Below are positions 1-64,000 of a DNA stretch of 64,000 nt, piece after piece. The position numbers and the translations under genes were made by a program. Positions within the stretch are counted from its first letter, which is position 1. The number at the start of each line of letters is the position of its first letter. The stretch covers positions 13,328-77,327 of the forward strand of contig CAZQVF010000005.1 of NCBI GenBank assembly GCA_964596735.1, given 5' to 3'. The stretch comes from an uncultured Gammaproteobacteria bacterium (GTDB lineage Bacteria > Patescibacteriota > Patescibacteriia > UBA2591 > UBA6264). The notes beneath the pieces were generated by a model. The model was not told where the DNA came from. It did not search any database and worked only from the letters and a program-made list of their open reading frames with translations.

Positions 1-66
1 AGCCAATCAACTTTGTTTTTTCCTTATTTTATGTTATACTTTTATAAGGAAAAAATAATTATTTAT

Positions 67-148
67 AAGAACCTTCTCGCTCTGCTCGCAGAACCTTGAA
101 ATTAAATTATTATTGTATAAAAATTAAGGTAATTTGATTATAAAACTT
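67..148 (+). promoter_or_regulatory. Copy of the dispersed promoter cassette, upstream of aspS: AAGAACC-N15-CAGAACC, TTGAAA, TGTATAAA, then ATTATAAAA 4 nt before the ATG
   Basis: Near-identical sequence recurs at 12459-12530(-), 15163-15213(-), 17267-17422(+, two copies), 42865-42918(-) and 59041-59149(+). It has -35/-10-like hexamers and always points towards a downstream start codon. Confidence 0.55.
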
Positions 149-1549
149 ATGAAACGAATTCAAAGCGAAGAAACAATTAATAAAATTAAAAAAGAAGTTA
201 AGCTTTGTGGTTGGGTAAACAGCCGTCGCAACATGGGTAAAATTGTTTTTATTGATTTAAGAGACCGTTCTGGCTTAGTCCAGATTGTTTTTATTCCCCA
301 AGAACTTGATCAAGAATCGCAAAAAGCAGTTAAAGAAACTCGACCTGAATTTGTTGTTGAGGTTAAAGGGGTTGTCCGTCTAAGACCGAAAAATCAAATT
401 AACAAAGATTTAATAAGCGGAAAAATAGAAATCTTAGCTAAAAAATTATCTATTTTAAATCAAGCTAAGACTACGCCATTTGAAATTGACAATGAAACCC
501 TTAAAGCCAACGAAGAACTTCGTCTAAAATACCGTTATTTAGACTTGCGGCATGAACGCATGAAAAATAATCTAATTCTTCGTCATCAAGTTATCAAATT
601 TATCCGTGATTATTTAGATAAAGAAAAATTTTTAGAAATTGAAACACCAATTCTAACTAAAGGCACACCAGAAGGTGCTAGAGAATTTATTATTCCTTCT
701 CGACTTTATCCTGGAAAATTCTATGTTCTCCCTCAAGCCCCTCAACAATTTAAACAACTTTTAATGGTTGCTGGTGTTGAAAAATATTTCCAAATTGCTC
801 GTTGTTTTCGTGATGAAGACACGCGGGGTGATCGTCAACCAGAATTTACTCAATTAGACATTGAAATGAGTTTTGTTGATCAGCATGAGATAATGGATTT
901 AATTGAAAAATTAACTATTGCCCTGATTAAAAAGATAGCTCCAAAAAAGAGAATTTTAACTAAACCCTTTCCCAGGATTACTTATGAACAGGCAATAAAA
1001 AAATATAAAACTGATAAGCCTGATCTAAGAAAGAATAAAAAAGATCCTAATGAACTAGCCTTTTGCTTTATCACAGACTTTCCTCTTTTTCAGTATTCAA
1101 AAACAGAAAAGAAAAATATCTCTGTACACCACCCTTTTACTGCCCCTCAAAAAAAAGATATCCCTATTTTAAGCAAAAAACCCCTAAAAGTATTAGCCCA
1201 GCAATATGATTTTGTTTGTAATGGTTTTGAGTTAGGAGGAGGTTCAATTAGAATTCACCAAAGAGAAATCCAGGAAGAAATTTTTAAAATTCTAAAAATT
1301 AATGAACAAGAAACAGAAAGGCGCTTTGGACACCTCCTTAAAGCTTTTGAATATGGAGCCCCTCCTCATGGCGGCATTGCTCTTGGCTTAGACAGAATAA
1401 TTATGATCCTTGCCAATGAGCCTAATATTCGCGAAGTTATCCCTTTTGCTAAAACAGCTGACGCCAAAGACTTAATGATGGGAGCACCAAGTGAAATTCC
1501 AGAAGAACAATTAAAACAAGCTCATATTGAAATCAAAAAGAAAAAATGA
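149..1549 (+). CDS. aspS: Aspartyl-tRNA synthetase, class IIb, short (archaeal/eukaryal-like, possibly non-discriminating)
   Basis: N-terminal OB anticodon-binding fold, class II motifs FRDED...GAPPHGGIALGLDRIIMIL and FELGGGSIRIH. The ORF track starts at TTG 134; I prefer ATG 149 (MKRIQSEE...) because the codons before it belong to the conserved promoter cassette. Confidence 0.85.
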   Translation: MKRIQSEETINKIKKEVKLCGWVNSRRNMGKIVFIDLRDRSGLVQIVFIPQELDQESQKAVKETRPEFVVEVKGVVRLRPKNQINKDLISGKIEILAKKLSILNQAKTTPFEIDNETLKANEELRLKYRYLDLRHERMKNNLILRHQVIKFIRDYLDKEKFLEIETPILTKGTPEGAREFIIPSRLYPGKFYVLPQAPQQFKQLLMVAGVEKYFQIARCFRDEDTRGDRQPEFTQLDIEMSFVDQHEIMDLIEKLTIALIKKIAPKKRILTKPFPRITYEQAIKKYKTDKPDLRKNKKDPNELAFCFITDFPLFQYSKTEKKNISVHHPFTAPQKKDIPILSKKPLKVLAQQYDFVCNGFELGGGSIRIHQREIQEEIFKILKINEQETERRFGHLLKAFEYGAPPHGGIALGLDRIIMILANEPNIREVIPFAKTADAKDLMMGAPSEIPEEQLKQAHIEIKKKK

Positions 1550-2442
1550 GATTCTTTAGATTAGCTTTACAAAACTTTTTTAGAAATTTTTGGCTTTCTC
1601 TAACCAGTATTATTATCATACTCTTAATGCTGTTTTCCCTAAGCCTAGTTTATAGTTTTAACACCCTGGGCCAGCAAATATTAAGCTCTTTTAAAAATAA
1701 AATGGATTTGGGTGTGTATTTAAACCAAAACATTGATTTAAATCAATTAAGCCTTTTAAGGTCTGAGTTGGAGAATATGGATGAAATAAAAGAGGTATAT
1801 TATCTTACCCCTGAAGAATCTTTAGAAAATTTTAAAGAAAAACATGTAAATGATCCTTTAATTTTGAAATCATTAAAAGAACTGAATGAAAATCCCTTAG
1901 GAGGAGCTTTAACTTTAAAATTTTATGATCCTTCGGGTTATGAAAAAGTTATTTCAGTTATTAATCGTCCTGTTTATAGCGCTTTAATCCGAGATCAAAA
2001 TTTTTATGATTATCAAGAATTAATTCATGTTTTTAATCAATTTAATCAAAAAATTACAGGAGCAGGCTTAAGTATCAGTGGAATTTTTGCTTTAATTACT
2101 ATTTTGGTAATTTTCACCACTATTAAACTAGGGGCTCTTTCTCGTCGTCGAGAAATTAAAATTATGAGACTAGTTGGAGCTTCGGCCTGGTCTATTCGTA
2201 CTCCATTTTTAATTGAAGGTGGTCTATATGCATTTATTGCCTGGATCATAAACTCCGCTCTCATTATTCCTTTGGTCTATTTTTCTCAACCATATTTACA
2301 AAAATTTATTGAACTAGATTTTAATTTATTTATTTACCTGAAAACTGGCGCTTTTCATTTTTGGTTTGGCCTTTTACTCTTTGCTTTAATTGTTTCTCTA
2401 ATCGGTAGCAGTCTGGCAATTAAAAAATATTTAAAATTTTAA
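1546..2442 (+). CDS. ftsX: FtsX-like cell-division permease (N-terminal TM, extracellular domain, 3 C-terminal TM helices)
   Basis: About 300 aa, topology and C-terminal FtsX-like helices (RLVGASAWSIRTPFLIEG). No ftsE is adjacent. Confidence 0.55.
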   Translation: MRFFRLALQNFFRNFWLSLTSIIIILLMLFSLSLVYSFNTLGQQILSSFKNKMDLGVYLNQNIDLNQLSLLRSELENMDEIKEVYYLTPEESLENFKEKHVNDPLILKSLKELNENPLGGALTLKFYDPSGYEKVISVINRPVYSALIRDQNFYDYQELIHVFNQFNQKITGAGLSISGIFALITILVIFTTIKLGALSRRREIKIMRLVGASAWSIRTPFLIEGGLYAFIAWIINSALIIPLVYFSQPYLQKFIELDFNLFIYLKTGAFHFWFGLLLFALIVSLIGSSLAIKKYLKF

Positions 2443-2457
2443 TACTCTTTCTTTTTC

Positions 2458-3468
2458 ATGAAGTTAAAAGAGTTTAATTATTCTCTTCCTCAAGAATTGA
2501 TTGCCCAGAAACCTATTCGACCTCGAGATCATTCAAGATTAATGGTTTTAAATAGAAAGAATCATACTATTATTCATGATTCTTTTTATAATCTAGATAA
2601 ATACTTAAAACCAAATGATGTTTTGGTTGCTAATAATTCAAAGGTTATACCCGCTCGCTTGTTTGGGCAGAAAACAACTGGGGGAAAAACAGAAATTCTC
2701 CTTTTAAGACCCCTAAAGAATAATCTATGGGAAATCGTTCTCAGGGGAAAGGGCCAACAAAATAAAGAAATTAAATTCAGCAAAAAGCTCTTTGGTATTT
2801 TAAAGCAACAAATCTCAGACCAGACATGGGAAATAGAGTTTAATTTAACCAATAATGCCCTACTCAAACAAATATATAAATTAGGTCACACTCCAACTCC
2901 CCCGTATATTAAACGTGCTTCCAGCTTACAAGAATATCAGACAACATATGCTCAGACTCCTGGTTCAGCGGCAGCGCCAACGGCTGGATTTCACTTTACA
3001 AAAAAATTAATTAAAAAATTAAAAAAACAAGGAAATGAATTTGAATTTATTACCCTCCATGTTGGTTTAGGAACTTTTCAGCCAGTAAGAACAGAAAACA
3101 TTGAAGAACATCAAATACATGCCGAGTGGGGAGAAATAACAAAGCAAACCGCAGAAAAATTAAATCAAGCAAAAGAAAACAAACAAAGAATTATTGCTAT
3201 TGGGACAACAACAACAAGAATTTTAGAGGCATTTACTCTTGAAAAAAAAGTAATTTCAGGAGAAAAATGGATCAATACCTTTATTTATCCTGGCTATGAG
3301 TTTAAATTCATCAACGGCTTAATTACTAATTTTCACCTCCCTCAATCAAGTCTTTTAATGTTGGTTTGTGCTTTTGCTGAAAAAAACTTTATTTTTCAAG
3401 CTTATGAGCAAGCCATAAAAGAAAAATACAGATTTTATTCTTTTGGTGATGCAATGTTAATTATCTAA
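2458..3468 (+). CDS. queA: S-adenosylmethionine:tRNA ribosyltransferase-isomerase
   Basis: N-terminus MKLKEFNYSLPQELIAQKPIRPRDHSRLMVL is the QueA signature; length 336 aa. Confidence 0.85.
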   Translation: MKLKEFNYSLPQELIAQKPIRPRDHSRLMVLNRKNHTIIHDSFYNLDKYLKPNDVLVANNSKVIPARLFGQKTTGGKTEILLLRPLKNNLWEIVLRGKGQQNKEIKFSKKLFGILKQQISDQTWEIEFNLTNNALLKQIYKLGHTPTPPYIKRASSLQEYQTTYAQTPGSAAAPTAGFHFTKKLIKKLKKQGNEFEFITLHVGLGTFQPVRTENIEEHQIHAEWGEITKQTAEKLNQAKENKQRIIAIGTTTTRILEAFTLEKKVISGEKWINTFIYPGYEFKFINGLITNFHLPQSSLLMLVCAFAEKNFIFQAYEQAIKEKYRFYSFGDAMLII

Positions 3469-3510
3469 AACTTGATTTTTTTAAAAATTCTCCTATAATA
3501 AACTTAATTT

Positions 3511-3582
3511 GGCCAGGTAGCCAAGTAGTAAGGCAGGTGTCTGCAAAACACCTATACACGGGTGCAATTCCCGTCCTGGCCT
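3511..3582 (+). tRNA. tRNA-Cys (anticodon GCA)
   Basis: Manual cloverleaf: acceptor GGCCAGG/CCTGGCC, anticodon stem GGTGT/ACACC, loop CTGCAAA with U33 and A37, T-stem ACGGG/CCCGT. T-loop is TGCAATT (G at position 55). No encoded CCA. Confidence 0.8.
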
Positions 3583-3619
3583 TTTTTGTTTTTCTTTTAA
3601 TCTCTGGTATAATAAAAAC

Positions 3620-4549
3620 ATGAAAAAAAATCCAAAACTTATTCTTATTGATGCCCAGGCCGTACTTCATCGCGCTTGGCACGCTTTACCTCAACTAACT
3701 GATTCTCAAGGCAGGACAACCAATGCTGTTTATGGTTTTACAGCTCTTTTATTAAAACTTATTAATGAACAAAAACCTGATTATCTGGCAATTGCTTTTG
3801 ATACTAAGGCTCCTACTTTTCGTCATGAAAAATATGAGGCGTACAAGGCAGGAAGAGAAAAACAACCTCAGAATTTTTATGATCAAATCGACTTTACCAA
3901 GGACATTATTAAACCATTTGATATTCCTGTTTTTGAAAAAGACGGTTTTGAGGCCGATGACCTAATTGGAGCAATTGTGAGAGCACAGAAAAAAAATATC
4001 CCCAATCTTGAATGTTTAATTGTTACTGGTGATTTGGATTTGTGTCAATTAATTGACACAAAAACCTCAGTTTATTTTCTTAGACATGGAATTTCCCAAA
4101 TAAAGATCTATGACCAAAAAGCTGTTAAGGAACGCTTTGATTTGTCGCCTCAACAATTAATTGATTTTAAAGCCTTGAGTGGGGATCCTTCAGATAATAT
4201 TAAGGGTGTTCCTGGTATTGGCCCAAAAACAGCTTTGAACTTAATTAAAAAATTCAAAAACATAGAGAAACTTTATCAACACCTGGAAGGATGTGTCAAA
4301 ACAAAGAAAAGGTGTTTAATTAAAGAATCATTAATGCACCTTCTTTTAAAAAACAAAAAACAAGTTTTTTTGGACAAAGAATTAGTAACTATTGTACAAA
4401 AAATTCCTGGATTAAATCTAAGAAAGCTAAAATGTTTAAAAGCTTTTGATCTAGAAAAAATTGCTCATATCTTCCAGGGATTTGGATTTAAAAGTTTAAT
4501 TAAAAGATTGGAAAAAAATGGTTTAGGCCAGCAAAATAAGCTTTTTTAA
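3620..4549 (+). CDS. Stand-alone 5'-3' exonuclease / flap endonuclease (Pol I N-terminal domain homologue)
   Basis: PIN-like N-domain (LILIDAQAVLHRAWHA...LAIAFD) and H3TH motif GDPSDNIKGVPGIGPKTA; 309 aa with no polymerase domain. Confidence 0.75.
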   Translation: MKKNPKLILIDAQAVLHRAWHALPQLTDSQGRTTNAVYGFTALLLKLINEQKPDYLAIAFDTKAPTFRHEKYEAYKAGREKQPQNFYDQIDFTKDIIKPFDIPVFEKDGFEADDLIGAIVRAQKKNIPNLECLIVTGDLDLCQLIDTKTSVYFLRHGISQIKIYDQKAVKERFDLSPQQLIDFKALSGDPSDNIKGVPGIGPKTALNLIKKFKNIEKLYQHLEGCVKTKKRCLIKESLMHLLLKNKKQVFLDKELVTIVQKIPGLNLRKLKCLKAFDLEKIAHIFQGFGFKSLIKRLEKNGLGQQNKLF

Positions 4550-4551
4550 TT

Positions 4552-5556
4552 ATGATTGGATTTTTCTATGGCTCAGACACTTATCGTTCAAAACAAAAGT
4601 TAATGAGCTTAAAAAAAGAATTTATTCGTCGAAAAGACCAAAAGGGCCTTAATGTTTCAACTATTGAAGGGGCTAACCTAACCTTAGACGAACTAAGAAA
4701 AGTCTTTTTAAGTACTGGTCTTTTTGCTCAAAAAAGATTACTAATTATCAAGGGCCTTTTATCTCAACGTTTTTTAAAAAAAAATTTAGAAGAAAAAGAA
4801 GAATTATTTAAAGAAATAATAAAAATCATTAAAAAAACGCGGCAAAGTCAGGATAACTCTCTTATTTTCTGGGACGAAGAGATTAAAGAAAAACAGTTAA
4901 ATCCCCTTCAAAAACGCATTTATCAACTGTTAAAAAAAGAAAAATATGCTGAAGAATTTAAATTATTAACAGGACTTGCTTTAAAAAATTGGATAAAAAA
5001 ACAAGCCGCTCAAGAAAATATTCAGATTGAAAACCAGGTTATTGATCTACTTATTAAAACTAATAGAGATAATCTCTGGCTTTTAAAAAATGAACTTGAT
5101 AAATTAATTGCCTGGCAGTTGTTGTCAAAAAAAGCTCAAAAAATTTGTTTGTCTGATGCCCAAAGTCTTGCTCCACCTGAAATTGAACAAGACATATGGC
5201 GTTTAATTGATGCCTTAGGGCACCGAGATAAATTAAAAGCTCTCAAAATTTTGTCTGATCAGTTTAAAAATGGAGTTGAAACCTCTAAAATCATTACTCT
5301 TTTAGCACATCAATATCGTACTATTCTAAGAATAAAATCCTACCTGCAAACTCACCCCGTTATTAATCAATATCAAATAGCAAAAACACTCTCTCTTCAT
5401 CCTTTTGTCTGTAAAAAGGGATTGATTCAAGAAAAAAATTATACATTAGAGGAATTAAAAAAAATCTATCAACAATTATTAAAGATAGACTTTTTAAGAA
5501 AAACTCGGAAAATCGATTCCGAGATGTTATTAGATTTGCTAATTATTAAATCCTAA
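4552..5556 (+). CDS. holA: DNA polymerase III delta subunit (probable)
   Basis: 334 aa with HolA-like N-terminus (FFYGSDTY) and an all-helical C-terminal half. Weak similarity. Confidence 0.5.
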   Translation: MIGFFYGSDTYRSKQKLMSLKKEFIRRKDQKGLNVSTIEGANLTLDELRKVFLSTGLFAQKRLLIIKGLLSQRFLKKNLEEKEELFKEIIKIIKKTRQSQDNSLIFWDEEIKEKQLNPLQKRIYQLLKKEKYAEEFKLLTGLALKNWIKKQAAQENIQIENQVIDLLIKTNRDNLWLLKNELDKLIAWQLLSKKAQKICLSDAQSLAPPEIEQDIWRLIDALGHRDKLKALKILSDQFKNGVETSKIITLLAHQYRTILRIKSYLQTHPVINQYQIAKTLSLHPFVCKKGLIQEKNYTLEELKKIYQQLLKIDFLRKTRKIDSEMLLDLLIIKS

Positions 5557-5823
5557 TTATTTTGACAAACTGTTTATTTTTTTAACTAATCGCGACTTAC
5601 TCCGAGCCGCGGTATTTTTTTTCAAAACACCCTTTTGCACTGCTCGATCAAAAGATTTTTGTAATTTTGCATAAAGATCAACCGCCTCTTTCTTTTTCTT
5701 AGCGGCAATCGATTTTAAAAACTGTCGTTTTAACCAGCTAATATTTGCTTTGGTTTTTTTGTTACGTTCTGCACGTTTTTTTGACTGGCGAAGCGCCTTA
5801 ACTGCTGACTTTTTAATTGGCAT
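5557..5823 (-). CDS. rpsT: 30S ribosomal protein S20
   Basis: MPIKKSAVKALRQSKKRAERNKKTKANI is a typical S20 N-terminus; 88 aa. Confidence 0.85.
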   Translation of the reverse strand: MPIKKSAVKALRQSKKRAERNKKTKANISWLKRQFLKSIAAKKKKEAVDLYAKLQKSFDRAVQKGVLKKNTAARSKSRLVKKINSLSK

Positions 5824-5833
5824 GTTTAATAAT

Positions 5834-6112
5834 TTATAACGATCCTTCTTCTTCCTGTTTTAATAACTCTTCCTCTTGGGCGATTAGCTTGTCCCACTTA
5901 TTCCGACCATTAATCAAAATGTTTAGTCTTGCTTTAAAATCTTCATTAAATTCTCTAAGTAATTTAGAATTTTTTTGAAAAAGATTTAAAAGATCTTCCA
6001 ATGCCTGCTCTGGTAAAGCAGGCAAAAAAACCAGTAAATCATTTTGATCATTAGGTGAGATTTTATTAGAAGAAGTAATGACTTCTCGTAATTTTTCTAA
6101 TATTTTTGACAT
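5834..6112 (-). CDS. Hypothetical small acidic protein
   Basis: 92-aa ORF, no recognisable motif. Confidence 0.3.
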   Translation of the reverse strand: MSKILEKLREVITSSNKISPNDQNDLLVFLPALPEQALEDLLNLFQKNSKLLREFNEDFKARLNILINGRNKWDKLIAQEEELLKQEEEGSL

Positions 6113-6132
6113 CTCCCTTTTGACTATTTCTA

Positions 6133-6423
6133 TTAACCAATCTTTGGATGAAAAAATTTAACCCTTCTGTCTATAACTTGGGGAGTTTGCATGACTTGAT
6201 GCATTAAATCTCGGCTATTCTTAAAAATTTCATTTAAATCTGATTCCGGGTGAGACTCTAAAACCTGTAAATTCTGTTGATCTTTCTTGTTAAAAAATTC
6301 AGCTACTTCGGGAATTTCTGTTTTTTCTAAAATTTTTCTTTGAACTTCCGCAACTGCTCTTTCAATAGCCAATTCCACCTCTGATTTATCCACTCCTGGT
6401 TTAAACAATGACTCAAATGCCAT
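6133..6423 (-). CDS. Hypothetical small protein
   Basis: 96-aa ORF, no recognisable motif. A divergent promoter region lies between it and ruvA. Confidence 0.3.
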   Translation of the reverse strand: MAFESLFKPGVDKSEVELAIERAVAEVQRKILEKTEIPEVAEFFNKKDQQNLQVLESHPESDLNEIFKNSRDLMHQVMQTPQVIDRRVKFFHPKIG

Positions 6424-6521
6424 ATATTTTTACAAATCCCCTCCGACAAATTATTTATTGATAAAATTATAACTGATTTTAATCAACTTGTCAAGTGTGC
6501 ATAACCTGATAAAATAATACT

Positions 6522-7094
6522 ATGATTTACTCTATTCAGGGAAAAATAACCAATTTAAAGCCTGACTATGTTGTGGTTGAAACAAACGGGCTTTCTTATC
6601 AAATTTTTGTCACTGATTTTTTAATAGAGAAAATAAAAAAGGATCAAAAAATTAAACTACTAACCTATTTAGAGGTAAGGGAAACCGCCATGGAATTATA
6701 TGGATTTGAAGATGAGACTCACTTAGAATACTTTAAGTATCTGAGATCAATCTCTGGAATTGGACCAAAATCAGCAATGAATGTGCTTTCATTGGTTCGT
6801 TTGTCAGATTTAGAAAAAGCTATTCTTAATGAAAAGGTTGATATTTTAACCAAGGTCTCTGGAATTGGCAAAAAAACAGCCCAAAGGATTGTTCTAGAAC
6901 TTAAAGGAAAAATTGTTAAAACAAAGAAAGGATCATTAGAACAATCCGAAGATGATTCTTTATTAATTGATGCTTTAATTAGTATGGGCTATACCATTAT
7001 CCAGGCCCGAGAAACAATTAAAAAAATCCCATCAGAGATTCAAGGAACAAAAAAAAGGCTTAAACAAGCCTTAAAAATCCTTTCAGGAAGATAA
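6522..7094 (+). CDS. ruvA: Holliday junction DNA helicase subunit RuvA
   Basis: N-terminal OB fold (MIYSIQGKI...), two HhH motifs (ISGIGPKSAMNVL, VSGIGKKTAQRIVLEL) and a C-terminal RuvB-binding domain. Confidence 0.85.
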   Translation: MIYSIQGKITNLKPDYVVVETNGLSYQIFVTDFLIEKIKKDQKIKLLTYLEVRETAMELYGFEDETHLEYFKYLRSISGIGPKSAMNVLSLVRLSDLEKAILNEKVDILTKVSGIGKKTAQRIVLELKGKIVKTKKGSLEQSEDDSLLIDALISMGYTIIQARETIKKIPSEIQGTKKRLKQALKILSGR

Positions 7095-7097
7095 AAT

Positions 7098-7484
7098 TTA
7101 TTTCTTAACTTTTTTAACTGCTGTTGGTTTTTTAGTACTAACGGCTGATTTTTTTTCTAAACCAATTGATAAAATCTTAATTTCAGTATATGGCTGACGA
7201 TGTCCTTGTGTTCGATGATAACGAGTTTTTGGTTTATATTTAATTATTTTAACTTTTTTTGCCCTGTCTTGAGCCAAGACCTCTGCTTCAACTTGAATTT
7301 TAAGGTGTGGCTTGCCAATTTCAACTTTTCTTTTTTTGTCATCAAAACATAAAAGAACTTCTTTGAAGGAAATCTTTTTTCCAACCTTTTCTTCGAGTTT
7401 TTCAATACGAAGAATATCTCCTTTTTTTACTAGATATTGCTTGCCTCCTGTTTTAATTACGGCGAATAAACTCATAATAAACAA
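7098..7484 (-). CDS. rplU: 50S ribosomal protein L21
   Basis: FAVIKTGGKQYLVKKGD is the L21 signature. The true start may be the internal Met at 7475. Confidence 0.85.
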   Translation of the reverse strand: MFIMSLFAVIKTGGKQYLVKKGDILRIEKLEEKVGKKISFKEVLLCFDDKKRKVEIGKPHLKIQVEAEVLAQDRAKKVKIIKYKPKTRYHRTQGHRQPYTEIKILSIGLEKKSAVSTKKPTAVKKVKK

Positions 7485-7537
7485 ATTATTTGTATTAAAA
7501 ATATAGCAAATCCACTGCTATATGTCAAACCCTAAAA

Positions 7538-10279
7538 TTACAAATCTTGAGCTTTTTCTACTCTTACCCCTCCGCCTTTTTCTAAAATGACTATATCTCG
7601 TCGGCCAATTTTCTTGGTTAATAAAAGTTTAGCCAAAACATCACTGACTCGATTCTGGATTGCTCTTCTTAATGGCCGAGCTCCAAAAGCTGGATCAAAA
7701 CCAGCTTCTGCCAACTCTGTAACTGCTTCATCTGTTGCTTTTAAAGTAATTCCTTTTTCTTCAAGCTGTTTGGTTAATTTTCTCAAAAGCAATCTTGTAA
7801 TTTGTTTTATTTCTTCCATACCTAATGGCTTGAAAACAACTGTGCCGTCAAAACGATTTAAAAATTCCGGTCGAAAATACGGTCTTAATTTTTCTTGAAT
7901 TAAGGTTTCTGTAATCATTTCTACAGAAGTCCCTTTTGTGATTTCTTCTTGAATAAAATCTGTTCCTGCATTAGATGTACAAATTATTATCAGATTGGTA
8001 AAATCAATTGTTCTCCCAAGAGCATCTGTTAGACGACCATCATCCATTACCTGGAGAAACACATTTAAAATATCTGGGTGGGCCTTTTCAATTTCATCAA
8101 GAAGCAATAAAGAAGAGGGGTTTAACCGTACTGATTCGGTTAACAATCCTCCTTTTTCTCCTCCCGGGACTCCAATTAAACGGTTAATGCTTCCTTTTTC
8201 CTGATACTCACTCATATCTAACCTAATCATTCTATTTTCTTGTCCAAAATATACTTCAGTAACTGTTTTAGCCAATTCTGTTTTTCCCACCCCAGTTGGC
8301 CCTAGAAAAAGTAAATTAACAATTGGTTTTTTCTGGCTACGTAATTCTGTTCTTGCTCTTCTTAAAGCTGCAGCAACCATATTAACTGCTTCATTTTGAT
8401 CAATTAATCTCTTGTGTATTTGTTCTTCTAAATTTAAGAGTTTAGTCGATTCTTTTTCTGTAAGTTTGGTTACAGGAATTTTTGTCTTTTCAGCAACTAA
8501 AGCGGCTACGTCTTCTGCTTGAACAATGCTCTTTTTGCCTTTTCTATTTTTCACGGCAATAGCTACTTCTTTTAAAAGGTTAATTGCTTTATCTGGTAAA
8601 AATTGTTCGTGCAAATAGCGGGATGATAAATCAACCGCTTGATTTAAGGCGCCATAGGAAAAATAAACATGTTCACGAGCTTCAATTGGAGCTGCCTGAG
8701 CCTCTAAAATCTGAATGGTCGCATTTTCATCCGGCTCTTCAATCTTTACCTTTTGAAAAACCTCTCCCAAGGCTTTGGTTTCAATTAAACGACGGTATTC
8801 ATTGGGAATAGATGTTGCTAAAACTAAAAATAATCTTCTTTTCAAAATGCTAGATAAAATTTCTGAAACATCTAATTCTCCTTCAGTTGTACGAACTCCT
8901 ACCATGTTGTGAATATCTTTAATAACTAAAATGATATTTCCCGAACGAGCCACTTCACTAAGAATAATTTGTATTCTTTGTTCAATCTCACCTGATTGTG
9001 AAGCTCCGGCAATCAAACTCGCCAAACTTAAACTGACTAATCTTTTATCTTGAAAGATTTTAGGCACATCCTCTGTAACCATACGCCGAGCCAAACCATT
9101 AATAATAGTTGTCTTTCCTACTCCTGGTTGACCAACTAAAACTACTCCTGGCCGTCCTCCTTCAAGAACTCTAAAAATCTCTTTGACTTCTTTCTCTCTG
9201 TCCATACAGACACCTAAATATCCGCTACGAGCCATTTGAGTCAAATCCTCTCCATGAGCATCAAGATTGGGCGTGGCAATAGCCGTATAAGCCCTATTAA
9301 TTGGGCCCTTAGGTTTAAACCTAGCTTGCCCGGCAAAACTATGTGCCTGCTTGCTTAATTCTTGATAGACCTTAATCCAAAGGCAAACATTGGTTATCTC
9401 ATTTAGACCAACCTCTAAATCGTAAAAAATCTCTTTAACTGGTCCTTCAAAACTCATTAAGGCCTGTAGAATTTCTAAGGGGGAAAGCGAGGTGCTATTA
9501 CCCTCTCCAGCCAAGACATAAGCCCTTAAAAGGACCTTTTGTGTTTCTAGACTATAAGAAACATTTTTAAATGGGCCAGATTTATTAATCTTACCCAGAC
9601 CTCGAGCCACCTTGTCTTGTAGACTTTTCCAATTTAAGCCCAGTCGATTAATAACTAATTTGACATCTGAACCTTCTAAACAACTAGCAAGAATATGAAT
9701 TGGTTGAATCTGCTGATGTTTTAATTTACGAGCTAAAGCCCATGATTTTTGCATGACTTTAACTGAATCTTTAGAAAAAGCTTCTGCAACATCAATTTTA
9801 AACTTCTTGGAAAGGTGGTCTGTTTCTTCCCAATTTTCTGGAATCTGGACACTTTCTCTGATCGATTTTGGCCAATTCTTTTGTCTTTCGTCTTGCTCTT
9901 TTTCTAAGGTATAAAAAAGATAACAATCAGTTAATATTGAAAACCAAATGTATAAAAGCAACCTTTCTTGAGATATATTTAAATATGATATCTGATTTAA
10001 GATATTAATAATGAATTCGGGAACAACAACCTCGGGCAAATTTAAAACTATTTTAAATAAACAAATCAAACCCCAAACTCCAAACAAAATTAATAAAATC
10101 TTAATAATAACTTTTAAAAATCTCCCTAATCCATTGCTAATAATTTCGGCTCTGTTAAAAATTTTGTCTAAAAATAAGATATAACCACCAAACCAGGCAT
10201 AAATTTCCCGACCATTACAGGTAGGACACTTTTTTAAAGGGGTCTTTCCTTGGCAATTTGGACAAATAATAAAATTCAT
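7538..10279 (-). CDS. ClpC/ClpB-family double-AAA+ ATPase with an unusual N-terminal zinc ribbon and two predicted TM helices
   Basis: CPNCQGK...CPTCNG ribbon, hydrophobic segments (IIKILLILFGVWGLICLF; LLLYIWFSILTDCYLF) and a Clp-N-like repeat. AAA1 Walker A is GQPGVGKT, AAA2 Walker A is GPTGVGKT. No obvious long M-domain and no IGF-type ClpP loop. Confidence 0.8.
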   Translation of the reverse strand: MNFIICPNCQGKTPLKKCPTCNGREIYAWFGGYILFLDKIFNRAEIISNGLGRFLKVIIKILLILFGVWGLICLFKIVLNLPEVVVPEFIINILNQISYLNISQERLLLYIWFSILTDCYLFYTLEKEQDERQKNWPKSIRESVQIPENWEETDHLSKKFKIDVAEAFSKDSVKVMQKSWALARKLKHQQIQPIHILASCLEGSDVKLVINRLGLNWKSLQDKVARGLGKINKSGPFKNVSYSLETQKVLLRAYVLAGEGNSTSLSPLEILQALMSFEGPVKEIFYDLEVGLNEITNVCLWIKVYQELSKQAHSFAGQARFKPKGPINRAYTAIATPNLDAHGEDLTQMARSGYLGVCMDREKEVKEIFRVLEGGRPGVVLVGQPGVGKTTIINGLARRMVTEDVPKIFQDKRLVSLSLASLIAGASQSGEIEQRIQIILSEVARSGNIILVIKDIHNMVGVRTTEGELDVSEILSSILKRRLFLVLATSIPNEYRRLIETKALGEVFQKVKIEEPDENATIQILEAQAAPIEAREHVYFSYGALNQAVDLSSRYLHEQFLPDKAINLLKEVAIAVKNRKGKKSIVQAEDVAALVAEKTKIPVTKLTEKESTKLLNLEEQIHKRLIDQNEAVNMVAAALRRARTELRSQKKPIVNLLFLGPTGVGKTELAKTVTEVYFGQENRMIRLDMSEYQEKGSINRLIGVPGGEKGGLLTESVRLNPSSLLLLDEIEKAHPDILNVFLQVMDDGRLTDALGRTIDFTNLIIICTSNAGTDFIQEEITKGTSVEMITETLIQEKLRPYFRPEFLNRFDGTVVFKPLGMEEIKQITRLLLRKLTKQLEEKGITLKATDEAVTELAEAGFDPAFGARPLRRAIQNRVSDVLAKLLLTKKIGRRDIVILEKGGGVRVEKAQDL

Positions 10280-10285
10280 TTTTAA

Positions 10286-10645
10286 TTAAAATAATAATTT
10301 AATAATTTGCCAGAGACTAATAATTGGCAAAATCAGCCACAGGACAAATAGAACCAAAAATCCAATCGTCCCTAGTAAAAATAAAAAAGAACGCCAAATT
10401 AAAATAATCAAGCGCATGAAAAAACTAATAATTCTTCCCGACATTGATCGTTCACCAAACATGGGCTTAAAAAGATGGGTGAACATCAATTTTAAAGCTA
10501 AATTACGAAATAAATTACTAACACCATTAATCAATCCTAAAAATCTTTTTTTTGCACCGATAGTGTACCACCAAAAAGGAAAGGTAATAATATTTACTAA
10601 ACCGTATAAAAGCGTGGATTTAATAACGGCTGTCAAAATAGACAT
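10286..10645 (-). CDS. Hypothetical small membrane protein
   Basis: 119 aa with three or four hydrophobic helices. Confidence 0.35.
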   Translation of the reverse strand: MSILTAVIKSTLLYGLVNIITFPFWWYTIGAKKRFLGLINGVSNLFRNLALKLMFTHLFKPMFGERSMSGRIISFFMRLIILIWRSFLFLLGTIGFLVLFVLWLILPIISLWQIIKLLF

Positions 10646-10664
10646 ATTTAGGTCTTCTTTAAAA

Positions 10665-10925
10665 TTATCTTATTGAACTAGAGGCTAGTCCTCTTATTTT
10701 TTTAAAAGTATCTCTGACGACCACCTTCTCTTTAGAAACAGATAAAACCTGTTTTGCTCCGATTATTAAGTGCCCTTGAAATAAATTTTTTAAAAAATTA
10801 TGGCTTTTAATAAAATAATTTTTAACTTGTCCTGTTTCTGGATCAATCTCCAGGTCTACTACTTGACCAAGATAATTACCACTCTCAGTATAAACTGGTA
10901 AATCAATTATCTCTTTTGGGTCCAT
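10665..10925 (-). CDS. Small PRC-barrel-like (YlmC/YmxH-like) protein
   Basis: 86 aa; pattern (IDLPVYTESGNYLGQVVDLEIDPETGQV) resembles PRC-barrel proteins. Weak. Confidence 0.3.
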   Translation of the reverse strand: MDPKEIIDLPVYTESGNYLGQVVDLEIDPETGQVKNYFIKSHNFLKNLFQGHLIIGAKQVLSVSKEKVVVRDTFKKIRGLASSSIR

Positions 10926-10936
10926 AATTCTAATAT

Positions 10937-11668
10937 CTAAGGCTTAGTTATTTGCTTTGAGGAAGCAAAAACAAGCTTTTGCTCTAAAATAGTAAATAAA
11001 AGACTAGCCAACCAATAAAGCATTAACCCGCTAGGCAGGGTCATTCCAATAAAAACCGTTAAAGCGGGCATCATAAATTTCATCTGCTTATTCATTGTTG
11101 CCATCATGTTCTCGTCTTTTGCTCCGCTTTGTTTAAGTACTTTCTTGTCCGGTTGCTCTGTTGTAAAGGCCTTCATTTGAACATATTGCAAAATGCCAGT
11201 GACCAAGGCAAGAATTGGACTAGCTTTTGCCAAATCTAGCAGGCCAAAGGCCATAATATTTAAAGTCCCTGGATTGTGAATAAAAGAATAAATAGGTAAA
11301 GAATTATCGCTTAAACCAACTCTAAAAACCTGAAAAACAGCAATTAAAATAGGAAGTTGAATTAATAATGGCAAACATGAAGAAAAAGGGTTAACCTTGT
11401 TTTCTTTGTAAAGACTCATCATTGCTTGAGCTTGCTTGTCCTTTTGATTAGCATACTTTTTTTTAAGCTCTTCTAATTTTGGCTGAAGTTCTTTAAGTGC
11501 TTTTTGTGATTTAATTGATTGGCGAGAAAGCGGGAATAACAACAACTTAAGTACCAAGGTTAAAATAATTATTGCTAGCCCTAAATCATGTCCGGGAATT
11601 AAATTGTAAAAAAACACCAGAAGATTAAGCAACGGTTCATAAAGAATTATCTTAAAAAATTCAATCAT
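10937..11668 (-). CDS. yidC: Membrane protein insertase YidC/Oxa1 (short form)
   Basis: Multi-TM protein with a conserved YidC core; sits in the rpmH-rnpA-yidD-yidC gene order. Confidence 0.8.
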   Translation of the reverse strand: MIEFFKIILYEPLLNLLVFFYNLIPGHDLGLAIIILTLVLKLLLFPLSRQSIKSQKALKELQPKLEELKKKYANQKDKQAQAMMSLYKENKVNPFSSCLPLLIQLPILIAVFQVFRVGLSDNSLPIYSFIHNPGTLNIMAFGLLDLAKASPILALVTGILQYVQMKAFTTEQPDKKVLKQSGAKDENMMATMNKQMKFMMPALTVFIGMTLPSGLMLYWLASLLFTILEQKLVFASSKQITKP

Positions 11669-11681
11669 ACTAAACTATATT

Positions 11682-11936
11682 TTATGCAGGATCCCATCCC
11701 CCCTTAGACCAAGGGTGGCAACGAAAAATTCTTTTTAAGGCTTTAATTCCTCCCTTTAAAAGACCGTATTTATTAATGGCGTCATAAGCATATTCTGAAC
11801 AAGTCGGACGGAACTTACAGGTTCCTTTCCAGGGGTGAATTAATGAAAAAACACCATGATCAGGAGAAAAGGTTTTTTGATAAAAACGGATCAATTGCAA
11901 AACTAATAATCGTGGCCAAATAAAAATTTGTTTCAT
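11682..11936 (-). CDS. yidD: Membrane protein insertion efficiency factor YidD
   Basis: 84 aa; YQKTFSP...CKFRPTCSEYA...CHPW motif is typical of YidD. Confidence 0.8.
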   Translation of the reverse strand: MKQIFIWPRLLVLQLIRFYQKTFSPDHGVFSLIHPWKGTCKFRPTCSEYAYDAINKYGLLKGGIKALKRIFRCHPWSKGGWDPA

Positions 11937-11939
11937 TCT

Positions 11940-12284
11940 TTAGGATTTAATTAAATTCTGTTTTTGAAAAAGTTTTAAAAGTTTGCTTTTAATTTGTGAA
12001 TAATCTAAATCTTCTGTTCCTGATTTAGTTAAAATCATAAAATCGTAACCCTGAACAATATTAGATAGATTTTCTTTTAAAATCGCTCTAATTCTTCTTT
12101 TTATTTTATTACGTATGACTGCCTTTTTGCTGACTTTAAGGGAAACAATAATTCCAAAACGAGAATAATTGAGATTGTTCTTAATATATTTTAAGCCTAA
12201 AGCATAACTAAAAATAATTTTTCCTTGTTGGGCAACCCGAGCAAAATCCTTGTTCTTAGTTAAACGATATTGTTTGGGCAACAT
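11940..12284 (-). CDS. rnpA: RNase P protein component
   Basis: 114 aa; LPKQYRLTKNKDF...RNKIKRRIR is the RnpA signature; located downstream of rpmH. Confidence 0.8.
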   Translation of the reverse strand: MLPKQYRLTKNKDFARVAQQGKIIFSYALGLKYIKNNLNYSRFGIIVSLKVSKKAVIRNKIKRRIRAILKENLSNIVQGYDFMILTKSGTEDLDYSQIKSKLLKLFQKQNLIKS

Positions 12285-12292
12285 AAAGCCTT

Positions 12293-12430
12293 TTAAACAG
12301 TTAACTTCTTTCTCTTTTTAGCCCGCCTTCTTTTTAATATTTGCTGGCCAGCTTTTGTTTGCATTCTCTTTTTAAAGCCATGTGTTCTGGCCCTCTTTCT
12401 TTTTTTGGGCTGATAAGTTCTTTTAGGCAT
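12293..12430 (-). CDS. rpmH: 50S ribosomal protein L34 (45 aa; not in the supplied ORF track)
   Basis: Manual minus-strand translation gives [45 protein letters not shown], a near-consensus L34, directly upstream of rnpA. Confidence 0.85.
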
Positions 12431-12458
12431 ATTAAAAAAATCTTATTAAATACTTAAT

Positions 12459-12530
12459 ACCCTATAATTAAATTACATTAATTTATATATAATAATTTAA
12501 TTTCAAGGTTCTGGTAAAGTCAGGTTCTTA
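12459..12530 (-). promoter_or_regulatory. Promoter cassette copy upstream of rpmH
   Basis: Minus-strand reads AAGAACCTGACTTTACCAGAACCTTGAAATTAAATTATTATATATAAATTAATGTAATTTAATTATAGGG; same family as 67-148. Confidence 0.5.
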
Positions 12531-12565
12531 TTTTAACACAAAAAGCACTAAACTACAAATACTAT

Positions 12566-14083
12566 TTATCTGGCGTATTCAATAATCCTGTTCTCTCTGA
12601 TTACTGTTACTTTAATTTCACCTGGATATTTTAATTCTTCTTCTATTCTATCAGCTATTTCTCTAGCTAATTTATGGGCATCTGTGTCATCGACTTCCTG
12701 AGGAGTAACAAAAACTCTTAAATCTCGACCAGCCTGAATGGCATAAACTTTTTCAACACCAGAAAAAGTCTTGGCTAAAGATTCTAGTTCTTCTAAACGT
12801 TTTAAATATTCTTCGTAAGTATCTTTTCGTGCCCCTGGTCGAGCTCCGGAAATCGCATCAGCAACTTTAACAATTACTGCTTCCAATGTTGGAGGTTTAT
12901 CTTCATGATGAGTAGCAATAGGAATAATTACCTCTTTACTTAGGCCGTATTTTTCTCCTAAATTCTTACCAAGTTCTGGATGAGTTCCTTGAACCTCAAA
13001 ATCAACTGCTTTCCCAATGTCATGAAGCAATCCAGCTTTTTTGGCTATGGAAACATCGGCTCCTAACTCGTGAGCGAGCATGGCTGAAAGTTCAGCTACT
13101 TCGATAGAATGAAGAAGTACGTTTTGCCCATAACTAGTCCGGTATTTCAATCTGCCCAGAATTTGAACTAACTTTGGATCAATAGTAGGAATTCCAGTTT
13201 GATAAAGCGCTTCTTCTCCTGCTTTTCTAATATCTCGGGCCAATTCTTTTTTCGTTTCTTCAACAATTCTCTCAATACGAGCTGGTTGAATTCGACCATC
13301 AGCAATTAATTTTTCTAAAACTAATTTTGCCAGTTGACGACGAATTGGATTAAAAGCAGAAACAAACACAACCTCAGGTGTATCATCAACAACAATTTCA
13401 GTACCTGTTAATTGTTCTACTACTTTAATATTCCTTCCTTCTCGACCAATAACCCTACCTTTCACTTCGTCTGACGGTAAAGCTACAGAAGCGATTGTCG
13501 TTTCTGCAGTATGGGCTGAAGCATATCTCTCAATAACATTGGTAATTAATTTCTTAGTTTGTTTTTCAATCTCTTCTGCGCCATATTCCTCCATTTTCTT
13601 AATTCTGAGCAAAAGATCCTCTTTCATTTTCTTTTCTAGGTTATTTAAAAGAAACTCTTTTGCTTCTTGTTCAGTCATTCCAGAAATTCTTTCTAGCTCT
13701 TGTCTTGCCTCTTCATAAAGTTGTTTAATTTTAACTTTTGCCTGTTCTAGTCTATCAGCCTTTCCAGCTAGATCCCTTTGCCTTTCTTCTATCTCAAAAA
13801 TCTTTTTTTCAAAAAGAGACTGTCTTTTTTCTAAACGCTCTTCTGAAACTTTTAGTTCTTTTCTTCTGTCTAGTTCTTCTTTTTTTGCTCTATCGATGAT
13901 CTTAAGGCTTTCTTCACGAGCTTTGAAAAAAACTTCTTGTTGTTTGACCTTAGCTTTAGTTAAAATATCTTTTGCTTTTGATTCTGCTGATTCAGTCATG
14001 TATCGACCCATTTGTCGACGAATCAACCAACCAACAAACATTCCAGCTAAGATGCCAATTAAAACGAAAATGTAATCCATCAT
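12566..14083 (-). CDS. rny: Ribonuclease Y
   Basis: N-terminal TM helix, coiled coil, KH domain (GREGRNIK) and HD domain (LLHDIGK). Confidence 0.85.
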   Translation of the reverse strand: MMDYIFVLIGILAGMFVGWLIRRQMGRYMTESAESKAKDILTKAKVKQQEVFFKAREESLKIIDRAKKEELDRRKELKVSEERLEKRQSLFEKKIFEIEERQRDLAGKADRLEQAKVKIKQLYEEARQELERISGMTEQEAKEFLLNNLEKKMKEDLLLRIKKMEEYGAEEIEKQTKKLITNVIERYASAHTAETTIASVALPSDEVKGRVIGREGRNIKVVEQLTGTEIVVDDTPEVVFVSAFNPIRRQLAKLVLEKLIADGRIQPARIERIVEETKKELARDIRKAGEEALYQTGIPTIDPKLVQILGRLKYRTSYGQNVLLHSIEVAELSAMLAHELGADVSIAKKAGLLHDIGKAVDFEVQGTHPELGKNLGEKYGLSKEVIIPIATHHEDKPPTLEAVIVKVADAISGARPGARKDTYEEYLKRLEELESLAKTFSGVEKVYAIQAGRDLRVFVTPQEVDDTDAHKLAREIADRIEEELKYPGEIKVTVIRENRIIEYAR

Positions 14084-14104
14084 ATATTTTATTTGTTAAA
14101 TAAA

Positions 14105-14135
14105 TAAAAGCCAATTCTTTTTGGCTTTTAAAAGA
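14105..14135 (-). terminator. Rho-independent terminator downstream of clpP
   Basis: Minus strand: AAGCCAA-AAAGAA-TTGGCTT hairpin followed by a TTATTTATTT run. Confidence 0.5.
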
Positions 14136-14154
14136 TTTATTTTTAAAAATGTTT

Positions 14155-14733
14155 CTATTTGGTGATAACCTTATCAACCAGACCGTATTTTTTTGCTTCC
14201 TCAACTGTCATATAAAAATCGCGGTCTGTGTCATTTTCTATCTTCTTTAACGATTGTTTAGTGTGCTTAGCTAATATCTTATTAATTCTATCTCTAACCC
14301 TTAAAATATGTTCGGCTCTAATCTTAATATCTGCGGCTGGACCCTCTGCTCCGCCCATTACTTGATGTAACATTATTTCTGCATTTGGTAGGGCCAGGCG
14401 TTTGCCTTTTGCTCCAGCTGATAAAAGGACCGCTCCCATTGAAGCAGCTGTCCCGATACAAATTGTCATTACATTTGGCCTAACATACTGCATTGTATCA
14501 TAAATAGCTAAGCCAGCTGTAACTGAACCTCCAAGAGTGTTGATATAGAGCTTGATATCCTTGTTTTTATCTTCACTAGCTAAAAACAAGAGTTGAGCAA
14601 TAACGATATTAGCAATATCATCAGTAATAGTATCACCAAGAAAAATAATTCTTTCCTTTAAAAGCCTTGAATATATATCATAAGCTCGTTCTCCATGTGT
14701 AGATTTTTCAATAACTGTTGGAACGAGATGCAT
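14155..14733 (-). CDS. clpP: ATP-dependent Clp protease proteolytic subunit
   Basis: [18 protein letters not shown]...GGSVTAG...catalytic Ser (TAASMGA)/His/Asp pattern; 192 aa. Confidence 0.9.
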
Positions 14734-14823
14734 ATATTAAAAATTGTTCACTATTAATTAATTCCCTCCTTCTAGGAGTATATCAGCCCAAAAAATTCTG
14801 TCAATTTATTGAGGTGGATAACC

Positions 14824-15162
14824 CTAATTTTTAGCTTCATCTAAGGCTTTCTCAACCTGGCTGACTTCTTCCTCTGTCTCATCAAGTAAAAATTTAATCT
14901 TAGGAATAAATTTAAGAAATAAGCTTTTATTTAATAATCTTTGTAAATAACCGATTCTCTTTGAAAGCTCTTTAAAAACTATTTTGGCCTGATTAATAGG
15001 AAAAACACTAATCCAAATTTTTGCCTGCAATAAATCGGTTGAAGTTTCTACATGAGTAATAGTAATTAACGAGCCTTCTGGCGGATCAATTTCCCTAAGA
15101 AAAATTTTGCTCATCTCTCTTTTAATCAATTCATTGATTTGTTCAATTCTTTGAGAACACAT
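14824..15162 (-). CDS. rbfA: Ribosome-binding factor A
   Basis: RIEQINELIKREMSKIF... is RbfA-like. The ORF track starts at 15192, but those first 10 codons are the conserved promoter cassette (TTGAAA-N17-TATAAA-A-ATG), so the start is moved to ATG 15162. Confidence 0.7.
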   Translation of the reverse strand: MCSQRIEQINELIKREMSKIFLREIDPPEGSLITITHVETSTDLLQAKIWISVFPINQAKIVFKELSKRIGYLQRLLNKSLFLKFIPKIKFLLDETEEEVSQVEKALDEAKN

Positions 15163-15213
15163 TTTTATAATTAAAATATTTTTTAATTTCAAGGTTCTGC
15201 GAAACAGGTTCTT
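15163..15213 (-). promoter_or_regulatory. Promoter cassette copy upstream of rbfA (-35 TTGAAA, 17-nt spacer, -10 TATAAA, 1 nt before ATG)
   Basis: Minus strand: AAGAACCTGTTTCGCAGAACCTTGAAATTAAAAAATATTTTAATTATAAAAATG. Confidence 0.55.
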
Positions 15214-15775
15214 AAAAACGAAAAAATTTAAAAGGCCTTTCTGTTAAATCAACTATAATTGATGGTTGACCAGTTAATCCCTCTCCTTTTAAGGCCAGAT
15301 TTACCTGTTGACTAAATTCTTTAGTTATCTTTTTTATACTCAAACTAGGTTGAAAGCCTGACATATTAGCGCTAGTTGTGGTTATTGGAAAATTCTTGCT
15401 TAATTGTTGACAAACCTCTGAATCAGGAATACGGACACCAATCGTTTTTTTACCCCCGGTCAAGATTTTAGACACTTTAGCTTTCTTTTTTAAAATAAAA
15501 GTAAAAGGCCCTGGCAAAAGGGCTGACATTAACTTTTCTTGTTCTTTATTAACCCGGGCCAAATCTTTAATTTCCTTTAAACTTGAAACTATTACAGACA
15601 AGGGTGCTTTAAACTCTCTACCTTTTATTCTAAAAACTTTTTGAATTGCCCCCTGATTAAAAATATCTGCTCCCAGACCGTATAGCGTGTCTGTGGGGTA
15701 AATAATTACTTCGCCTTGTTGCAAGGCCTTTCTTGCTTTTCTTATATTTATCTTAGTTGGTGAATAAACTAACAT
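15212..15775 (-). CDS. tsaC: L-threonylcarbamoyladenylate synthase (YrdC/Sua5 family)
   Basis: YrdC fold motifs: EVIIYPTDTLYGLGADIFNQGAIQKVFRIKGR, SANMSG. Confidence 0.75.
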   Translation of the reverse strand: MLVYSPTKINIRKARKALQQGEVIIYPTDTLYGLGADIFNQGAIQKVFRIKGREFKAPLSVIVSSLKEIKDLARVNKEQEKLMSALLPGPFTFILKKKAKVSKILTGGKKTIGVRIPDSEVCQQLSKNFPITTTSANMSGFQPSLSIKKITKEFSQQVNLALKGEGLTGQPSIIVDLTERPFKFFRF

Positions 15776-15777
15776 AT

Positions 15778-16329
15778 TTAAAGACCTAATTCCTTAGGAA
15801 TACTTTGCATTGCCCTTAAACTAATTTTTACAAACTCTTCAAGTGACAAATCTAGTTCTTCACAAGCGGCAATAGTTTCTCGATTAGCTCCTCGGGCAAA
15901 TCCCTTTTCTTTATACCTGTTTAAAACGTTTTCTGCACTTAAATTAATAATTTTCTTGTTTGGCATAACCAAGGTCGCCGCAACAATTAAACCAGTAATC
16001 GGGTCTGCACAAAAAAGGGCCTTGGTCATTTTATCTTCACGAGGCAAACCATGAATTTCATTATGAGCCTTAACAGCCGTAATGACTTCTGAATCAATTC
16101 CATGTTGCTGGAGCATTTCCGCCCCTAGCAAACTATGTTTTTCTGGAGTATCTTTGGTTTCTTCATAATCAATATCATGTAAAAGTCCGGTTAAAGCCCA
16201 CTTTTCAATGTTTTCATTGAAATATTTTGCTAATTCCTTCATTACTGCTTCTACGGCCAAGCAGTGCTTAACCAGATTTCTATTTTGAATCTTTTCCTCA
16301 ACTAATTTTAGAGCCTCTTCTCTAGTCAT
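15778..16329 (-). CDS. HD-domain phosphohydrolase
   Basis: H...HD motif (KHCLAV...LLHDID); 183 aa. Confidence 0.5.
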   Translation of the reverse strand: MTREEALKLVEEKIQNRNLVKHCLAVEAVMKELAKYFNENIEKWALTGLLHDIDYEETKDTPEKHSLLGAEMLQQHGIDSEVITAVKAHNEIHGLPREDKMTKALFCADPITGLIVAATLVMPNKKIINLSAENVLNRYKEKGFARGANRETIAACEELDLSLEEFVKISLRAMQSIPKELGL

Positions 16330-16991
16330 TAAAGCAATTTAAAGTTATTAATCACTAAATGGAATTTATACCCCAGATAATTAGCGGCTTGACGGCAATA
16401 AGTCATCCTTTCTGTAAAAATTTCAAAAAATTCTATAACTGGAACAAACTTTTGGTCAATCTTTAAGGTAAGAATAATCTGTTTTTTAGATCTATTAATA
16501 CTTAGATCTGATTTGGTTACTGCATAATTCACTCGATCATGAATATCGAGCTTAATTTTTTCTAAAGATTTAACTGTTACTCGGGAACGATGAACATCTG
16601 ACTTGTCAGCCAATACAACAATGGCAGATATAGGCTCTGTTAATTTCATTGTATTTTTATCATGATTAGAGATTGCCTGCATTATCCAAACAAGTTCTTT
16701 GGAGGTAAAATCATTTTTAAAAATCTGATGGAATAAAAGGGAACCCCAATAATGATGTTGTGAACGACCTAGAAAATTACCCATATCATGACAAAAGCCA
16801 GCAATAGCTGCCAAGTCTTGACCCCTTTCACTTAGATTAATTTGTTTGGCTAAATTTTTAGCCTCACGCGCAACTAATTTAGCATGGCGCAAGCCATGTT
16901 CAGTATAATCTAATGCCTTAATAGTAATTTCAGACTGATTAATAAACTCCAAAATTTTTGGATGTTTTTTTATGTCTTGAAATGTTAACAT
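16329..16991 (-). CDS. HD-domain phosphohydrolase (second, tandem)
   Basis: HGLRHAKLVAREA...FCHDMGN HD motif; 220 aa. Confidence 0.5.
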   Translation of the reverse strand: MLTFQDIKKHPKILEFINQSEITIKALDYTEHGLRHAKLVAREAKNLAKQINLSERGQDLAAIAGFCHDMGNFLGRSQHHYWGSLLFHQIFKNDFTSKELVWIMQAISNHDKNTMKLTEPISAIVVLADKSDVHRSRVTVKSLEKIKLDIHDRVNYAVTKSDLSINRSKKQIILTLKIDQKFVPVIEFFEIFTERMTYCRQAANYLGYKFHLVINNFKLL

Positions 16992-16997
16992 ACAATT

Positions 16998-17231
16998 TTA
17001 TTTAATATTTAATTTTTCCTTAAACTTTGGGACATCAAATCCCATAATCATTTCCCCGTCGATTTCTGTTACGGGTACGGCCATCTGCCCTGTTTTTTTA
17101 ATAAAATCATCAACCAGATCCTGATGTTGACTAAGATCAACCTCTTCAAACTCGATTTTATTCTCATTTAAAAAATCTTTGACATGGTGGCAATAAAGAC
17201 ATGATGGTGATGTATAAACAATTATTTTCAT
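16998..17231 (-). CDS. Glutaredoxin/NrdH-like thiol-disulfide oxidoreductase
   Basis: 77 aa, CLYC active site in a thioredoxin-fold context (KIIVYTSPSCLYC...VPVTEIDG). Confidence 0.6.
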   Translation of the reverse strand: MKIIVYTSPSCLYCHHVKDFLNENKIEFEEVDLSQHQDLVDDFIKKTGQMAVPVTEIDGEMIMGFDVPKFKEKLNIK

Positions 17232-17266
17232 ATATTCTTAGTTAATTGGTTATTTACTGTTAGTAT

Positions 17267-17422
17267 AAGAACCTGCTTCGCAGAACCTTGAAATTAAATT
17301 CTATTATATATAAATTAAGGTAATTTAATTATAAGAACCTGCTTCGCAGAACCTACCTGCCGGCAGGCAGGCCTTGAAATTAAATTCTATTGTATAAATA
17401 ATAATGTATTTTAATTATAAAG
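17267..17422 (+). repeat. Two tandem orphan copies of the promoter cassette (17267-17332 and 17333-17422); the second carries a 12-bp GC palindrome insertion CCTGCCGGCAGG
   Basis: Copy 1 reproduces the aspS upstream region through ...TAAGGTAATTTAATTATAAG, including the equivalent of aspS codons 1-4. Copy 2 carries the GC-rich palindrome at 17356-17367. No + strand ORF follows; both point into the 3' end of the minus-strand RT gene. Confidence 0.55.
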
Positions 17423-17464
17423 ATTAGAAAAAGCTCGTCAAGTTATCTTATTTTGTAATAATAT

Positions 17465-18511
17465 TTATTCTACTAAACCTACTTTCTTTCTAAATTTATA
17501 CGTATTTCCGTGAATCAATAGTCCTTGATAAGAAATAACTGTCTGTCGTTTTGGATAATTCTTTAATCTTCTAATTATCTTTCGCTTTGTGGTTGTTCGA
17601 ATCTGTCGATAGCATGGAAAATGTATCCAGCCCAAAAAATCTAAACCCGAAGCATAAGTTCTAATACAAACCTTGTGTTGATGAAGTGTCAATTTAAGTT
17701 CTTTTTGTAAAAATTCAGTGATTCTTAACAATAAACCATTGAGATACTCTTTATTGTCCGATAAAATAACGAAATCGTCGCCATATCTAATATAATATTT
17801 CACTCGCAATTCCTGTTTTATATACATATCAAATTCGTGCATATAAACATTAACGAAAAGTTGGGAAGTGAGGTTGCCAAGGGGCAGACCTATCCCCAAA
17901 CGGCTGGAATAAAAACTAAAAACTACCCTTTCAATCAACCGAATAATTTGAGAATCGTTAATGTGTCTCTTTAATATTTTAATAAGGATTTGCTGATCAA
18001 TGTTAGCAAAAAATTTCTGAATATCGCATTTTAGAATATAACAAGTTTGAGAATTATTTTTTGATACCTTCTGGGCAAAATATCTGAATCTGTTCAAAGC
18101 GCGATGCACTCCCTTGTTTTCTCTACACGAATATACATCATAAATAAACTTTCTATCAAAATAAGGACACAGCTCCTTATAAATGAGATGATGTAATAAC
18201 CGATCACGCACCGTAGCTTTGTGAATATTTCTCGGCTTGGGGTCAGAAATATTAAAAGCCGAATATGGTCCGTGAATATAAGTAAAATTAACCAGAGACT
18301 TATAAAGATCTATTAAATTATCGGCCAGCTTTATTTGAAAAATCATCACATCTTTTTTATGTCTTTTACCACACAAAAAACGCTCCCAAGTCGCTAAGAG
18401 ATTTTCTATCTTAATAATATCAATATATTTAACTTTAAACATATGACTACAATATCTGCGCGAGTACCATTGGTGCTTGTTAGAACAAAAAGGGCTTATC
18501 AAATTTGGCAC
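17465..18511 (-). CDS. Diversity-generating retroelement (DGR) reverse transcriptase
   Basis: RT motifs including LPLGNLTSQLFVNVYM ([ILV]GxxxSQ, DGR-specific) and YIRYGDDFVIL (YxDD). N-terminal ENLL...GKR.K...PY.AF.I.DPKPR.I..A...DRLLHHLI pattern typical of DGR RTs. The real start may be Met24 (18442). TR lies ~330 bp upstream. Confidence 0.85.
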   Translation of the reverse strand: MPNLISPFCSNKHQWYSRRYCSHMFKVKYIDIIKIENLLATWERFLCGKRHKKDVMIFQIKLADNLIDLYKSLVNFTYIHGPYSAFNISDPKPRNIHKATVRDRLLHHLIYKELCPYFDRKFIYDVYSCRENKGVHRALNRFRYFAQKVSKNNSQTCYILKCDIQKFFANIDQQILIKILKRHINDSQIIRLIERVVFSFYSSRLGIGLPLGNLTSQLFVNVYMHEFDMYIKQELRVKYYIRYGDDFVILSDNKEYLNGLLLRITEFLQKELKLTLHQHKVCIRTYASGLDFLGWIHFPCYRQIRTTTKRKIIRRLKNYPKRQTVISYQGLLIHGNTYKFRKKVGLVE

Positions 18512-18820
18512 AAAAATTTAGTCAATCTTAATCGACTTGATCGCTATACTATTGGTGCTAAAATCGATGAATATTTTCTATCTTTATTGGAATTAATTTT
18601 TAAGGCCTGTTTTGCTTACGATAAATTTGAAAAACTCTCAATGGTATCACAAGCGATTGGTAAAAACGATTTATTAAAATTCTTTTTACAGATTGGTTGG
18701 GAACAAAAAACCATTAACCATAAAAATTATGGTCTTCTAATACTTTTACTTGATGAAGTTGGTCGAATGCTGGGTGGCTGGAAAAAAAATATACAAGAAA
18801 AAACTCCCGCTAGTAAGTAG
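18443..18820 (+). CDS. Avd-like accessory variability determinant (four-helix-bundle, 23S rRNA IVS protein family), on the opposite strand
   Basis: 125 aa, predicted all-helical. C-terminal LDEVGRMLGGW resembles the conserved Avd/four-helix-bundle motif, and AYQIWHK resembles the N-terminal helix. It sits between TR and RT, on the opposite strand. Confidence 0.5.
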   Translation: MTTISARVPLVLVRTKRAYQIWHKNLVNLNRLDRYTIGAKIDEYFLSLLELIFKACFAYDKFEKLSMVSQAIGKNDLLKFFLQIGWEQKTINHKNYGLLILLLDEVGRMLGGWKKNIQEKTPASK

Positions 18821-18840
18821 CAGGAGAAAAAATTAAATAA

Positions 18841-18960
18841 GTCACAGAAGCAGAGCAGGCAGTCGTTATCATCCCAAGCGTTCTCAAAGTTGCCGAGGTT
18901 GAAATTAAAGTCATCATCCGAGTTGCGGTTGACATTCGGCACGCGGTAGTTGCCGTCAGA
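18841..18960 (-). repeat. DGR template repeat (TR), 120 bp, Asn(AAY)-codon rich
   Basis: 120-nt alignment to 19299-19418 with 16 mismatches. All 15 internal mismatches are A in the TR coding (minus) strand; one T/C mismatch lies at the extreme 3' (IMH-like GC-rich) end. Read in the VR frame it gives SDGNYRVPNVNRNSDDDFNFNLGNFENAWDDNDCLLCFCD. Confidence 0.85.
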
Positions 18961-19189
18961 CAATGTACAGCCCGCCACCTTTTTCACTAAGGGTAACGCC
19001 AGTCGCCCTCTGTATTTTATTCTGAGCCAAAATGCTCAATAGCACGCTGCACCGACTGATTTAATTTTTTCATAAAAGGTTGCACTCATTTACTAAGCAT
19101 GCCCAGTAAATTCCTGGCAAACTCCCTTTACGAGAATTCGATGATATAAAGCCATGGCCACATATCCAATCTATTATCCAAAAATATTA

Positions 19190-19238
19190 TACAGAAAAAA
19201 TACATAAAAGAAAAGGGTCCTTACATTGGTAAGAACCC
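19190..19238 (-). terminator. Rho-independent terminator downstream of the DGR target gene
   Basis: Minus strand: GGGTTCTTACC-AATG-TAAGGACCC hairpin (one mismatch) followed by TTTTCTTTTATGTATTTTTT. Confidence 0.5.
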
Positions 19239-19289
19239 AAAGGGTCAAAAAATCCAAAGAACAGGACTAAGAAACCAAGTGCCTAAGCA

Positions 19290-19997
19290 CTAATCGCAGT
19301 CGCAGAAGCAGAGCAGGCAGTCGCTATCATCCCAAGCGTCCTCAAAGGGGCCGAGGAAGAAAATAAAGTCACCAACCGAGTAGCGGTCGACAGACGGCAC
19401 GCGGTAGCTGCCGTCAGAATCGATCCAGAGAGCCTCTTTCTCATCAAACGAGACAGACCAACGGCTCTTTGGCAACTTGTTTTTGGCAAGTTCATAGACC
19501 AGTGAAGCGCCTTGAGCGCCGGCTAAAACAGCTTTCTGAGAATACAGGAAATTTAAACAGTCTTCCGAAGTCACAGTTTCTGTGATATTAAAAACCTTTA
19601 CCTTGAACTTTCTGCCAGGCACGAGCTTTGTTGTCGCTTTGTTAAAGTGCTTATCAGTGATGTCGGAATTGTAGTAATTAAATTCCGAGCCATGCGCTGC
19701 TGCAAAGTCAGTCAAGCGCGTAGCATGGTCGTAACCCTTAGGCACAACAATGTTAAACGCATTGGCCAATTTGAAGCGCGGGTCAGGCATAAACGGTGAA
19801 AGAGCTTGCTGACGTTGTTTCTGTGTCAGATTTAAAAAACATTCATATTCTGGCAAACTCATTTGCCCTTTCTTGATCTTCTGATTGCAATCCATATGCA
19901 GACCAGCCAATTTGGCCGCTTCTGCGCCGATAGATGTCTTATCCATCATTTTCTCCTTTGATACCAAGAGTTTAATAATTGACCCCATGCCAATCAT
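19290..19997 (-). CDS. DGR variable (target) protein, 235 aa, with the variable repeat encoding its last ~40 residues
   Basis: C-terminus ...SDGSYRVPSVDRYSVGDFIFFLGPFEDAWDDSDCLLCFCDCD is the diversified counterpart of the TR-encoded peptide. No signal peptide is evident. Confidence 0.75.
   Translation of the reverse strand: MIGMGSIIKLLVSKEKMMDKTSIGAEAAKLAGLHMDCNQKIKKGQMSLPEYECFLNLTQKQRQQALSPFMPDPRFKLANAFNIVVPKGYDHATRLTDFAAAHGSEFNYYNSDITDKHFNKATTKLVPGRKFKVKVFNITETVTSEDCLNFLYSQKAVLAGAQGASLVYELAKNKLPKSRWSVSFDEKEALWIDSDGSYRVPSVDRYSVGDFIFFLGPFEDAWDDSDCLLCFCDCD
19299..19418 (-). repeat. DGR variable repeat (VR) at the 3' end of the target gene
   Basis: See TR. A GC-rich invariant 3' segment (CGACTGCCTGCTCTGCTTCTG) forms an IMH-like end. 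A small hairpin GTGC-TTAG-GCAC abuts the stop codon. Confidence 0.85.
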
Positions 19998-20092
19998 TTT
20001 CTCAGTATTGATAATATTATGTCATATTTTAGCCTTTTTGTCAACACTCCTATTCCAAAAGACTTAAAATTTATATTAATCTAAAATAAAAA

Positions 20093-20200
20093 CACCGCCG
20101 AGGAGAATCGAACTCCTGAGACGGATTTGCCTTTAGCGGAAAACCTGGCGTCCTACAATGCTTAATAAATTAAAATGGCCCCGAGGAGAATTGAGTGAAA
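20093..20200 (-). other. Two tRNA 3'-end-like fragments (T-arm plus acceptor 3' strand), possible integration scars
   Basis: Minus strand: GGAGTTCGATTCTCCTCGGCGGTG (20093-20116) and CAATTCTCCTCGGGGCCA (~20177-20194). No complementary 5' acceptor strand or D/anticodon arms could be built. Confidence 0.3.
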
Positions 20201-20201
20201 A

Positions 20202-20891
20202 TTATTTTAATCCACTTTGTAATTTTAACGCGTCAATCCATCCTTTAATTCGAAAAGCTATCTTACGACCATGTACACGTAAATCAAGTGTGCCATATGG
20301 CAAAGAATTGATTGGACGTTTTCTGTTGCTCGCTTTGCTTATTTGTTTAAAAATGCGAAAACGACTTTTAGGAATATTAGTTACTCTAGCCCAAAAATTA
20401 ATGGCAGATTGCTCGCTAATATTAGCATGTATTCTAACACATACTTTTAATTTCTCTTCAGGGACTTTAATAATTTCTCGTAAAAAGCGAAGAAACAACG
20501 CAATCATATAAGGATCAGCATTAACAAAATCAACTACATACCCTTTGTTTTTTTGAGCCTCAATTTTATATCCCTCTGCCCAATAAAGAGCATTTGCAAC
20601 TAATAATAACTCATATTTTGACAACGAATGAATTTCATTAAAAGTCTCCTTCTTTATTCTCTGATTTTCAATCCAAATAGCACGTGTCCGTTGCCGATTG
20701 TTTTCAAATAACCCATGTTCTCGAGCAATTCTCGTTTTTTTTTCTAAAAGCTTTTTTGCTGACTTTGTTAGTTTTAAGTCTCTAAACCAAACGCTAAGCG
20801 AGCCCTTGGAAACACTTAAAGTACGAGCTATTTCATTGTAACTTTTACCCTTTAACCGCAACCTGAGCGCTTTTTGATATTGTGGATGCAT
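20202..20891 (-). CDS. HTH-domain protein of unknown function (transposase-type HTH; possible homing-endonuclease-like C-terminal region)
   Basis: KGKSYNEIARTLSVSKGSLSVWFRD is a transposase/sigma-region-4-like HTH; NALYWAEGYK is vaguely LAGLIDADG-like. The ORF track starts at 20954 inside tRNA-Glu; I prefer Met22 (20891). Confidence 0.35.
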   Translation of the reverse strand: MHPQYQKALRLRLKGKSYNEIARTLSVSKGSLSVWFRDLKLTKSAKKLLEKKTRIAREHGLFENNRQRTRAIWIENQRIKKETFNEIHSLSKYELLLVANALYWAEGYKIEAQKNKGYVVDFVNADPYMIALFLRFLREIIKVPEEKLKVCVRIHANISEQSAINFWARVTNIPKSRFRIFKQISKASNRKRPINSLPYGTLDLRVHGRKIAFRIKGWIDALKLQSGLK

Positions 20892-20909
20892 AATAATTAA
20901 ATATATAAG

Positions 20910-20982
20910 TAGCGCCAAGGGGAATCGAACCCCTGTTACATGGTTGAAAACCATGTGTCCTGACCACTAGACGATGGCGCCA
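20910..20982 (-). tRNA. tRNA-Glu (anticodon TTC)
   Basis: Minus strand GGCGCCATCGTCTAGTGGTCAGGACACATGGTTTTCAACCATGTAACAGGGGTTCGATTCCCCTTGGCGCTA. D-arm TCGTCTAG...GGAC as in bacterial tRNA-Glu, anticodon loop TTTTCAA, canonical TTCGATT T-loop, G1-U72 wobble. Confidence 0.8.
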
Positions 20983-21053
20983 TTATTATTTAGCGCAATC
21001 TTAGCAAAATTAAACGAATTTGTCAAAGAATTAATTTATGTTAAAATAATCTT

Positions 21054-22112
21054 ATGCTTATCTTAGGTATTGAAACATCTTGTGATGAAACAGCGGCGGC
21101 TGTTTTAGAATATAAGCCCTTAAAAAAAGAAGGTCAGTTTAAAGTTATTTCCAATGTTATTTTTTCACAAATCTCAATTCATCGTCAATACGGAGGTATT
21201 ATTCCTGAGGTAGCCGCCAGGGCTCATATTGAAAATATTTTACCAGTGATTAAAAAATCTCTTAAAAATATAGATTATAGAAAAATCGATTTAATTGCTG
21301 TTACTCAAGGGCCGGGGCTAATCACATCGTTATTAGTTGGTTTAGAAACTGCTAAATCTTTATCCTATTCTTGGAAAAAACCATTAATGGGAATTAATCA
21401 TTTACAAGGTCATTTGGCGGCTAATTTTATTGAACATGAAACAAAGAATGTTTTTCCGGCAATTAGCTTAATTGTCTCTGGTGGACATACTGAACTTGGC
21501 TTAATGAGAAAGTCTGGTCATTATAAAAAAATTGGACAAACTAGGGATGATGCCGCTGGAGAATGTTTTGATAAAATCGCTAAATTATTAAAAATCGGCT
21601 ATCCTGGAGGTCCAGTTATCTCTAAAATGGCTGAAAAAATAAACAACAAATCAAATAATATCTGCTTTCCTCGCCCCATGATCAAAACAAATGATTTTGA
21701 TTTTAGTTTCTCGGGACTAAAAACAGCTGTACTTTATTTTGTTAAAAAGAATAGAAATAAACTAGAAAAGAAAAAATTTATTCAGAACATTTGTGCTGAA
21801 TCTCAACAAGCAATTATTGACGTTTTAATTCATAAAACAATTAAAGCAAGTAAAAAATATAAAGCCAAAGCTATTTTTCTAAGTGGTGGAGTGGCCGCCA
21901 ACCAAGAACTAAGAGAACAATTGAAGCTCCATGTTTGTAGATTGCCAAATAGTGTAAAATTCTTTGTTCCATCAAGAAATCTTTGCACTGATAATGCGGT
22001 AATGATTGCTGCAGCCGCCGCCCTCAAATTCAAAAACTTAATACCAATTCAAAGGAAGAAATTAAAAAATAATTGGCAAAAAATAAAAGTAGATCCTAAC
22101 TTAGAAACATGA
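21054..22112 (+). CDS. tsaD: tRNA N6-adenosine threonylcarbamoyltransferase (Kae1/TsaD)
   Basis: MLILGIETSCDETAAAV...GGVAAN motifs. Confidence 0.9.
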   Translation: MLILGIETSCDETAAAVLEYKPLKKEGQFKVISNVIFSQISIHRQYGGIIPEVAARAHIENILPVIKKSLKNIDYRKIDLIAVTQGPGLITSLLVGLETAKSLSYSWKKPLMGINHLQGHLAANFIEHETKNVFPAISLIVSGGHTELGLMRKSGHYKKIGQTRDDAAGECFDKIAKLLKIGYPGGPVISKMAEKINNKSNNICFPRPMIKTNDFDFSFSGLKTAVLYFVKKNRNKLEKKKFIQNICAESQQAIIDVLIHKTIKASKKYKAKAIFLSGGVAANQELREQLKLHVCRLPNSVKFFVPSRNLCTDNAVMIAAAAALKFKNLIPIQRKKLKNNWQKIKVDPNLET

Positions 22113-22534
22113 AAACAACTACCAAATCAGAAAAACAAACCCTTAATTTAGGTAAAAACTTTGTTTTAGAGCTTAAAGGAGGTGAAGTAATTGGTTTTAT
22201 TGGTGAATTAGGGGCCGGAAAGACTGTTTTTATCAAAGGACTGGCCCAGGGACTAAACATTAAAAACATAATTACCAGTCCTACTTTTGTTTTAATGAAA
22301 ATATATAAAGCAAAGGGGCCAATAAAAGATCTCTGTCATGTTGATGCCTATCGTTTAAAATCTGCTCAAGATCTAATTGACATTGGCATTAAAGACTATT
22401 TAAACAAAAAAGCCGCTGTTACGGTAATTGAATGGGCTGATCAAGTAAAAAATATTTTGCCAAAAAATAAAATTCTTGTTAAAATAAAAATTGGTAAAAA
22501 TCCGAACCAAAGAATTTTTGAAATTATTAAATAA
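22109..22534 (+). CDS. tsaE: t6A biosynthesis ATPase TsaE (YjeE)
   Basis: 141 aa; Walker A GELGAGKT, followed by the TsaE-specific region. Overlaps the tsaD stop. Confidence 0.75.
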   Translation: MKTTTKSEKQTLNLGKNFVLELKGGEVIGFIGELGAGKTVFIKGLAQGLNIKNIITSPTFVLMKIYKAKGPIKDLCHVDAYRLKSAQDLIDIGIKDYLNKKAAVTVIEWADQVKNILPKNKILVKIKIGKNPNQRIFEIIK

Positions 22535-22535
22535 T

Positions 22536-24893
22536 ATGGGAAAAGCATACGAACCCAAAGAATATGAATCAAAAATATATCAACTCTGGGAAAAGAGCGA
22601 ATTTTTTAATCCTGATAAGCTGCCCGGTAAACCAAAAAAAACATACTCTATCTCTATCCCTCCACCAAATGTTACTGGATCTCTTCACCTTGGCCATGCT
22701 TTAAATAATACGATTCAGGATATTTTGACCAGATTTTATCGCATGAAGGGAAGAAAAACACTTTGGTTGCCTGGAACAGATCACGCTGGCATTGCGACAC
22801 AAAATGTTGTGGAAAAAGAATTAGCCAAACAAGGGTTAACTCGTCACCAATTAGGCAGAGAAAAATTTACTGAAAAGGCTTGGCAATGGAAAGCAAAATA
22901 TGGTGATTTAATTCTAGAACAATTAAAAAAACTTGGCTGCTCTTGTGATTGGTCTAGAACTCGCTTTACCTTAGACAAAGACTATGCAGAAGCGGTTTTA
23001 ACTGCTTTTATTAATTATCATAAAAAGGGATATATTTATCGCGGACCAAGAATTGTTAATTGGTGTCCGCGTTGCACCACAGCCATTTCTGATATTGAAA
23101 TAAAATATCAAGAAAAAAAAGGCAAACTCTGGTATTTAAAATATCCTTTTAAGGATAATCCTAATAAATTTATAGTTGTAGCAACTACTCGCCCAGAAAC
23201 TATGCTAGGAGACACAGCTGTGGCCGTAAGTCCTAAACGTGAAAAATATAAAAAGTTGATTGGAGAAAAACTAATCCTCCCCATTATGAACCGAGAAATT
23301 CCTTTGGTGTCTCACCATTTAGTTGATGCTGAGTTTGGTACAGGGGCGGTGAAAATTACTCCGGCTCATGATAAAACTGACTGGCAAATTGGTAAAGAAA
23401 ATAATTTGGAGGTGATAAACGTTATTGGGGCAGAGGGGAAAATGACCAAGGAAGCGGGAAAATATTCCGGTCTACCTGTTTTAGAAGCAAGAAAAAAGAT
23501 TATTGAAGAATTGGAAAAATTAAATCTCTTGGAAAAAATTGAAGACTATCAACATCAAATCTCTCTTTGTGATCGCTGTAGCACACCAGTTGAGCCTCAG
23601 ATTTCTACTCAGTGGTTTGTGGCTATGAAAAAATTAGCCAAACCAGCTATTAAAGTTGTAAAAAAATCAAAAATAAAAATTTCTCCTAAACGTTATAAAA
23701 AAGTGTATTTAGATTGGTTGGATAATATTGAAGATTGGTGTATCTCTCGTCAACTTTGGTGGGGCCATCGATTACCAGTTTGGTTTTGCCAAAAACAAAA
23801 AGATAAATATCTTGTCTCTATAAATCAACCTAAAAAATGTCCTTATTGTAATAAGTGTAAAATGGACCAATCTGAAGATGTGCTTGATACCTGGTTTTCT
23901 TCAGCCCTATGGCCGTTTGCTACTCTTGGCTGGCCTAAAAAAACAAAGGATTTAAAAGAATTTTACCCTACTTCTCTGCTTTCCACGGCTAGAGACATTC
24001 TTTATCTCTGGGTGGCTCGTATGGTTTTTTCTAGCTTAGAATTTTTAAAAAAAATACCGTTTGAACAAGTCTATATCCATTCCACCATTTTAACACTGGA
24101 GGGCCGACGCATGAGCAAATCATTAGGAACTGGTATTGACCCATTGGAGTTAATAAATAAATATGGAGCTGACGCAACCCGATTTGGTATAATTTACCAA
24201 ACAAATCGCGACCAACAAGCGATTCGTTTTGACGAAAGAGCTATCGTTGCCGCTCGTAATTTTATTAATAAACTTTGGAATATTAGTCGTTTTATTGCCA
24301 TACAAATTGAAACAGAGCCAGAAATAAAAATTAAAAATATTAAAACGCAAACTTTAGCTGATCAATGGATTGTTTCAGGGGTTAATAACTTAATTACTTC
24401 AGCGACAGAAAAAATTGAAAATTACGAATTTGGTGAAGCTAGTAAAGAAATTTATGATTTTATCTGGCATGATTTTGCTGATTGGTATTTAGAAATCTCA
24501 AAATTCCAAATAGCTGATTCTAGACTAAAAAAAGAGACTATTCGTAATTTAAAACTTGTTCTTTGTCTTTGTCTAAGACTGCTTCATCCTTTTACTCCTT
24601 TTGTTACGGAACAAATTTACCAACAACTTAATGCTTGTCCTGACTCCTCAGATTTATTAATGATTGCCTCTTGGCCAAGGGTAAAAAAGAATTTTATCAA
24701 CCCAAAAAGAGAAAAAGAATTTGCTAGCGTAAAAGAAATAGTTATGGAAATTAGGAATTGGAAAGTGGATAAAAAAATATCCCCAAAAGAAATAGTGGAT
24801 TATAAAATTAAGCCAGAAAACAAAAAAATCCCAGTTCAAAACGAACTTAAGGATTTAATTGAAAAATTAGGTAAAATAAAACTAGTTTTCTGA
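22536..24893 (+). CDS. valS: Valyl-tRNA synthetase
   Basis: PPPNVTGSLHLGHAL (HIGH), KMSKSLGTG (KMSKS) and a ValRS-type editing/CP1 region. Start moved from 22491 to ATG 22536 (MGKAYEPKEYESKIYQLWE), immediately after the tsaE stop. Confidence 0.85.
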   Translation: MGKAYEPKEYESKIYQLWEKSEFFNPDKLPGKPKKTYSISIPPPNVTGSLHLGHALNNTIQDILTRFYRMKGRKTLWLPGTDHAGIATQNVVEKELAKQGLTRHQLGREKFTEKAWQWKAKYGDLILEQLKKLGCSCDWSRTRFTLDKDYAEAVLTAFINYHKKGYIYRGPRIVNWCPRCTTAISDIEIKYQEKKGKLWYLKYPFKDNPNKFIVVATTRPETMLGDTAVAVSPKREKYKKLIGEKLILPIMNREIPLVSHHLVDAEFGTGAVKITPAHDKTDWQIGKENNLEVINVIGAEGKMTKEAGKYSGLPVLEARKKIIEELEKLNLLEKIEDYQHQISLCDRCSTPVEPQISTQWFVAMKKLAKPAIKVVKKSKIKISPKRYKKVYLDWLDNIEDWCISRQLWWGHRLPVWFCQKQKDKYLVSINQPKKCPYCNKCKMDQSEDVLDTWFSSALWPFATLGWPKKTKDLKEFYPTSLLSTARDILYLWVARMVFSSLEFLKKIPFEQVYIHSTILTLEGRRMSKSLGTGIDPLELINKYGADATRFGIIYQTNRDQQAIRFDERAIVAARNFINKLWNISRFIAIQIETEPEIKIKNIKTQTLADQWIVSGVNNLITSATEKIENYEFGEASKEIYDFIWHDFADWYLEISKFQIADSRLKKETIRNLKLVLCLCLRLLHPFTPFVTEQIYQQLNACPDSSDLLMIASWPRVKKNFINPKREKEFASVKEIVMEIRNWKVDKKISPKEIVDYKIKPENKKIPVQNELKDLIEKLGKIKLVF

Positions 24894-25328
24894 TTCTTTT
24901 GCTCTGTCTAAAATCCATTCTTCAAATTGGGATTCACTAGCAAAGCCATGATGCCAAGAAGTGTCTAAACCATAATTTATAAAAAGACGTGAAAGAATGT
25001 TCAAATCGTCAACGATAACATTCTTTTTACTTATCTTTGCTTGCATCCAGGTTTCTAATTCTTTTAGTCCATTTCTTCTTTCCTCTTGATTTTGAGAACT
25101 AGCCTCTTGAATTTTATTCCAGGCTCGGTAATAAGATCGCTCTATTTTAATATATTCTTGACAATACCGCTCTAATTCATTAACAAATTCCATAACTTGT
25201 TCCTTGTCTTCTGCCCTCGGAATGGTCTCAATGTTCTTTCTCAAGGAATTAAAACTAAACCGAGCTGCTTCAGTTTTTTGTTCTTCCGGTCTTAAAACCT
25301 CGCGTTTGTGTAAAAATTGATGTTCCAT
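24882..25328 (-). CDS. Hypothetical protein
   Basis: 148-aa ORF, charged, no motif recognised. Confidence 0.3.
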   Translation of the reverse strand: MEHQFLHKREVLRPEEQKTEAARFSFNSLRKNIETIPRAEDKEQVMEFVNELERYCQEYIKIERSYYRAWNKIQEASSQNQEERRNGLKELETWMQAKISKKNVIVDDLNILSRLFINYGLDTSWHHGFASESQFEEWILDRAKESEN

Positions 25329-25358
25329 ATAAATTTATTTTATTTTTATTAATATCTC

Positions 25359-27071
25359 TTATTCAGCCACACGGAAAACTTCTTCTACAGTAGTAAGTCC
25401 ATCTAAAACTTTTAAGATTCCGTCTTGAACCATACCAACCATGCCCTGGCCTTTAACTAATTCTTTCATTTTATACTCGGAAAGGTCACCTTCTAGAACT
25501 GCTTTTTCAATCTCTGGATCAATTATTAAAACCTCATAAATTCCAACTCGTCCTTTATAGCCCAGGCCCTGGCATTTTTCACAACCTTCTCCTTTATAAA
25601 ATTTAAGTTTATTCAAGTCAATTTTAATGCCTGATTTCTCTGGAATTTCAGATAAAATCTTTTTTACTCGAACTAACTTTTCAGGCTCCAAGGTTGTTTC
25701 TTTTTTACATTCTTTGCAAATTCTTCTTCCTAAACGCTGGCCAATAACTGCATTAAGTGCTGGTGCCAAAAGATAAGGCTTTGCTCCCATAGAAAGAAAT
25801 CTAGGCAAAGCCCCTACTGCATCATTTGTATGAAGAGTAGAAACTACTAAATGACCAGTCAGGGCAGCTTGAATAGCGATATCAGCTGTTTCCAAATCTC
25901 TAATTTCTCCAACCATAACCACGTCTGGATCCTGACGAAGAATTGAACGAAGACCTTTGGCAAAGGTATATTCTTTTGATTTATCAACCTGACTCTGATT
26001 AACTCCTTTTAAATGATACTCTATTGGATCTTCTAGGGTAATAATTTTTGTTTCTGGATCATTAAGCTTATTTAAGATAGCATATAAGGTGGTTGTTTTT
26101 CCTGAACCTGTTGGACCTGTGGTGATAATCATCCCATTAGGTCTTTCTATTTGTGCTTTTAGTTTTTCTTCAACATCTTTACGAAAGCCAAGATCTTCAA
26201 AGCTTAACCCAGCTACTGATGCACGAAGTAGTCTCATAACCACACTTTCACCATAAGCGGTCGGTAATGTAGAAACCCGAACATCTGTTTTTTCTTTATT
26301 TAAATAAATAGTAAATCGTCCGTCTTGTGGCCGATCTGTTACATTCATTTTAAGACTAGATAATAATTTAAGCCTTGAAATGACTTTAGGCCAAAACTTC
26401 TTGTCTATCTCAGCCACTTCAATTAAAACTCCATCTATTCTAAATCTGACTTTAATGGCTGTTTCTTCTGCTTCAATATGAATATCAGAAGCTCCTGATT
26501 GGACAGAACTGGCCATAATTAAGGTGACCATATCAGAAATTTTAACATTCTGAACCTCCTGATTTAAATCTTTAAATGTTTTTACTTTATTTTTAAAATG
26601 TTCAAAGTCCTCGGGAGATATCTCAACTCCTTTGACAATTTTGCTAACCTTAGGCAAGGCAGCATAACGCTGATGAGCAAGTTTAAAACTATGTTCGGAA
26701 ATTAAATGAAGCTCTGTTTTTACATTCCAGGCTCCTTCAATTTGCTCTCTAAGATCTGCTAAACCAGGATTTTCAACCTGGGTTGAGGCAAGTTTAACTT
26801 TTTCTTCGGTTCGATAAAAACAAACTACCTGGTGTTTTAAGGCATCTTCTTCAGAAATCAACGTTAAAGCTTCAGAAGAAATAGGAAAATCAGCTAAATT
26901 AATATAAGGAATACCTATCTGACGAGCTTGCTCAGTCGCTTTTTCTTCTAAGTCTTTAATATTAATATTTATTAACTTCTGATTCAACTTTTTTTGTTCT
27001 TCTTCTGAAGCAATGTTGGGTTTTTTAGAAGATTGACCACCTTGTCCTAATAAATCCTTTAAATCTAACAT
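25359..27071 (-). CDS. Type IV pilus/type II secretion assembly ATPase (PilB/GspE family)
   Basis: Walker A GPTGSGKTT, Asp and His boxes, C-terminal tetracysteine motif (CKECKK...CEKCQGLGYKGR). Confidence 0.8.
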   Translation of the reverse strand: MLDLKDLLGQGGQSSKKPNIASEEEQKKLNQKLININIKDLEEKATEQARQIGIPYINLADFPISSEALTLISEEDALKHQVVCFYRTEEKVKLASTQVENPGLADLREQIEGAWNVKTELHLISEHSFKLAHQRYAALPKVSKIVKGVEISPEDFEHFKNKVKTFKDLNQEVQNVKISDMVTLIMASSVQSGASDIHIEAEETAIKVRFRIDGVLIEVAEIDKKFWPKVISRLKLLSSLKMNVTDRPQDGRFTIYLNKEKTDVRVSTLPTAYGESVVMRLLRASVAGLSFEDLGFRKDVEEKLKAQIERPNGMIITTGPTGSGKTTTLYAILNKLNDPETKIITLEDPIEYHLKGVNQSQVDKSKEYTFAKGLRSILRQDPDVVMVGEIRDLETADIAIQAALTGHLVVSTLHTNDAVGALPRFLSMGAKPYLLAPALNAVIGQRLGRRICKECKKETTLEPEKLVRVKKILSEIPEKSGIKIDLNKLKFYKGEGCEKCQGLGYKGRVGIYEVLIIDPEIEKAVLEGDLSEYKMKELVKGQGMVGMVQDGILKVLDGLTTVEEVFRVAE

Positions 27072-27080
27072 AAAAACTCA

Positions 27081-27947
27081 TTAAGATATAATTGAACTAG
27101 CTTCGTTGATTAAACTAGTTAACTTTTTTCCTTTAAGCATTGTTTTTTGTTTTAAAACCTCTTTTTTTGTAGAAATGAGCTCCTGACATAAAATCATCTT
27201 CTTAGAAAAAAGAATTTCTCTTGAAGCTCGATCCAAAGATCTTAAAATGGTAATTGGATAAAGCTTTTTATTCTCGATTAAATATTCTAAACCATTTCCT
27301 TTGGGATGTTGCCATCCTAACAATCTCAAATCCTTACATTGAGCATATTTGATAGCTGAATTAGAAAACTTGGTGTTAGAAATTAACCAAGGACGATGAA
27401 ACTCTCGACCTGTACCCTGACGCCAAGCATCTTGAAGGTCTAAAAATCTCGCCCACACATAAAGAGCTTCTTTTAGTCCTGACCGTAGCCCTGGAGCATT
27501 ATGATATTTACATTCTATCATATAAGTTCTGCTGTGACTAGATTCTTTTTCATTTATAGGATCAGGTTTTTTGTATGGAGATTTAGCAATAATATCTACT
27601 TCATGTTTAACACAAACCCCTTGAATAAGTGGCGGGCACCAAGCTTGATAGCCATAGGCCTTTAATAGGCTAACTATAAATTCTTCAAAAATAAAACCAG
27701 CCGGACCCAGGCTTAACATTGCTTTTTTTAAGCTATAACGAGTAGCAACGGCAGGGTCTTTTTGTTTTAAAAGCTTTAAAATCAACCTCAATAACTCACG
27801 CGTTTCCATGCCGTTATAAACATGTTTTATTACTTCTTTAACAATACGATCTGCTAGGTCTGGGCTAGCCCCTGCCCTAAGGCAGGTACGACGTACTTTA
27901 GCGGGATTAAACTTTGCTCTTTTCCCAGAGACCTTAATAACATACAT
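27081..27947 (-). CDS. ATP-cone domain fused to a Mrr-like PD-(D/E)xK restriction-endonuclease domain
   Basis: N-terminus MYVIKVSGKRAKFNPAKVRRTCLRAG resembles an ATP-cone (NrdR/RNR-like). The central region has a D...(E/Q)xK-type core (VDIIAK...YMIECKYH). Confidence 0.45.
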   Translation of the reverse strand: MYVIKVSGKRAKFNPAKVRRTCLRAGASPDLADRIVKEVIKHVYNGMETRELLRLILKLLKQKDPAVATRYSLKKAMLSLGPAGFIFEEFIVSLLKAYGYQAWCPPLIQGVCVKHEVDIIAKSPYKKPDPINEKESSHSRTYMIECKYHNAPGLRSGLKEALYVWARFLDLQDAWRQGTGREFHRPWLISNTKFSNSAIKYAQCKDLRLLGWQHPKGNGLEYLIENKKLYPITILRSLDRASREILFSKKMILCQELISTKKEVLKQKTMLKGKKLTSLINEASSIIS

Positions 27948-27949
27948 AT

Positions 27950-29317
27950 TTATTGATTATATAACCTTTGTTTAATTAAATCTATTTCCTGTTTTGTGCG
28001 GCTATTTTGCTCAATCCCATCTTTTATCTTTTCATAAGCATGCATAGCTGTTGTGTGATCACGATTCCCTAATTCTTTACCAATTAAAGGAAAGGAGGCT
28101 CCGACTTCTTCCCTCATCAAATACATGGCTACCTGTCTAGGAACAACAAGTTCTCTTTTTCGAGAGAGACCAATCATTTCACTAACGTGAATACCATAAA
28201 AATTAGCTACTGTTTCAATTAATTCTTTTGCTTGAATTAATCCTTTTTTTCTTCGCGTGTCTAAACTAGCTAGAACATTTTTTACTACAGATAAATCAAG
28301 TTCTGTTCTATGAAACTCATAATAAGCAATTAATTTGTTAAGGGCTCCTTCCAGCTCTCTAACGTTGCTTTGGATATGAGTAGCCAAATATTGAATAATC
28401 TCCTCATTTAAATTACATTTTCTTTCTTGACACTTTGCCTTTAAAATAGCTAACCTTGTTTCTAAATCAGGCGGAGTAATATCAGCAATTAATCCCCATT
28501 CTAATCGTGAGATTAAACGATCTTCAAGGGCAGGAATATCTTTGGGGGTGCGATCAGAGGTGAGGACTATTTGTTGCCCATCTTGATGAAGGCTGTTAAA
28601 GGTATGAAAAAATTCTTCCTGAGTCCGTTCTTTACCGGCCATAAATTGAATATCATCAACCAAAAGGACATCTACCCCCCTATAGATTTCTTTAAATTTA
28701 TCAATCGTTCCATTTCCAATCGCCCGAATAAACTCATTAGTAAACCTTTCTGCATTAGTACAAAGAACTTTTATCTTAGAGTTCTTCTCTAAAATAGCAT
28801 GGCCAATTGCTTGTAATAAATGGGTTTTTCCTAGTCCAACTCCTCCATAAATAAAAAGCGGGTTGTATTTTTTACCCGGCTGTTTAACTATAGCCTGACA
28901 AGCGGCGTAAGCCAATTCTGAACCCTTGCCGACAACAAAATTTTTAAAAGTATAACGAACATTTAATCCATGGCCATTAGTTTCTGGAACCTTCTCTGGG
29001 ACCAGCTTATCTATATCAATAGTTTCAGGTCCAGGCTCCTTAGCTGATTTTACGGCCTCAACCTTATAAATTACTTTTTTAACCTTGTTGTCTGTAGCTC
29101 CCTGTAGGGCCTCAAGAATAGATCGATGATATTTCTTTTCTAACCAATTTTTAGAAAAATTATTTGGCACACCAACAATAACAGTTTCCCCATTATCCTG
29201 GAGTTGAGAAATATAAGTATTTTGAAACCAAGTCTTAAAATTAGCTTTAGAAAGCGATAACTCTAGCTCTGACAAAACAATATTCCAAATTTCTTGTTTA
29301 TCCACTTCTTCAACCAT
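27950..29317 (-). CDS. dnaA: Chromosomal replication initiator protein DnaA
   Basis: AAA+ domain (GGVGLGKTHLLQAIG), DnaA signature and C-terminal DNA-binding domain (LSRKRELVVPRQVAMYLMRE...GNRDHTTAMHA). Confidence 0.9.
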   Translation of the reverse strand: MVEEVDKQEIWNIVLSELELSLSKANFKTWFQNTYISQLQDNGETVIVGVPNNFSKNWLEKKYHRSILEALQGATDNKVKKVIYKVEAVKSAKEPGPETIDIDKLVPEKVPETNGHGLNVRYTFKNFVVGKGSELAYAACQAIVKQPGKKYNPLFIYGGVGLGKTHLLQAIGHAILEKNSKIKVLCTNAERFTNEFIRAIGNGTIDKFKEIYRGVDVLLVDDIQFMAGKERTQEEFFHTFNSLHQDGQQIVLTSDRTPKDIPALEDRLISRLEWGLIADITPPDLETRLAILKAKCQERKCNLNEEIIQYLATHIQSNVRELEGALNKLIAYYEFHRTELDLSVVKNVLASLDTRRKKGLIQAKELIETVANFYGIHVSEMIGLSRKRELVVPRQVAMYLMREEVGASFPLIGKELGNRDHTTAMHAYEKIKDGIEQNSRTKQEIDLIKQRLYNQ

Positions 29318-29503
29318 AACAAACTGTTTAAATAAATTACTTAATAATTTAGTAGATATATAATAACATTTATTAACAAAAAGACAAATTAATCAAAGTT
29401 AACAACATGGGGACAATCTGTGGACAACCTAAATCCTTGCCTTCTTGGACAAAAACTGTTATTTTAATAACAATAACTAATTATAATAAGATTTAAGATT
29501 AAT
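29318..29503. promoter_or_regulatory. Putative oriC / dnaA promoter region with DnaA-box-like 9-mers
   Basis: TTGTCCACA (revcomp of 29419-29427) and TTTGTCCAA (revcomp of 29445-29453) match TTATCCACA at 8/9 and 6/9 positions, in an AT-rich intergenic region directly upstream of dnaA. Confidence 0.35.
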
Positions 29504-29740
29504 ATGGCCTTACCAACGCAAAAAAGATCAAAATCTCGCAAAAGGGTTAAACAGTATAAAAATCGCTTAAAAAAGAAAATTTTATCAACTTGTCCAAAAT
29601 GCAAAAAACCAGTTCTCCCTCATCACGCTTGTCATTTCTGCGGTATTTATATAAATAAAGAAATTATTAACCCGAAAAAAGATAAGAAAGAAAGGAAAAA
29701 AGAAAAAGAAAAAAAAGAAAAAGAATCAACAAAAAAATAA
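29504..29740 (+). CDS. rpmF: 50S ribosomal protein L32 with a C-terminal K/E-rich extension
   Basis: MALPTQKRSKSRKRVK...CPKC...CHFCG zinc-ribbon L32. Confidence 0.8.
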   Translation: MALPTQKRSKSRKRVKQYKNRLKKKILSTCPKCKKPVLPHHACHFCGIYINKEIINPKKDKKERKKEKEKKEKESTKK

Positions 29741-29754
29741 AATAATTTAATTTT

Positions 29755-30204
29755 ATGTCTCAAAGGCATTTAGCGAGAACAATTGCTGTCCAAACATTAG
29801 CCGAATGGGATTTTAATCGATCTATTCTTAAAAAAGAATCTGAAATTAAAAAAATTCTTGAACGCCACTTAAAAGAATCTACGTTACCAGAATTTGAAGG
29901 AAAAGAATTTACTGAAAAACTAGTTAAAGGAGTTTCTGATGGATTTCTAAAAATTAATGCATATATTAAAAAATATGCTCCCCAATGGCCCATTGAACAA
30001 ATAACTCTAATTGATAGAAATATTCTTCGACTGGGAATTTTTGAACTTATCTTTTTTACAGAAACTCCTCCGAAAGTAGCAATAAATGAAGCAATTGAAA
30101 TAGCCAAGGCTTTTGGTGGCGGAACCTCTGGTAAATTTATTAACGGTGTTCTGGGAGCAATCTATGAAGATATAAAGAAACAGAAACCTAAAAACAAAAA
30201 ATGA
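29755..30204 (+). CDS. nusB: Transcription antitermination factor NusB
   Basis: [14 protein letters not shown]... and an all-helical 149 aa; located upstream of rnc. Confidence 0.75.
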
Positions 30205-30890
30205 AAAACTTATCTACCTTTGAAAAAGAACTTAACTTAAAATTTAAAAATAAGGATCTTTTTCATCAAGCATTAATTCATCGATCTTATCTAAATGAAC
30301 ATCCGACCTTTAAGCTTGGTCATAATGAAAGGTTGGAATTTTTAGGCGACGCTGTTCTAGAACTCATTATTACTAAATTCCTTTTTCAAAATTTCAAACA
30401 GGGAGAAGGGCAATTAACCCGTTTTCGTTCTAGCTTGGTTAACACAAAAACATTAGCTCAGGTCGCCAAAAAACTAAAACTTAATGACTATCTTTTTTTA
30501 AGTAAAGGAGAAAACAACTCAAAAGGTAAATCTCGAGAAGCTATTCTTGCTAACACTTTTGAAGCTTTACTTGGGGCTATTTACCTAGACCAAGGCTTTA
30601 ATCAAGCAGAAAAATTTATTCACCATCATCTTGTTCCTATCTTAGATGATATTTTAAAGAATAGGTTATACCGAGATCCTAAAAGTAAGTTCCAGGAACT
30701 TATTCAAAATAAACTAAAGATTACTCCTGTTTACAAACTCATTCAGGAATCTGGATTGGATCATGCAAAAAAATTTACTATTGGTGTATTTTTAAATCAA
30801 AAGCTGATCGCTAAAGGAATGGGAAAAAATAAACACGAAGCAGAAACAGAAGCAGCCAAAAAAGCCTTAAAGAAAAAATTAAACATTTAA
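30201..30890 (+). CDS. rnc: Ribonuclease III
   Basis: RNase III signature [13 protein letters not shown] plus a C-terminal dsRBD. Confidence 0.85.
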
Positions 30891-30943
30891 ACAATATGGT
30901 TTTGAGGCCTCAGGGCCTATTTTCTATTAACAAAATTTAATTC

Positions 30944-33166
30944 ATGTATCTTAAACGTTTAGAAATAATTGGTTTTAAATCTTTTGCCCGTCGTTCTATT
31001 TTAGAATTCCCTCAACCTAAAAAGGGAAATTTAAGTATTGCGGCAATTGTTGGACCAAACGGAGTTGGAAAATCAAATTTAGTGGAATCTATTCGCTGGG
31101 CTTTGGGTGAACAAAGCCTAAAGAGTTTACGAGGGAAAAAATTACAAGACATTATTTTCTCTGGTTCTATTAGAAAAACTCGTTTAAATTTAGCCGAAGT
31201 TACCCTATTTTTTAATAATGAAGACGGAGCAGCTCCTATAGATTATAAAGAATTTACAGTCACCCGCCGAATTTATCGTAATGGAGAAAGTGAATATTTA
31301 ATTAATAAAAATAAAGTCCGACTTCAAGATATTTTAATTTTATTAGCTAAAAGTAATTTTGGACAAAAAAGCTATAGTGTTGTTAGTCAGGGAATGGTTG
31401 ATCAAATTCTTCAATCCTCTCCTTTGGAAAGAAAAAGGTTTTTTGATGAAGCTACCGGCATTAAACAATATCAAATAAAAAAAGATGAAGCATTTAGAAA
31501 AATCGAAAGAAGCCAAATAAACCTACAGCAAGCCAATATTGCTCTCTCTGAGATTTCTCCCCACTTGCGTTCTTTAACTCGTCAAATAAATAAATTAGAA
31601 AGACGCAAAGAAATAGAGGCAAAGCTCATTAAACTACAAAATAAATACTATGGTGCTTTATGGCAAGATTCTAATGAGGAAATTTTTATTCTGAATAAAA
31701 AGATTGATCAAGAAGTTCAAAAACAAAAACAAGTTGAGGAAATGTTGGAAAATGTTCAAAAACAATCTGAGGCTCTGGTTTATGAAAAAATTGATGATCA
31801 ATATGAAAAAATACAAAAAGATTATCAACGTACTTTGGAAGAAAAAAATAAATATTTAGGAGAACAATCTATGTTACAGGCTCAATTAAATTTTCAAAAA
31901 CAATTAAATCAGGGAAAAGAAGAAAACCTTAAAATAGAACTAGACGAAGAAAAGTTATTACTTGATTTAAAAAAATTAGAATCTGATCAAAAAGAATTTC
32001 TAAATAAATTAGAAAAAATTTCTCAGATTAAAGAGTTAGAAAAAATAAAAAATTTGAGCAAAATAATCTATGAAAAAATTATTTTATGTTTAAAACAATT
32101 TGAACCGGAAAAAAACACGAAGACCACCTCAACTAATTCAAAACAAGAACAACAAATTAAAACATTAGAAGTAAAAAAAACGCAAATTGATAGAAATATT
32201 AAAGAAGTAGATAAAAAATTAAAGCAAATTAATCAAGAATTAAATGAATTTAACGAAAAAGAAAGAGGAAAGCGAAAAAAATTATTGGATTGGCAAAAGA
32301 AGGTTCAGGAAAAACAATCCAAATTAAATCAACTTACTTATAAAATCAATGAATTAAAAATTGACCTGGCTCGTTTAGAAACTAAAGAGGACATTTTAGA
32401 AGAAGAAATTAATGAAGAAATGGGGGCTCAGGGTAAAGAAATTATGAAAATTAGAAAAACTAATGTCCGGCCAGAACAAGAAGATCTAGACAAAATTCAT
32501 AAATTAAAACATCAACTGGAATTAATTGGAAGTATTGATCCAGAAATTGCCAAAGAATATCCTGAAGTTCGTCAGCGTTATGAATTCTTAAATTCACAGA
32601 GCAATGATTTGACAAAAAGTCTCAAGGCTTTAAATAAAATCATTCAAGAATTAGATGAAAAAATTAAAGAACAGTTCAAAGGAAATTTTTCTCAGATTAA
32701 TCAAATGTTTGACCGCTATTTTAAAATTATCTTTGGTGGCGGCAATGCAAAAATAATTTTACAAAAACAAGAACAAGAGCCTCAAAAAAATGAAGACGAG
32801 CAAGAATCATTGATAATAAATAAAATAATCGATGGAATTGATATTTTTGCTACCCCTCCAGGAAAAAAAATAAAAAGCATTGAAATGCTTTCCGGTGGAG
32901 AAAAAGCCCTCGCCTCTCTTGCTCTTATCTGCGCTATTATTTCTATTAACAAACCTCCTTTTGTTGTTCTTGATGAAGTTGACGCTGCCTTAGACCAAGA
33001 AAATTCTTTTAGATTTGGGAAAATTTTACAAGAATTAAGGCATAATTCTCAGTTTATTATTGTCACCCACAATCAGCAAACAATTGAAGCAGCTGATATT
33101 CTTTACGGGATCACCATGGACAGTGATAGTATTTCTAGGTTAATTTCTCTGAAATTAGAAGAATAA
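30944..33166 (+). CDS. smc: SMC-family chromosome segregation ATPase (short, 740 aa)
   Basis: N-terminal Walker A GPNGVGKSN, long coiled coil, C-terminal signature LSGGEKALASLAL and Walker B VLDEVDAALD. Much shorter than canonical ~1180-aa SMC. Confidence 0.65.
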   Translation: MYLKRLEIIGFKSFARRSILEFPQPKKGNLSIAAIVGPNGVGKSNLVESIRWALGEQSLKSLRGKKLQDIIFSGSIRKTRLNLAEVTLFFNNEDGAAPIDYKEFTVTRRIYRNGESEYLINKNKVRLQDILILLAKSNFGQKSYSVVSQGMVDQILQSSPLERKRFFDEATGIKQYQIKKDEAFRKIERSQINLQQANIALSEISPHLRSLTRQINKLERRKEIEAKLIKLQNKYYGALWQDSNEEIFILNKKIDQEVQKQKQVEEMLENVQKQSEALVYEKIDDQYEKIQKDYQRTLEEKNKYLGEQSMLQAQLNFQKQLNQGKEENLKIELDEEKLLLDLKKLESDQKEFLNKLEKISQIKELEKIKNLSKIIYEKIILCLKQFEPEKNTKTTSTNSKQEQQIKTLEVKKTQIDRNIKEVDKKLKQINQELNEFNEKERGKRKKLLDWQKKVQEKQSKLNQLTYKINELKIDLARLETKEDILEEEINEEMGAQGKEIMKIRKTNVRPEQEDLDKIHKLKHQLELIGSIDPEIAKEYPEVRQRYEFLNSQSNDLTKSLKALNKIIQELDEKIKEQFKGNFSQINQMFDRYFKIIFGGGNAKIILQKQEQEPQKNEDEQESLIINKIIDGIDIFATPPGKKIKSIEMLSGGEKALASLALICAIISINKPPFVVLDEVDAALDQENSFRFGKILQELRHNSQFIIVTHNQQTIEAADILYGITMDSDSISRLISLKLEE

Positions 33167-33216
33167 AAAAAGAAAAGAAAAAAGGGATTTTTAAATCTCT
33201 TTTTTGTTTTAAAAAT

Positions 33217-34254
33217 TTAATCTCTAGCCGAAGGAACAAAAACTTGTCTCAAGTTTTCAAAATCCTCTAGCACTAATCCAGTGCCCCTAATAATAGCTGT
33301 GGCTGGATCATCTGTTACTAATACAGGAATATTGATTCTTTTCTGAATCATTTTATCTAAACCACGTAACATTGCTCCCCCTCCCGAGAGAACAATTCCT
33401 CTTTCATAAATATCAGAAACTAACTCTGGTGGGGTCGCTTCAATGGTTTCATGAACTCCCTCAACAATTGTCTTTAGTAGTGGCATAATCGCCTCTCTTA
33501 TTTGGCTTTCGTTAATAAGTACCTCTTTGGGTAAACCTTTGATTAAATCTCTTCCCTTTGCCCTCATTTCTTGATTTTTATTACCAAAGGCTGAACCAAT
33601 CTTGACTTTTATTTCTTCAGCAGTCTGGTTTCCTAAAAGAACCCCAAATTTTTCCCTAATATAACTAATAATATTTTTATTAAGTGATTCTCCACCAATC
33701 TTTAATGACTTACTAGAAACAATTCCGTTTAAAGAAATCACCGCCACTTCGGAAAGCCCTCCCCCAAGTTCAACAATTAAATTACCAATTGATTCTTGAA
33801 TGGGAAGCCGTACCCCAATCGCAGCAGCCACTGGTCTCTCAACTAAAAAAACTTCACGTGCTCCTGCCTGTATAATAACGTCTTCTAAAGACTTTTTTTC
33901 TACCTCAGTTACATCAAGGGGAATAGCGGCAACTACTTTTGGTCTAGGAACAAGAGTAAAGGTATCTCTATGTACTTTTTCAAAAATTGATTTAAGCATT
34001 TTTTCTGTCACTTCAAAATCTGAAATAACCCCATGACTTAATGGTTCAATAATTGAAATATGACTAGGGGCTTTGCCCATCATTTTTAAAGCATTGGTTC
34101 CAATGGCAATAATTTGCTCGTTTCTTAAATTAATGGCAACGACAGAGGATTCACTGATTACCATCCCTCTCCCGCGAACATAAACCCTGACATTAGTAGT
34201 ACCTAAATCAATTCCAATATCTTTTGAGAATAAGCCAAAAAATTTTTTTAACAT
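33217..34254 (-). CDS. mreB: Rod-shape-determining actin homologue MreB
   Basis: IGIDLGTTNVRVYVRG..., phosphate and adenosine motifs of the actin/Hsp70 fold. Confidence 0.85.
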   Translation of the reverse strand: MLKKFFGLFSKDIGIDLGTTNVRVYVRGRGMVISESSVVAINLRNEQIIAIGTNALKMMGKAPSHISIIEPLSHGVISDFEVTEKMLKSIFEKVHRDTFTLVPRPKVVAAIPLDVTEVEKKSLEDVIIQAGAREVFLVERPVAAAIGVRLPIQESIGNLIVELGGGLSEVAVISLNGIVSSKSLKIGGESLNKNIISYIREKFGVLLGNQTAEEIKVKIGSAFGNKNQEMRAKGRDLIKGLPKEVLINESQIREAIMPLLKTIVEGVHETIEATPPELVSDIYERGIVLSGGGAMLRGLDKMIQKRINIPVLVTDDPATAIIRGTGLVLEDFENLRQVFVPSARD

Positions 34255-34316
34255 AAAATATATTTATTTAATACTATATTAGAGTTTAGCTGATAATAAC
34301 TTAATTGTAAACATCT

Positions 34317-35780
34317 TTAATAACCCTGAGCGAATAACCACCTACGTTTAGCCGACTTTCCACAATGTATACACTTTCCCTTTAGATTTTCTTTAACTTT
34401 ATTCATTTCTAAGACCCGCGTACTAAATTTAGTTTCTTGCTTAATTTTTTCTTCACACCTTTTATCTTCACACCAAAAAGCCCTAATAAAGACTTTTCGA
34501 GCCTGGCTAATCTTTTTAAATTCTTGATAAGTATCAACCTCAACTGTTAAATCTCTTTTAATTTTCTCTGATTTGGCAAAAAGATCTTTTTGTATTTGAT
34601 CCAAAAGATTTTTAGTCTTTATAATTAAATCTTTAACAGAAACCAAACTCTGTGAAAAAGTATCTCTTCTTACAAATTTTATTTTTTTGCCCTTAAGCTC
34701 TTTTTGCCCAATTTCTATTCTAAGGGGAACTCCTTTTATCTCCCATTCGTTGATACGATAACCCAAGGAGTATTTAAGATCTGTATCAAGCTTGACTCTT
34801 AGTCCGTTTTTCTTCAATTTTCCACAAACCTCTTGAGCGTATTTTTTTGTCTTTTCTGACTGAACTTTTTCTTTATCAGCTATTGCTAATATAACCACCT
34901 GGGGCTCTGCTACCTTTGGAGGAAGAATCAAACCAGAATCATCTCCATGGACCAAAACTAATCCTCCGATTGACCGTGTAGATAATCCCCAAGAAGTCTG
35001 AAAGGGATGACGTTTTTTCTCCTTATTATCCAAAAAACTAATATCAAACACTTTAGAAAAATTATCACCTAAATTATGCGAAGTAGCTGCTTGTAATGCC
35101 TTTCCATTAGGGATAACCAACTCAACAGAATAAGTAGTTTTAGCTCCTGCAAATTTTTCCTGCTCACTTTTAATGCCCACATAAGGAGATATGGCGAAAT
35201 AGTCTTTATAAAAATCTTCATACCACCCTAAAGCCTCTAAGGCCATCTTAATGGCTTCTTGTTCTGTTTGGTGGACTGTATGACCCTCTTGCCATAAAAA
35301 TTCTGTCGTTCTAAGAAAAGGATAAGTTCTTTTTTCCCATCTAATTACATTACACCATTGATTTATTTTTAAGGGTAAGTCTCGATAACTGTGAATCCAA
35401 TCAGCAAAAGTTTTATACATAATCGTTTCAGAAGTTGGTCTAAGAACATAGGGCTCAGATAGTTTTTCTCCTCCAGCATAAGTAACCACAGCTAACTCAG
35501 GAGAAAACCCTTCTAAATGTTTCTTTTCTTTTTTTAAAAGATGATTAGGAATTAACAATGGAAAATAACAGTTTTTAACATCGCTTTGCTTAAATTTTTG
35601 GTCAAGGACTGTTTGCACTTTTTCCCAAAGAGCATAACCATTTGGTTTAATAATCATGCTTCCTTTTACTTCAGAATAATCAGCCAAATCAGCGCGTAAA
35701 ACAACATCGCTATACCATTTGGCAATATTTTCTGATTTTTTTGTTAAACCCTTTTTTTCAAAGCTTTTTTTCTGTCTCAT
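34317..35780 (-). CDS. proS: Prolyl-tRNA synthetase, archaeal/eukaryal type with a C-terminal zinc-binding domain
   Basis: Class II motifs, no bacterial-type insertion domain; C-terminus ...CIHCGK...YAR-like. Confidence 0.85.
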   Translation of the reverse strand: MRQKKSFEKKGLTKKSENIAKWYSDVVLRADLADYSEVKGSMIIKPNGYALWEKVQTVLDQKFKQSDVKNCYFPLLIPNHLLKKEKKHLEGFSPELAVVTYAGGEKLSEPYVLRPTSETIMYKTFADWIHSYRDLPLKINQWCNVIRWEKRTYPFLRTTEFLWQEGHTVHQTEQEAIKMALEALGWYEDFYKDYFAISPYVGIKSEQEKFAGAKTTYSVELVIPNGKALQAATSHNLGDNFSKVFDISFLDNKEKKRHPFQTSWGLSTRSIGGLVLVHGDDSGLILPPKVAEPQVVILAIADKEKVQSEKTKKYAQEVCGKLKKNGLRVKLDTDLKYSLGYRINEWEIKGVPLRIEIGQKELKGKKIKFVRRDTFSQSLVSVKDLIIKTKNLLDQIQKDLFAKSEKIKRDLTVEVDTYQEFKKISQARKVFIRAFWCEDKRCEEKIKQETKFSTRVLEMNKVKENLKGKCIHCGKSAKRRWLFAQGY

Positions 35781-35791
35781 ATAAAATTTAT

Positions 35792-36943
35792 TTAGATTAG
35801 ATTGAAAATTTCTCTAACAGTAATAAAAAGTAAAAGTAAAAGTAAGATATAAAATCCTATATTAATTAAAATTAACTCTGTCTTACTGTTGATTGGCTTT
35901 CTTCTTGCCCCCTCTATAATAGAAAAAACTATACGCGAACCATCTAATGCGGGAAAAGGAATAATTTGAAAAACACCAATAGCAACGGAAAGCAAACCAA
36001 TAAATTGTAAAAGATAAATAAAACCAACGCGAGCCATATCGCTAGCCATAGTTGTTATTCCTACTGGTCCAAGTAATTGGCCTATCATTTGTTGATGGAC
36101 CACTAAATTCTTTAAAATCAGCCATAAACCGTGAAAAAGTCTTCCGGTCAAGGAGACGGTTGTTTTAACGCCAAGAATAATAGACTGGTGCCAAGGATAT
36201 GCAACAATCACTGTTTGAGACAAAGCAATTCCAATAACCCCTCGTGGATCTTTCATGTCATCAAAAATTTGCTCACTCGGAACCACGTTAACGACCCGGC
36301 TAATTATCTCTTTTTGCCTCTCAACTTTTATTTCTAAAGACTGATTAAGCTTTGTTTCAATATAATCTTGAATTTCTTTTACCTGTTTAAATTCTTGGCT
36401 GTCCAAACTAAGAATAACATCTCCAATTTTTAGGCCAGCTTGATCAGCTGGTGAATTTGGCATAACCATGCCAATTTGAATTCCCACTGAACGAAGAATT
36501 TTTCCTCCACTGATTTGTTCAACGTCTTGAGGTAGGCCGACAAAATAGGCAAGAGCGAAGATAAAAAAAGCGAGAAAAATATTCATTAATATGCCACCGG
36601 CAGCCACTAAGGCTTTTTTCCACCAGACTTGAACAAAAAAACTATCTGGATCATCATTTGATTTTCCCCCTAATTCCCCTTTAAGTTTATTAAATCCGCC
36701 AAAAGGTATCCAATTTAAAGAATAAATTGTCTTGGTTTTTGTCTCTAATGGTTCGTCTTTACTCCAGAAAAATTTAAATCTAAATTTTTTCTCTGAAGAT
36801 CTAACAAGACCACAAACTCTCGGCGGATACCCAAATCCAAATTCTTCCACTCTAATTTTAAAAATCTTAGCCAAAATAAAATGACCTAATTCGTGGAAAA
36901 AAACTACAATACTTAAACCAACAATAGCTAAAAAAATAAACAT
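35792..36943 (-). CDS. rseP: RseP-like site-2 protease (M50 zinc metalloprotease with PDZ domain)
   Basis: HELGHFILAK HExxH in the first TM, central PDZ (GLKIGDVILSLD), C-terminal LDGS motif. Confidence 0.8.
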   Translation of the reverse strand: MFIFLAIVGLSIVVFFHELGHFILAKIFKIRVEEFGFGYPPRVCGLVRSSEKKFRFKFFWSKDEPLETKTKTIYSLNWIPFGGFNKLKGELGGKSNDDPDSFFVQVWWKKALVAAGGILMNIFLAFFIFALAYFVGLPQDVEQISGGKILRSVGIQIGMVMPNSPADQAGLKIGDVILSLDSQEFKQVKEIQDYIETKLNQSLEIKVERQKEIISRVVNVVPSEQIFDDMKDPRGVIGIALSQTVIVAYPWHQSIILGVKTTVSLTGRLFHGLWLILKNLVVHQQMIGQLLGPVGITTMASDMARVGFIYLLQFIGLLSVAIGVFQIIPFPALDGSRIVFSIIEGARRKPINSKTELILINIGFYILLLLLLFITVREIFNLI

Positions 36944-37005
36944 AACTTCTCTTCTGTCTTTAATGTTCGAGGTTCTCAGGTTTGCCTCGGCAATTACTTG
37001 ATAAT

Positions 37006-37557
37006 CTAAATGGTATTAATTTCTTTTTCTTTACGCTCACCAATTGATTTAATCTCTTCCTGATATTCGTTGGTCAATTTATCTAAATCTTCGAAAAATC
37101 GATATTTTTCATCTTCAGTAATCTCTTTTGCCCGTTCAGCTTTAATGATTTCTTCACGAACAGAATCACGAATATTTCGTAAAGATTTTCTTACATTCTC
37201 TAATCTACTATGTAAAATCTTTATCAGGTCTTTTCTTCTCTCCTCATTTAAAGGGGGTAAAGATAGACGAATCATCCCTTCAACCGAATTCACGGAAAAG
37301 CCTAAATCAGTTTTTAATAAAGCCTGCTCGATTTCCTTAATAATATTTTTATCCCAAGGTTGAACAACAATTGTTCTTGGTTCAGGAATGTTTAAAGTGG
37401 CTAACTGCTCTAAGGGTGTTTTTGTTCCGTAAACCTCTATTAAAAGATGGGTAACCAATTCTGGGTTAGCTCTATTTGTTCTTAAACTTTGAACGTCTTT
37501 TTTTAAGAAATCAATTGCCTTATTAAATTCTGGTTTATGAGATTCAATAATATCCAT
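37006..37557 (-). CDS. frr: Ribosome recycling factor
   Basis: 183 aa with an RRF-like pattern. Confidence 0.85.
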   Translation of the reverse strand: MDIIESHKPEFNKAIDFLKKDVQSLRTNRANPELVTHLLIEVYGTKTPLEQLATLNIPEPRTIVVQPWDKNIIKEIEQALLKTDLGFSVNSVEGMIRLSLPPLNEERRKDLIKILHSRLENVRKSLRNIRDSVREEIIKAERAKEITEDEKYRFFEDLDKLTNEYQEEIKSIGERKEKEINTI

Positions 37558-37575
37558 AATAAATATTAAACTTAT

Positions 37576-38625
37576 TTACTTAGAATTAATCATTCCTAAA
37601 TAAAGGATGTCTGAGTTAACTGGATTAACCAATATCTTGTTTGGAATCTTTTTACTGGGAATTGGCTTGGTTATCCAATTTTCTCCATTGTCAATTGATT
37701 TATACAAAGTCTTATTAGTTGCATAATAAATAATGTCTGCATTTTGAGAATCAACCGCCAAGGAATAAATTTCTACTTTATCTCCTGAGGTTACCAGTTT
37801 ATATTCTGTCCAATTTTGACCACCATCTTCAGTATGAAGCAAGCCAGCTTTACTAATACTAATTAAAGCATCGGGAAAATTAGGATTAAAGATTAATTGA
37901 CGAATCTTTTCTGCCCCTGAAAAAGAACGATAACGCTCTTCTAAGGATTTCCAATCAATTCCATGATTTTCTGAACGAAAAACCTCTTGATTTAATAAAG
38001 TAACATAAATTATCTGAGGGTTATACGGATTTATTAGAACTTGGCCAATTCTTTTCTCAAAATTCCTTAAAGGGGTCCAGCTCAGGCCTCCATCTTCGCT
38101 ACGAATAAGTCGACCATCTGAAAGTCCGGCCGTAACAATATTCGGAAACAAATGATTAACAGCTAAAGCACTTATTTCTACATCAGAAAAAGTATCTAAA
38201 TAAACACTTCCCCAGGTTCTATTAGCGTCCTTTGTTTTAAAAATTCTATTTTCTATGCCCACATAAACGATATGTTTAGCTTTTGGATCAACCGCCAATG
38301 AACTAATCTTTCCCTTGGGCAATCTTTTAACCTCTTGCCATGATTCAGCTCCGTCAAAACTAACAAAAAGGCCATTCTTTTTTGTTCCCAAATAAATAGT
38401 TTGAGAATCTTGAGGATCAAAAACAAAAACGTTTGTTTCAATATTGTTTAGATATTTTTGTTCCTGAGGCAAACTCAATAAAAATATTTTTTGCTGCCAA
38501 TTATTACCTCCATCCACTGATTTATAAACACCACCCCCTGTTGGTGTATTTTCCACCCTAATACAACCACTAGCTAATAAAAAAACCAGTAATAAGGATG
38601 ATAAAATTGTTGTCTTTTTTAACAT
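37576..38625 (-). CDS. Lipoprotein with BNR/Asp-box repeats (Ycf48-like beta-propeller)
   Basis: Lipobox LLASGC; repeated S/DxDGGxxW motifs (DGGNNW, DGAESW, DGGLSW, DGGQNW, DNGENW). Confidence 0.55.
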   Translation of the reverse strand: MLKKTTILSSLLLVFLLASGCIRVENTPTGGGVYKSVDGGNNWQQKIFLLSLPQEQKYLNNIETNVFVFDPQDSQTIYLGTKKNGLFVSFDGAESWQEVKRLPKGKISSLAVDPKAKHIVYVGIENRIFKTKDANRTWGSVYLDTFSDVEISALAVNHLFPNIVTAGLSDGRLIRSEDGGLSWTPLRNFEKRIGQVLINPYNPQIIYVTLLNQEVFRSENHGIDWKSLEERYRSFSGAEKIRQLIFNPNFPDALISISKAGLLHTEDGGQNWTEYKLVTSGDKVEIYSLAVDSQNADIIYYATNKTLYKSIDNGENWITKPIPSKKIPNKILVNPVNSDILYLGMINSK

Positions 38626-38629
38626 AAGC

Positions 38630-39676
38630 CTATTGATTAATTATTAAATTTTCAATAGCCAATTTTTGGTTAACATTGGCTGCTAGCAAAAGCTGAGTTT
38701 TAAAAATTCGATTAATCAAATTTTGCAAATCTTTTTGGGTATATTTTTGAGCCAAATCTCTTAACTGAATGGAAATCGACCGATCAGCAGGACAAAGATT
38801 TAGTTTAACTAAAATCAAATCTCTAAGTAATCTTGCTAAATTATCTAAGGCTTGCTGTGGACTTCTTTTTGTATTAAGAATTAAATCAACTAATCGAAAT
38901 TTACTTTCTGAATCATTTTTACTTAAAAGAGATATAAAATCATTGATTAGGCTCCTTTCCTGTTCTATTTCTTTAAAATTTCGAGCAAACTGAATTGCTA
39001 AGCCTGGCCGACCAAGGGCTAAACTTAATATTTCTTTGGCTTTTTCTTCTTTTAAAGAAAATTCTTGCTTTAAAAAATTTGTTGTTTCTTCTTTTAAAGG
39101 AAAGGAAAATCTTAAAATCTGACATCTTGAACGAAGTGTTACTGGTAAATAAGTGAAGCTCCGTGAAATCAAAATAATAATTGACTTCTGTGGTGGCTCT
39201 TCTAATAGTTTTAAAAGGGCATTAGCAGCCGGAAGGGTAAGATTGTCTGTTTCTTCTATTATAACAACTTTATACGGGGCAGAAAAGGGGCTAGAATAAA
39301 GGAATTCTTTAATTTGTCGAGCTTGTTCAACACCAACTTTCCCCTGTGGGGTTAATTCGATAGAAGAAAATGAACTACCTAAATAAATAAAATCCGGATG
39401 AATCTTTTTTATAAGCTGTTGACAAGGAAGGCACGTCCCGCAAGGAAGAAAAGAGTTTTTCTTTTTATTTAAACAAAATAAATTAGAAATAAAAATTTCT
39501 GCTACTTTATTTTTACCAATATGTTTAGGCCCATAAAATAAATAAGAATGGGCTAACTGATTATTAATAGCACTTCTTTGTAAGAATTTAAGAATTTTTT
39601 GATGACCGACAACTTCCATTTTTTTAATTAAACAGTTAATAAAACTTTTATTGTTTCTTGAGCACATTTTTCCCAA
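38630..39676 (-). CDS. holB: DNA polymerase III delta-prime subunit
   Basis: AAA+ Walker A-like GPKHIGKNKVA and Zn module CGTCLPC. Start probably the internal Met (about 39619). Confidence 0.7.
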   Translation of the reverse strand: MGKMCSRNNKSFINCLIKKMEVVGHQKILKFLQRSAINNQLAHSYLFYGPKHIGKNKVAEIFISNLFCLNKKKNSFLPCGTCLPCQQLIKKIHPDFIYLGSSFSSIELTPQGKVGVEQARQIKEFLYSSPFSAPYKVVIIEETDNLTLPAANALLKLLEEPPQKSIIILISRSFTYLPVTLRSRCQILRFSFPLKEETTNFLKQEFSLKEEKAKEILSLALGRPGLAIQFARNFKEIEQERSLINDFISLLSKNDSESKFRLVDLILNTKRSPQQALDNLARLLRDLILVKLNLCPADRSISIQLRDLAQKYTQKDLQNLINRIFKTQLLLAANVNQKLAIENLIINQ

Positions 39677-40746
39677 GAATATTTTTTAATATTTTCTAAT
39701 CCTTTTTTTCTTAATTGATATTTTAAACTTTGATCAGTTAAAAATTCTTTTAAAGTACTGGTGATTTCTTCAATTTTATTCGGATTAAAATATAAAGCTG
39801 CCTCATCACCTACTTCAGGAATTGATCCTGCATTGCTAATAATCACTGGAGTTCCACAGGCCATTGCTTCTAAAATAGGCAAACCAAAGCCTTCATAAAG
39901 TGAGGGGAAAATAAACGCCTCTGCTCCATGATAGAAATGAACTAATTCATCAGCCTGAATATAACCAATCTGATAAATTAATGGTTTAACTTTCTCAATT
40001 TCTGAGGCAATCTCTTGATAATCAAATCCTGGGTCACCTATTAAAACTAATCTTGGAAATGATGTCTTAACTTCTGAATTAAAGAGTCTAGAATATGCTT
40101 TTATTAGATTTGTAACATTTTTTTTCTTTTCTAACCGTCCGACAAAAAGAAAATAAGGCTTTTTTATTTTATATTTTTTTAAAAGTTGGTTTATTTTCTC
40201 CTGATTTTCATTTAAATTAAACATTTCCTTGTCATAACCCTCATAAATAACATTTATTTTTTCTTCCTTAGTATAATATAACTGTATTAACTCTTCTTTG
40301 GTAAAATCTGAAGGCACTATGATTTTATCTGCTTTTTTACTTGCCCACCAATGGACAAAATAAGCATAAATTCTTTGAAGAAATGAATAAACATTTTTAA
40401 ACCTCCTGAACCCTAAATCATGGATAGTTATCACTTTTTTAGGACGACAAAAAATTGGCAAGGCATGAGCAGGAACAAATAAAACATCTGGTGGATTAAA
40501 AAATATTTCCCAACACAATCTTATATGTGTCCAAATATATTTAAAGGGCCATGACAAAACTTTACTTTGCCAATTATTAGGCAAATGAGCCAAGTCGCCT
40601 TTTAACATATCTCTTGAATATAAGACAAATTTATCCCCTGGTTTAAGGGGAATTTTTTTTAACATCTGGATTAAATGATATGAATACCACTCTACTCCTG
40701 TTTTGTTTTTTTTATTTGCCCGCGAGGCATCAATGCCGATTAGCAT
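39628..40746 (-). CDS. Glycosyltransferase family 1 (GT4)
   Basis: EGFGLPILEAMACGTPVI is the GT-B signature. Confidence 0.75.
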   Translation of the reverse strand: MLIGIDASRANKKNKTGVEWYSYHLIQMLKKIPLKPGDKFVLYSRDMLKGDLAHLPNNWQSKVLSWPFKYIWTHIRLCWEIFFNPPDVLFVPAHALPIFCRPKKVITIHDLGFRRFKNVYSFLQRIYAYFVHWWASKKADKIIVPSDFTKEELIQLYYTKEEKINVIYEGYDKEMFNLNENQEKINQLLKKYKIKKPYFLFVGRLEKKKNVTNLIKAYSRLFNSEVKTSFPRLVLIGDPGFDYQEIASEIEKVKPLIYQIGYIQADELVHFYHGAEAFIFPSLYEGFGLPILEAMACGTPVIISNAGSIPEVGDEAALYFNPNKIEEITSTLKEFLTDQSLKYQLRKKGLENIKKYSWEKCAQETIKVLLTV

Positions 40747-41753
40747 TATCTCATTGCTAAAATACTTCTTTTATACGATTCTAAATTATCCAAAGCTGTC
40801 CCTGTGCCACGCGCTACAGAAAGTAAGGGCTCATCAGCCAAATAAGTAGGGACCCCAATAGCTTGAGTTAAAAGTTTATCCATATTTCTCAAAAGCGCAC
40901 TTCCTCCAGATAAAACCATGCCTTTTTCCATAACATCAGCCGAGAGCTCTGGAGGGGTTTCATAAAGAACAGATTTAACTGCTAAAATAATAGATTGGAG
41001 TTCATTTTGAATTGCCTCTGTAATATCATCTGAATTAATCGTAAGAACTCGAGGCAGTCCAAGGATCATATCTCGCCCCTTAATATCCAGTTTTAATTTT
41101 TTCTCCAATGGCAGGGCTGAACCAATCTTTATTTTAATTTCTTCTGCCGTCCTTTCCCCTACGGCCAAATTATATTTTTTTCGAATAAAAGTAGTAAGAG
41201 AAGAATCAAACTTATTTCCAGCCACCCGAACAGAAGTACAGGCAACAATTCCCCCTAAAGAAATAACTGCTGCTTCAGTAGTTCCCCCACCAATATCAAT
41301 AATCATATGACCCGAAGCTGATCCAATCGGGATATTTGCTCCAATCGCCGCCGCTATGGGTTCTTTGATGATATAGGCTGCTTTAGCTCCTGAACGCATG
41401 GTGGCATCAACCACGGCCCTTCTTTCTGAAGAAGTAATCCCTCCTGGAACGGCAACCATCACCTCTGGTCTAAAAATATTAAAACGACCGATTACTTTAC
41501 CAATAAAATATTTTAACATCGCCTCTGTGGTCTTATAATCAGCGATAACCCCATCTTTCAGGGGTTTTTTTGCAATAATAGTATCTGGAGTCCGCCCAAT
41601 CATTTCCTTGGCCTCGTCACCCACGGCTAAAACGCTTTTATCAATGGTAGAAATAGCGACCACTGAAGGCTCGTTGGTGACAATGCCTTTATCTGGTAAA
41701 TAAACCAAAATGTTGGTCGTTCCTAAGTCAATGCCGACTTTCTTAATAAACAT
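40746..41753 (-). CDS. MreB/Mbl-family actin homologue (second paralogue)
   Basis: VGIDLGTTNILVYL... and full actin-fold motifs; 335 aa. Confidence 0.8.
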   Translation of the reverse strand: MFIKKVGIDLGTTNILVYLPDKGIVTNEPSVVAISTIDKSVLAVGDEAKEMIGRTPDTIIAKKPLKDGVIADYKTTEAMLKYFIGKVIGRFNIFRPEVMVAVPGGITSSERRAVVDATMRSGAKAAYIIKEPIAAAIGANIPIGSASGHMIIDIGGGTTEAAVISLGGIVACTSVRVAGNKFDSSLTTFIRKKYNLAVGERTAEEIKIKIGSALPLEKKLKLDIKGRDMILGLPRVLTINSDDITEAIQNELQSIILAVKSVLYETPPELSADVMEKGMVLSGGSALLRNMDKLLTQAIGVPTYLADEPLLSVARGTGTALDNLESYKRSILAMR

Positions 41754-41820
41754 ATCATTACTTTATCTAAATATCAAAAAAAGTCAACCTTTCTTATTTT
41801 TGTGATAAAGCTATAAAAAA

Positions 41821-42864
41821 CTAACTTTCTATTACTTTTTTCTTATATTTCAAATAATATCTAACCAAAATAGCAACGATCGTCGCCGCTGGAACAGCTA
41901 AAACCATACCAATGGGTCCAGCTAATTTCCCCCCTACTAATAAGGCCAAGATAATAACCAGGGGGTCAAGGCCAACAGCCTTATGCATTACATAAGGAGA
42001 AATCAAAGTGTTTTCAATCTGCTGAATAACCATAAAAAGAATCAAAACAAATAAAGCCAGGGTTGGTGACTGGGTAAGAGCAATCAAAACTGCCGGAACG
42101 GCACCAATAAAAGGCCCAAGATAAGGAATTACTTCTGCTAAACCAGCAATCACTGCTAAGGTTAAAGAAAATTTAACGCCCAAAATCAGTAGACCCAAAT
42201 AAACCAAGACTCCAACAAATAAACAAATTAGTAACAGTCCTCTGGCCCATGCGCCAACGTCTTTTTGTACTGATTCACTAAAATCTGTTAAAAACTTCCT
42301 ATAATTGGCTGGTACCAAAGAATCTATAAAAGACCTCACGCCCCTTTTTCTGACCGAAATATAAAAGGATAAAACAAATACCATAAAAACAGACATAACC
42401 TGACCAGCTACCGTTCCTAAAACAGAAAAAATTGACTTAGCACTTAAAGACGATTTATTAAGCCAATTATTAAGCATGTCCAAAAACTGTTCTTGTGAAC
42501 CTGCCTGAATACCTGCTTGAACTTTATCTAAAATCGAGGTTAAAAATTCAGGAATTTCATCAATAAAAAGCCTGGTTTGTGATACAACAGCAGGAACAAT
42601 GGCCAGGCCCACTAAAATCAAAACTAATAATACACTCAAATAAACAAAAAGAGCCCCTGCCCAGCGAGGGATTTTCTTCTTTTCAAAATAATTAACCATT
42701 GGATTAATAATCGTCGCTAAAAGTACGGCAACCAAAATGATAAAAATCACATCGCGCAGCACGTATAAAAGCCAAAGGATGACAAAAATTAAAAGAATTT
42801 TGCCAATTGACCAAATATCAAACTTAATTAAAGTCACATTTTCTTTGTTATTTTTGTTTTCCAT
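41821..42864 (-). CDS. AI-2E family (PerM/TqsA-like) membrane transporter
   Basis: Multi-TM 347-aa protein with typical AI-2E topology and conserved motifs. Confidence 0.6.
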   Translation of the reverse strand: MENKNNKENVTLIKFDIWSIGKILLIFVILWLLYVLRDVIFIILVAVLLATIINPMVNYFEKKKIPRWAGALFVYLSVLLVLILVGLAIVPAVVSQTRLFIDEIPEFLTSILDKVQAGIQAGSQEQFLDMLNNWLNKSSLSAKSIFSVLGTVAGQVMSVFMVFVLSFYISVRKRGVRSFIDSLVPANYRKFLTDFSESVQKDVGAWARGLLLICLFVGVLVYLGLLILGVKFSLTLAVIAGLAEVIPYLGPFIGAVPAVLIALTQSPTLALFVLILFMVIQQIENTLISPYVMHKAVGLDPLVIILALLVGGKLAGPIGMVLAVPAATIVAILVRYYLKYKKKVIES

Positions 42865-42918
42865 AGTTTATAATTAAAATGTTTTTTAATTTCAAGGTTC
42901 TGGCGAAGCCAGGTTCTT
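42865..42918 (-). promoter_or_regulatory. Promoter cassette copy upstream of the AI-2E transporter gene (-35 TTGAAA, 17-nt spacer, -10 TATAAA, 2 nt before ATG)
   Basis: Minus strand: AAGAACCTGGCTTCGCCAGAACCTTGAAATTAAAAAACATTTTAATTATAAACTATG. Confidence 0.55.
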
Positions 42919-42944
42919 ATTTTTTAAATTTATAATTATCTATA

Positions 42945-44219
42945 TTATATCCTTTTCTCTAAAATCCGCAACAAAGATTGTTTATTCTTAAATGGCCCTA
43001 TTAAGGCTAATTTTAGACCTTGTTTACAAAAAATATCTTGAGCTACATTTTGAATCTGTTTTTGGGTAACCTTTTTTAATTTTTTCAGTCGCTGACTTGG
43101 AGAAACAATCTTACCAACAAAAAGAGATTGATAACCATGCCAAGTTGCTAAATTAGCTGAATCTTCTAAGGAAATTTTCATTATTCCTCCAATATAATCT
43201 TTAGCTCGCGCTAACTCTTCTTTTGTTACAATATCTTTCTTAACTTTATTTAATTCATCTAAAATAACTTTTACTGTTTCTAAAACCTTTTCTTTATCAA
43301 CCCCTGCTTGAATAACATAGTTACCAATATCTTGATATTTACCCAAACCCATTTTAATTGAATAAGCCAGCCCTCTTTTATCTCTAACCTGAGTAAAAAG
43401 GCGTGAACTCATATTTCCACCAAGAATTGTTGACAAAAGTGTGGCTGCTTCTAATTTGGGGTGATTATAAGAATAGGCAAAACCGCCCAAAGCAAGTTGT
43501 GTTTGTTTTAATTTTTTGAATCGAATTTTAATATCTGGCTTGGTTTTTTTTCTTACCAAAGGTGTATACTTAATTTTTTTTGCTCTTCCTTGATAAGAAG
43601 CAAAATATTTTTTAACCAGCTTAATAGTTTGGGTTTTTTCTATTCCTCCGGCCACTATCATCAACATCTGATTAGGTTGATAAAATAGTTCTTTATATTT
43701 AACTAAAGATCGTCTACTTAATTTTTGAACATCACTAAGGTGACCACTAATTAACTGTCCTAGGGCGTGTTTATTAAAAAGAGTACTTTCAAAAAATTCA
43801 TTAATATAAAATAAAGGATTTTCTTCATACATTTTAATTTCTTCTAAAATGACTGTCTTTTCATGATCAAATTCTTTCTGATCAAAAACAGAATTAAAAA
43901 GCATATCAGACAAAACGTCTAAACTTATACTTATCTTTTCTTTAGCTGATTTTACCCAATAACCAGTATGGTCTTTTCCTGTAAATGCATTGTAATATGC
44001 TCCTATTCCATCTAATTCCTTAGAAATTGCCAAACTATTTAATCTTTTTTTTGTTCCTTTAAACATCATATGTTCAATAAAATGCGAGCCACCATTTAAG
44101 TGAGCTGGTTCATATCTGGATCCAACTGGTAATAAAACTAAAACCGTCACTGTTTTTGCATCTTTAACAGGGACGGTAATTAATTTAAGACCGTTAGGAA
44201 AAATAGTTTGGGAGTACAT
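42945..44219 (-). CDS. M16-family (insulinase-like) zinc peptidase
   Basis: Inverted zinc motif HFIEHMMFKGT (HxxEH). Confidence 0.75.
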   Translation of the reverse strand: MYSQTIFPNGLKLITVPVKDAKTVTVLVLLPVGSRYEPAHLNGGSHFIEHMMFKGTKKRLNSLAISKELDGIGAYYNAFTGKDHTGYWVKSAKEKISISLDVLSDMLFNSVFDQKEFDHEKTVILEEIKMYEENPLFYINEFFESTLFNKHALGQLISGHLSDVQKLSRRSLVKYKELFYQPNQMLMIVAGGIEKTQTIKLVKKYFASYQGRAKKIKYTPLVRKKTKPDIKIRFKKLKQTQLALGGFAYSYNHPKLEAATLLSTILGGNMSSRLFTQVRDKRGLAYSIKMGLGKYQDIGNYVIQAGVDKEKVLETVKVILDELNKVKKDIVTKEELARAKDYIGGIMKISLEDSANLATWHGYQSLFVGKIVSPSQRLKKLKKVTQKQIQNVAQDIFCKQGLKLALIGPFKNKQSLLRILEKRI

Positions 44220-44220
44220 T

Positions 44221-45591
44221 TTAAAATAATTTATCCTTTAAATAGTCTATTAATTCTTCAATACTTATTCTCTCTTGCTTCATTGTGTCTCTATCTCTAA
44301 TGGTCACCTTTTTGTCGTCTAAACTGTCAAAGTCAACGGTTACACAGTATAGGGTGCCAATTTCATCCTGACGACGATAACGTCGACCAATAGAACCGAC
44401 TTCGTCATATTGGACCATCCAATATTTTTTCAAGTCTTTATAAATACTCTGAGCCACTTTTTTTAAAGGTTCTTTTTTGCTTAAAGGTAAAATTGCTACC
44501 TTGATTGGAGCTAAATCTTTATGTAAGCGGAGAACAACTTCTTGTTCTTTGTTTGATCTAGTTGTTGTTGTTCGTCCTCCTTTAATTTCTTCATAAGCAT
44601 CAGTCAAAAAGGCTAATAATGGCCTGTCAACGCCAGCTGACGGTTCAATAACATAAGGAATATACTTTTTCCTATCTTGATCTTGATAAGACATATCTTG
44701 GCCAGAAAATTTTTGATGTTGTTTTAAGTCAAAATCACCCCTATTGGCCACTCCTTCTAATTCTGACCAACCAAAAGGAAATTTATACTCAACATCAGAA
44801 CAAGACTGAGCATAATGAGCTAATTCATCCTTTCCGTGTTCACGCAAACGCAAGTTTTTCTTTTTAATCCCTAAATCCAAATACCAATCAAATCTTTGTT
44901 TTAACCAATATTTATACCATTTTTTAGCTTGATTAGCCCTTACAAAAAATTCTACTTCCATTTGTTCAAACTCCCGGGTTCTGAAAATAAAATTACCTGG
45001 GGTTATTTCGTTGCGGAAAGATTTACCAATCTGGGCAATGCCAAAAGGTGTTTTCATCCGACTGGATTGCAAAATATTATTAAAATTAACAAATATTCCT
45101 TGAGCAGTTTCTGGACGAAGATAGATTATATTGGCCTCAGTTTCGGTGGGCCCCATAAAAGTTTTAAACATTAAATTAAATAGCTGTTCATTTGTAAACT
45201 CCCTTGAACCACATTCAGGACAAATTTTTTGGGGCTGTTTTGTCCATTTTACTCCCTTTTTATGTCGCTCTACAGAAACTCCCAAATCTTCTAACCTAAA
45301 TCTTTTATGGCAATTTTTGCATTCAACTAAAGGATCATGAAATCCCTTTAAGTGTCCAGAGGCCTCCCAAACCTTAGAATTCATTAAAATAGAAGAATCT
45401 AGGCCAACCACGTCGTCTCTTTCTTGAACAACCTTTTTCCACCAGGCTTTTTTAATATTATTCTTTAATTCCACACCTAAAGGCCCATAATCATAGCAAG
45501 AAGCTAATCCTCCATAAATTTCTGATGAAGGAAAAATAAACCCCCGGCGCTTAGCTAAAGATACTATTTTCTCCATTAATTCTTGACTCAT
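44221..45591 (-). CDS. glyQS: Glycyl-tRNA synthetase (alpha2, eukaryal/archaeal type)
   Basis: MSQELMEKIVSLAKRRGFIFPSSEIYGG...; class II motifs and C-terminal anticodon-binding domain. Confidence 0.85.
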   Translation of the reverse strand: MSQELMEKIVSLAKRRGFIFPSSEIYGGLASCYDYGPLGVELKNNIKKAWWKKVVQERDDVVGLDSSILMNSKVWEASGHLKGFHDPLVECKNCHKRFRLEDLGVSVERHKKGVKWTKQPQKICPECGSREFTNEQLFNLMFKTFMGPTETEANIIYLRPETAQGIFVNFNNILQSSRMKTPFGIAQIGKSFRNEITPGNFIFRTREFEQMEVEFFVRANQAKKWYKYWLKQRFDWYLDLGIKKKNLRLREHGKDELAHYAQSCSDVEYKFPFGWSELEGVANRGDFDLKQHQKFSGQDMSYQDQDRKKYIPYVIEPSAGVDRPLLAFLTDAYEEIKGGRTTTTRSNKEQEVVLRLHKDLAPIKVAILPLSKKEPLKKVAQSIYKDLKKYWMVQYDEVGSIGRRYRRQDEIGTLYCVTVDFDSLDDKKVTIRDRDTMKQERISIEELIDYLKDKLF

Positions 45592-45628
45592 ATAAATATG
45601 ATAACAGATTTGTTAGAAAAATAAAGAT

Positions 45629-46720
<1,092 letters not shown>

Positions 46721-46759
46721 TTATTTATAAGCAAAGCTTGAAATTAAAAAACATTTTAA

Positions 46760-47479
46760 CTATAAATGCCAGCTGAAAAACAGCTTAATCACTTTCTCGG
46801 CTATTTGTAAATCCTTTTGGACAAATTTTTGTTGAATTAAAGAAGCAAAATCTTGGTAAAGCAATTTTCGTAAAACCATTAAAGCTTTTATATTAATTCT
46901 GACTTGTTGATTGTTAGCGTTGTCATCTAAATTATGTTTTAAGCAAACAATTCCCCCTTTTTCTAAATTAAAAACAATCTCTTCTTCTTGGGGTGTTTGA
47001 TAACAAATTAGACAGGTTTTTATCTCTGGACAATATCCTGAGAAAGCGAGGAATTTGATTAAAAAAGCATGATTAATAATCCTAATTTTATTTAAAGGAA
47101 TTTGATTAATTATTTTTAAAAATTTTAATATCAGAAGGAAAATTTTTTTATCAGACTGGGGTTTAATTAATTGATTAATTCGTTTTAGTAAAGTATTGGT
47201 TTGAATAATCTTTTGTTCTTCTGTAATAATATTCTTAAAACGTTCCTTAACCTCACCGCCAATTAAATGAGTATGACTTTTCCCTGGAGCAACAACTAAA
47301 TCTAATAAAGCAAAAGGCTCCGAAATAAGTGGAGCCAGCTTAGAATTGATTTTACGAGCCCCGCGAACAAAGACTTCTAATTTGCCAGATTCTTGACTAT
47401 AAAAAGATATAACTTGATCATTCTCCCGCCAATTCTCTCTGGCCAAAATTATTCCCAGTAAATGTTGGGTTCTAGACAT
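46760..47479 (-). CDS. recO: DNA repair protein RecO
   Basis: N-terminal OB fold (GIILARENWRENDQVISFYSQESGKL) and C-terminal C4 zinc motif (CLICYQ...CLKH). Confidence 0.7.
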   Translation of the reverse strand: MSRTQHLLGIILARENWRENDQVISFYSQESGKLEVFVRGARKINSKLAPLISEPFALLDLVVAPGKSHTHLIGGEVKERFKNIITEEQKIIQTNTLLKRINQLIKPQSDKKIFLLILKFLKIINQIPLNKIRIINHAFLIKFLAFSGYCPEIKTCLICYQTPQEEEIVFNLEKGGIVCLKHNLDDNANNQQVRINIKALMVLRKLLYQDFASLIQQKFVQKDLQIAEKVIKLFFSWHL

Positions 47480-47481
47480 AA

Positions 47482-50388
47482 TTATTTTTTCAACACTAGC
47501 CTAACCTTTTGTCCGTTTATCTCTATTTCTTTCTGAATTAAACTTTTATCTGAAATAGTTTGAAAGAGAATGTTTTTACTAACCGTATTTTTTTTAAATA
47601 ATTCTTTATATTTTTCCAAAATCTGTTTAATCTCCCTAGACTCTGTTTGACAAAATATATTAACTAAATCCTTTTGAGTCAAACCAGCTTTTTTTCGCAA
47701 AGCATTAATTTGACGAACAATTTCCCGAACCAATCCTTGTTCTTTTAATTCTAAACTAATCTCTGTATTTAAACATAATTCAATGCCACCCTCTTTTGTC
47801 GTCTTCCAATTATCTCCCTGAGGTAAATTTTTCTCAATTTCAATCTCTTTTATATTTAATTCATCCTTGATTAAATCAACTAAGCTATCTGAAACCCCAA
47901 CTCCTGAAACTATTAGTTTGGCCAAAGGTTGGCGAACTTTAATCCCTGCTTGAACCCGTAAATTATGCCCTAATTCACAAATTTTTCTTACCATCTGCAT
48001 TTCAGATAATAATTTTTCATTAATTAAATCTTCATCAAATTCAGGCCAATCTTGCAAATGAACAGACTCTTGTTTCCCATCTATATCTTGATATATGTAT
48101 TCAGCTAAGAAGGGGAGAAAAGGAGCCATGATTCTACTCAAATGAAACAAAATTCTTCTTAATGTTTTTAAGGCTTTTATCCTGGCCTCTTTGTCTTCTC
48201 CTCTAAACCTGCCTCTTGATCTTCTAATATACCAAGTAGATAAATCATTGACAAAATTAGGTATCTCCCGTACAGCGTTTAAGTCATACTTATCCATTCT
48301 TTTAGTAATATCTCTAGTTAACAAACTAAGTCGACTAGTAATCCATTGGTCAAGGACATGAGTAATGTCTTTATTTTTATCTAGATTCTCAACCTTAATA
48401 TCTCTTTTAAACATCTGGTAAAAAGTCAAAACGTTCATTAAAGTGGTAAAAAATCGACACTGTTCTTTTAAGTCTTTTTCAGAAAAACTTAAATCCTCTG
48501 CTTTCATTACTGAAGAATTTGTTAAATAATATCGTATTGCATCTGCACCATACTTTTCCATTACTTCTATCGGGTCTGGATAATTTCTTAAGTGTTTTGA
48601 CATTTTTTTACCGTCTTCGGCCAAAACCATACCATTAACAACTACGTTTTTAAAACAATTGGTGTTTTTAAGAGCCGTGGCTAAAATATGCAAATAATAA
48701 AACCAAGCCCGTGTATGATCAATTCCTTCGGCAATAAATTGAGCGGGAAAATTTTTTTCAAACCTCTCTTTGTTCTCAAAAGGATAATGTAACTGAGCAT
48801 ATGGCATTGCCCCTGATTCAAACCAACAATCTAAAACATCTGGGACTCTTCTCATTATTCCCTGGCATTTTTCACATTTAAAAGTGTATTTATCAACAAA
48901 ATGTTTATGAAGATCTTTAATTTTTTCTCCAGAAATTTCTTCTAATTCTTTGACTGAACCAAAAACTTTTTTTTCTCCGCATTTATCACATATCCAAACT
49001 GGAATAACTGAACCCCAAAATCTTTGTCTTGAAATTGACCAGTCTCTAGCCCCCTCTAACCATTTACCAAATCTTCCTTCTTTAATATGACTGGGGACCC
49101 AGTTAATCTCCCTGGCTGTTTTTAAAGCTTTTTCCCTAATTTTTGTCACATTAACAAATAAAGAAGAGGTCGCATAATTTAACAAAGGAGCATCACAACG
49201 CCAACAATGCGGATAAGAATGAACAAATGGAATCCTACTAAAAACCAACCCCTTTTTTTCTAAATAATCCAAGACTTTTTTGTCCGTACCCGCAGGATCG
49301 CTTTTGGGTTTTACTTCCTCACCTTTAAAATCAATAACATCATCTGTAAAATGTCCGTCCATTTTAACGTGTTGAATAAAAGGTAGCTCTTTTTCTTTCC
49401 CTAAATTCATATCATCCTCACCAAAAGCTGGAGCAATATGAACCACGCCGGTTCCGTCTTCTATAGTAACAAAGTCTGCCAACTGAACAGTATATAAATT
49501 TTGTTTATTTTCTAGATTTTTATCTAAATAATAATCGAATAATGGTCTATATTTTTTATTCTCTAATTCTTTGGCTTTAATATCTTTTAAAATTTTATAC
49601 TTTCTTCCTTCAAATATATTTTCTATGTTCTGCTTAACACAAATATATCTTTCTTTTCCTGATTCGACTAAAACATATTTTAAATTCTCTCCCATGGCCA
49701 AAGCGACATTTCCGGGTAGTGTCCAGGGTGTAGTCGTCCAAGCTAAAATATAAACGTCTGGCTGATCTATTAGTTCAAACTTAGCAATAACAGATATATC
49801 TTCAATGTCCTTATATCCTTCACTTACTTCATGTTGAGATAAGGTAGTTTCACACCGAGGACAAATATGCATTGATTTATAACTTTCATAAATCAATCCT
49901 TTATCCCACAACTCTTTGAATGCCCACCAAATGCTTTCCATGTAATCTTTATCCATTGTTTTATAGTCATTGTCCATATCTACCCAGCGCCCGAAACGGT
50001 AAATAATTTTTCTCCATTCTTCAGCATAAATTAAAACCTTGCTTCGACAGGTTTCATTAAATTTAGCGACCCCTAGTTCCTCAATTTGTTTTTTGCTTTT
50101 AATTTTCATTTCCCCTTCAACAATATTTTCAATTGGCAAGCCGTGGCAATCCCATCCCCATTTTCTTTCAACATGATATCCTTTCATTGTCCAATAACGA
50201 GGGACCACATCTTTCATTAAACTAGCAACCAAATGACCATAATGGGGGGTGCCTGTAGCAAAAGGGGGGCCGTCATAAAATACAAAATCACCTTGATTAG
50301 AAGATTTCCTTTTCAAGGACTTTTCAAAGGTTTTATCTTTATCCCAAAACCTTAGAATTTCTTTTTCAATTTGAGAAAAATTAAACAT
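47482..50388 (-). CDS. ileS: Isoleucyl-tRNA synthetase (type 2, eukaryal-like)
   Basis: FYDGPPFATGTPHYGHL (HIGH region), KMSKHLRN (KMSKS), CP1 editing domain. Confidence 0.9.
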   Translation of the reverse strand: MFNFSQIEKEILRFWDKDKTFEKSLKRKSSNQGDFVFYDGPPFATGTPHYGHLVASLMKDVVPRYWTMKGYHVERKWGWDCHGLPIENIVEGEMKIKSKKQIEELGVAKFNETCRSKVLIYAEEWRKIIYRFGRWVDMDNDYKTMDKDYMESIWWAFKELWDKGLIYESYKSMHICPRCETTLSQHEVSEGYKDIEDISVIAKFELIDQPDVYILAWTTTPWTLPGNVALAMGENLKYVLVESGKERYICVKQNIENIFEGRKYKILKDIKAKELENKKYRPLFDYYLDKNLENKQNLYTVQLADFVTIEDGTGVVHIAPAFGEDDMNLGKEKELPFIQHVKMDGHFTDDVIDFKGEEVKPKSDPAGTDKKVLDYLEKKGLVFSRIPFVHSYPHCWRCDAPLLNYATSSLFVNVTKIREKALKTAREINWVPSHIKEGRFGKWLEGARDWSISRQRFWGSVIPVWICDKCGEKKVFGSVKELEEISGEKIKDLHKHFVDKYTFKCEKCQGIMRRVPDVLDCWFESGAMPYAQLHYPFENKERFEKNFPAQFIAEGIDHTRAWFYYLHILATALKNTNCFKNVVVNGMVLAEDGKKMSKHLRNYPDPIEVMEKYGADAIRYYLTNSSVMKAEDLSFSEKDLKEQCRFFTTLMNVLTFYQMFKRDIKVENLDKNKDITHVLDQWITSRLSLLTRDITKRMDKYDLNAVREIPNFVNDLSTWYIRRSRGRFRGEDKEARIKALKTLRRILFHLSRIMAPFLPFLAEYIYQDIDGKQESVHLQDWPEFDEDLINEKLLSEMQMVRKICELGHNLRVQAGIKVRQPLAKLIVSGVGVSDSLVDLIKDELNIKEIEIEKNLPQGDNWKTTKEGGIELCLNTEISLELKEQGLVREIVRQINALRKKAGLTQKDLVNIFCQTESREIKQILEKYKELFKKNTVSKNILFQTISDKSLIQKEIEINGQKVRLVLKK

Positions 50389-50401
50389 ATTATATTAAAA
50401 A

Positions 50402-52300
50402 TTATTCTTTAGATTCTATTACGATTCCTTGATTTTGACCCCAAGGATCATCTTTTAAGTTGGTATCTAAAGCACTTGCTTGGTCAAAAATCAAATCACC
50501 TGTTAATTGGTCTTCTGCGGTTAACAATATATCTTCAGTTAAAAAAAGTAGCTGATTTAACTGGAATTTTTTAGGAACCATTTTTACTTCAAACTGCGCC
50601 TCAACTAATGAATAGGGGCCTCCTTGATAAATTGATAATTCCGGAATTTGCCAAGAAACTTCTTGGCCATCTTCTTGATAAAGAATCAGGCCGTGAGTTG
50701 TCTTTGTCTGGCCGGTCCAAATCACACTGTCTGGTAATTTTGTTTTAACAAAAATATTTTTAATCGGATTCGTGGTATTTTTAATCCGCCAGAAAATTGA
50801 AAAACGAGTTTCTTCTCCCACCTGCGGAGGTAAGGGCCCTTGCCCCAGGGGAATGTGTTCATCATCGTAATAACGAGCATCAGACTCTAGGTTCAGACTA
50901 GTTTTAATGGGTAGCTCAATCTTGTTTCCTTGCATCTCCCAAATAAAGTCCTCTTGGTTTAATCTTCCTTGTCCTAAAATTTCAAGGCTGATCTGTGCTT
51001 GCAGTTCACTCGCTTTTATTGCTTGTAAAGATGTTTTCAGGGGGAGATCAAAAACAACAATTCCCTCAGCCCCTGGCAAAATCTGCTCAAAAGCGGGTAT
51101 TAAACCTGAAGACCATCCCTTGATTTTATTGTCTGAAAAAATTTCTAAAGATTCACTTATAACCTCGGAGGAAAGTTTTTTTGAAATAAAGGCTGAAGAC
51201 GATTGAGAACTAGAACCCTGATAATAGTGCCAGCGAGACTGATAAAGTCTATCAAAATCCACATACTGACCGCCAGTTAATTTTAGCTTTAAAACAAAAT
51301 CCTTAATAGTTTGTTGACTTTGATTGTAATATGTAAGGCCAATCGGCAAAATTTGCCCCCAATCACAGCTCTGTACTTTTTCAATTAGACCATTTACTTC
51401 TAAGGCTATATTAAAATCAAACTTTTCAAGTAATATTTTTTTTTGTTTTTCAATTTGAGAAAAAAACTCTTTATTTTCAAAAACACCAGCCTGTAGATCA
51501 AACGTTAATTCATTAATAAGTGGATTTTTAAAAACACCTTCAAATTCAAGTCCCTTTTTATCTTTTGGATTTAAATCATTAATTTTCCACTTAAGTTGAC
51601 GCTCTGATTCTTTAATTTCAATTTCCTCTTCTTTATTATTTTCTAAAACAGATTTTGCCCTTGCTAATGTAAAATCACGAGACCAATTAATAATTACCTG
51701 AGCAGTAGGAATTATTTCCTCACTGATGTTTTCTAAAGATAGGTTTGACTCTATTTTCTGGCCAAAACTAGACTGTTCAGGAATTTGCCAAGCTAAAAAA
51801 ATTGATGGTGTTAACTTAATCGAAGAAGACAATGTTTTTTGAAACTCAGAAGAAAATCCGGCTAAACGAAAATTTAAAACGCCATCAAAATTTTGAGCTT
51901 GATCAGCTCGCCCAAAGAGCTGACCCTGAAGCTCAATCTCTTTTAATTCACCTTTTTTAATCTGGGCAAAAGACCAAAAACATCTTTGGGCCAACACCTG
52001 ACCGCAAGCTGGAGAACTTGATTTAAGGACAAATCCTTGAGGAAAATCTAAAACTACCTCAACCTGCTCTAAATTATGGCGTCCCTGATTTTTGATAAAA
52101 ACAAAAAATGTATTTTCTTGGCCAACTATTTGTTCTGCATGCCGATAAAACCAAAACCTAATGTCTTGATTCTTATTGTCTGATGGATCTTGGTTAAAAT
52201 AAAAAAGGCCTATCAGACTGATCCCCAGGACTAATATCAATAAAACAAAAACAAGGCCTAAAAAACTTGATCCTCTATTTTTTGGCTGATTTGTTTGCAT
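50402..52300 (-). CDS. Hypothetical large membrane-anchored extracellular protein
   Basis: N-terminal TM (FLGLVFVLLILVLGISLIGLF) then ~590 aa beta-rich with no known motif. Confidence 0.35.
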   Translation of the reverse strand: MQTNQPKNRGSSFLGLVFVLLILVLGISLIGLFYFNQDPSDNKNQDIRFWFYRHAEQIVGQENTFFVFIKNQGRHNLEQVEVVLDFPQGFVLKSSSPACGQVLAQRCFWSFAQIKKGELKEIELQGQLFGRADQAQNFDGVLNFRLAGFSSEFQKTLSSSIKLTPSIFLAWQIPEQSSFGQKIESNLSLENISEEIIPTAQVIINWSRDFTLARAKSVLENNKEEEIEIKESERQLKWKINDLNPKDKKGLEFEGVFKNPLINELTFDLQAGVFENKEFFSQIEKQKKILLEKFDFNIALEVNGLIEKVQSCDWGQILPIGLTYYNQSQQTIKDFVLKLKLTGGQYVDFDRLYQSRWHYYQGSSSQSSSAFISKKLSSEVISESLEIFSDNKIKGWSSGLIPAFEQILPGAEGIVVFDLPLKTSLQAIKASELQAQISLEILGQGRLNQEDFIWEMQGNKIELPIKTSLNLESDARYYDDEHIPLGQGPLPPQVGEETRFSIFWRIKNTTNPIKNIFVKTKLPDSVIWTGQTKTTHGLILYQEDGQEVSWQIPELSIYQGGPYSLVEAQFEVKMVPKKFQLNQLLFLTEDILLTAEDQLTGDLIFDQASALDTNLKDDPWGQNQGIVIESKE

Positions 52301-52357
52301 ACCAATATTTAGGCTAAAATATTCTTATCCCTAAATAAAGGATTATTCTTCGTCTGG

Positions 52358-52807
52358 TTATTCTTTTAACTGTTTAATTGTTGCAATTATTTGAGAGTCT
52401 TGGGCTAATTTCTGAACATATACGACATGTTGGCGGCTAATTTGCATTTCATTTTCTGGAGCATGAAGATCTGTCTCAACGCTTACCACCGTAATTTGAG
52501 GCTGAGGAGGCTCAACTCCCTCTTCAGTCGGCGGTAGTTGTTGAACTTGTAAATAATAAACATCTTGTAAAACAATTGTTTGCGAATTTTGCTTAACAAT
52601 ATGACCAAAATAAGTACGGCCATTAGTTAAAAAGAATCCATACCAAGCACCTCCCTTAACTGGTGAAACAAAAATTGTCATCACCAAAAAAGCAACAATC
52701 GCAACGAGAACAATAATGCCTACAATTAATAATACTAATCCTTTTTTTCCATTAGCTGCTTTACCTTTTGATACTAATGGTTCGGATTTTTTCATTGCTT
52801 CTGACAT
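52358..52807 (-). CDS. Hypothetical single-pass membrane protein
   Basis: 149 aa with a TM at residues ~24-45. Confidence 0.3.
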   Translation of the reverse strand: MSEAMKKSEPLVSKGKAANGKKGLVLLIVGIIVLVAIVAFLVMTIFVSPVKGGAWYGFFLTNGRTYFGHIVKQNSQTIVLQDVYYLQVQQLPPTEEGVEPPQPQITVVSVETDLHAPENEMQISRQHVVYVQKLAQDSQIIATIKQLKE

Positions 52808-52843
52808 TGTAATAAATTATTAACTCGATTAATTAAATATACC

Positions 52844-54043
52844 TTAACCTTTATTTATCTCCCTATAAACACTGAGGGTTTTTCTAGCACATTTCTCCCA
52901 AGTAAAATTTTTAACTCGGGTGTGGCCCTTAGTAATTAATTTCTTTTGTAAATTTTTATCCTCTAACAAAGTATACATTACTTGGGCTATTTGAGCAACA
53001 TTATAAGGATCAACCAAAATCGCTGCGCTTTTGACTACCTCAGGAATAGAAGAAATATTACTACTAAGTATAGGGACTCCCTTGGCCATAGCTTCAAGAA
53101 TTGGCAAACCAAAACCTTCATAGAGCGATGGAAAGACAAATAAACTGGCTCCACTGAAAAGTGCCCCCAAATCATCGGCTTGAACATAACCTGGCAAGAT
53201 AATGTCATTTTTATACTCTGAATCAGCTATCTTCTTTTTGATTTTTTTAAAGTCATATCCTTTAGCCCCAGCTAAAACAAGTTGGTATTTAGAAAAAATC
53301 CTTTGACTAATTTTTCTTTTACTCCTCGTATTAGACAATGGCTGGATTAACCGACCCCTAAAACGTTCATAAGCCTCAATAATCCGCATAATATTCTTTC
53401 TTGATTCAAGGGTTCCTAAAAAGAACAAATAATCTTTTTGAATATTATACTTCTTTTTCACTTTTCTAATTTCTGATAAAGTTCTTTTTTTAAAAAACCG
53501 TTGATCAATACCATGATATATGATTTCTGTCTTTTCCGCGTCTAAATTAAAAATTTCCTGTAAATCCTTAGCAGTTGATTTAGAAACAGCGATTATCTTT
53601 CTGGCTTCTTTAAGAACATTCGGAACAGTGGTTTTCAATAAGTGAAATTTTTCTGGAAAGGTTAATTCAGGAAATTTATAAAAAGCTAAATCATGGACAG
53701 TGATTATGCTGGGCCCTTGATAAGAACGAGGAAGGGACAAATTTGGTGAATGAAAAATATCTAATTTTTCCCTGTCTAATGTCGCATTGGCTAAAAGATG
53801 AGAAAGGCCGTCGGGCATTAATTTTTTATACTGAAGAAAGGGGAAAAATCTAATTAAAACATTTCTTTGTTTAAACTTATCTAATCTTCTCTTTTGAACT
53901 GAACGGTCAAAAAATAAAAAATAGGTGTTTTTTTTATCAATTTTTAATAAATGCCTGACTAATTGATATGTATAATGGCCCAGGCCAGCTCCTTCGCCTT
54001 TTTCTGGATGTAAAATTGTTCGACAATCAATCCCAATACGCAT
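52844..54043 (-). CDS. Glycosyltransferase family 1 (GT4)
   Basis: EGFGLPILEAMAKGVPIL signature. Confidence 0.75.
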   Translation of the reverse strand: MRIGIDCRTILHPEKGEGAGLGHYTYQLVRHLLKIDKKNTYFLFFDRSVQKRRLDKFKQRNVLIRFFPFLQYKKLMPDGLSHLLANATLDREKLDIFHSPNLSLPRSYQGPSIITVHDLAFYKFPELTFPEKFHLLKTTVPNVLKEARKIIAVSKSTAKDLQEIFNLDAEKTEIIYHGIDQRFFKKRTLSEIRKVKKKYNIQKDYLFFLGTLESRKNIMRIIEAYERFRGRLIQPLSNTRSKRKISQRIFSKYQLVLAGAKGYDFKKIKKKIADSEYKNDIILPGYVQADDLGALFSGASLFVFPSLYEGFGLPILEAMAKGVPILSSNISSIPEVVKSAAILVDPYNVAQIAQVMYTLLEDKNLQKKLITKGHTRVKNFTWEKCARKTLSVYREINKG

Positions 54044-54062
54044 AATATTATAATATTATACC

Positions 54063-54091
54063 TTTTTGCTTTATTCGTAAAGTGCTATAAT
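54063..54091 (+). promoter_or_regulatory. Putative sigma70-type promoter of smpB with extended -10 TGCTATAAT
   Basis: TGnTATAAT at 54083-54091, ATG at 54101 (near-leaderless). Confidence 0.4.
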
Positions 54092-54100
54092 GGGGATATT

Positions 54101-54556
54101 ATGAGTTCAATTACTGCTAATAAAAAAGCCTATCACGACTATGAAATTCTGCAATCTCTTGAAGCAGGGATTGTCCTTTCTGGACCTGAGGTTAAATCTA
54201 TTAAAGGGGGGCGGATTAACCTTTCTGGCGGTTATGTTAACATTGATTCAAAGGGAGCTGTTTGGTTAATAAATGTTCACGTTGACCCTTATGCCCCTGC
54301 CGCTCAAGTACAAAAAGACTATAACCCAACCCAAAGCAGAAAATTACTTTTAAATAAAAAAGAAATTGCCTCTTTAATGGGCAAAATCAAAACCAAGGGG
54401 TTAACGATCATTCCTCTTAAAGTTTATACTAAACACCGTATTATTAAAATTGAAATCGGCTTAGTTAGAGGGAAGAAGAAATGGGACAAAAGAGAAGATA
54501 TTAAAAAACGAGAAACAAAAAGAAAAATAGAACAAAGCCTCAAAAATTATTCTTAA
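54101..54556 (+). CDS. smpB: SsrA-binding protein
   Basis: KKAYHDYEILQSLEAGIVLSGPEVKS... is the canonical SmpB. Confidence 0.9.
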   Translation: MSSITANKKAYHDYEILQSLEAGIVLSGPEVKSIKGGRINLSGGYVNIDSKGAVWLINVHVDPYAPAAQVQKDYNPTQSRKLLLNKKEIASLMGKIKTKGLTIIPLKVYTKHRIIKIEIGLVRGKKKWDKREDIKKRETKRKIEQSLKNYS

Positions 54557-55064
54557 CTTTCTTTAAACTACTTAAAAATATATAAGCAATAACACCTCCG
54601 GCTAAGGCGGTCGCTAGTTGTGGCCAACTCATTATGCTCACTACTTTAGTGGCGATTTCTTTTTTTAAAAGCAAATTAATAACAACCGAGCTAGTAGTAA
54701 AAAGAAAAATAAATTTTAAGACACTAGCCACAATTATTCCTAGCCAATAATTTTTATTTCTTAGATGGGCAAAAGTAATAATTAAAATAGCATTGGATAA
54801 CATAATAAAAGGTATCATTGGGGCTAAAATGGCGGGCAATAAGCCAGTTGATAGGGCAATTACGCTAGGAATTAAGCCAATTAAAAGGGCGTATTCTATT
54901 CCTAATAAACAAACAGCAATGAAAAGGATTGCATTAACAATTGGTCCTGTAACGGGCTGAAAATGAAACAAAGGAGCAATGGTTACTACACTAGTCAAAA
55001 AAAGAAATGCTGTTAAATTAATAACCACTTTTTTATTTAAAATCAAGGTTTTAATTTTTTCCAT
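54540..55064 (-). CDS. Small polytopic membrane protein (ECF-transporter S-component-like)
   Basis: 174 aa with 5-6 TM helices. Assignment is weak. Confidence 0.3.
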   Translation of the reverse strand: MEKIKTLILNKKVVINLTAFLFLTSVVTIAPLFHFQPVTGPIVNAILFIAVCLLGIEYALLIGLIPSVIALSTGLLPAILAPMIPFIMLSNAILIITFAHLRNKNYWLGIIVASVLKFIFLFTTSSVVINLLLKKEIATKVVSIMSWPQLATALAGGVIAYIFLSSLKKVKNNF

Positions 55065-55083
55065 AAATATAATTTTAAATTAA

Positions 55084-56823
55084 TTAATGTTGTCCAGGGG
55101 GTAAAATTTTAACCCCCTGCTTTTTATTTTGTGAATATTTAGTGTGGCAAACTAAATGAATCTTTTCCTTTTCGTTTAAAAATTCTTTATAAACTTTTTG
55201 AACAACCGGATTTTGGTGTGCTGATCTAATATTTTTTCTTTGATCAACCTTGTACAAACCCTTAGCCCGACTCGCTCTGATTTCTGAATCAACCGGGACC
55301 GGCTGACCTCCTCCACCAACACAGCCTCCAGGACAGGCCATTACCTCAATATAATCATAAGCAGGAGAATCACTTTTTAGCTCTTTTAAAATCCTTTTGG
55401 CTTGACCAATACCATTAATTACAGCTATTTTAAGGATATGATTCTTAATCTTAATCTTGGCTCTTTTAACTCCATCCATTCCTCGAACCTGTTCAAATTC
55501 TAATCTTTTTAAAGGCTTATTTGTTATTTTTTCTACTACTGTTCTCAGGGCAGATTCCATTACCCCACCTGTTGCCCCGTAGATAACACCAGCTCCTGAA
55601 GGAAAGCCCAAGGGTGTATCCAGCTTTTGAGGAACAAGTTTTTTTAAATCAATCTTTCTCTTTTTTAAGAGACTGGCTAATTCCCTGGTTGTTAAAACAT
55701 AATCTACCGGCAACAAACCATTAATTTTCAGCTCTTTTCTAGCAATTTCGTGTTTTTTGGCTACACAAGGCATAATAGAGACAACAATAATTTTCTTTGG
55801 GTCGATGCCTTGTTTTTTAGCCCAAAAAGTTTTTATTAAACCTCCCAAAATTATATGTGGCGAGCGAACAGTGGTCAGATTTGGAATAAATTCAGGGAAA
55901 TAAAATTCAACAAATTTTACCCAAGCAGGGCAACAAGATGTAAACATGGGCAACCTTCCTTTTCCTTTTAACCTTTTAGTAAATTCCTCTGCTTCTTCGA
56001 CTGTAGTAAAATCCGCTCCTACGCTTACATCAAAAACTTTTTCTACACCAAGTTTTTTTATCCCAGCCGCCAACTTTTCAGTAATAAGCGTGCCTAAAGA
56101 AATATCAAACTCCTCGCCAATACTTGTTCTAATTGAAGGAGCAAATTGAACAACAACTAATTTATCTTTTTGTTGAAAAGGTTTTTCAATTTCTTCAAAT
56201 TCTCCAACCCCTTCAAAAGCTCCAGCCGGACAATGAACAATACACTGTCCACAATAAATACAATCCTTATTTTTATCTTTAGTAGGTAATATTTTTGTAT
56301 GTACTCCCCTGTTTTTCATTTCTAAAAAACCGACTCCTTGTTTTTCACACATTTCAACACAATTATAACAATCGATGCACTTGGAAGAATCAAAAATAAG
56401 AGAATTCCCAAATCGATAAACTAGAAAATCTTTTTTCCTGTCAATAAATCGATTAGTCTTGAGTCGCTGTTTCTTTGCTAGTTTTAAAAGCTGACAACGG
56501 GCCTCCCAAACACAGTCATTACATTCTTCAAAATGTTGAGCAAAAATTAATTCTAAATTGATTCTTCTTGCTCTCCTAATTCTTGGTGTGTCAGTCATAA
56601 TTTCCATGCCTGGCTTAACTTTAGTGGAACAAGATGTTTGTAAGTCTTTAATGCCTTTTATTTTAACAATACAAATACAACAATTAGACTTTATCTCTAA
56701 ATCTGAATGATAACAAAATGCTGGAATTTCAATCCCATGTTTTTTAGCCACTTGAAAAACTGTCTGCCCCTCAAAAGCCTGGACTTTCTTTCCGTTAATG
56801 GTTATTTGAAATCTTTTATTCAT
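55084..56823 (-). CDS. hydA: [FeFe]-hydrogenase catalytic subunit HydA (M3-type, with N-terminal 2Fe-2S and two 4Fe-4S ferredoxin domains)
   Basis: H-cluster motifs L1 TSCCPAW, L2 MPCVAKKHE, L3 EVMACPGGCVGGGGQP; ferredoxin motifs CIDCYNCVEMC and CIYCGQCIVHCP. Confidence 0.8.
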   Translation of the reverse strand: MNKRFQITINGKKVQAFEGQTVFQVAKKHGIEIPAFCYHSDLEIKSNCCICIVKIKGIKDLQTSCSTKVKPGMEIMTDTPRIRRARRINLELIFAQHFEECNDCVWEARCQLLKLAKKQRLKTNRFIDRKKDFLVYRFGNSLIFDSSKCIDCYNCVEMCEKQGVGFLEMKNRGVHTKILPTKDKNKDCIYCGQCIVHCPAGAFEGVGEFEEIEKPFQQKDKLVVVQFAPSIRTSIGEEFDISLGTLITEKLAAGIKKLGVEKVFDVSVGADFTTVEEAEEFTKRLKGKGRLPMFTSCCPAWVKFVEFYFPEFIPNLTTVRSPHIILGGLIKTFWAKKQGIDPKKIIVVSIMPCVAKKHEIARKELKINGLLPVDYVLTTRELASLLKKRKIDLKKLVPQKLDTPLGFPSGAGVIYGATGGVMESALRTVVEKITNKPLKRLEFEQVRGMDGVKRAKIKIKNHILKIAVINGIGQAKRILKELKSDSPAYDYIEVMACPGGCVGGGGQPVPVDSEIRASRAKGLYKVDQRKNIRSAHQNPVVQKVYKEFLNEKEKIHLVCHTKYSQNKKQGVKILPPGQH

Positions 56824-57809
56824 TTAGGTTGAATAACCTTTTTAATTAAAGTTGTAAAGGGCAAAGCCACATTTTTCCCAAAAGGACAAAAGCTGGTTTG
56901 ATCTAAGACAAATAATAAATCCCTAAGTGTTCTCTTGTCAATTTGTCTTTGATTTAAAATTTGCCTAACACGGTAAACCCCTTCTCTGCAAGGAACACAT
57001 TTTCCACAATTCTCTTTAAAAAAGAAATCAATCCATTTTTTCATTAAAAAATTTGGATTAGTTTTTCTAAGATTATAAACAAAAATTGTCCCGACTCCGC
57101 CTACTTTTTGGTTTAACTCCTTTAAGAGTAAAATGCGACCACTAGCTCCTCCTCCTGCCTGAACAAAAAAATCAAAGTTAGGCCAATTGTCTGTTTTTTT
57201 TAAAATCTGTTTCACGCTCAATCTTTCTGATAACTCATAAACATCTGGATTCTTTACCTTATTTAAAGAATAAAAGCGCGTTTTCTTGTACTTATTTTGG
57301 ATAATTTGCGCTATATAATAAAAAGTTTCTACATTGTTGACTAAAGTAGGATAACCCCAAAGTCCTTTTTCAGGCGGATATGGCGGGCGAGCCTGAGGGA
57401 TAGGATCTTTTCCTTCTAATGTTTGAATTAAAGTAGTTTCTTCTCCGCAAAGATACCCGGCTTGTTTTTTAAAAATCTTTATGGATAAATTATTAACTTT
57501 AATAATTTTTTCTAATGATGCTTTAAATTTTTGATAATAATCTTTACGAAGATAAATATAAGCTGAACTATGATCAATGGTTTTTAAAGCAATTTCGATT
57601 CCTTTGATTAATTCCTCTGGATAATTATGAAGAATAAAACCATCTTTAAATGTCCCTGGTTCTCCTTCAGATCCGTTACAAATAATATATTTCTTCTTCG
57701 CTGAAACCCTTTTAACCATTCCCCACTTTAAGCCAGTAGGAAATTCTGCTCCACCTCGTCCGGTTAAGCCAGAATCTTTTATTTTTTCAATTACATTTTG
57801 AGGACTCAT
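56820..57809 (-). CDS. NuoF-like NAD(P)H-binding flavoprotein subunit (HydB-like partner of the hydrogenase), short form
   Basis: GRGGAEFPTGLKW (NuoF FMN/NADH motif) and a C-terminal 4Fe-4S Cys cluster (CGKCVPCREG). Overlaps the hydA start. Confidence 0.7.
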   Translation of the reverse strand: MSPQNVIEKIKDSGLTGRGGAEFPTGLKWGMVKRVSAKKKYIICNGSEGEPGTFKDGFILHNYPEELIKGIEIALKTIDHSSAYIYLRKDYYQKFKASLEKIIKVNNLSIKIFKKQAGYLCGEETTLIQTLEGKDPIPQARPPYPPEKGLWGYPTLVNNVETFYYIAQIIQNKYKKTRFYSLNKVKNPDVYELSERLSVKQILKKTDNWPNFDFFVQAGGGASGRILLLKELNQKVGGVGTIFVYNLRKTNPNFLMKKWIDFFFKENCGKCVPCREGVYRVRQILNQRQIDKRTLRDLLFVLDQTSFCPFGKNVALPFTTLIKKVIQPK

Positions 57810-57863
57810 AGATTAGTTGAAAGTTAAGTGGTCGTCATCGGGGTGCCCGGAATCGAACCCGGG

Positions 57864-58727
57864 TCAAATATTTTCGATTTCTAATTCTAAAATTTCTGAA
57901 AGACGATTCACAGGAAATAAATCCTTAGGATATATTTCTATTAATTTAAGATTGCATTTTTTACAAATATTTTGTTTTTCCCTAACTAATTCGTCATATC
58001 TTTTTATTGCTCCAATTAGTCCAAAAAATTCTATAATAGTATCTTTAACGACAAAATCGGCTGTTAAAGACTTGTTTTGAGGATAAGGAACATTTCTTTT
58101 GTGCTTAATATTCTTACTAAGAAGCCAATCATCTATTATTTTTTCAGAAAAAGAATCGCATTTATGACCATCTTTGGCAATAAATTTTTTAGCAAACAAA
58201 ACTGGGTTAGGTTCAAACCCAGCGGATTTAACAGCCTTATTCCATGTCCCGAATCTTAGTCTCGCTGCATCATAATGATGATATTCTCTTTTAACAGGAA
58301 TTCTTTTTTCGCGCTTATAAAATGCTTTTATTTCATTGGTAATCTGCTTACTACTTACTACTATTTTAGAATTTATTAAATTGTAACAAGATTTTGAACA
58401 ACATTTTCGTTCACCAAAAAACTCTTTACCACAATTAATACATGTCTTACTTTTTCTCCTTTTTTGATTACTTACAATAGCAGCACAAGATTGGGAACAA
58501 AAAACCATGCCCGTTCTCGATTTTCTAATTTCAGAAGGCGGACGAATTACTATTCTGTTGCATACAGGATTTGCACAAATTCTTCTGACACTCCTGATTC
58601 GATCTTTCTTTAAACACTTTTGAGAGCAATACTGTTTCCAACCAAATTTTTTAGCTTCATTTACTCGCCCCACTGTTCTAAAAAATTTTTGACCACAAAA
58701 GGCACAATTAATTTTAACTAAATTCAT
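57864..58727 (-). CDS. Multi-zinc-ribbon protein with a homing-endonuclease-associated-repeat-like segment and a Vsr/DUF559-like nuclease-like C-terminus
   Basis: Several CxxC...CxxC pairs; YDAARLRFGTWNKAVKSAGF resembles the HEAR motif; C-terminal ...TADFVVKDTIIEFFG is PD-(D/E)xK-like. Confidence 0.3.
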   Translation of the reverse strand: MNLVKINCAFCGQKFFRTVGRVNEAKKFGWKQYCSQKCLKKDRIRSVRRICANPVCNRIVIRPPSEIRKSRTGMVFCSQSCAAIVSNQKRRKSKTCINCGKEFFGERKCCSKSCYNLINSKIVVSSKQITNEIKAFYKREKRIPVKREYHHYDAARLRFGTWNKAVKSAGFEPNPVLFAKKFIAKDGHKCDSFSEKIIDDWLLSKNIKHKRNVPYPQNKSLTADFVVKDTIIEFFGLIGAIKRYDELVREKQNICKKCNLKLIEIYPKDLFPVNRLSEILELEIENI

Positions 58728-58741
58728 AAAAATATTTAATA

Positions 58742-58815
58742 TCGGGCTGGCCGGCTCCGCCCCGGCGACCTCATCTCCCCCAGAGATGCGCGCTAACTAA
58801 CTGCGCCACAGCCCG
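58742..58815 (-). tRNA. tRNA-Pro (anticodon GGG) with non-canonical D- and T-loops
   Basis: Perfect 74-nt cloverleaf on the minus strand: CGGGCTG-TG-GCGC-AGTTAGTTA-GCGC-G-CATCT-CTGGGGG-AGATG-AGGTC-GCCGG-GGCGGAG-CCGGC-CAGCCCG-A. U8, A14, G19-C56, G53-C61, U33 and G37 are conserved; positions 54/55 are GG instead of T-psi; the D-stem GCGC/GCGC matches bacterial tRNA-Pro. It is a GC-rich island in AT-rich DNA. Confidence 0.55.
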
Positions 58816-58826
58816 ACATTCAAAAT

Positions 58827-59006
58827 CTAAACTCCAAAATTCTTTTTCAAAGATTTTAAACACTTGGTACAAATCTTTATCCTCTTGCCAGATATCTTTT
58901 TTGTCTGTAAATTTAAATATTGTCGCCTTTTTGTGGCGATATTTGAATGGGACCTGGTAAAGCTTGTTTGTGGACCACGTCCACAAATTGAACAACGTCT
59001 TGCCAT
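58827..59006 (-). CDS. rpmB: 50S ribosomal protein L28
   Basis: MARRCSICGRGPQTSFTRSHSNIATKRRQYLNLQ... matches the L28 family. The ORF track gives 58827-59054; the start is placed at the conserved Met (59006). Confidence 0.7.
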   Translation of the reverse strand: MARRCSICGRGPQTSFTRSHSNIATKRRQYLNLQTKKISGKRIKICTKCLKSLKKNFGV

Positions 59007-59040
59007 AATCGTATCTTTTAAATATTTTAATTTAGTATAT

Positions 59041-59149
59041 AAGAACCTGCTCACTTCGTTCGCAGAACCTTGAAATTAAATATTTATTGTATAAAATATT
59101 AATGTACTTCAATTATAATATATTAACATTTTAAACTTATTTAGCAAGT
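59041..59149 (+). promoter_or_regulatory. Promoter cassette copy upstream of the M50 peptidase gene
   Basis: AAGAACCTGCTCACTTCGTTCGCAGAACCTTGAAATTAAATATTTATTGTATAAAATATTAATGTACTTCAATTATAATA... Confidence 0.5.
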
Positions 59150-59758
59150 ATGACTAAACTTTTTATTTATATCATCATTATTCTCTCTGCTGTTTTTCAT
59201 GAATATGCTCATGGTTGGGCAGCTTATCAGCTGGGGGATTCAACGGCCAAAGATGAAGGCCGTTTAACTTTAAATCCTCTTGTCCATTTAGACCCTATTG
59301 GAACAGTAATCCTTCCTCTTTTTTTATTATTTACCTCTGGAATGTTTCTTGGTTGGGCCAAGCCTGTTCCTTATAATCCTTATAATCTTCGAGACCTAAA
59401 ATACGGAACACTAAAGGTGGCGGCGGCTGGGCCAGGGGCTAATCTTTTAATTGCCTTAGTTGTTGGCCTTATATTAAGGCTCTTTCTGCCCGTCATCTCC
59501 AGCTATAGCATGTTTCTTCCGTTTTACCTTGGTTTTATTGTTTATGTTAATATATTTTTAGCTTTGTTTAATTTATTGCCCTTCCCTCCCCTTGATGGTT
59601 CAAAAATATTCGCTGACCTCTTCCCTGATCAATGGAAATATTTTATGCAATTAGGAATGATGGGGATTTTTATTGCTCTCTTTGTGGCCTTTTTTATACT
59701 TTCTCCTATTGCTAATTTTATTTTTAAAATAATTGTTGGGCAAGGATTTATATTTTAG
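59150..59758 (+). CDS. M50-family (site-2 protease-like) membrane metallopeptidase, small form
   Basis: HEYAHGWAA (HExxH) in TM1, multi-TM, LPFPPLDGS motif; 202 aa. Confidence 0.65.
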   Translation: MTKLFIYIIIILSAVFHEYAHGWAAYQLGDSTAKDEGRLTLNPLVHLDPIGTVILPLFLLFTSGMFLGWAKPVPYNPYNLRDLKYGTLKVAAAGPGANLLIALVVGLILRLFLPVISSYSMFLPFYLGFIVYVNIFLALFNLLPFPPLDGSKIFADLFPDQWKYFMQLGMMGIFIALFVAFFILSPIANFIFKIIVGQGFIF

Positions 59759-59820
59759 GCCTTGACTTTTAGAATAATTACTTTAAAATATTATTTACAA
59801 AGATTAAACTCTATTAATTT

Positions 59821-60282
59821 ATGCCAACGGTTAATCAATTAGTCCGTAAAGGAAGAAAAAAATCTAAGAAAAAATCAAAAACACCTGCTCTGCAGACTAC
59901 TTTTAACATTTTAAAGAGGAGAAGAAATGAAATAGCAAAGGGTCAACCATTTTTGCGTGGTGTTTGTTTAAAAGTTACTACACAAACTCCTAAAAAACCC
60001 AATTCTGCTTTACGGAAAATTGCCCGAGTAAGACTTTCTAATGGAATGGAGGTAACCGCCTATATTCCTGGAATTGGCCATAATTTACAAGAACATTCTG
60101 TGGTTTTACTTCGTGGCGGTCGAGTAAAAGATCTTCCCGGTGTCCGCTATCATGTCGTCCGTGGAGTTTATGATTCCGGGGGTGTTGAGAATAGAAAACA
60201 AAGTCGTAGCCTTTATGGAACAAAAAGGGATAAAGGAAAACAAAAAACAGAGAAAGAACAAGAAGAAAAAACTGAAACCTAA
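59821..60282 (+). CDS. rpsL: 30S ribosomal protein S12 with a C-terminal K/E-rich extension
   Basis: [12 protein letters not shown]...[10 protein letters not shown]...[15 protein letters not shown]. Confidence 0.9.
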
Positions 60283-60291
60283 TTTTATATT

Positions 60292-60762
60292 ATGCGTGGA
60301 AAACAGGCTCCAAAAAGAAAAATCAAATCCGACCCTAAATATCAGCTCCCTCAATTAGCTAAATTTATTAATTATATCATGAAAGGCGGTAAAAAAAATA
60401 CTGCAACAAAAATAGTTTATCAAGCATTAGACATTATTAAAGAAAAAAGTAAAGGAGACCCTTTAGAAATTTTCAAAAGAGCTATTGAAAACATTTCTCC
60501 TGTGGTAGAAGTGCGGTCGCGTCGAATTGGTGGAGCTAATTACCAAATTCCATATCCAACAAATGAATCTCGTCAATTTGTTTTAGCTTCACGATGGATT
60601 ATTGCCGCTGCTAAAGCCAAAAAGGGTAAAACCATGGCTGAAAAATTAGCAGAAGAACTTTTAGACGCGGCTGAAAAGCAAGGCTCTGCTATTAAGAAAA
60701 AAGAGGACGTTCATCGCATGGCTGAAGCCAACAAGGCCTTTGCTCACTTTGCAAGATACTAG
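60292..60762 (+). CDS. rpsG: 30S ribosomal protein S7
   Basis: Canonical S7 pattern; str-operon order rpsL-rpsG-fusA. Confidence 0.9.
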
Positions 60763-60767
60763 TAGTT

Positions 60768-62861
60768 ATGACTTCTGAATTTTCCTTAGAAAAAACTCGA
60801 AACATCGGCATTATTGCCCATATTGACGCCGGTAAGACTACTGTTACCGAGCGTATTTTATATTACACAGGAAAAAAACATAAAGTTGGTGAGGTGCATG
60901 AAGGACAAGCAGAAATGGATTGGATGGAACAGGAAAAAGAAAGAGGGGTAACAATAACATCAGCAGCAACAACTGTTTTTTGGACCCCTAATAAAGGCGA
61001 AGAAACTCGTATTAATATTATTGATACTCCTGGACATATTGATTTTACAGCTGAAGTACAAAGATCTTTAAGAATCCTTGACGGAGGCGTAGTTGTTTTC
61101 GATGGCGTTGCTGGAGTTGAACCACAATCAGAAACTGTTTATCATCAAGCTGAAAAATTTAAAATTCCTTTAATTGCTTTTATAAATAAAATGGATCGAA
61201 TGGGGGCTGATTTTTATGCTGACCTAGATTCAATTCATGAAAGATTAACGTCTAATGCCTATCCTGTTCAATTGCCAATTGGAGTTGAGGCAAATTTTAA
61301 AGGTGTTATTGATTTATTCACTCGTAAAGCAAGGTTCTACTTAGATGAAATGGGAGAAAACATTGAAGAAAGGGAGGTGCCAGCTGAATTAAAAGATAAA
61401 GTTGAAGAATATCGTCATAAATTAATTGAAACTATTGTTGAACATGATGAAAAATTAATGCATGGTTATTTGGATGGCAAAGAACCAGAAATAAATGAAT
61501 TAAAAAGAGTTTTACGTCAAGCAGTAATTCAAGGAAAATTAATCCCTGTTCTATGTGGTTCAGCCCTTAAAAATAAAGGGGTTCAATCATTACTAGACGC
61601 TATTTGTGAATACTTACCCTCTCCTTTAGATGTTCCCCCGGTAAAAGGAACTGTTCCTCGAACTGAAGAAAAAGAAATCAGAAAGGCAGACAAAAATGGA
61701 CCCTTTGCCGCTCTGTCTTTTAAAATAGCTACTGATCCTTATGTTGGTCGTCTTTGTTATGTTCGAGTTTATTCTGGGTCTTTAAATGCTGGATCATATA
61801 TTCTAAATACTACTACTGGCAACAAAGAAAGAGTGGGCCGAATTGTTCAAATGCATGCTAACCAGAGAAAAGAACTTAAACAGGTCTATGCTGGAGAAAT
61901 TGCCGCCATTGTCGGGATTAAAAATACCAGCACGGGAGATACTCTTTGTGACCCAGATCATCCTATCATTTTAGAATCTATTACCTTTCCTGATCCAGTT
62001 ATTTCTGTGGCTATTGAGCCAAAAACAAAATCAGATCAAGAAAAAATGGGTCAAGCTATTACTAAATTAGTAGAAGAAGATCCTACTTTTAAAGTAAAAA
62101 GTGATGAAGAAACCGGACAGACAATTATCTCAGGGATGGGTGAATTACACTTAGAAATTATTGTTGATCGCTTAAGTCGTGAGTTTAATGTTCATGCTAA
62201 CGTTGGTCAACCAAGAGTGGCTTATAAAGAAGCTATTACTGCCGACATTCAGGTTGAGGGAAAATATATTCATCAATCAGGCGGACGAGGTCAATATGGC
62301 CATTGTTGGCTTAAACTTGAACCAATGGAAAGGGGAAAAGGCTTTGAATTTGTTGATAAAATTAAGGGAGGAGCTATCCCCAGAGAATATGTTCCGGCTA
62401 TTAAAAAAGGTGTTATTGAATCAATGGAAGCCGGTGTTTTAGCGGGTTATCCAGTTGTTGATATGAAGGTAACTGTTTATGATGGTTCTTTTCATGAAGT
62501 CGACTCTTCAGAAGCCGCCTTTAAAATTGCTGCTAATCGAGCGATTCGTGATGGCGTACAACAAGCCAAGCCCATTCTCTTAGAACCTGTTATGAAAGTC
62601 GAGGTAGTTGTCCCTGAAAAATTCATGGGAGAAGTAATTGGCGATCTTAACTCTCGTAGAGCTCAAGTCCAAGGGACAAAAACCCGAGGACAGGTAAAAT
62701 TAGTTGATGCTTTAGTTCCCTTAGGAGAAATGTTTGGTTACACCACATCTTTACGATCATTGACTGAGGGTCGTGGAAGCTCAACTATGGAATTTTTTCA
62801 TTATGCTCCGGTACCTAAAAATGTTCAGGAAAATATTGTTGGAGAAAAAGTTGAAAAATAG
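60768..62861 (+). CDS. fusA: Elongation factor G
   Basis: G-domain motifs [18 protein letters not shown] and five EF-G domains; 697 aa. Confidence 0.9.
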
Positions 62862-62908
62862 GAAAAATAAGCGATTTGACTTTTATTTTAAAAAGGGTAT
62901 ATTTAAGT

Positions 62909-63257
62909 GGGGGTGAAAGGAATCGACAGGAAGCCAGTGTTAAAGACAGCTTTTTGTCCTGAGAAAGACACAAAAATTCTCAAAAAACATAATTGCCAAC
63001 GAAAAGTTAGCATTTGCTGTAGCTTAAACAAGCTAAAGCCGTTAAGACTAAAGACTCCTCCTATTTAGTCATTGACGTCAATCTAGAAGGATCGACATTT
63101 TGGTTGCCTGGATCAAAATGTTTAAAAAATCAGGATAGAGTTTAAGAATTTTGTCTTGTTTCAATTCTAAAACTCAAATAGAACAAACAAGACTATAAAA
63201 GTAGACATTTTTAACAGCACTTTCTAGACGGGAGTTCGATTCTCCCCACCTCCACCA
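62909..63257 (+). ncRNA. ssrA: tmRNA (ssrA), 349 nt, predicted tag peptide ANEKLAFAVA
   Basis: 5' GGGGGTG pairs with 3' CACCTCC giving a G3-U70 wobble. tRNA-like T-arm GGGAG-TTCGATT-CTCCC, discriminator A and encoded CCA at 63255-63257. Internal resume codon GCC at 62995 then AAC GAA AAG TTA GCA TTT GCT GTA GCT TAA. smpB is in the window. Confidence 0.8.
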
Positions 63258-63289
63258 TCTAGTTAAGAATAAAAATTTTAAATTTAAAT

Positions 63290-63796
63290 TTGAAGTATTA
63301 TCGCCTTAACAATAAAATTACTGCTCCTCAGGTTTGTTTAATTAATGAAAAGGGAGAACATCTTGGCAATATTGATATTAATAAAGCCATGGAAATGGCT
63401 CGAGAAAAAGGATTAGACTTGGTAGAAATCGGGCCTAAGGCAAATCCACCAGTAGTAAAAATATTAGACTTTGGGCAATTCAAATATGACTCAAAAAAGA
63501 AAGATCGCGAACAGAAAAAACAAGGTAAAACAGGTCTAATCAAGGGTATTCGTTTAACGCCTCGTATTGGTAAACATGATTTAGAATTTCGGAGAAATAA
63601 AGCTAAGAGTTTTCTTGCCGAAGGTTATAAGGTAAAAATTGAAATGGTACTTAGGGGAAGAGAAAAGGCTCATTTTGACCTAGCTGAAGAAAAATTAAAA
63701 GAATTTATTGATTTTTTGAGCGAAGAAGCTAAGATTGAACAACAGCCCAAACGACAAGGAGCTCGCCTGACTGCCTTGATTTCCCCAATTAAATAA
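63290..63796 (+). CDS. infC: Translation initiation factor IF-3 (TTG start)
   Basis: INEKGEHLGNIDINKAMEMAREKGLDLVEI... is canonical IF-3. A non-AUG start is usual for infC. Followed by rpmI. Confidence 0.85.
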   Translation: MKYYRLNNKITAPQVCLINEKGEHLGNIDINKAMEMAREKGLDLVEIGPKANPPVVKILDFGQFKYDSKKKDREQKKQGKTGLIKGIRLTPRIGKHDLEFRRNKAKSFLAEGYKVKIEMVLRGREKAHFDLAEEKLKEFIDFLSEEAKIEQQPKRQGARLTALISPIK

Positions 63797-63802
63797 ATTT
63801 AA

Positions 63803-63997
63803 TTGCAAATTATGCAAAAAACACGCAAATCAATTGCTAAAAAATTAAAAATTACTAAAAATAAAAAATTCTTGCATCGCACCTGTGGGCAAAATCATTT
63901 TAATGTTCGTGATACAGGAAAAAAAACAAAAAATAAAAGAAAAAATAAACCATTGAGTAAGGGTTATAGAAAAACCCTTAAACAACATTTAAAATAA
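63803..63997 (+). CDS. rpmI: 50S ribosomal protein L35
   Basis: Small basic protein (MQKTRKSIAKKLKITKNKKFLHR...) in the infC-rpmI(-rplT) arrangement. Confidence 0.75.
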   Translation: MQIMQKTRKSIAKKLKITKNKKFLHRTCGQNHFNVRDTGKKTKNKRKNKPLSKGYRKTLKQHLK

Positions 63998-64000
63998 CTA

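Follow-up and report, generated by a model that had tools for sequence, protein, structure and literature searches.

Patescibacteria (Candidate Phyla Radiation) have small, streamlined genomes and are understood as repeat-poor, and we know of no experimental work on their promoters. Small intergenic repeats have been described in other lineages. Correia elements (CREE/NEMIS) of Neisseria are about 100-155 bp long and carry 26-bp terminal inverted repeats. The REPs of enterobacteria and pseudomonads have a GTAG head, lie mostly after genes and are accompanied by a RAYT gene. The mobilisation of BOX and RUP in Streptococcus pneumoniae and of ERIC/IRU in enterobacteria occurs in trans or is not established, and these elements sometimes affect the expression of neighbouring genes. 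To our knowledge, neither a TAA duplication nor a terminal TATAAT used as a -10 box has been reported for BOX elements.

Here, we analyzed a 64-kb stretch of DNA (the window), for which an initial annotation had proposed a promoter cassette dispersed upstream of unrelated operons. Our results suggest that the cassette probably belongs to a family of small mosaic repeats, which are non-autonomous, occupy intergenic DNA of Patescibacteria and are mobile now or were so recently. A unit reads, from 5' to 3', (A)GAACC, hp1, AGAACC, TTGAAATT, P2 and AATTA, and is bordered by TAA on both sides. Between the two AGAACC hexamers stands the first module, hp1, an imperfect, G+C-rich hairpin whose length varies. 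The second, P2, is an A+T-only stem of the form AATTxxxx/xxxxAATT, framed by TTGA...ATA(A), in which TTGA-AATTxxxx pairs with xxxxAATT-ATA.

Like Correia elements, the units are very small non-coding intergenic repeats in many copies, with a TA-containing target duplication, -10/-35-like end boxes able to create promoters and a frequent position as hairpins in mRNA leaders. Unlike them, they are as short as 47 bp, consist of two independent hairpin modules, are flanked by TAA and lack terminal inverted repeats: (A)GAACCTG... at the 5' end has only TATAA in common with TATAATTAAA..., the reverse complement of the 3' end. The same absence separates them from classical MITEs, to which they correspond in being small, non-coding and multi-copy (8 copies in 64 kb). 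REP/BIME sequences resemble them as mosaics of short imperfect palindromes, with strand-biased hairpins containing G.T pairs and mismatches, an adjoining short conserved motif, tips of variable length, and clusters and tandem arrangements. hp1 is itself an imperfect palindrome of this kind (20-40 nt, strand-specific mismatches), and by analogy it is plausible that hp1 is mobilised through a single-stranded hairpin. However, the motif here is AGAACC (GGTTCT) instead of GTAG, stands on both sides of the hairpin and is found upstream of genes, and no RAYT gene was seen in about 8 kb around each match. The units also share with BOX, RUP and ERIC/IRU a modular (boxA-boxB-boxC-like) intergenic organization with hairpin potential, while sequences, hosts and module content are unrelated. 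The miniature elements of IS200/IS605 (PATEs) likewise have subterminal hairpins with strand-specific secondary structure and no terminal inverted repeats, and insert beside a short specific sequence resembling the element's other end. In PATEs, the left and right hairpins are alike and orientation follows the replication fork, whereas here hp1 is G+C-rich and P2 A+T-only, the 8 window copies show no replication-orientation bias (to the left of the GC-skew minimum, the ratio between the strands is about 3 to 4), and no TnpA/TnpB was seen in about 8 kb around each match. Finally, the short form of the unit has the geometry of a sigma-70 promoter (TTGACA-N17-TATAAT), and the reverse end reads TATAAT. 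On the best reading, the unit belongs with BIME, BOX and Correia elements as a mosaic repeat that is non-autonomous and moved by a putative mobilising enzyme.

Results

Copies and anatomy of the repeat

The window contains seven full copies and an eighth without hp1.

Unit 1, long form: 66 to 143, + strand, between tRNA-Asn (ends at 5) and aspS (ATG at 149)
Unit 1, hp1 side: + strand, TAA 66-68; AGAACC 68-73; hp1 spacer 74-89; AGAACC 90-95
Unit 1, P2 side: + strand, TTGAAATT 96-103; P2 5' arm 100-107; P2 3' arm 132-139 (one T.G)
Unit 1, end: + strand, ATTATA 137-142; TAA 141-143
Unit 2, long form: 12463 to 12530, - strand, upstream of rpmH (12430 to 12293, - strand) and downstream of the RNase Y gene
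Unit 2, parts: - strand, AGAACC 12528-12523 and 12512-12507; hp1 spacer of 10 nt; TTGAAATT 12506-12499; ATTATA 12468-12463
Unit 3, short form, a 47-bp insertion: 15166 to 15214, - strand, between the Sua5/YrdC TAA stop (15214-15212) and the rbfA ATG (15162)
Unit 4a, long form: 17266 to 17333, + strand, hp1 spacer of 8 nt, first of a tandem pair
Unit 4b, long form: 17334 to 17419, + strand, AGAACC and TTGAAA separated by a palindromic insertion of 20 nt (17354-17373)
Unit 5, short form: 42869 to 42919, - strand, hp1 spacer of 10 nt, between the M16 peptidase and AI-2E transporter genes
Unit 6, no hp1: 46726 to 46765, + strand, TATAAGCAAAGC plus a short P2 module (TATAAGCAAAGC-TTGAAATTAAAAAACATTTTAACTATAA)
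Unit 7, long form: 59040 to 59118, + strand, hp1 spacer of 16 nt, in a divergent 143-bp spacer

The two hexamers with their spacer occupy 68-95, 17268-17287, 17334-17353 and 59042-59069 on the + strand, and 12507-12528, 15193-15212 and 42896-42917 on the - strand. The sequence AGAACCTTGAAA occurs six times exactly and once with one mismatch in the window; shuffled sequences gave 1.19 +/- 1.03 matches at up to one mismatch, and seven were reached in none of 100 shuffles. The recurrent module was present at every site at which it had been reported; chance alone would give about one match in the window. It is not an assembly artefact, as the identical sequence is found in independent JGI, ENA and Logan assemblies.

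The initial annotation overlooked the eighth copy (unit 6, + strand, 46726-46765), the second covarying stem P2 and the palindromic insertion at 17354-17373. The spacers it gave (15, 15, 17, 17 and 23 nt) need to be replaced: counted from AAGAACC to CAGAACC they are 15, 9, 7, 7, 7, 9 and 15 nt, or 16, 10, 8, 8, 8, 10 and 16 nt between the AGAACC hexamers.

Across the family, the half-site spacing ranges from 7 to 38 nt and the P2 loop from 4 to about 55 nt, the loop accommodating a number of discrete inserts. The length of a unit is 44 to about 110 bp, with TAA at both flanks. Before AGAACC, T occupies position -2 in 90% and A position -1 in 98%; ATAA follows P2. Modules are also found singly, as in unit 6, whose variant AAGCA(G/A)AGC-TTGAAATT is present in stretches L023, L077, L082 and L118. 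Units often form tandem arrays, which in stretches L085, L099 and L108 consist of near-identical units.

Distribution across Patescibacteria

A scan of species-representative genomes for the exact core pattern returned, among the matches listed, at least 103 stretches, nearly all of them from Patescibacteria and belonging to about 43 Patescibacteria species genomes; part of the conservation of the core follows from the exact pattern used. Carriers among the matches listed include Daviesbacteria, Falkowbacteria, Parcubacteria, Minisyncoccales and others, and about nine matches, in other phyla, are chance matches inside genes or CRISPR repeats. Copies are carried by at least 14 contigs of one MAG. 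A search of 2.9 million viral contigs gave 0 matches to the core, so the repeat is not phage-borne in the viral-contig collection scanned. Identical cores span several candidate phyla or classes. Such sharing between candidate phyla is unusual for a selfish element, and a host function is conceivable. In the literature collection consulted, searches by topic and by sequence words found no description of the repeat, only unrelated primer matches.

Filled and empty sites

Comparison with a related species revealed two precise pairs of filled and empty sites, of 47 and 55 bp, that coincide with the ends of units; in each pair, the site is the TAA stop codon of the gene upstream. At the rbfA locus, 47 bp are filled in the window and empty in the relative (CGTTTT[47 bp]TAAAAATG versus CGTTTTTAAAGATG); at the Translin/DUF1653 locus, it is the relative that has the 55 bp and the window genome that lacks them. 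TAA (possibly ATAA) is duplicated around both, in agreement with the flank counts. These are the two clean empty sites in total, and at each of them precise deletion between the TAA repeats fits as well as insertion, the two being indistinguishable.

Turnover was also seen at other loci. The copy number of units differs between orthologous loci, including those of glutaredoxin (unit 4) and the AI-2E transporter; at the latter, the relative has a unit with a 16-nt hp1 and an extra unit upstream. The hp1 of orthologous units differs by an 8-nt indel at its tip. The rpmH spacer of KR13_N2.mb.83 holds no unit and has its own TTGTGT-N-TGTTATAAT. In relatives whose AspRS is 74-82% identical, asnS, a small ORF in some and aspS are tightly packed and the unit is absent; three relatives had no units within the 7 kb surrounding aspS. 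Contigs that come from one species but from different samples (8-16 of them) did not vary in presence or absence, and their aspS and glutaredoxin loci were identical.

No transposase or other mobilising gene was found within about 8 kb around each match, and a crude HUH...Y..Q (HUH-Y1) pattern gave 0 hits among 1169 ORF segments beside units (about 8 kb per match). The suggestion of a mobile miniature element is supported by the two filled/empty pairs with their TAA duplication, by the turnover and by the occurrence in about 43 species genomes; the promoter-carrying half of that suggestion finds support only in part, as shown below.

Gene context and promoter parts

Units sit in 5' and intercistronic spacers in either orientation. 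With gene contexts called by a simple ORF caller and among the copies listed, 36 forward and 26 reversed units lie between co-directional genes, 20 between divergent pairs and only 2 of 84 between convergent pairs. Contrary to the earlier statement that the module always points towards the gene, units 4a and 4b (the orphan pair) have reversed orientation in the glutaredoxin leader (operon at 16998-17231, - strand), and both orientations are common across genomes. Unit 6, which overlaps the stop of a gene at 46760-47479 (- strand), is likewise reversed; the gene at 45629-46717 (- strand) starts 10 nt downstream of it, at 46717.

The reverse-strand end of the unit is TATAAT in 74 of 91 copies. 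A -35 box in the matching position (at least 4/6, 16-18 nt) is enriched where a gene lies on that side, being present in 21 of 42 such copies versus 3 of 33 others (p=1.5e-4), and so is TGn (17 of 42 versus 2 of 33, p=1e-3). Candidates for use of the reverse end as a -10 box are L019, L069, L097, L104 (a tRNA) and the window at 17441 to 17414. In this last case, the terminal ATTATA of unit 4b (17414-17419) reads on the - strand as the TATAAT of TTGACG(17441-17436)-N16-TATAAT, a promoter candidate that faces the glutaredoxin gene with an 11/12 consensus match and whose -35 is kept in the relative L097.

In the forward direction, the evidence is divided. It is possible, though rather unlikely, that the unit is a host-selected, self-contained promoter cassette with TTGAAA as -35 and the A+T box within or at the end of P2 as -10, in which hp1 insulates against or terminates divergent or incoming transcription and copies spread through their usefulness. 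The short form is exactly TTGAAA-N17-TATAAA, with sigma-70 spacing, and faces the downstream gene in 12 of 14 cases (p=0.013). Some long forms of the window match a promoter in 9-10 of 12 positions, among them unit 7, with TTGAAA(59070)-N16-TAAAAT (10/12) between the L28 gene (ATG 59006, - strand) and the M50 peptidase gene (ATG 59150, + strand). The position of units in 5' regions and their avoidance of convergent spacers point the same way. However, the long forms, which are the majority class, have no orientation preference (17 same/co versus 15 div/conv), and in 54 of them -10-like hexamers are no commoner at N16-18 than at other distances; in the mid and extra-long P2 classes, a box at N16-18 is missing. 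The forward TTGAAA...TATAAA pair has sigma-70 spacing in the short form (N17) only. Since the distance from TTGAAA to the terminal box varies from 17 to more than 60 nt across the family, promoter geometry is not the conserved feature.

Position relative to the gene also speaks against a cassette. Many genes begin 0-5 nt beyond the terminal box, including rbfA (unit 3, ATG 1 nt after TATAAA and 4 nt after ATTATA), AI-2E (unit 5, ATG 42864, 2 nt after TATAAA), L042, L027, L084 and the AATT/ATG cases, and in L075 a tRNA begins 2 nt after it. In the window genome's own promoters, the ATG is at least 7 nt after the -10 box. By this geometry, a gene starting 0-5 nt after the box would be too close for the predicted unit promoter to serve it. 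By eye, extended -10-type candidates lie upstream of the aspS and rpmH units, with a -35 of only 3/6 and not reported by the promoter scan. The rbfA unit stands inside the sua5-rbfA operon junction, where a promoter is dispensable in the relative. Because the EF-Tu and L28 genes are read through reversed hp1, the hairpin is not an efficient terminator. Promoter parts of the unit look partly real but secondary, and to judge from their sequence context they may be used opportunistically: the reversed TATAAT with its outside -35 or TGn favours a promoter contribution, while the long forms without an N16-18 peak and the starts that are too close argue against one.

Covariation of both stems and strand bias of hp1

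Both stems covary. On the reverse strand, 99% (16-nt class) and 97% (10-nt class) of hp1 cells are paired, compared with 23-62% for a slid partner. Double changes were seen, among them GC:11/AU:8 (16-nt class) and CG/AU/GC at a single pair (10-nt class). The covariation score of P2 is 0.303 versus 0.107 in shuffles and was reached in 0 of 500 shuffles; a P2 arm forms a stem of at least 8 in its own tail in 50% of units, versus 8.7% in tails of other arm classes.

The RNA fold of hp1 is more stable on the reverse strand in 76 of 79 variants (-8.3 versus -4.1 kcal/mol). Non-Watson-Crick positions show the same bias: reverse-strand G.A at 109 versus 6 and G.T at 28 versus 9. On that strand, hp1 carries tandem G.A pairs and G.U pairs, and its triloops are purine-N-A in 59 of 68. 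Folded with DNA parameters, single-copy hairpins were not significantly stable (z -2.7 to +0.65) and showed no strand difference; as the DNA folding model does not cover sheared G.A or purine-N-A loops, the case for structure is a comparative one. The reverse strand would be the one that folds.

A structured RNA element, either a 5' leader or a reverse-strand small RNA in which hp1 and, beside the start codon, P2 would control stability or translation, for example in a thermometer-like manner, could account for the covariation of both stems, for the strand preference of hp1 through G.U pairs and for the many units in leaders behind a canonical promoter. In two Daviesbacteria-type genomes, moreover, the module stands at the matching position upstream of dnaK, and its P2, which shows a compensatory change, surrounds the SD and AUG. 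We consider such an element improbable, because units are transcribed either way relative to the host gene and the strand bias of hp1 shows no dependence on orientation to genes, and because the family undergoes insertion/deletion turnover and forms tandem arrays. Furthermore, P2 could not form in RNA starting from the reverse TATAAT, since the start site lies inside a P2 arm. For the repeat, no Rfam family reached threshold: with gathering and permissive thresholds, only tmRNA and tRNAs match in the window, and the region 17150-17500 gave chance-level matches only (best below-threshold E-values 0.47-8).

Regulator site, terminator and other candidates

The two perfectly conserved direct AGAACC hexamers adjoin a -35-like box at several genes and could be read as half-sites of a transcription factor that define a regulon, the shared regulator site of the initial annotation. 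This is very improbable: the half-site spacing is not fixed, the downstream genes are functionally unrelated (aspS, rpmH, rbfA, transporter, peptidase, tRNAs, tuf, dnaK, S17), orthologous loci lack the copies or hold different ones, and units occur in both orientations and in tandem arrays.

An intrinsic, possibly bidirectional, terminator that adjoins promoters by chance is equally hard to credit, although the reverse strand has a G+C-rich stem followed by TTCTTATA and a terminator scan flags two copies, since units are all but missing between convergent genes, true terminators of the genome have a better U-tract, the hairpin of the forward strand is weak, and the essential genes tuf, L28 and the glutaredoxin operon must be read through.

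Two other candidates were rejected. The 11-6-11 geometry of an Xer/dif-like site, compared by eye, fits the 28-bp short P2 module, but P2 spans 19 to more than 60 nt and its arms are unlike dif arms. A TIGR (Tas) guide-RNA array, a family described in doi 10.64898/2026.09.09.750476, does not match, as the variable parts are self-complementary, neighbouring units are identical, UGAUGA/CUGA is absent and copies are dispersed.

Discussion

We propose a model for the non-autonomous mosaic repeat. Whole units are gained or lost at TAA. The target sites would comprise operon-junction stop codons, boxes resembling TATAA(T) and the 3' end of the unit itself; insertion at the last would give rise to the tandem arrays. 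Units would be retained in 5' and intercistronic spacers only, whichever way they point. The two AGAACC hexamers, TTGAAATT, AATTATA and the strand-biased fold of hp1 may be the recognition features of a putative mobilising activity, which possibly acts on single-stranded DNA like REP/RAYT or IS200/IS605.

The consequences for transcription would depend on orientation. In reversed copies, a promoter with its -35 outside the unit may use the terminal TATAAT as its -10, which would turn the unit into a 5' leader. Forward copies would mostly be transcribed through from upstream, and an outward promoter appears plausible only in some of them, namely short-form copies whose ATG is distant, and part of the long forms.

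A bolder extension, which we regard as unlikely, is that the units are the footprint of an undescribed, Patescibacteria-wide mobilisation system that rewires operon boundaries and leaders. A host-encoded or domesticated enzyme would recognise single-stranded GGTTCT-hairpin-GGTTCT with its purine-N-A triloop and tandem G.A, and would paste a module of 44 bp or more at TAA stops and -10 boxes. As this module has a palindromic TTATAA end and TTGAAA, promoter parts would be rebuilt or donated both ways.

It would be notable for dozens of species in several candidate phyla to share a repeat only 47 to about 110 bp long. The repeat is gained and lost at stop codons and -10 boxes, and would lend a perfect TATAAT to its neighbours. 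The mosaic repeat could serve as a marker for finding its mobilising enzyme, and could supply native promoter and leader parts for the genetic systems of Patescibacteria now under construction. If confirmed, it would represent a new source of regulatory and operon-structure change in Patescibacteria.

Units in the window

A promoter cassette had been annotated at six places, and reading the sequence confirms the module at each. The motif AGAACCTTGAAA has six exact occurrences and a seventh with one mismatch; shuffles of the window (33% G+C) yield 1.19 ± 1.03 when one mismatch is allowed, and none of 100 reaches seven. A search of the window for AGAACC-N(3-45)-AGAACC, which defines the full units, returns exactly seven. 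The spacer lengths in the initial annotation were wrong and are replaced by those measured here.

Full units in the window: start, strand, spacer between the AGAACC hexamers
68, forward strand, 16 nt
17268, forward strand, 8 nt
17334, forward strand, 8 nt
59042, forward strand, 16 nt
12528, reverse strand, 10 nt
15212, reverse strand, 8 nt
42917, reverse strand, 10 nt

A relaxed pattern search of the window gave no further full copies, while the list of all TTGAAATT sites adds an eighth unit, at 46726-46765, without the G+C-rich hairpin (hp1) between the hexamers. Unit 4b, one of the two tandem “orphan” copies, holds a 20-nt G+C-rich palindromic insertion, TACCTGCCGGCAGGCAGGCC, at 17354-17373 between AGAACC and TTGAAA. 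It is a mini-palindrome nested in the repeat, and comparable extra hairpins occur in three stretches from other genomes (L048, L055 and L109). The nearest proteins to the window AspRS are labelled Patescibacteria group, Falkowbacteria and Buchananbacteria. The copies are not assembly artefacts, a possibility raised at the outset, because the identical sequence recurs in independently made assemblies, among them a 315-kb JGI contig.

Each unit combines two hairpins

By-eye alignment of 136 copies from the window and other genomes gives the consensus (AATT)ATA, then AGAACC-hp1-AGAACC TTGAAATT-x...x'-AATTATA(A/G). The initial annotation saw hp1 and overlooked the second stem, P2, in which AATT of TTGAAATT and the following 2-6 bases pair with the bases just 5' of the terminal AATTATA. 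The P2 arms change in a compensatory manner between genomes (AATTAAAT/ATTTAATT, AATTGAAT/ATTCAATT, AATTCC/GGAATT, AATTGAG/CTCAATT, AATTTCT/AGAAATT, AATTAC/GTAATT and AATTAAGC/GCTTAATT). At least six Watson-Crick pairs form in 91 of 121 Patescibacteria copies, and the P2 span falls into discrete classes of 19-23, 31-34, 37-44 (the majority), 48-49 and ~60 nt. In 50% of units, the arm can form a stem of at least 8 with its own tail; with the tails of other arm classes, the share drops to 8.7%. In two-arm constructs, the covariation score is 0.303 versus 0.107 in shuffles (0/500 reach it), with the first two variable pairs biased by the anchoring of the arm, and 81% of P2 cells are paired versus 29-54% with the partner slid.

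The 79 distinct hp1 spacers follow a few architectures. Read on the reverse strand, 99% of cells in the 16-nt class are paired; eight of its cells are G.U, and one pair varies as GC:11/AU:8. Pairing reaches 97% in the 10-nt class, where both partners have changed at three pairs. The AGAACC “direct repeats” read GGUUCU on that strand and pair with each other via two G.U pairs and one U.U; thus, the left module is one long hairpin on the reverse strand only. RNA folding finds the reverse strand stabler in 76 of the 79 variants (mean -8.3 versus -4.1 kcal/mol). Non-Watson-Crick positions favour it as well, with G.A at 109 versus 6, mostly in CGAG/CGAG context, and G.T at 28 versus 9. The loops are purine-N-A in 59/68 (GAA, AAA, GTA, AGA, GCA, GGA), giving GCGAAGC-type mini-hairpins. 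This strand bias does not vary with host transcription of the unit, which points to a property of the element itself. Single-copy folds with DNA nearest-neighbour parameters are not significantly stable, so the case for structure is comparative rather than energetic.

Distribution across genomes

An exact search of a species-representative genome collection for AAGAACC-N(5-30)-AGAACCTTGAAATT matched more than 103 stretches; the conservation of these cores partly follows from the search, as the pattern fixed them. Among the matches listed, true units occur in at least about 43 assemblies, all Patescibacteria, whose labels include Daviesbacteria, Falkowbacteria, Parcubacteria, Minisyncoccales and ‘Saccharibacteria’, some being evidently mislabelled MAGs. 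About nine of the matches listed fall in other-phyla genes or in a CRISPR repeat of Cas12a type and appear to be accidental, at about the expected number. The CRISPR repeat (...AGAACCTTGAAATTTCTACTGTTGTAGAT; Lachnospiraceae, L022 6509-6548) is unrelated to the element. A scan of 2.9 million viral contigs gave no match to the search pattern.

Near-identical units often stand in tandem, two or three to an array, with periods of 58-81 (L085, L099, L108). The modules also occur apart: hp1 alone, in tandem and without P2, in L016, L048 and L062, and P2 after the mini-hairpin AAGCA(G/A)AGC in L023, L077, L082, L118 and at window 46726.

Filled and empty sites

Contigs of the relative KR13_N2.mb.83, with coding regions 87-96% identical to the window, are syntenic with window 10918-17334 and 40313-45623.

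Sites compared between the window genome and KR13_N2.mb.83
rbfA: window, CGTTTT[TAAGAACC...TTTTAATTA]TAAAAATG, a 47-bp unit located at the Sua5 gene's TAA stop; relative, CGTTTTTAAAGATG, without the unit
Translin/DUF1653: window genome, empty at the Translin TAA stop; relative, 55-bp unit
rpmH: window, unit; relative, a spacer of unrelated sequence that carries an extended -10 promoter of its own
AI-2E: window, short unit with hp1 of 10 nt; relative, short unit with hp1 of 16 nt, plus a second unit
‘Orphan’ locus: window, two units; relative, one unit and a remnant

In two other genomes, an 8-nt indel at the tip of hp1 distinguishes the orthologous units. In four relatives with AspRS 74-82% identical, asnS, a small ORF (missing in one of them) and aspS lie 0-14 nt apart with no unit between, and the same interval in the window species holds a terminator, tRNA-Asn and then the unit. 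Window 1-5 (see also L001 9637-9857) is the CCA end of this tRNA-Asn(GTT) gene, downstream of the asnS terminator, and relatives have a 105-111 aa ORF in its position. Within the 7 kb searched, three of the four relatives have no units; the fourth has an hp1-less variant before tRNA-Cys, a position occupied by a plain promoter in the window. No within-species polymorphism of units was seen among the contigs compared.

A check for target-site duplications had been proposed, and the flanks of 118 copies, with T(-2) in 90% and A(-1) in 98% before AGAACC and ATAA after P2, are compatible with a TAA duplication. Further out, the 5' flank consensus TTTAATTATA is identical to the 3' end of the unit itself, a pattern that frequent landing of units beside other units would produce. 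Together, the filled/empty pairs indicate that whole units are gained and lost, and insertion or precise deletion would both fit them.

Gene context and promoter use

Gene contexts of 130 copies were obtained with a simple custom ORF caller. Between co-directional genes, 36 units are forward and 26 reversed (1:1 not rejected, p=0.25), contrary to the early claim that they always face the gene. Divergent gene pairs flank another 20, and convergent pairs only 2/84 (p=3e-4 for an expectation of 15%). These counts place the element in 5' or intercistronic spacers, with orientation not fixed. By P2 length, long forms have no orientation bias (17 versus 15), while short forms are directed at the downstream gene in 12/14 cases.

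Predicted ordinary promoters here are canonical: TTGATT-N17-TATAAT (tRNA-Cys), TTGACA-N17-TATATT (clpB) and TTGACT-N17-TATATT (tmRNA). Several have an ATG 7 nt past the -10, a distance which suggests that leaderless mRNAs may be common in this organism. At 3583-3619 and 20982-21053, canonical sigma-70 promoters have their -10 exactly 7 nt from the ATG (TATAAT-AAAAAC-ATG, TAAAAT-AATCTT-ATG).

A terminal TATAAT on the reverse strand is present in 74/91 unit copies. In reversed units, it combines with a -35 beyond the unit (TTGACT, TTGACA, TTGACG or TTGATT at 16-17 nt) into canonical promoter architecture; putative examples are L019, L069, L097, L104 (driving a tRNA) and window 17441->17414. A -35 with at least 4/6 matches accompanies 21/42 copies with a gene on that side versus 3/33 without (p=1.5e-4), and TGn 17/42 versus 2/33 (p=1e-3). 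Judged from sequence, such reversed units with an external -35 would be the 5' leader of the gene.

Read forward, the short form presents a perfect TTGAAA-N17-TATAAA. The gap between this box and the ATG is 1-2 nt at rbfA and AI-2E, and 0-5 nt in many other copies, and in L075 a tRNA starts 2 nt after it; genes and tRNAs starting 0-5 nt after the box are therefore expected to be transcribed from upstream. Some long forms reach promoter-scan scores of 9-10/12. Among 54 distinct long forms, -10-like hexamers at N16-18 are no commoner than at N12-15, and the mid and extra-long P2 classes have none at N16-18. With no N16-18 peak and starts too close to the box, the feature conserved in the family is not promoter geometry. 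Visual inspection places extended -10-type promoter candidates 5' of the aspS and rpmH units (-35 match 3/6 only); the promoter scan did not report them. Promoter use looks opportunistic: “promoter-carrying” applies in part, better to the reversed TATAAT with an external -35 than to long forms, which lack the -10 peak.

Neighbouring features

Diversity-generating retroelement, window 17465-20897
17465-18442, reverse strand, reverse transcriptase gene (RVT_1)
18443-18820, forward strand, bAvd accessory gene, adjoining the reverse transcriptase gene
18821-19289, G+C-richer structured stretch directly after the bAvd gene

The stretch ~17335-20897 has no counterpart in L097, an otherwise syntenic 8-kb segment of the related species' contig. 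At its borders are tRNA-Glu (20909-20981) and a fragment resembling a tRNA 3' half near 20080-20110. At about 59000-60000, the cumulative GC skew minimum and a gene-strand switch fall together at the 143-bp L28/M50 divergent spacer, which holds unit 7. This spacer may be a replication origin or terminus-like switch; a cluster of perfect DnaA boxes is absent from it. A tRNA T-arm/acceptor-end lookalike (CCCGGGTTCGATTCCGGGCACC) at 57810-57863 is called as a tRNA by neither ARAGORN nor Rfam.

A probable mosaic intergenic repeat

The units are most simply explained as a non-autonomous mosaic repeat comparable to BIME, BOX or Correia elements. They differ from known repeat families in having neither terminal inverted repeats nor a GTAG head, and in that their two hairpins are unlike each other. 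The window copies show no replication-strand bias, and a crude test of ~8 kb around each match found no transposase. By analogy with REP/RAYT or IS200/IS605 ends, hp1 may be recognised as a single-stranded hairpin, which would be the most natural explanation of its strand bias.

Host-selected promoter cassettes keep some weight as an alternative, given the short-form orientation bias, the conserved cores shared between lineages, and the dnaK copy, which two Daviesbacteria-type genomes retain upstream of that gene and in which P2 has changed in a compensatory way (AATTTTTGAC/GTCAAAAATT versus AATTTTTGT/ACAAAAATT). In these dnaK copies (L021 1058-1140; L106 reverse strand, about 2640-2715), the P2 3' arm lies in codons 2-4 and encloses the SD and AUG; the predicted hairpin resembles an RNA thermometer. 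A shared regulator site, as first proposed, is poorly supported, and so is a transcription terminator: hp1 is not an efficient one, because tuf (L060), the L28 gene and the glutaredoxin operon must be read through it.

TIGR arrays also occur in Patescibacteria (doi 10.64898/2026.09.09.750476), and their anatomy is different from that of the units, so this identity was rejected. Rfam has no family for the repeat, and the literature searched gave no published description of it. We file the repeat with the small mosaic intergenic repeats, outside any named family.

What the first reader, a model, noticed from the sequence alone, without database searches (positions are those of the whole stretch)
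17240..21000. DGR sits in a small accessory island bounded by promoter-repeat copies and tRNA-Glu, with tRNA 3'-fragment scars
The segment lies between the glutaredoxin-like gene and tsaD. It contains two orphan promoter cassettes, the DGR, two unrelated tRNA 3'-end-like fragments (GGAGTTCGATTCTCCTCGGCGGTG and CAATTCTCCTCGGGGCCA, sharing an 11-mer), an HTH-domain protein and tRNA-Glu. tRNA-3' fragments next to an intact tRNA are the classic footprint of site-specific integration, but I find no integrase. This suggests a decayed integrative element that brought the DGR.
Basis: inference. Interest (0 to 1): 0.55.

Follow-up and report, generated by a model that had tools for sequence, protein, structure and literature searches.

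The report
Composite insertion hotspot at tRNA-Glu
The stretch between the glutaredoxin gene and tsaD is a strain-specific patchwork of at least three separate insertions beside a tRNA-Glu gene: mobile promoter repeats, a self-contained DGR cassette, and a foreign tRNA-Glu plus DNA-binding gene that replaced the resident tRNA. It is not the wreck of one integrated element that delivered the DGR.

Summary
The segment is accessory: two close relatives (90-93% nt identity) carry the empty site, grx, about 90 bp, tRNA-Glu, tsaD. The single decayed integrative element reading does not hold.

Fragment 1 belongs to a pseudogene of the resident tRNA-Glu (20093-20155). It matches the relatives' tRNA at 43 of 43 retained positions. 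This native remnant separates the DGR from the HTH gene, so they arrived separately.

The 2.6-kb DGR cassette runs from the RT stop codon to the target promoter. It has no flanking repeats, no integrase and no tRNA link. The same cassette sits at unrelated, tRNA-free loci in other Patescibacteria. It looks active: two of three differences between strain variants lie in the VR at template-adenine positions.

An 842-bp block (20156-20997) carries a divergent full-length tRNA-Glu, the HTH gene and fragment 2. It replaced the 5' part of the resident tRNA. This HTH family starts 0-17 nt after a tRNA-Glu(UUC) in 9 of 9 loci inspected, and 18 of 22 over-called homologues carry a translated tRNA as an N-terminal extension. 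Two other lineages also show tRNA-Glu 3' scars after the gene. Its C-terminal domain matches no known family or fold.

The promoter cassettes are MITE-like repeats inserted independently.

The parts
16998..17231 (-). Glutaredoxin-like gene. Left backbone flank, syntenic in all relatives.
   Evidence: Pfam Glutaredoxin 2.5e-16. Aligned to L003, L014, L015 and L016 at 87-93%.
17255..17420 (+). Two overlapping tandem copies of a genome-wide promoter cassette (small hairpin, AGAACC, TTGAAATTAAAT, then a -10 element). They are inserted in the grx 5'UTR at a TATAA. No gene lies downstream on this strand.
   Evidence: Repeat families D3, D8 and D20. 7 copies against 0.54 expected. Other copies sit 33-85 nt before the start codons of housekeeping genes, including rbfA and the L34 gene. 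Absent at this site in L014/L015, one copy in L003.
17414..17441 (-). Native grx promoter (TTGACG, 16-nt spacer, TATAAT). It is now separated from grx by the inserted cassettes.
   Evidence: 11/12 consensus match. Conserved in L014, L015 and L003.
17465..18442 (-). DGR reverse transcriptase. Its stop codon marks the left end of the DGR cassette.
   Evidence: Pfam RVT_1 2.3e-21. Homologues at 65-85% identity are abundant in Patescibacteria. Nucleotide homology to other DGR loci begins at 17457-17466.
18443..18820 (+). bAvd accessory gene, divergent from RT. The two start codons abut back to back (cat|atg).
   Evidence: Pfam bAvd 2.7e-12. Same arrangement in L026-L030 and L004.
18840..18960 (-). 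Template repeat (TR).
   Evidence: 121-nt repeat, 88% identical to the VR. 14 of 15 mismatches at TR adenines.
19290..19997 (-). DGR target gene (235-aa ORF, no Pfam match). The VR at 19298-19418 forms its C-terminus. A terminator-like hairpin lies at 19215-19238 and a promoter at 20016-20044.
   Evidence: GC is 0.42-0.46 here against about 0.30-0.35 in the flanks. Strain variants L006 and L007 differ at VR positions 19325 and 19330, both TR-adenine positions.
20093..20155 (-). Positions 1-19 are lost. A 10-nt stretch of the anticodon arm is replaced by 20 nt. The encoded CCA and terminator hairpin are lost.
   Evidence: 17/17 and 26/26 identical to the tRNA-Glu of L014. 94.6% identical to the L003 tRNA 3' end plus flank. 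Not called as a tRNA by ARAGORN or Rfam.
20176..20193 (-). It lies 8 nt after the HTH stop codon.
   Evidence: Analogous fragments lie right after the HTH stop in L011 and in L033/L034.
20202..20891 (-). HTH gene (229 aa): N-terminal transposase/sigma-like helix-turn-helix, long helices, and a C-terminal alpha/beta domain with no known relative. Member of a Patescibacteria family that always follows tRNA-Glu.
   Evidence: Pfam finds only HTH domains. At least 210 homologues. 390 cluster representatives at E<=1e-30. AF2 model pLDDT 90. No PDB or BFVD fold match. Context.
20909..20981 (-). Intact tRNA-Glu(UUC), here called type A. It is not the orthologue of the relatives' tRNA-Glu. It was imported together with the HTH gene and a 16-nt leader (20982-20997).
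   Evidence: ARAGORN and Rfam, 68.6 bits. 13-14 differences in 72 nt from the clade's type, 10 of them in 5 compensated pairs.
20998..21047 (.). Native divergent promoter region: tRNA-Glu promoter 21026-20998(-) and tsaD promoter 21020-21047(+). Homology with the relatives resumes here.
   Evidence: Alignments to L003, L014 and L016.
21054..22112 (+). tsaD, the right backbone flank.
   Evidence: Pfam TsaD 7e-92. 88-91% aa identity to the relatives.

Best explanation
Window 17240-21000 is a recombination and insertion hotspot around a tRNA-Glu gene. It was filled by at least three independent events on a backbone that reads grx, about 90 bp of spacer, tRNA-Glu, tsaD.

1. A short promoter-bearing repeat that behaves like a MITE was inserted, and here duplicated, in the grx 5'UTR.
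2. A self-contained 2.6-kb chromosomal DGR cassette of the Patescibacteria type was inserted into the spacer between the grx promoter and the 3' trailer of the resident tRNA-Glu. It consists of the target promoter, the target gene with its VR, the TR, an inverted avd and the RT. It brought no integrase and left no att-type repeats. The way it entered is inferred to be illegitimate or short-homology recombination after DNA uptake.
3. An 842-bp foreign block replaced the leader and the first 19 nt of the resident tRNA-Glu. The block carries a 16-nt leader, a complete divergent tRNA-Glu, the HTH gene and an older tRNA-Glu 3' scar. The rest of the resident tRNA was left to decay.

The imported tRNA, driven by the native promoter, is now the only intact tRNA-Glu at this locus. 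The HTH ORF has no room for a promoter or Shine-Dalgarno sequence of its own. It is inferred to be expressed by read-through from the tRNA and by tRNA 3' processing. That would explain why the tRNA and the ORF travel as one unit.

Shown: the empty site, the boundaries, the pseudogene, the foreignness of the HTH/tRNA block, and the independence and recent activity of the DGR.
Inferred: the recombination mechanisms and the mode of expression.
For: Empty and alternative sites:
- L014 and L015 have grx, about 90 bp, tRNA-Glu, tsaD.
- L003 has a different 570-bp insert.
- L016/L017 have a 537-aa ORF between the tRNA-Glu and tsaD.

The native remnant:
- The pseudo-tRNA at 20093-20155 is identical to the L014 tRNA at all 43 retained positions.
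- It shares loss of the CCA and hairpin with the L003 tRNA.

The DGR cassette:
- Nucleotide homology to other Patescibacteria DGR loci spans exactly 17457-20031.
- Those loci lie beside adk/map or holB genes with no tRNA.
- No flanking direct repeats.
- The left flank is homologous to the L014 spacer up to 17481 (0 of 2000 shuffles).

The HTH block is foreign:
- The best non-self HTH homologue is 67% identical, although relatives at about 90% are in the databases.
- The window's TsaD is 44-50% identical to that of HTH-bearing genomes, which are 51-62% identical to one another. Its HTH is 54-64% identical to theirs, and theirs are 50-70% identical to one another.
- tRNA type A differs from the clade's type at 13-14 of 72 positions, whereas L014 and L003 differ at 3.
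- L003 shares the cassette insertion and the CCA loss with the window, yet keeps its native leader and an intact resident tRNA without the HTH gene.

tRNA-HTH coupling:
- 9 of 9 loci inspected.
- 18 of 22 over-called homologues carry a translated tRNA-Glu as an N-terminal extension.

DGR activity: 2 of 3 strain differences in 2.2 kb lie at VR positions templated by TR adenines.
Against: - No intermediate genome was found that carries the HTH block without the DGR, or the reverse. All strain variants recovered carry both, so the order and independence of events 2 and 3 rest on the native remnant between them.
- The donor of the HTH block is unsampled. tRNA type A resembles the HTH-linked tRNAs of L008 and L022 only in the acceptor stem and discriminator. 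Overall it is further from them (22 differences) than from the resident type.
- The right-flank homology of the DGR insertion is weak (23 nt, p about 0.03).
- A possible 17-bp duplication of ATATTTCTTAATCTAAA at the DGR junctions cannot be excluded or supported statistically.
- One related DGR locus, L004, does have a 48-bp flanking target duplication. Some DGR cassettes therefore do insert by a duplicating, integration-like route.
Confidence: 0.72

Rival explanations
1. One integrative element entered the 3' end of tRNA-Glu carrying the DGR and the HTH gene. It later lost its integrase, leaving the tRNA 3' fragments as att scars.
For: - The segment is absent from the empty site of close relatives.
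- The tRNA fragments are real and in direct orientation with the intact tRNA.
- The DGR target region has a higher GC content than the flanks.
- A related DGR, in L004, is flanked by a 48-bp duplication of its target gene's 3' end, as integrated elements are.
Against: - A native remnant, the pseudo-tRNA, lies inside the supposed element.
- No tRNA fragment lies at the grx-proximal end, and no repeats flank the DGR.
- The intact tRNA is foreign along its whole length rather than resident 5' part plus element-borne 3' end.
- The DGR cassette occurs alone at tRNA-free loci.
- The HTH gene occurs next to tRNA-Glu without any DGR in every other lineage inspected.
- No integrase, nor any remnant of one, was found among the ORFs.
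Confidence: 0.06
2. The whole arrangement (DGR, HTH gene, two tRNA-Glu genes) is ancestral to the clade. The relatives lost parts of it by deletion, for instance by recombination between the two tRNA-Glu copies.
For: - tsaD, tRNA-Glu, HTH is the common arrangement in more distant Patescibacteria.
- Recombination between two direct tRNA copies would delete the HTH gene cleanly.
- The hotspot shows other rearrangements.
Against: - It needs independent, scar-free losses in L014/L015, L016/L017 and L003, and L003 shares derived characters with the window.
- The window's HTH is 8-18 points more similar to distant homologues than its TsaD is.
- No HTH orthologue at 70-99% identity was found, apart from the window's own population.
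- The relatives' tRNA leader is native and unlike the window's 16-nt leader.
- The pseudo-tRNA has no substitutions in its 43 retained positions, which argues for a recent disruption.
Confidence: 0.08
3. The HTH protein is itself the mobility factor. It would be a site-specific DNA-binding recombinase or nuclease with a new catalytic fold that targets tRNA-Glu genes. The tRNA-Glu plus HTH unit would then be a minimal selfish module that displaces the resident tRNA-Glu and becomes indispensable by supplying the replacement.
For: - tRNA-Glu 3' fragments that begin in the T-loop lie within 8-30 nt of the HTH stop codon in three separate lineages: the window, L011 and L033/L034.
- In the window the module arrived by horizontal transfer and landed exactly at the tRNA-Glu locus, killing the resident copy.
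- The N-terminal HTH resembles those of transposases and resolvases (HTH_23, HTH_28, HTH_38, HTH_SB, HTH_7).
- The C-terminal domain has an invariant acidic and polar set (E106, N124, S185, R192) and no known fold.
Against: - No catalytic domain was recognised by Pfam, NCBIfam, PHROGs, PADLOC, PDB sequence profiles or Foldseek.
- Among HTH-bearing genomes, HTH identity tracks TsaD identity, which looks mostly vertical.
- Five of the eight other HTH lineages inspected show no scar.
- No homologues in phage or plasmid collections.
- The window event is not a T-loop crossover, because the resident tRNA keeps positions 20-73 and the incoming tRNA is complete.
Confidence: 0.14

Closest known systems
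tRNA-gene-associated genomic islands and integrative elements (tyrosine-integrase elements that target the 3' end of tRNA or tmRNA genes)
   Same: - Strain-variable DNA lies immediately 3' of a tRNA gene.
- tRNA 3' fragments lie in direct orientation with the intact gene.
- A clean empty site exists in close relatives.
   Different: - No integrase, and no att pair enclosing the island.
- The content is a mosaic of at least three insertions.
- The resident tRNA was truncated at its 5' side and replaced by a complete foreign tRNA, rather than being restored by an element-borne 3' end.
Cellular DGRs of the Candidate Phyla Radiation (DGR clade 2 of Roux et al., bioRxiv 10.1101/2020.04.01.020958)
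   Same: - RT, bAvd, and a TR/VR pair with adenine-specific differences.
- A small target protein diversified at its C-terminus.
- Chromosomal and not viral, restricted to Patescibacteria.
   Different: Nothing essential differs, so it is a member. Local details: avd is inverted and abuts the RT start codon, and the cassette is a discrete 2.6-kb unit found at different loci.
Free-standing homing endonuclease genes that spread by intronless homing with co-conversion of flanking markers (phage T4 seg and mob genes). This comparison rests on my own knowledge.
   Same: - A single small ORF with an N-terminal DNA-binding domain sits tightly next to a conserved gene.
- Its arrival is accompanied by replacement of the neighbouring conserved gene with the donor's variant.
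   Different: - No nuclease domain was detected.
- The LAGLIDADG-like motif LYWAEG is not backed by Pfam or by the predicted fold.
- Inheritance is mostly vertical among carriers.
Promoter-bearing MITE-like repeats such as the Neisseria Correia elements. This comparison rests on my own knowledge.
   Same: The promoter cassette is short and multi-copy, carries -35 and -10 elements, shows presence/absence polymorphism between relatives, and has a TA-rich target duplication (TTATA or TATAA).
   Different: - It serves as the main promoter of housekeeping genes.
- No terminal inverted repeats were demonstrated.
- No cognate transposase was identified.

Membership tests
Diversity-generating retroelement | Reverse transcriptase gene | tested here: met
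   RVT_1 2.3e-21. 65-85% identity to many Patescibacteria DGR RTs.
Diversity-generating retroelement | TR/VR repeat pair whose differences fall at template adenines, with the VR at the 3' end of a target ORF | tested here: met
   121-nt repeat. 14 of 15 mismatches at TR adenines. VR 19298-19418 lies inside ORF 19290-19997.
Diversity-generating retroelement | Accessory variability determinant (Avd) | tested here: met
   Pfam bAvd 2.7e-12.
Diversity-generating retroelement | Ongoing mutagenic retrohoming | tested here: inconclusive
   Two of three differences between strain variants lie in the VR at TR-adenine positions. This is suggestive, but only two sites were seen.
tRNA-targeting integrative element / genomic island | Integrase or recombinase gene in the element | tested here: not met
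   The ORFs of 17240-21000 are RT, Avd, the target gene and the HTH gene only.
tRNA-targeting integrative element / genomic island | Direct att repeats (tRNA 3' end) at both outer ends of the element | tested here: not met
   Both fragments lie in the middle of the segment, at 20093-20193. There is none at the grx end, and no repeats flank the DGR.
tRNA-targeting integrative element / genomic island | Absent from an otherwise syntenic empty site in relatives | tested here: met
   L014 and L015.
tRNA-targeting integrative element / genomic island | The intact tRNA is the resident 5' part joined to an element-borne 3' part | tested here: not met
   The intact tRNA differs from the resident type along its whole length, including positions 2, 7, 20 and 26-29. 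The resident 3' part survives separately.
LAGLIDADG homing endonuclease (considered for the HTH protein) | Match to LAGLIDADG sequence families | tested here: not met
   No LAGLIDADG hit in Pfam on the C-terminal domain of 4 members, even at E<=10, nor among the listed hits for 47 whole proteins.
LAGLIDADG homing endonuclease (considered for the HTH protein) | The alpha-beta-beta-alpha-beta-beta-alpha fold | tested here: not met
MITE-like mobile repeat (promoter cassette) | Insertion polymorphism with target-site duplication between close relatives | tested here: met
   - Filled in L016 and empty in the window at about 11679, with a TTATA duplication.
- The grx 5'UTR is filled in the window and L003 and empty in L014/L015, at a TATAA.
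- Two copies lie between the HD gene and grx in L016/L017 only.
MITE-like mobile repeat (promoter cassette) | Terminal inverted repeats and a cognate transposase | not tested
   Not examined.

The most novel reading that the evidence does not exclude
The tRNA-Glu plus HTH unit is a new kind of minimal selfish module. It would be a promoterless ORF without a Shine-Dalgarno sequence, fused to the 3' end of a tRNA-Glu gene. It would spread between Patescibacteria lineages by displacing the resident tRNA-Glu, possibly through a site-specific activity of its own protein, whose C-terminal domain has no known fold. It would then be retained because it carries the only working tRNA-Glu.
Probability: 0.15. 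Interest if true: 0.75.

Novelty: new variant of a known kind. Interest (0 to 1): 0.45.

Why it matters
- It shows at base-pair resolution how a streamlined Patescibacteria genome gains accessory functions without recognisable mobile-element machinery. A complete, apparently active DGR arrived as a bare 2.6-kb cassette. An essential tRNA gene was swapped for a foreign copy that brought a passenger gene.
- tRNA 3' fragments next to a DGR should not be read as evidence that an integrative element delivered it.
- The work exposes an uncharacterised, widespread protein family (390 cluster representatives at E<=1e-30) whose gene is fixed to the 3' end of tRNA-Glu. That is a concrete, testable lead on tRNA-coupled gene expression or tRNA-gene-targeted mobility in the Candidate Phyla Radiation.

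Tried and rejected
- LAGLIDADG idea for the HTH protein. It was suggested by the motif ALYWAEGYK and rejected on Pfam, NCBIfam, PDB profile and Foldseek results.
- Other library searches for the HTH protein. PHROGs matched mainly its HTH region. PADLOC found nothing. It has no phage or plasmid homologues.
- Rfam at E<=10 finds no tRNA or other RNA family in 20000-20200.
- A target-site duplication around the DGR cassette was sought and is not significant.
- The hypothesis that the intact tRNA resembles the HTH-linked tRNAs of other lineages holds only for the acceptor stem and discriminator. It does not hold overall.
- Longer family members (400-580 aa) were scanned for informative extra domains. 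Only additional HTH domains were found.
- Strain variants were searched for an intermediate state, with the HTH gene but no DGR or the reverse. None was found.
- A Campbell-type single crossover between the incoming and resident tRNA-Glu was considered and rejected. Neither copy is the hybrid that this predicts.
- Literature searches found no description of a tRNA-Glu-linked HTH gene or of tRNA-associated DGR islands in Patescibacteria.

Full report
**What is in the sequence.** The window comes from a low-GC Patescibacteria (CPR) genome. Related contigs are all Patescibacteria MAGs.

Between the glutaredoxin-like gene (16998-17231, minus) and tsaD (21054-22112, plus) lie, in order:
- two overlapping tandem + strand copies of a promoter cassette (17255-17420);
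- a complete DGR: RT 17465-18442 (minus), bAvd 18443-18820 (plus), TR 18840-18960, VR 19298-19418, all tied to a 235-aa target ORF (19290-19997, minus);
- two tRNA-like fragments on the minus strand (20093-20116 and 20176-20193);
- a 229-aa HTH gene (20202-20891, minus);
- tRNA-Glu(UUC) (20909-20981, minus).

The TR and VR differ at 15 positions, and 14 of them are TR adenines. The segment contains no integrase. Independent assemblies from other samples reproduce the arrangement at 99.9-100% identity, so it is not a misassembly.

Scans with TsaD returned several close relatives.
- L014 and L015 (90-93% nt identity) carry the empty site: grx, about 90 bp, tRNA-Glu, tsaD. They have no promoter cassette, no DGR and no HTH gene.
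- L003 (87-96% identity) has one promoter cassette and then an unrelated 570-bp insert. That insert holds a terminator hairpin, a 99-aa ORF and a tRNA-Glu 3' fragment interrupted by a GC-rich hairpin pair. Its tRNA-Glu and tsaD follow.
- L016 and L017 (84-88% identity) have grx directly beside the tRNA-Glu, and a 537-aa ORF between the tRNA and tsaD.

The region is therefore accessory and a hotspot. Each lineage has filled it differently.

**The tRNA fragments are real and both derive from tRNA-Glu.**
- The relatives share one tRNA-Glu type, here called B: GCCGCCG...CGGCGGT with discriminator G or A. L014 and L003 differ at only 3 positions.
- On the window's minus strand, 20093-20155 reads TAGGACGCCAGGTTTTC, then 20 nt, then CAGGAGTTCGATTCTCCTCGGCGGTG. 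The first block matches the L014 tRNA at 17 of 17 positions and the last at 26 of 26. The middle 10 nt of the tRNA are replaced by 20 nt, and positions 1-19 are missing.
- Fragment 1 is thus the 3' end of a pseudogene of the resident, orthologous tRNA-Glu. ARAGORN and Rfam no longer recognise it.
- The pseudogene and the L003 tRNA both lack the encoded CCA and terminator hairpin seen in L014, L015 and L016. The window and L003 also share the cassette insertion in the grx 5'UTR. On these two characters they are sisters.
- Fragment 2 (CAATT CTCCT CGGGGCC A) is the T-loop-to-discriminator end of a third tRNA-Glu type. Its T-loop resembles that of L031 and its acceptor strand that of L011.

**The intact tRNA-Glu and the HTH gene form a foreign block.**
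- The intact tRNA, here called type A, differs from type B at 13-14 of 72 positions. Ten of these differences sit in five compensated base pairs.
- Homology with the relatives resumes only after the -10 element of the native tRNA promoter, at about 20998.
- An 842-bp block (20156-20997) has therefore replaced the native leader and the first 19 nt of the resident tRNA. The block holds a 16-nt leader, tRNA type A, the HTH gene, fragment 2 and 20 nt of spacer.
- The HTH protein has at least 210 homologues, all about 225 aa and all from Patescibacteria. The best one outside the window's own population is only 67% identical, although relatives at about 90% identity are in the databases.
- The window's TsaD is 44-50% identical to TsaD of HTH-bearing genomes, which are 51-62% identical to one another. 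The window's HTH is 54-64% identical to theirs, within their own 50-70% range. That is an excess of 8-18 points, as expected for horizontal acquisition.
- L003, the sister on the shared characters, keeps its native leader and an intact type-B tRNA and has no HTH gene. The gain therefore happened in the window's lineage.

**The HTH family is fixed to tRNA-Glu.**
- In all nine lineages inspected, the HTH ORF starts 0-17 nt after a tRNA-Glu(UUC) on the same strand. tsaD usually lies divergent on the other side, and the downstream genes vary: recG, leuS or others.
- In 18 of 22 homologues whose gene calls were over-extended, the extra N-terminal residues are a translated tRNA-Glu (for example VRTxGFQxxNxGSIP). 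It ends 0-2 residues before the true methionine in most, and further upstream in two.
- This leaves no room for a promoter or a Shine-Dalgarno sequence. I infer expression by read-through from the tRNA and by tRNA 3' processing. That would make tRNA plus ORF the smallest transferable unit.
- tRNA-Glu 3' fragments that begin in the T-loop follow the HTH stop codon in L011 (one) and in L033/L034 (two), as well as in the window. No fragment was found after the HTH stop in the other five lineages.
- The protein has an N-terminal HTH of the transposase, sigma-r4 or resolvase kind. It then has long helices and a C-terminal alpha/beta domain with invariant E106, N124, S185 and R192.
- The C-terminal domain matches nothing in Pfam, NCBIfam, PHROGs, PADLOC, PDB sequence profiles, or Foldseek against PDB and BFVD. 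A LAGLIDADG reading of the motif LYWAEG was tested and not met.
- A profile search finds 390 cluster representatives at E<=1e-30.

**The DGR is a separate, self-contained cassette.**
- Nucleotide homology to other Patescibacteria DGR loci spans window 17457-20031. That runs from the RT stop codon to the -35 element of the target promoter.
- Those loci have the same architecture: target gene, TR, inverted avd abutting the RT start, RT. They lie beside unrelated housekeeping genes with no tRNA: adk/map in L026-L028, a glycosyltransferase and holB in L030.
- In the window the cassette sits in the 90-bp spacer between the native grx promoter (17414-17441, minus) and the trailer of the resident tRNA.
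- The left flank aligns to the L014 spacer up to 17481 (0 of 2000 shuffles reach the score). The right flank aligns for only 23 nt (p about 0.03).
- No significant direct repeats flank the cassette here or in L026, L029 and L030.
- Because the native pseudo-tRNA lies between the DGR and the HTH block, the two were not delivered by one element.
- The DGR appears active. L006 and L007 differ from the window at three positions in 2.2 kb, and two of them are VR positions templated by TR adenines.
- It fits the cellular, CPR-restricted DGR clade described by Roux et al..

**The promoter cassettes.**
- The repeat (small hairpin, AGAACC, TTGAAATTAAAT, then a -10 element) has 7 copies in the window against 0.54 expected.
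- Other copies precede the start codons of rbfA, the L34 gene, a tRNA-synthetase-like gene and membrane-protein genes by 33-85 nt. It is therefore a real promoter module.
- It is polymorphic between relatives, with TTATA or TATAA duplications. It is filled in L016 but empty in the window at about 11679. It is filled in the grx 5'UTR of the window (two copies) and L003 (one copy) but empty in L014 and L015. It is filled between the HD gene and grx only in L016 and L017.
- It is a mobile repeat that entered independently. It does not bound the island.

**Verdict.** The idea that one decayed integrative element brought the DGR is not supported.

The best explanation is a composite hotspot built by three independent insertions (confidence about 0.7).

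The most novel reading still open, at about 0.15, is that the tRNA-Glu plus HTH unit is a minimal selfish module that replaces resident tRNA-Glu genes, possibly through an activity of its own protein. Against this reading:
- no catalytic domain was found;
- among carriers, HTH divergence tracks TsaD divergence;
- the event in the window was not a T-loop crossover.

Noticed in passing
L004 477-524 and 3634-3681 (DGR at 605-3560): In a relative with 70% TsaD identity, a DGR of the same architecture is inserted directly after the tsaD stop codon. It is flanked by a 48-bp direct repeat (47/48 identical) of the last 48 nt of tsaD. The second copy is followed by what looks like the native terminator. 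It is the only one of five DGR loci examined that has flanking repeats. This suggests that some bare DGR cassettes enter by a route that duplicates the target.
   Followed up: partly
window 11679; L016 263-338; window 17255-17420; L016 5793-5947: The genome-wide promoter cassette shows presence/absence polymorphism between close relatives, with TTATA or TATAA duplication. It therefore behaves like a promoter-carrying MITE.
   Followed up: partly
window 18440-18445: The avd and RT start codons abut back to back (cat|atg) with no intergenic base, so each gene's promoter must lie inside the other's coding sequence or further away. The arrangement is conserved in L026-L029; in L030 a 36-nt gap separates the two called genes. 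The two orphan + strand promoter cassettes at 17255-17420 point antisense through RT towards avd.
   Followed up: no
window 20892-20908; L011 4000; L022 1758; L025 443; L016 6303/6304: The HTH ORFs start 1-17 nt after the tRNA-Glu 3' end. In L016 a 537-aa ORF stops exactly at the tRNA-Glu 5' end. This suggests that mRNAs are punctuated by tRNA processing, or that translation is leaderless.
   Followed up: no
L003 9754-9830: A duplicated tRNA-Glu 3' fragment is interrupted in its T-loop by a 39-bp GC-rich pair of hairpins. It lies next to a 99-aa ORF with no family match, at the position the DGR occupies in the window.
   Followed up: no
window 19325 and 19330 compared with L006 and L007: Populations from different samples differ at two VR positions templated by TR adenines, and at only one other position in 2.2 kb. 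This is consistent with recent DGR activity.
   Followed up: yes
window 18800-20000: GC content is 0.42-0.46 in the TR, spacer and target gene, against 0.28-0.35 for RT, avd and the surrounding genome.
   Followed up: no
proteins P0258, P0272, P0275, P0309, P0348: Some members of the HTH family are 400-580 aa long, with 2-4 stretches matching the family profile and extra HTH domains. They may be tandem fusions.
   Followed up: partly

Follow-up and report, generated by a model that had tools for sequence, protein, structure and literature searches.

Promoter-like cassettes beside a DGR reverse transcriptase gene as probable tandem copies of a modular intergenic repeat in a Patescibacteria glutaredoxin-operon promoter

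Introduction

Two short cassettes with promoter-like sequences lie in tandem at 17264-17420 of the stretch of DNA analyzed here (64,000 nucleotides, called the window), next to the reverse transcriptase (RT) gene of a DGR and directed into it. What these cassettes are, and whether they have anything to do with the DGR, is the question that the locus raises. The original prediction, made from the sequence alone, saw in them orphan promoters with a captured fragment of the aspS 5' end, which might either transcribe the RT gene in antisense or mark an element insertion or recombination junction. To our knowledge, Patescibacteria promoters and their regulatory DNA in general are all but uncharacterized. 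In the literature searched, TTGAAATTAAA and AGAACCTTGAAA appeared nowhere in a relevant context, and no description of a Parcubacteria promoter motif or repeat was found.

Results

The two predicted tandem cassettes beside the RT gene are real and form units of 66 and 86 nt (Table 1). The 233-nt intergenic region that contains them is identical in seven independent JGI, ENA, and Logan assemblies, so the pair is not an assembly artifact. Both cassettes read AAGAACC-CTGCTTCGCAG-AACC, followed by TTGAAATTAAA...TTTAATTATAA, and the 20-mer AGAACCTGCTTCGCAGAACC occurs three times in the window against 0.01 expected. They correspond to a unit that can be written TATAA / GAACC - variable GC hairpin (HP1) - AGAACC / TTG - HP2 - ATAA, where HP2 is an AT-rich hairpin, AATTAAAN...N'TTTAATT, followed by ATAA. 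Tested against the family pattern (AAGAACC, variable hairpin, AGAACC, and directly TTGAAATTAAA), copy 1 is exact and copy 2 conforms except for a 20-nt insert ahead of TTGAAA; both copies carry the HP2 arms (AATTAAAN and N'TTTAATT, then ATAA). HP2 is a perfect 8-bp stem in copy 1 (17292-99 with 17323-30), and in copy 2 seven base pairs are kept and the inner pair is a T.T mismatch. Folding predicted HP1 on both strands of copy 1; the single-sequence folds of the cassettes reached z-scores of only -1.3 to -2.2, too modest to be evidence standing alone.

As predicted, no plus-strand open reading frame follows the cassettes (over the next 165 nt, none of 20 aa or more begins), and they do point into the 3' end of the minus-strand RT gene, whose stop codon (17465-17467) lies 44 nt past the cassette tail. 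The next plus-strand gene is avd, 1 kb away. No tRNA was found in the cassette region, and no relevant Rfam match at E ≤ 1 was found in 17200-20300; across the whole window, Rfam at the gathering threshold matched only two tRNAs and a tmRNA.

Table 1. Features of the cassette locus and other copies of the repeat in the window
Feature	Position	Strand	Remarks
Family copy, class B	67..143	+	5 nt upstream of aspS ATG (149)
Family copy, class B	12462..12529	-	Between rny and rpmH
Family copy, class A	15165..15213	-	4-nt HP2 loop; TTGAAA-17-TATAAA; between yrdC and rbfA
Glutaredoxin gene (grx)	16998..17231	-	First gene of operon grx, HD, HD, yrdC
Putative left-over ancestral grx -10 box, TATACT	17262..17267	-	Abuts GGTTCT of copy 1; 30 nt upstream of grx ATG
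Cassette copy 1	17264..17334	+	Class B, long-loop type; TATAA junction 17264-17268; AAGAACC 17267-17273; HP1 CTGC-TTC-GCAG 17273-17283; AGAACC 17282-17287; TTGAAA 17288-17293; HP2 arms AATTAAAT 17292-17299 and ATTTAATT 17323-17330; tail TATAA 17330-17334
Cassette copy 2	17330..17420	+	Class B, with GC insert; AAGAACC 17333-17339; HP1 17339-17349, same sequence as copy 1; AGAACC 17348-17353; insert 17354-17373; TTGAAA 17374-17379; HP2 arms 17378-17385 and 17409-17416; tail TATAA 17416-17420
20-nt GC-rich insert TACCTGCCGGCAGGCAGGCC	17354..17373		In copy 2, between module 1 (AGAACC) and module 2 (TTGAAA)
Promoter-like TTGACG (17441-17436) - 16 nt - TATAAT (17419-17414)	17414..17441	-	Points at grx operon
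Putative ancestral intergenic DNA	17421..17480		From cassette insertion to DGR insertion; 82% identity to L110
DGR reverse transcriptase	17465..18442	-	Neighbor of the repeat, not part of it
avd	18443-18820	+	Back-to-back with RT start
TR	18840-18960		Mismatches with VR at TR adenines, minus strand
VR	19298-19418
Family copy, class A	42868..42918	-
Module-2-only variant, TATAAG-CAAAGC-TTGAAATTAAAAAACATTTTAACTATAA	46727..46766	+
Family copy, class B	59041..59118	+	Upstream of gene at 59150

The cassettes are members of a repeat family with seven full copies and one module-2-only copy in the window, about one per 9 kb; the module-2-only variant points against both of its flanking genes. A pattern scan of genome contigs gave at least 95 stretches and at least 116 raw matches, with about 100 true copies among the matches listed, mostly from MAGs labeled Patescibacteria, Parcubacteria, Paceibacteria, or Minisyncoccales. 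The repeat is abundant in Patescibacteria (Parcubacteria/Paceibacteria-type MAGs). Its unit measures 50-90 bp, is conserved across genera, and recurs almost base for base between unrelated genes. Tandem arrays are frequent among the matches listed (L016, L032, L041, L057, L096, and, with three copies each, L056, L063, L069, and L071), and tandem pairs often have identical hairpins. Such repeats break short-read assemblies, and the Logan contigs L005 and L008 stop within copy 1.

The orientation that had made the cassettes at the grx site look like orphans is ordinary for the family. Among the matches listed, the neighbor-orientation counts were 27 for +/+, 23 for -/-, 11 for +/-, and 9 for -/+, and 42 of the 92 classifiable copies point toward the 3' end of a convergent gene. 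We used this neighbor-orientation scheme because an ORF-based classifier overlooked small genes, rpmH and grx among them. Scans with Rfam and for tRNAs accounted for hardly any of the "orphan" copies that other genomes contain.

Compensatory changes are seen in both hairpins. In the 10-nt class of HP1, 90.7% of cells are paired and three of the five pairs are changed on both sides among the matches listed; none of 500 shuffles attained this score, and slid controls were 17-55% paired. The 16-nt class is 94.2% paired, and at its pair 13-19, 11 of the sequences listed have GC and 8 have AU. A cruder control, in which 5' and 3' halves were swapped, had shown a modest excess of HP1 pairing (0.668 vs. 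0.593) and was replaced by these per-class pair counts. The inner pair of HP2 is Watson-Crick in 63 of the 87 copies listed, against 35 expected, as T-A (38), C-G (14), or A-T (10). Since wobble pairs of the G.T and A.C types are equally numerous in HP1 (14 each), they are uninformative as to its strand. The sole hint is a conserved TC/TC (= GA/GA) mismatch, which suggests the bottom strand; read there, HP1 takes the form of GCGAAGC-type minihairpins with conserved tandem G.A mismatches.

The insertion site itself was revealed by relatives with an empty locus, which came from a protein-anchored scan of metagenome contigs with the HD protein; an exact-pattern scan of metagenome contigs for the conserved right flank returned nothing. 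The closest relative, L110, aligns to 17192-17268 and 17416-17480. Compared with it, the window contains an insertion of 152 nt, the cassette pair. TATAA, of which L110 has a single copy, borders this insertion on either side, and the pair sits in the -10 box of the grx-operon promoter. We therefore regard the cassettes as an inserted element, the part of the predicted insertion or recombination junction that held. A DGR recombination junction did not: L110 and L112 have neither cassette nor DGR at the locus, and in KR13_N2.mb.83 (L061), which has no DGR, a single cassette copy occupies the corresponding site with unchanged orientation. In a comparison that has no proper outgroup, insertion and precise deletion would both fit.

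At the grx promoter, L110 has an uninterrupted TTGACG-17-TATACT. The -35 TTGACG lies in ancestral DNA and is conserved in L061 and L110, and in the window the minus-strand site from 17441 to 17414, with 11 of 12 matches, is the best promoter-like site in the region; its -10 (17419-17414) is a hybrid formed where the insertion ends on the right. Similar turnover is seen elsewhere. Across five orthologous sites compared between genomes 86-95% identical, the copy number was 0, 1, or 2. The copy at 15165..15213 is absent from KR13 (L061) as a clean indel, and the KR13 site (L027) orthologous to 42868..42918 has two copies that differ in HP1. Each of the three clean insertions comes after TAA, with which the repeat itself also ends. 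At the grx site the insertion is flanked by TATAA, at the rbfA and grx-HD sites by TAA alone; this placement is as compatible with a 3-bp duplication as with insertion 3' of TAA.

The predicted sigma-70-like hexamers are present in both units, as TTGAAA-17-TAAATT in copy 1 (matching at 9 of 12 positions) and as TTGAAA-17-AATAAT in copy 2 (10 of 12), in a region whose count of sigma-70-like sites equals the shuffle expectation (11 vs. 11.1). Judged as sigma-70 promoters, the cassettes have no co-directional gene or RNA downstream. Among the matches listed, 12 of 14 class A copies have TTGAAA-17-TATAAn, and in class B, TAnnnT at a spacer of 16-18 was found in only 21 of 72. The commonest -10-like box of class B lies at a spacer of 13-15, short for sigma-70, and a -10 hexamer profile yielded no clean 17-nt promoter for this class. 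Forward copies end 0-60 nt ahead of an ATG and cluster with AAGG about 10 nt from the ATG. About half of the reversed copies have the start codon of a divergent gene 0-46 nt away; at tuf in L036, GGTTCT-TATAAT is found 17 nt ahead of the ATG. For the bottom-strand promoter proposed below, no -35 was recognizable. A selfish or structural repeat and a bidirectional promoter would account equally well for the near 50:50 split in orientation.

Discussion

We consider it probable, at roughly 75%, that 17264-17420 consists of two tandem copies of a modular intergenic repeat lodged in the grx promoter, independent of the DGR, for which outward promoter elements are proposed. Under this reading, the insertion would have split the ancestral TTGACG-17-TATACT of grx, and TTGACG-16-TATAAT would have been regenerated on its far side. 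The unit may carry outward-facing promoter elements, with TTGAAA and a -10 about 14-17 nt downstream on the top strand and TATAAT/TATACT adjoining GGTTCT on the bottom strand. Given such elements on both strands, either orientation could serve the abutting gene, which here is grx, and transcription from the rightward half would run into the 3' end of RT as a by-product. Antisense transcription into RT may occur, but nothing suggests that it would be a selected function. A transposase or other mobilizing enzyme was not identified in the 64 kb and genome fragments covered, among window proteins screened non-exhaustively.

Three other readings tie the cassettes to aspS or to the DGR. To the idea that copy 1 arose by duplication of the aspS promoter together with the start of its coding sequence we give next to no credence. 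It began with a real likeness: 67-143 and 17267-17334 resemble each other along their whole length (78-88% in pieces). However, the similarity stops at TTATAA (143), before the aspS ATG at 149, and so does not reach the first four codons as had been claimed. The 466-aa product read from 149 is recorded exactly as called in JGI and Logan assemblies, and the TTG at 134 is a mechanical ORF start only. What had been taken for a captured aspS 5' end is a shared tail, AAATTAAGGTAATTTAATTATAA, that forms the conserved 3' part of the repeat family itself. Elsewhere in the window it is found ahead of rpmH (12462-12529) and of the gene at 59150; the tail of the rpmH copy is nearer to copy 1 than that of the aspS copy (12463-12494 vs. 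17302-17333, 97%), and dozens of copies precede unrelated genes in other genomes among the matches listed. The tail comparisons, the copies in other genomes, and the recorded aspS start refute the duplication. Control of the DGR, with rightward promoters giving antisense RNA across RT and/or avd mRNA, is unlikely. The short distance from cassette tail to RT stop fits this geometry, no plus-strand terminator-like site is predicted between 17420 and 18443, avd on the plus strand has no space for its own promoter between itself and the RT start, and in L109 the 11-mer TTGAAATTAAA lies 90 nt past the RT, pointing back at it. Nevertheless, the supposed link between cassette and DGR fails in related loci: seven distinct ones with RTs 70-85% identical (L105/L106, L107, L108, L109, L194, L195, and L196) have the inverted avd in every case where that region can be seen, but no full cassette beyond RT. 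In L105 and L106, whose RT is 85% identical, a co-directional gene starts 57 nt past RT. The cassette without DGR in KR13 and the frequency of convergent-gene orientation in the family (42 of 92 copies listed) also argue against DGR control. Moreover, the DGR is a separate 2.6-kb insertion (an indel from ~17481 to ~20075-20092) with imperfect direct repeats of its own, its boundary lies 60 bp from the cassettes with ancestral DNA alignable to L110 in between, and TR and VR have no similarity to 17264-17420. These features of the two insertions, together with L061, also speak against the pair being an att-like recombination junction by which the DGR island entered, a very improbable reading even though cassettes and DGR are both missing from L110 at the locus.

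A fourth reading concerns function rather than origin. The cassettes could be structural or selfish repeats of a REP-, BOX-, or PATE-like kind with no promoter role, a possibility that we rate as less likely than not. The hexamers would then be a by-product of the AT-rich HP2 palindrome (TTGAAATTAAA vs. TTTAATTATAA), the hairpins would act in DNA or RNA, for example, as terminators, insulators, mRNA stabilizers, or protein-binding sites, and at the grx site the cassettes would merely lengthen the grx leader. The near-random orientation, the diffuse class B -10, the minihairpin form of the HP1 bottom strand with its tandem G.A mismatches, and the gain and loss of copies between close relatives are all consistent with this, as is HP1 followed by TTCTTATAAT, flagged as terminator-like on the minus strand. 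Since both hairpins covary, structure rather than hexamer sequence may be under selection. Against this reading, TTG and ATAA are conserved outside the HP2 stem, the spacing is exactly 17 nt in 12 of the 14 class A copies, forward copies lie tight against start codons, including operon starts such as rpmH, and reversed copies place TATAAT 7-40 nt from a divergent start codon.

The repeat shares features with several known systems. Correia elements (CREE) of Neisseria, of about 100-150 bp, are very abundant, intergenic, present in either orientation, and polymorphic between strains; they carry outward sigma-70-like hexamers able to drive adjacent genes, form hairpins in transcripts too, and have 26-bp terminal inverted repeats with a TA target duplication. 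The Patescibacteria units are likewise short, abundant, intergenic, polymorphic, found in either orientation, and equipped with promoter-like hexamers. Unlike Correia elements, they lack terminal inverted repeats (left GAACC..., right ...TTATAA), follow TAA/TATAA, have two internal covarying hairpins, and form head-to-tail arrays; neither the terminal inverted repeats nor the fixed target duplication of a MITE or Correia element was found at the cassette ends. BOX elements of Streptococcus pneumoniae are composed of modules in variable number with predicted hairpins, occur in both orientations, and affect the expression of neighboring genes. The Patescibacteria units resemble them in being modular, small, intergenic, hairpin-forming, and present in both orientations, whereas their sequences and modules are unrelated and BOX is not known to be built on -35/-10-like hexamers.

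REP/BIME with RAYT and the IS200/IS605-derived PATEs are small, imperfect, intergenic palindromes with compensatory stems; they insert beside a short specific sequence without classical target duplication, and recognition of their hairpins is confined to one strand. The Patescibacteria units resemble them in being dispersed between genes and in having stems with compensatory changes. Single-strand recognition would suit HP1, whose bottom strand has tandem G.A mismatches and GNA triloops. Differences from REP are that no GTAG-type tetranucleotide is present, no RAYT or TnpA was identified in the 64 kb and genome fragments covered, and, whereas REP clusters at gene 3' ends, the Patescibacteria units have promoter-like hexamers and often abut start codons. 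With sigma-70 promoters, including the tandem rrn P1/P2, class A shares TTGAAA + TATAAn at 17 nt, a position upstream of genes, and tandem arrangement; unlike them, the repeat is a conserved 50-90-bp block with two hairpins, stands in the "wrong" orientation in ~45% of cases, and is gained or lost as a discrete block. TIGR arrays consist of 5-15 units of ~36 nt with non-self-complementary spacers A and B by a Nop-domain Tas gene (PMC12045711). A TIGR-Tas or CRISPR-like array was rejected here, with only two units, of 66 and 86 nt, whose variable segments are self-complementary and identical and whose neighbors are grx, HD, RT, and Avd.

These results remove, as unsupported, the attractive story of a captured aspS fragment combined with antisense control of the DGR, and show that the "orphan" orientation is normal for this cassette sequence. 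A structured, strain-variable block of 50-90 bp, present about once per 9 kb, offers a handle on how transcription is organized in tiny genomes and on how small repeats reshape promoters, the grx promoter being apparently split and regenerated. More speculatively, and with considerable doubt on our part, the units might be undescribed mobile two-hairpin mini-elements that spread ready-made, possibly bidirectional promoters, inserting after TAA/TATAA via single-stranded DNA hairpins and delimiting many transcription units. If so, insertion after TAA/TATAA would fall at stop codons and -10 boxes, mobilization would involve the GCGAAGC-type minihairpins with tandem G.A pairs that the bottom strand of HP1 forms, and a large share of all transcription units in genomes as reduced as these would be bounded by such mini-elements.

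Finally, copy 2 differs from copy 1 by the addition of TACCTGCCGGCAGGCAGGCC, which is 75% GC and identical in the seven assemblies. The perfect 12-nt palindrome CCTGCCGGCAGG (17356-17367) that had been noticed there is real and, within the window, is the sole GC-rich perfect palindrome of 12 nt. The insert is predicted to fold as CCTGCC (17356-61)-GGCA-GGCAGG (17366-71), a 6-bp hairpin of -7.2 kcal/mol (z = -2.9). From its sequence, which looks like a degenerate additional HP1 module (ACC-TGCC-[ttc]-GGCAG), it is probably an extra HP1-type hairpin without a function of its own; AAGAACC-TGCCTTCGGC-AGAACC in L048 and L078 may be compared with it. Among the ~100 matches listed, AGAACC and TTGAAATTAAA are separated in one other copy, L074, by 17 nt, and in L086 a GC hairpin is inserted within HP1.

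The tandem cassettes and their repeat family

The pair of short two-hairpin cassettes next to the minus-strand RT gene of the DGR, which ends at 17465, belongs, as an ordinary tandem member, to a repeat family that is abundant and seems not to have been described before; it is inserted in the promoter of the glutaredoxin gene grx. The locus is not special, save for a unique GC insert. The window sequence holds two head-to-tail units at 17264-17420, with the promoter-like hexamers TTGAAA-17-TAAATT in copy 1 and TTGAAA-17-AATAAT in copy 2. The insert contains the perfect palindrome CCTGCCGGCAGG (17356-17367), predicted to fold as a 6-bp hairpin (CCTGCC-GGCA-GGCAGG); a check for its occurrence elsewhere, run within the window, found it to be the sole GC-rich 12-nt perfect palindrome. 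No + strand ORF of at least 20 aa starts within 165 nt downstream of the cassettes, no tRNA lies in the cassette region, and no Rfam family matches the cassettes. The tandem cassettes, the palindrome and the missing + strand ORF of the original prediction are thus borne out, and the identity of the complete intergenic sequence in seven independent assemblies (JGI, ENA, Logan) confirms that these features are real and not artefacts.

Coordinates of the cassettes, the other family copies and the DGR in the window
Feature	Position	Strand	Remarks
Cassette copy 1	17264-17334	+	TATAAGAACC-TGCTTCGC-AGAACC-TTGAAATTAAATTCTATTATATATAAATTAAGGTAATTTAATTATAA
Cassette copy 2	17330-17420	+	Copy 1 layout plus 20-nt GC-rich insert and a few substitutions in the AT-rich part
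GC-rich insert of copy 2, 20 nt	17354-17373		TACCTGCCGGCAGGCAGGCC, between AGAACC and TTGAAA
Family copy	67-143	+	
Family copy	12462-12529	-	
Family copy, class A	15165-15213	-	Between yrdC and rbfA
Family copy (copy 1)	17267-17334	+	Counted from AAGAACC
Family copy (copy 2)	17333-17420	+	Counted from AAGAACC
Family copy	42868-42918	-	
Family copy	59041-59118	+	
Module-2-only variant	46727-46766	+	GCAAAGC (minimal GC-AAA-GC hairpin) in place of AAGAACC-HP1-AGAACC
RT	18442->17465	-	
avd	18443-18820	+	Pfam bAvd
DGR TR	18840-18960	-	TR/VR mismatches all at TR adenines on the minus strand
DGR target gene	19997->19290	-	Contains VR 19298-19418

The window carries seven full copies and one with the second module alone. 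One genome per species was scanned with the pattern AAGAACC N8-21 AGAACC N0-20 TTGAAATTAAA, which matched at least 95 stretches. Among the matches listed, about 100 of 116 are true family copies, in MAGs labelled Patescibacteria, Parcubacteria, Paceibacteria or Minisyncoccales (some labels of matched MAGs being obviously automated), and about a dozen, in which the second gap is filled, are fortuitous matches in coding sequence of other phyla. Two or three units in tandem are often seen among these matches (loci L016, L032, L041, L056, L057, L063, L069, L071 and L096).

Each unit is laid out as TATAA/GAACC-HP1-AGAACC/TTG-HP2-ATAA, the slashes separating module 1 from the junction and from module 2. 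The GC hairpin HP1 (8-21 nt) varies in sequence, with pairing always kept; short forms have perfect 4-6-bp stems and a TTC, TTT or TNC triloop. In its 10-nt class, 90.7% of cells are paired and both sides have changed in three of five pairs, a covariation score reached by none of 500 shuffles (slid controls, 17-55% paired). The 16-nt class keeps a tandem TC/TC mismatch, and one inner pair is G-C in 11 sequences and A-T in 8. GCGAAGC-type motifs are known for their stability, and on this basis the bottom strand of HP1 probably reads as such minihairpins with tandem G.A pairs. The arms of the AT-rich HP2 are AATTAAAN and N'TTTAATT. Among the matches listed, 63 of 87 distinct copies have a Watson-Crick HP2 inner pair (35 expected), and three pair types are represented. 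In the same set the HP2 loop differs between two classes: class A (14 copies) has one of 4 nt, and class B (72 copies), which includes both cassettes at 17264-17420, has one of about 23-24 nt. The promoter-like TTGAAA-17-TATAAn is present in 12 of the 14 class A copies; the -10-like box of class B is diffuse, TAnnnT at spacer 16-18 occurring in only 21 of 72.

The module-2-only variant also occurs at three KR13 loci (L018, L050, L055). In the window, the bottom strand of its flank places TATAAA 6 nt ahead of the ATG of the gene that begins at 46717, an arrangement that would be compatible with leaderless initiation. Several Logan and ENA short-read contigs (L005, L008, L009, L193) stop inside cassette copies, one of them in copy 1, 61 nt upstream of grx, so that the family breaks up assemblies of these genomes.

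Insertion at the grx promoter

Close relatives were found by searching with the HD protein encoded beside grx as anchor. In the relative L110, whose HD protein is 95% identical, window 17192-17268 and 17416-17480 both have their counterpart in the grx upstream region, and TATAA occurs once, as opposed to at both cassette junctions in the window; compared with L110, the two cassettes are therefore 152 nt of inserted DNA. The grx strand of L110 has an intact promoter-like TTGACG-17-TATACT, the -10 box of which is split by the insertion in the window. The far junction regenerates TTGACG-16-TATAAT (17441->17414), at 11/12 the best promoter-like match of the region, and the near junction leaves TATACT (17267->17262) beside GGTTCT, 30 nt before the grx ATG.

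Five orthologous sites in genomes 86-95% identical carry zero, one or two copies, degraded copies or a differing HP1. The KR13 relative KR13_N2.mb.83 (L061) has one cassette at the same site and orientation. L112 and L113 have neither cassettes nor DGR upstream of grx; between grx and the HD gene they carry a tandem pair whose hairpins are identical. The yrdC/rbfA cassette is a clean presence/absence difference relative to L061 3230-3330, where KR13 reads TTTTTAA/AGATG and the insertion point is the yrdC stop codon TAA. All three clean insertions follow TAA (TTTAA, TATAA, AATAA), and the element's own end is TATAA. Such junctions would be compatible with a duplication of 3 bp as well as with insertion on the 3' side of a short target, and the tandem arrays would follow from unequal exchange among the repeated tails; the mechanism is inferred. 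No transposase or other mobilising enzyme for the family was found in this analysis.

Relation to aspS and to the DGR

The pair had been read as carrying a captured fragment of the aspS 5' end. The similarity to the aspS upstream region is real, but it stops at TTATAA (position 143) and does not reach the coding sequence: gene calls in several assemblies give exactly the product that starts at ATG 149, and the TTG at 134 is a mechanical ORF start only. The same tail is found ahead of rpmH (97% complementarity between 12463-12494 and 17302-17333) and ahead of the gene at 59150. The cassettes thus contain no aspS sequence, and the aspS interpretation is not supported. Nor is their "orphan" orientation special. 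When copies among the matches listed were sorted by flanking ORFs, both neighbours were co-directional with the cassette in 27 and on the opposite strand in 23, the situation of this pair; 11 followed a co-directional gene and faced a convergent one, and 9 lay between divergent genes, so that such an orientation is normal for the family. In the same set, forward copies end 0-60 nt before a start codon, and AAGG often precedes the ATG by about 10 nt; in about half of the reversed copies the distance to the divergent gene's start codon is 0-46 nt, with GGTTCT-TATAAT facing it (e.g., upstream of tuf in L036).

The cassettes had also been proposed to drive antisense transcription of the DGR or to mark an insertion or recombination junction. 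The latter holds insofar as the pair is an insertion, but the DGR is a separate indel relative to L110 (about 17481 to about 20075-20092; ~2.6 kb), 60 bp away. L061 carries its cassette without a DGR, having in its place ~130 nt, a terminator-like hairpin and a convergent 99-aa ORF. None of seven distinct related DGR loci (RTs 70-85% identical) has a cassette after RT; the bare 11-mer TTGAAATTAAA faces RT only in L109, and in the closest loci, L105 and L106, a co-directional gene starts 57 nt after RT. Since no + strand terminator is predicted downstream of the cassettes, a + strand transcript from them could in principle run antisense through RT into avd; nothing indicates more than a by-product. 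The DGR interpretation of the pair is not supported.

The DGR indel is flanked (about 17460-17480; 20073-20092) by an imperfect ~15-nt direct repeat (AATATTTATTCTACTAAA / ATATTAATCTAAAATAAAAA), present once in L110 (AATATTTCTTAATCTAAATCTTAAATAAAAAA), and the alignment to L110 takes in the RT stop codon with the five codons before it. The strand of avd is opposite to that of TR and RT, an inversion kept in related loci wherever the region is visible (L105, L106, L109, L194, L195, L196), and its ATG (18443) stands back-to-back with that of RT (18442), leaving no intergenic space for either promoter. A minus-strand terminator-like hairpin with a T run (18804-18826), directly after TR and overlapping the avd stop codon, would stop the TR transcript ahead of RT. 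Just past VR and the target gene stop codon, the expected DGR target-hairpin position, is a minus-strand 5-bp hairpin with a 4-nt loop (19278-19291). A run of 10-12 G directly upstream of the RT start codon is found in L107, L108 and L109 and not in the window DGR or L105/L106.

The GC insert and comparison with known repeats

The GC insert sits exactly at the joint of modules 1 and 2. Among the about 100 family copies listed, AGAACC and TTGAAATTAAA are separated in only one other copy, by 17 nt (L074). Additional hairpins occur elsewhere, a GC-rich one (CCGCCAGGGGCGG) within HP1 at L086 3753-3830 and arrays of extra HP1-like modules without module 2 at L037 3560-3720. The insert, ACC-TGCC-GGCAG-GCAGG-CC, resembles a TGCC/GGCA-type HP1 module that has lost its loop (AAGAACC-TGCCTTCGGC-AGAACC, L048 and L078). 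Tentatively, it may be an additional hairpin module that has degenerated, or may have arisen by template switching.

The family behaves like Correia elements (promoter-bearing, polymorphic, in either orientation), like the modular BOX elements, and like REP/BIME and IS200/IS605-derived PATEs (hairpins, no classical duplication). Lacking terminal inverted repeats and a fixed duplication, the cassettes do not belong to the Correia elements or MITEs, and they do not qualify as a TIGR array. A literature search found no description of the motif or of such a repeat in these bacteria. The family itself may be of interest.

Other observations

The 3' part of a second tRNA-Glu-like copy, truncated and with a 12-nt insertion, occupies 20093-20157; it resembles the tRNA-Glu of L110 more closely than the intact copy at 20909-20981 does. 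Between the two is a 238-250-aa ORF (20202-20954) with weak HTH/sigma-70 region 4 matches. The arrangement looks like a small integration at a tRNA that brought a replacement tRNA. Just left of window position 1, a tRNA-like sequence (L190 1285-1357; CTGTTAA anticodon region, probably tRNA-Asn) ends at the window's first bases, with a class II aminoacyl-tRNA synthetase gene upstream of it and the aspS cassette on its other side.
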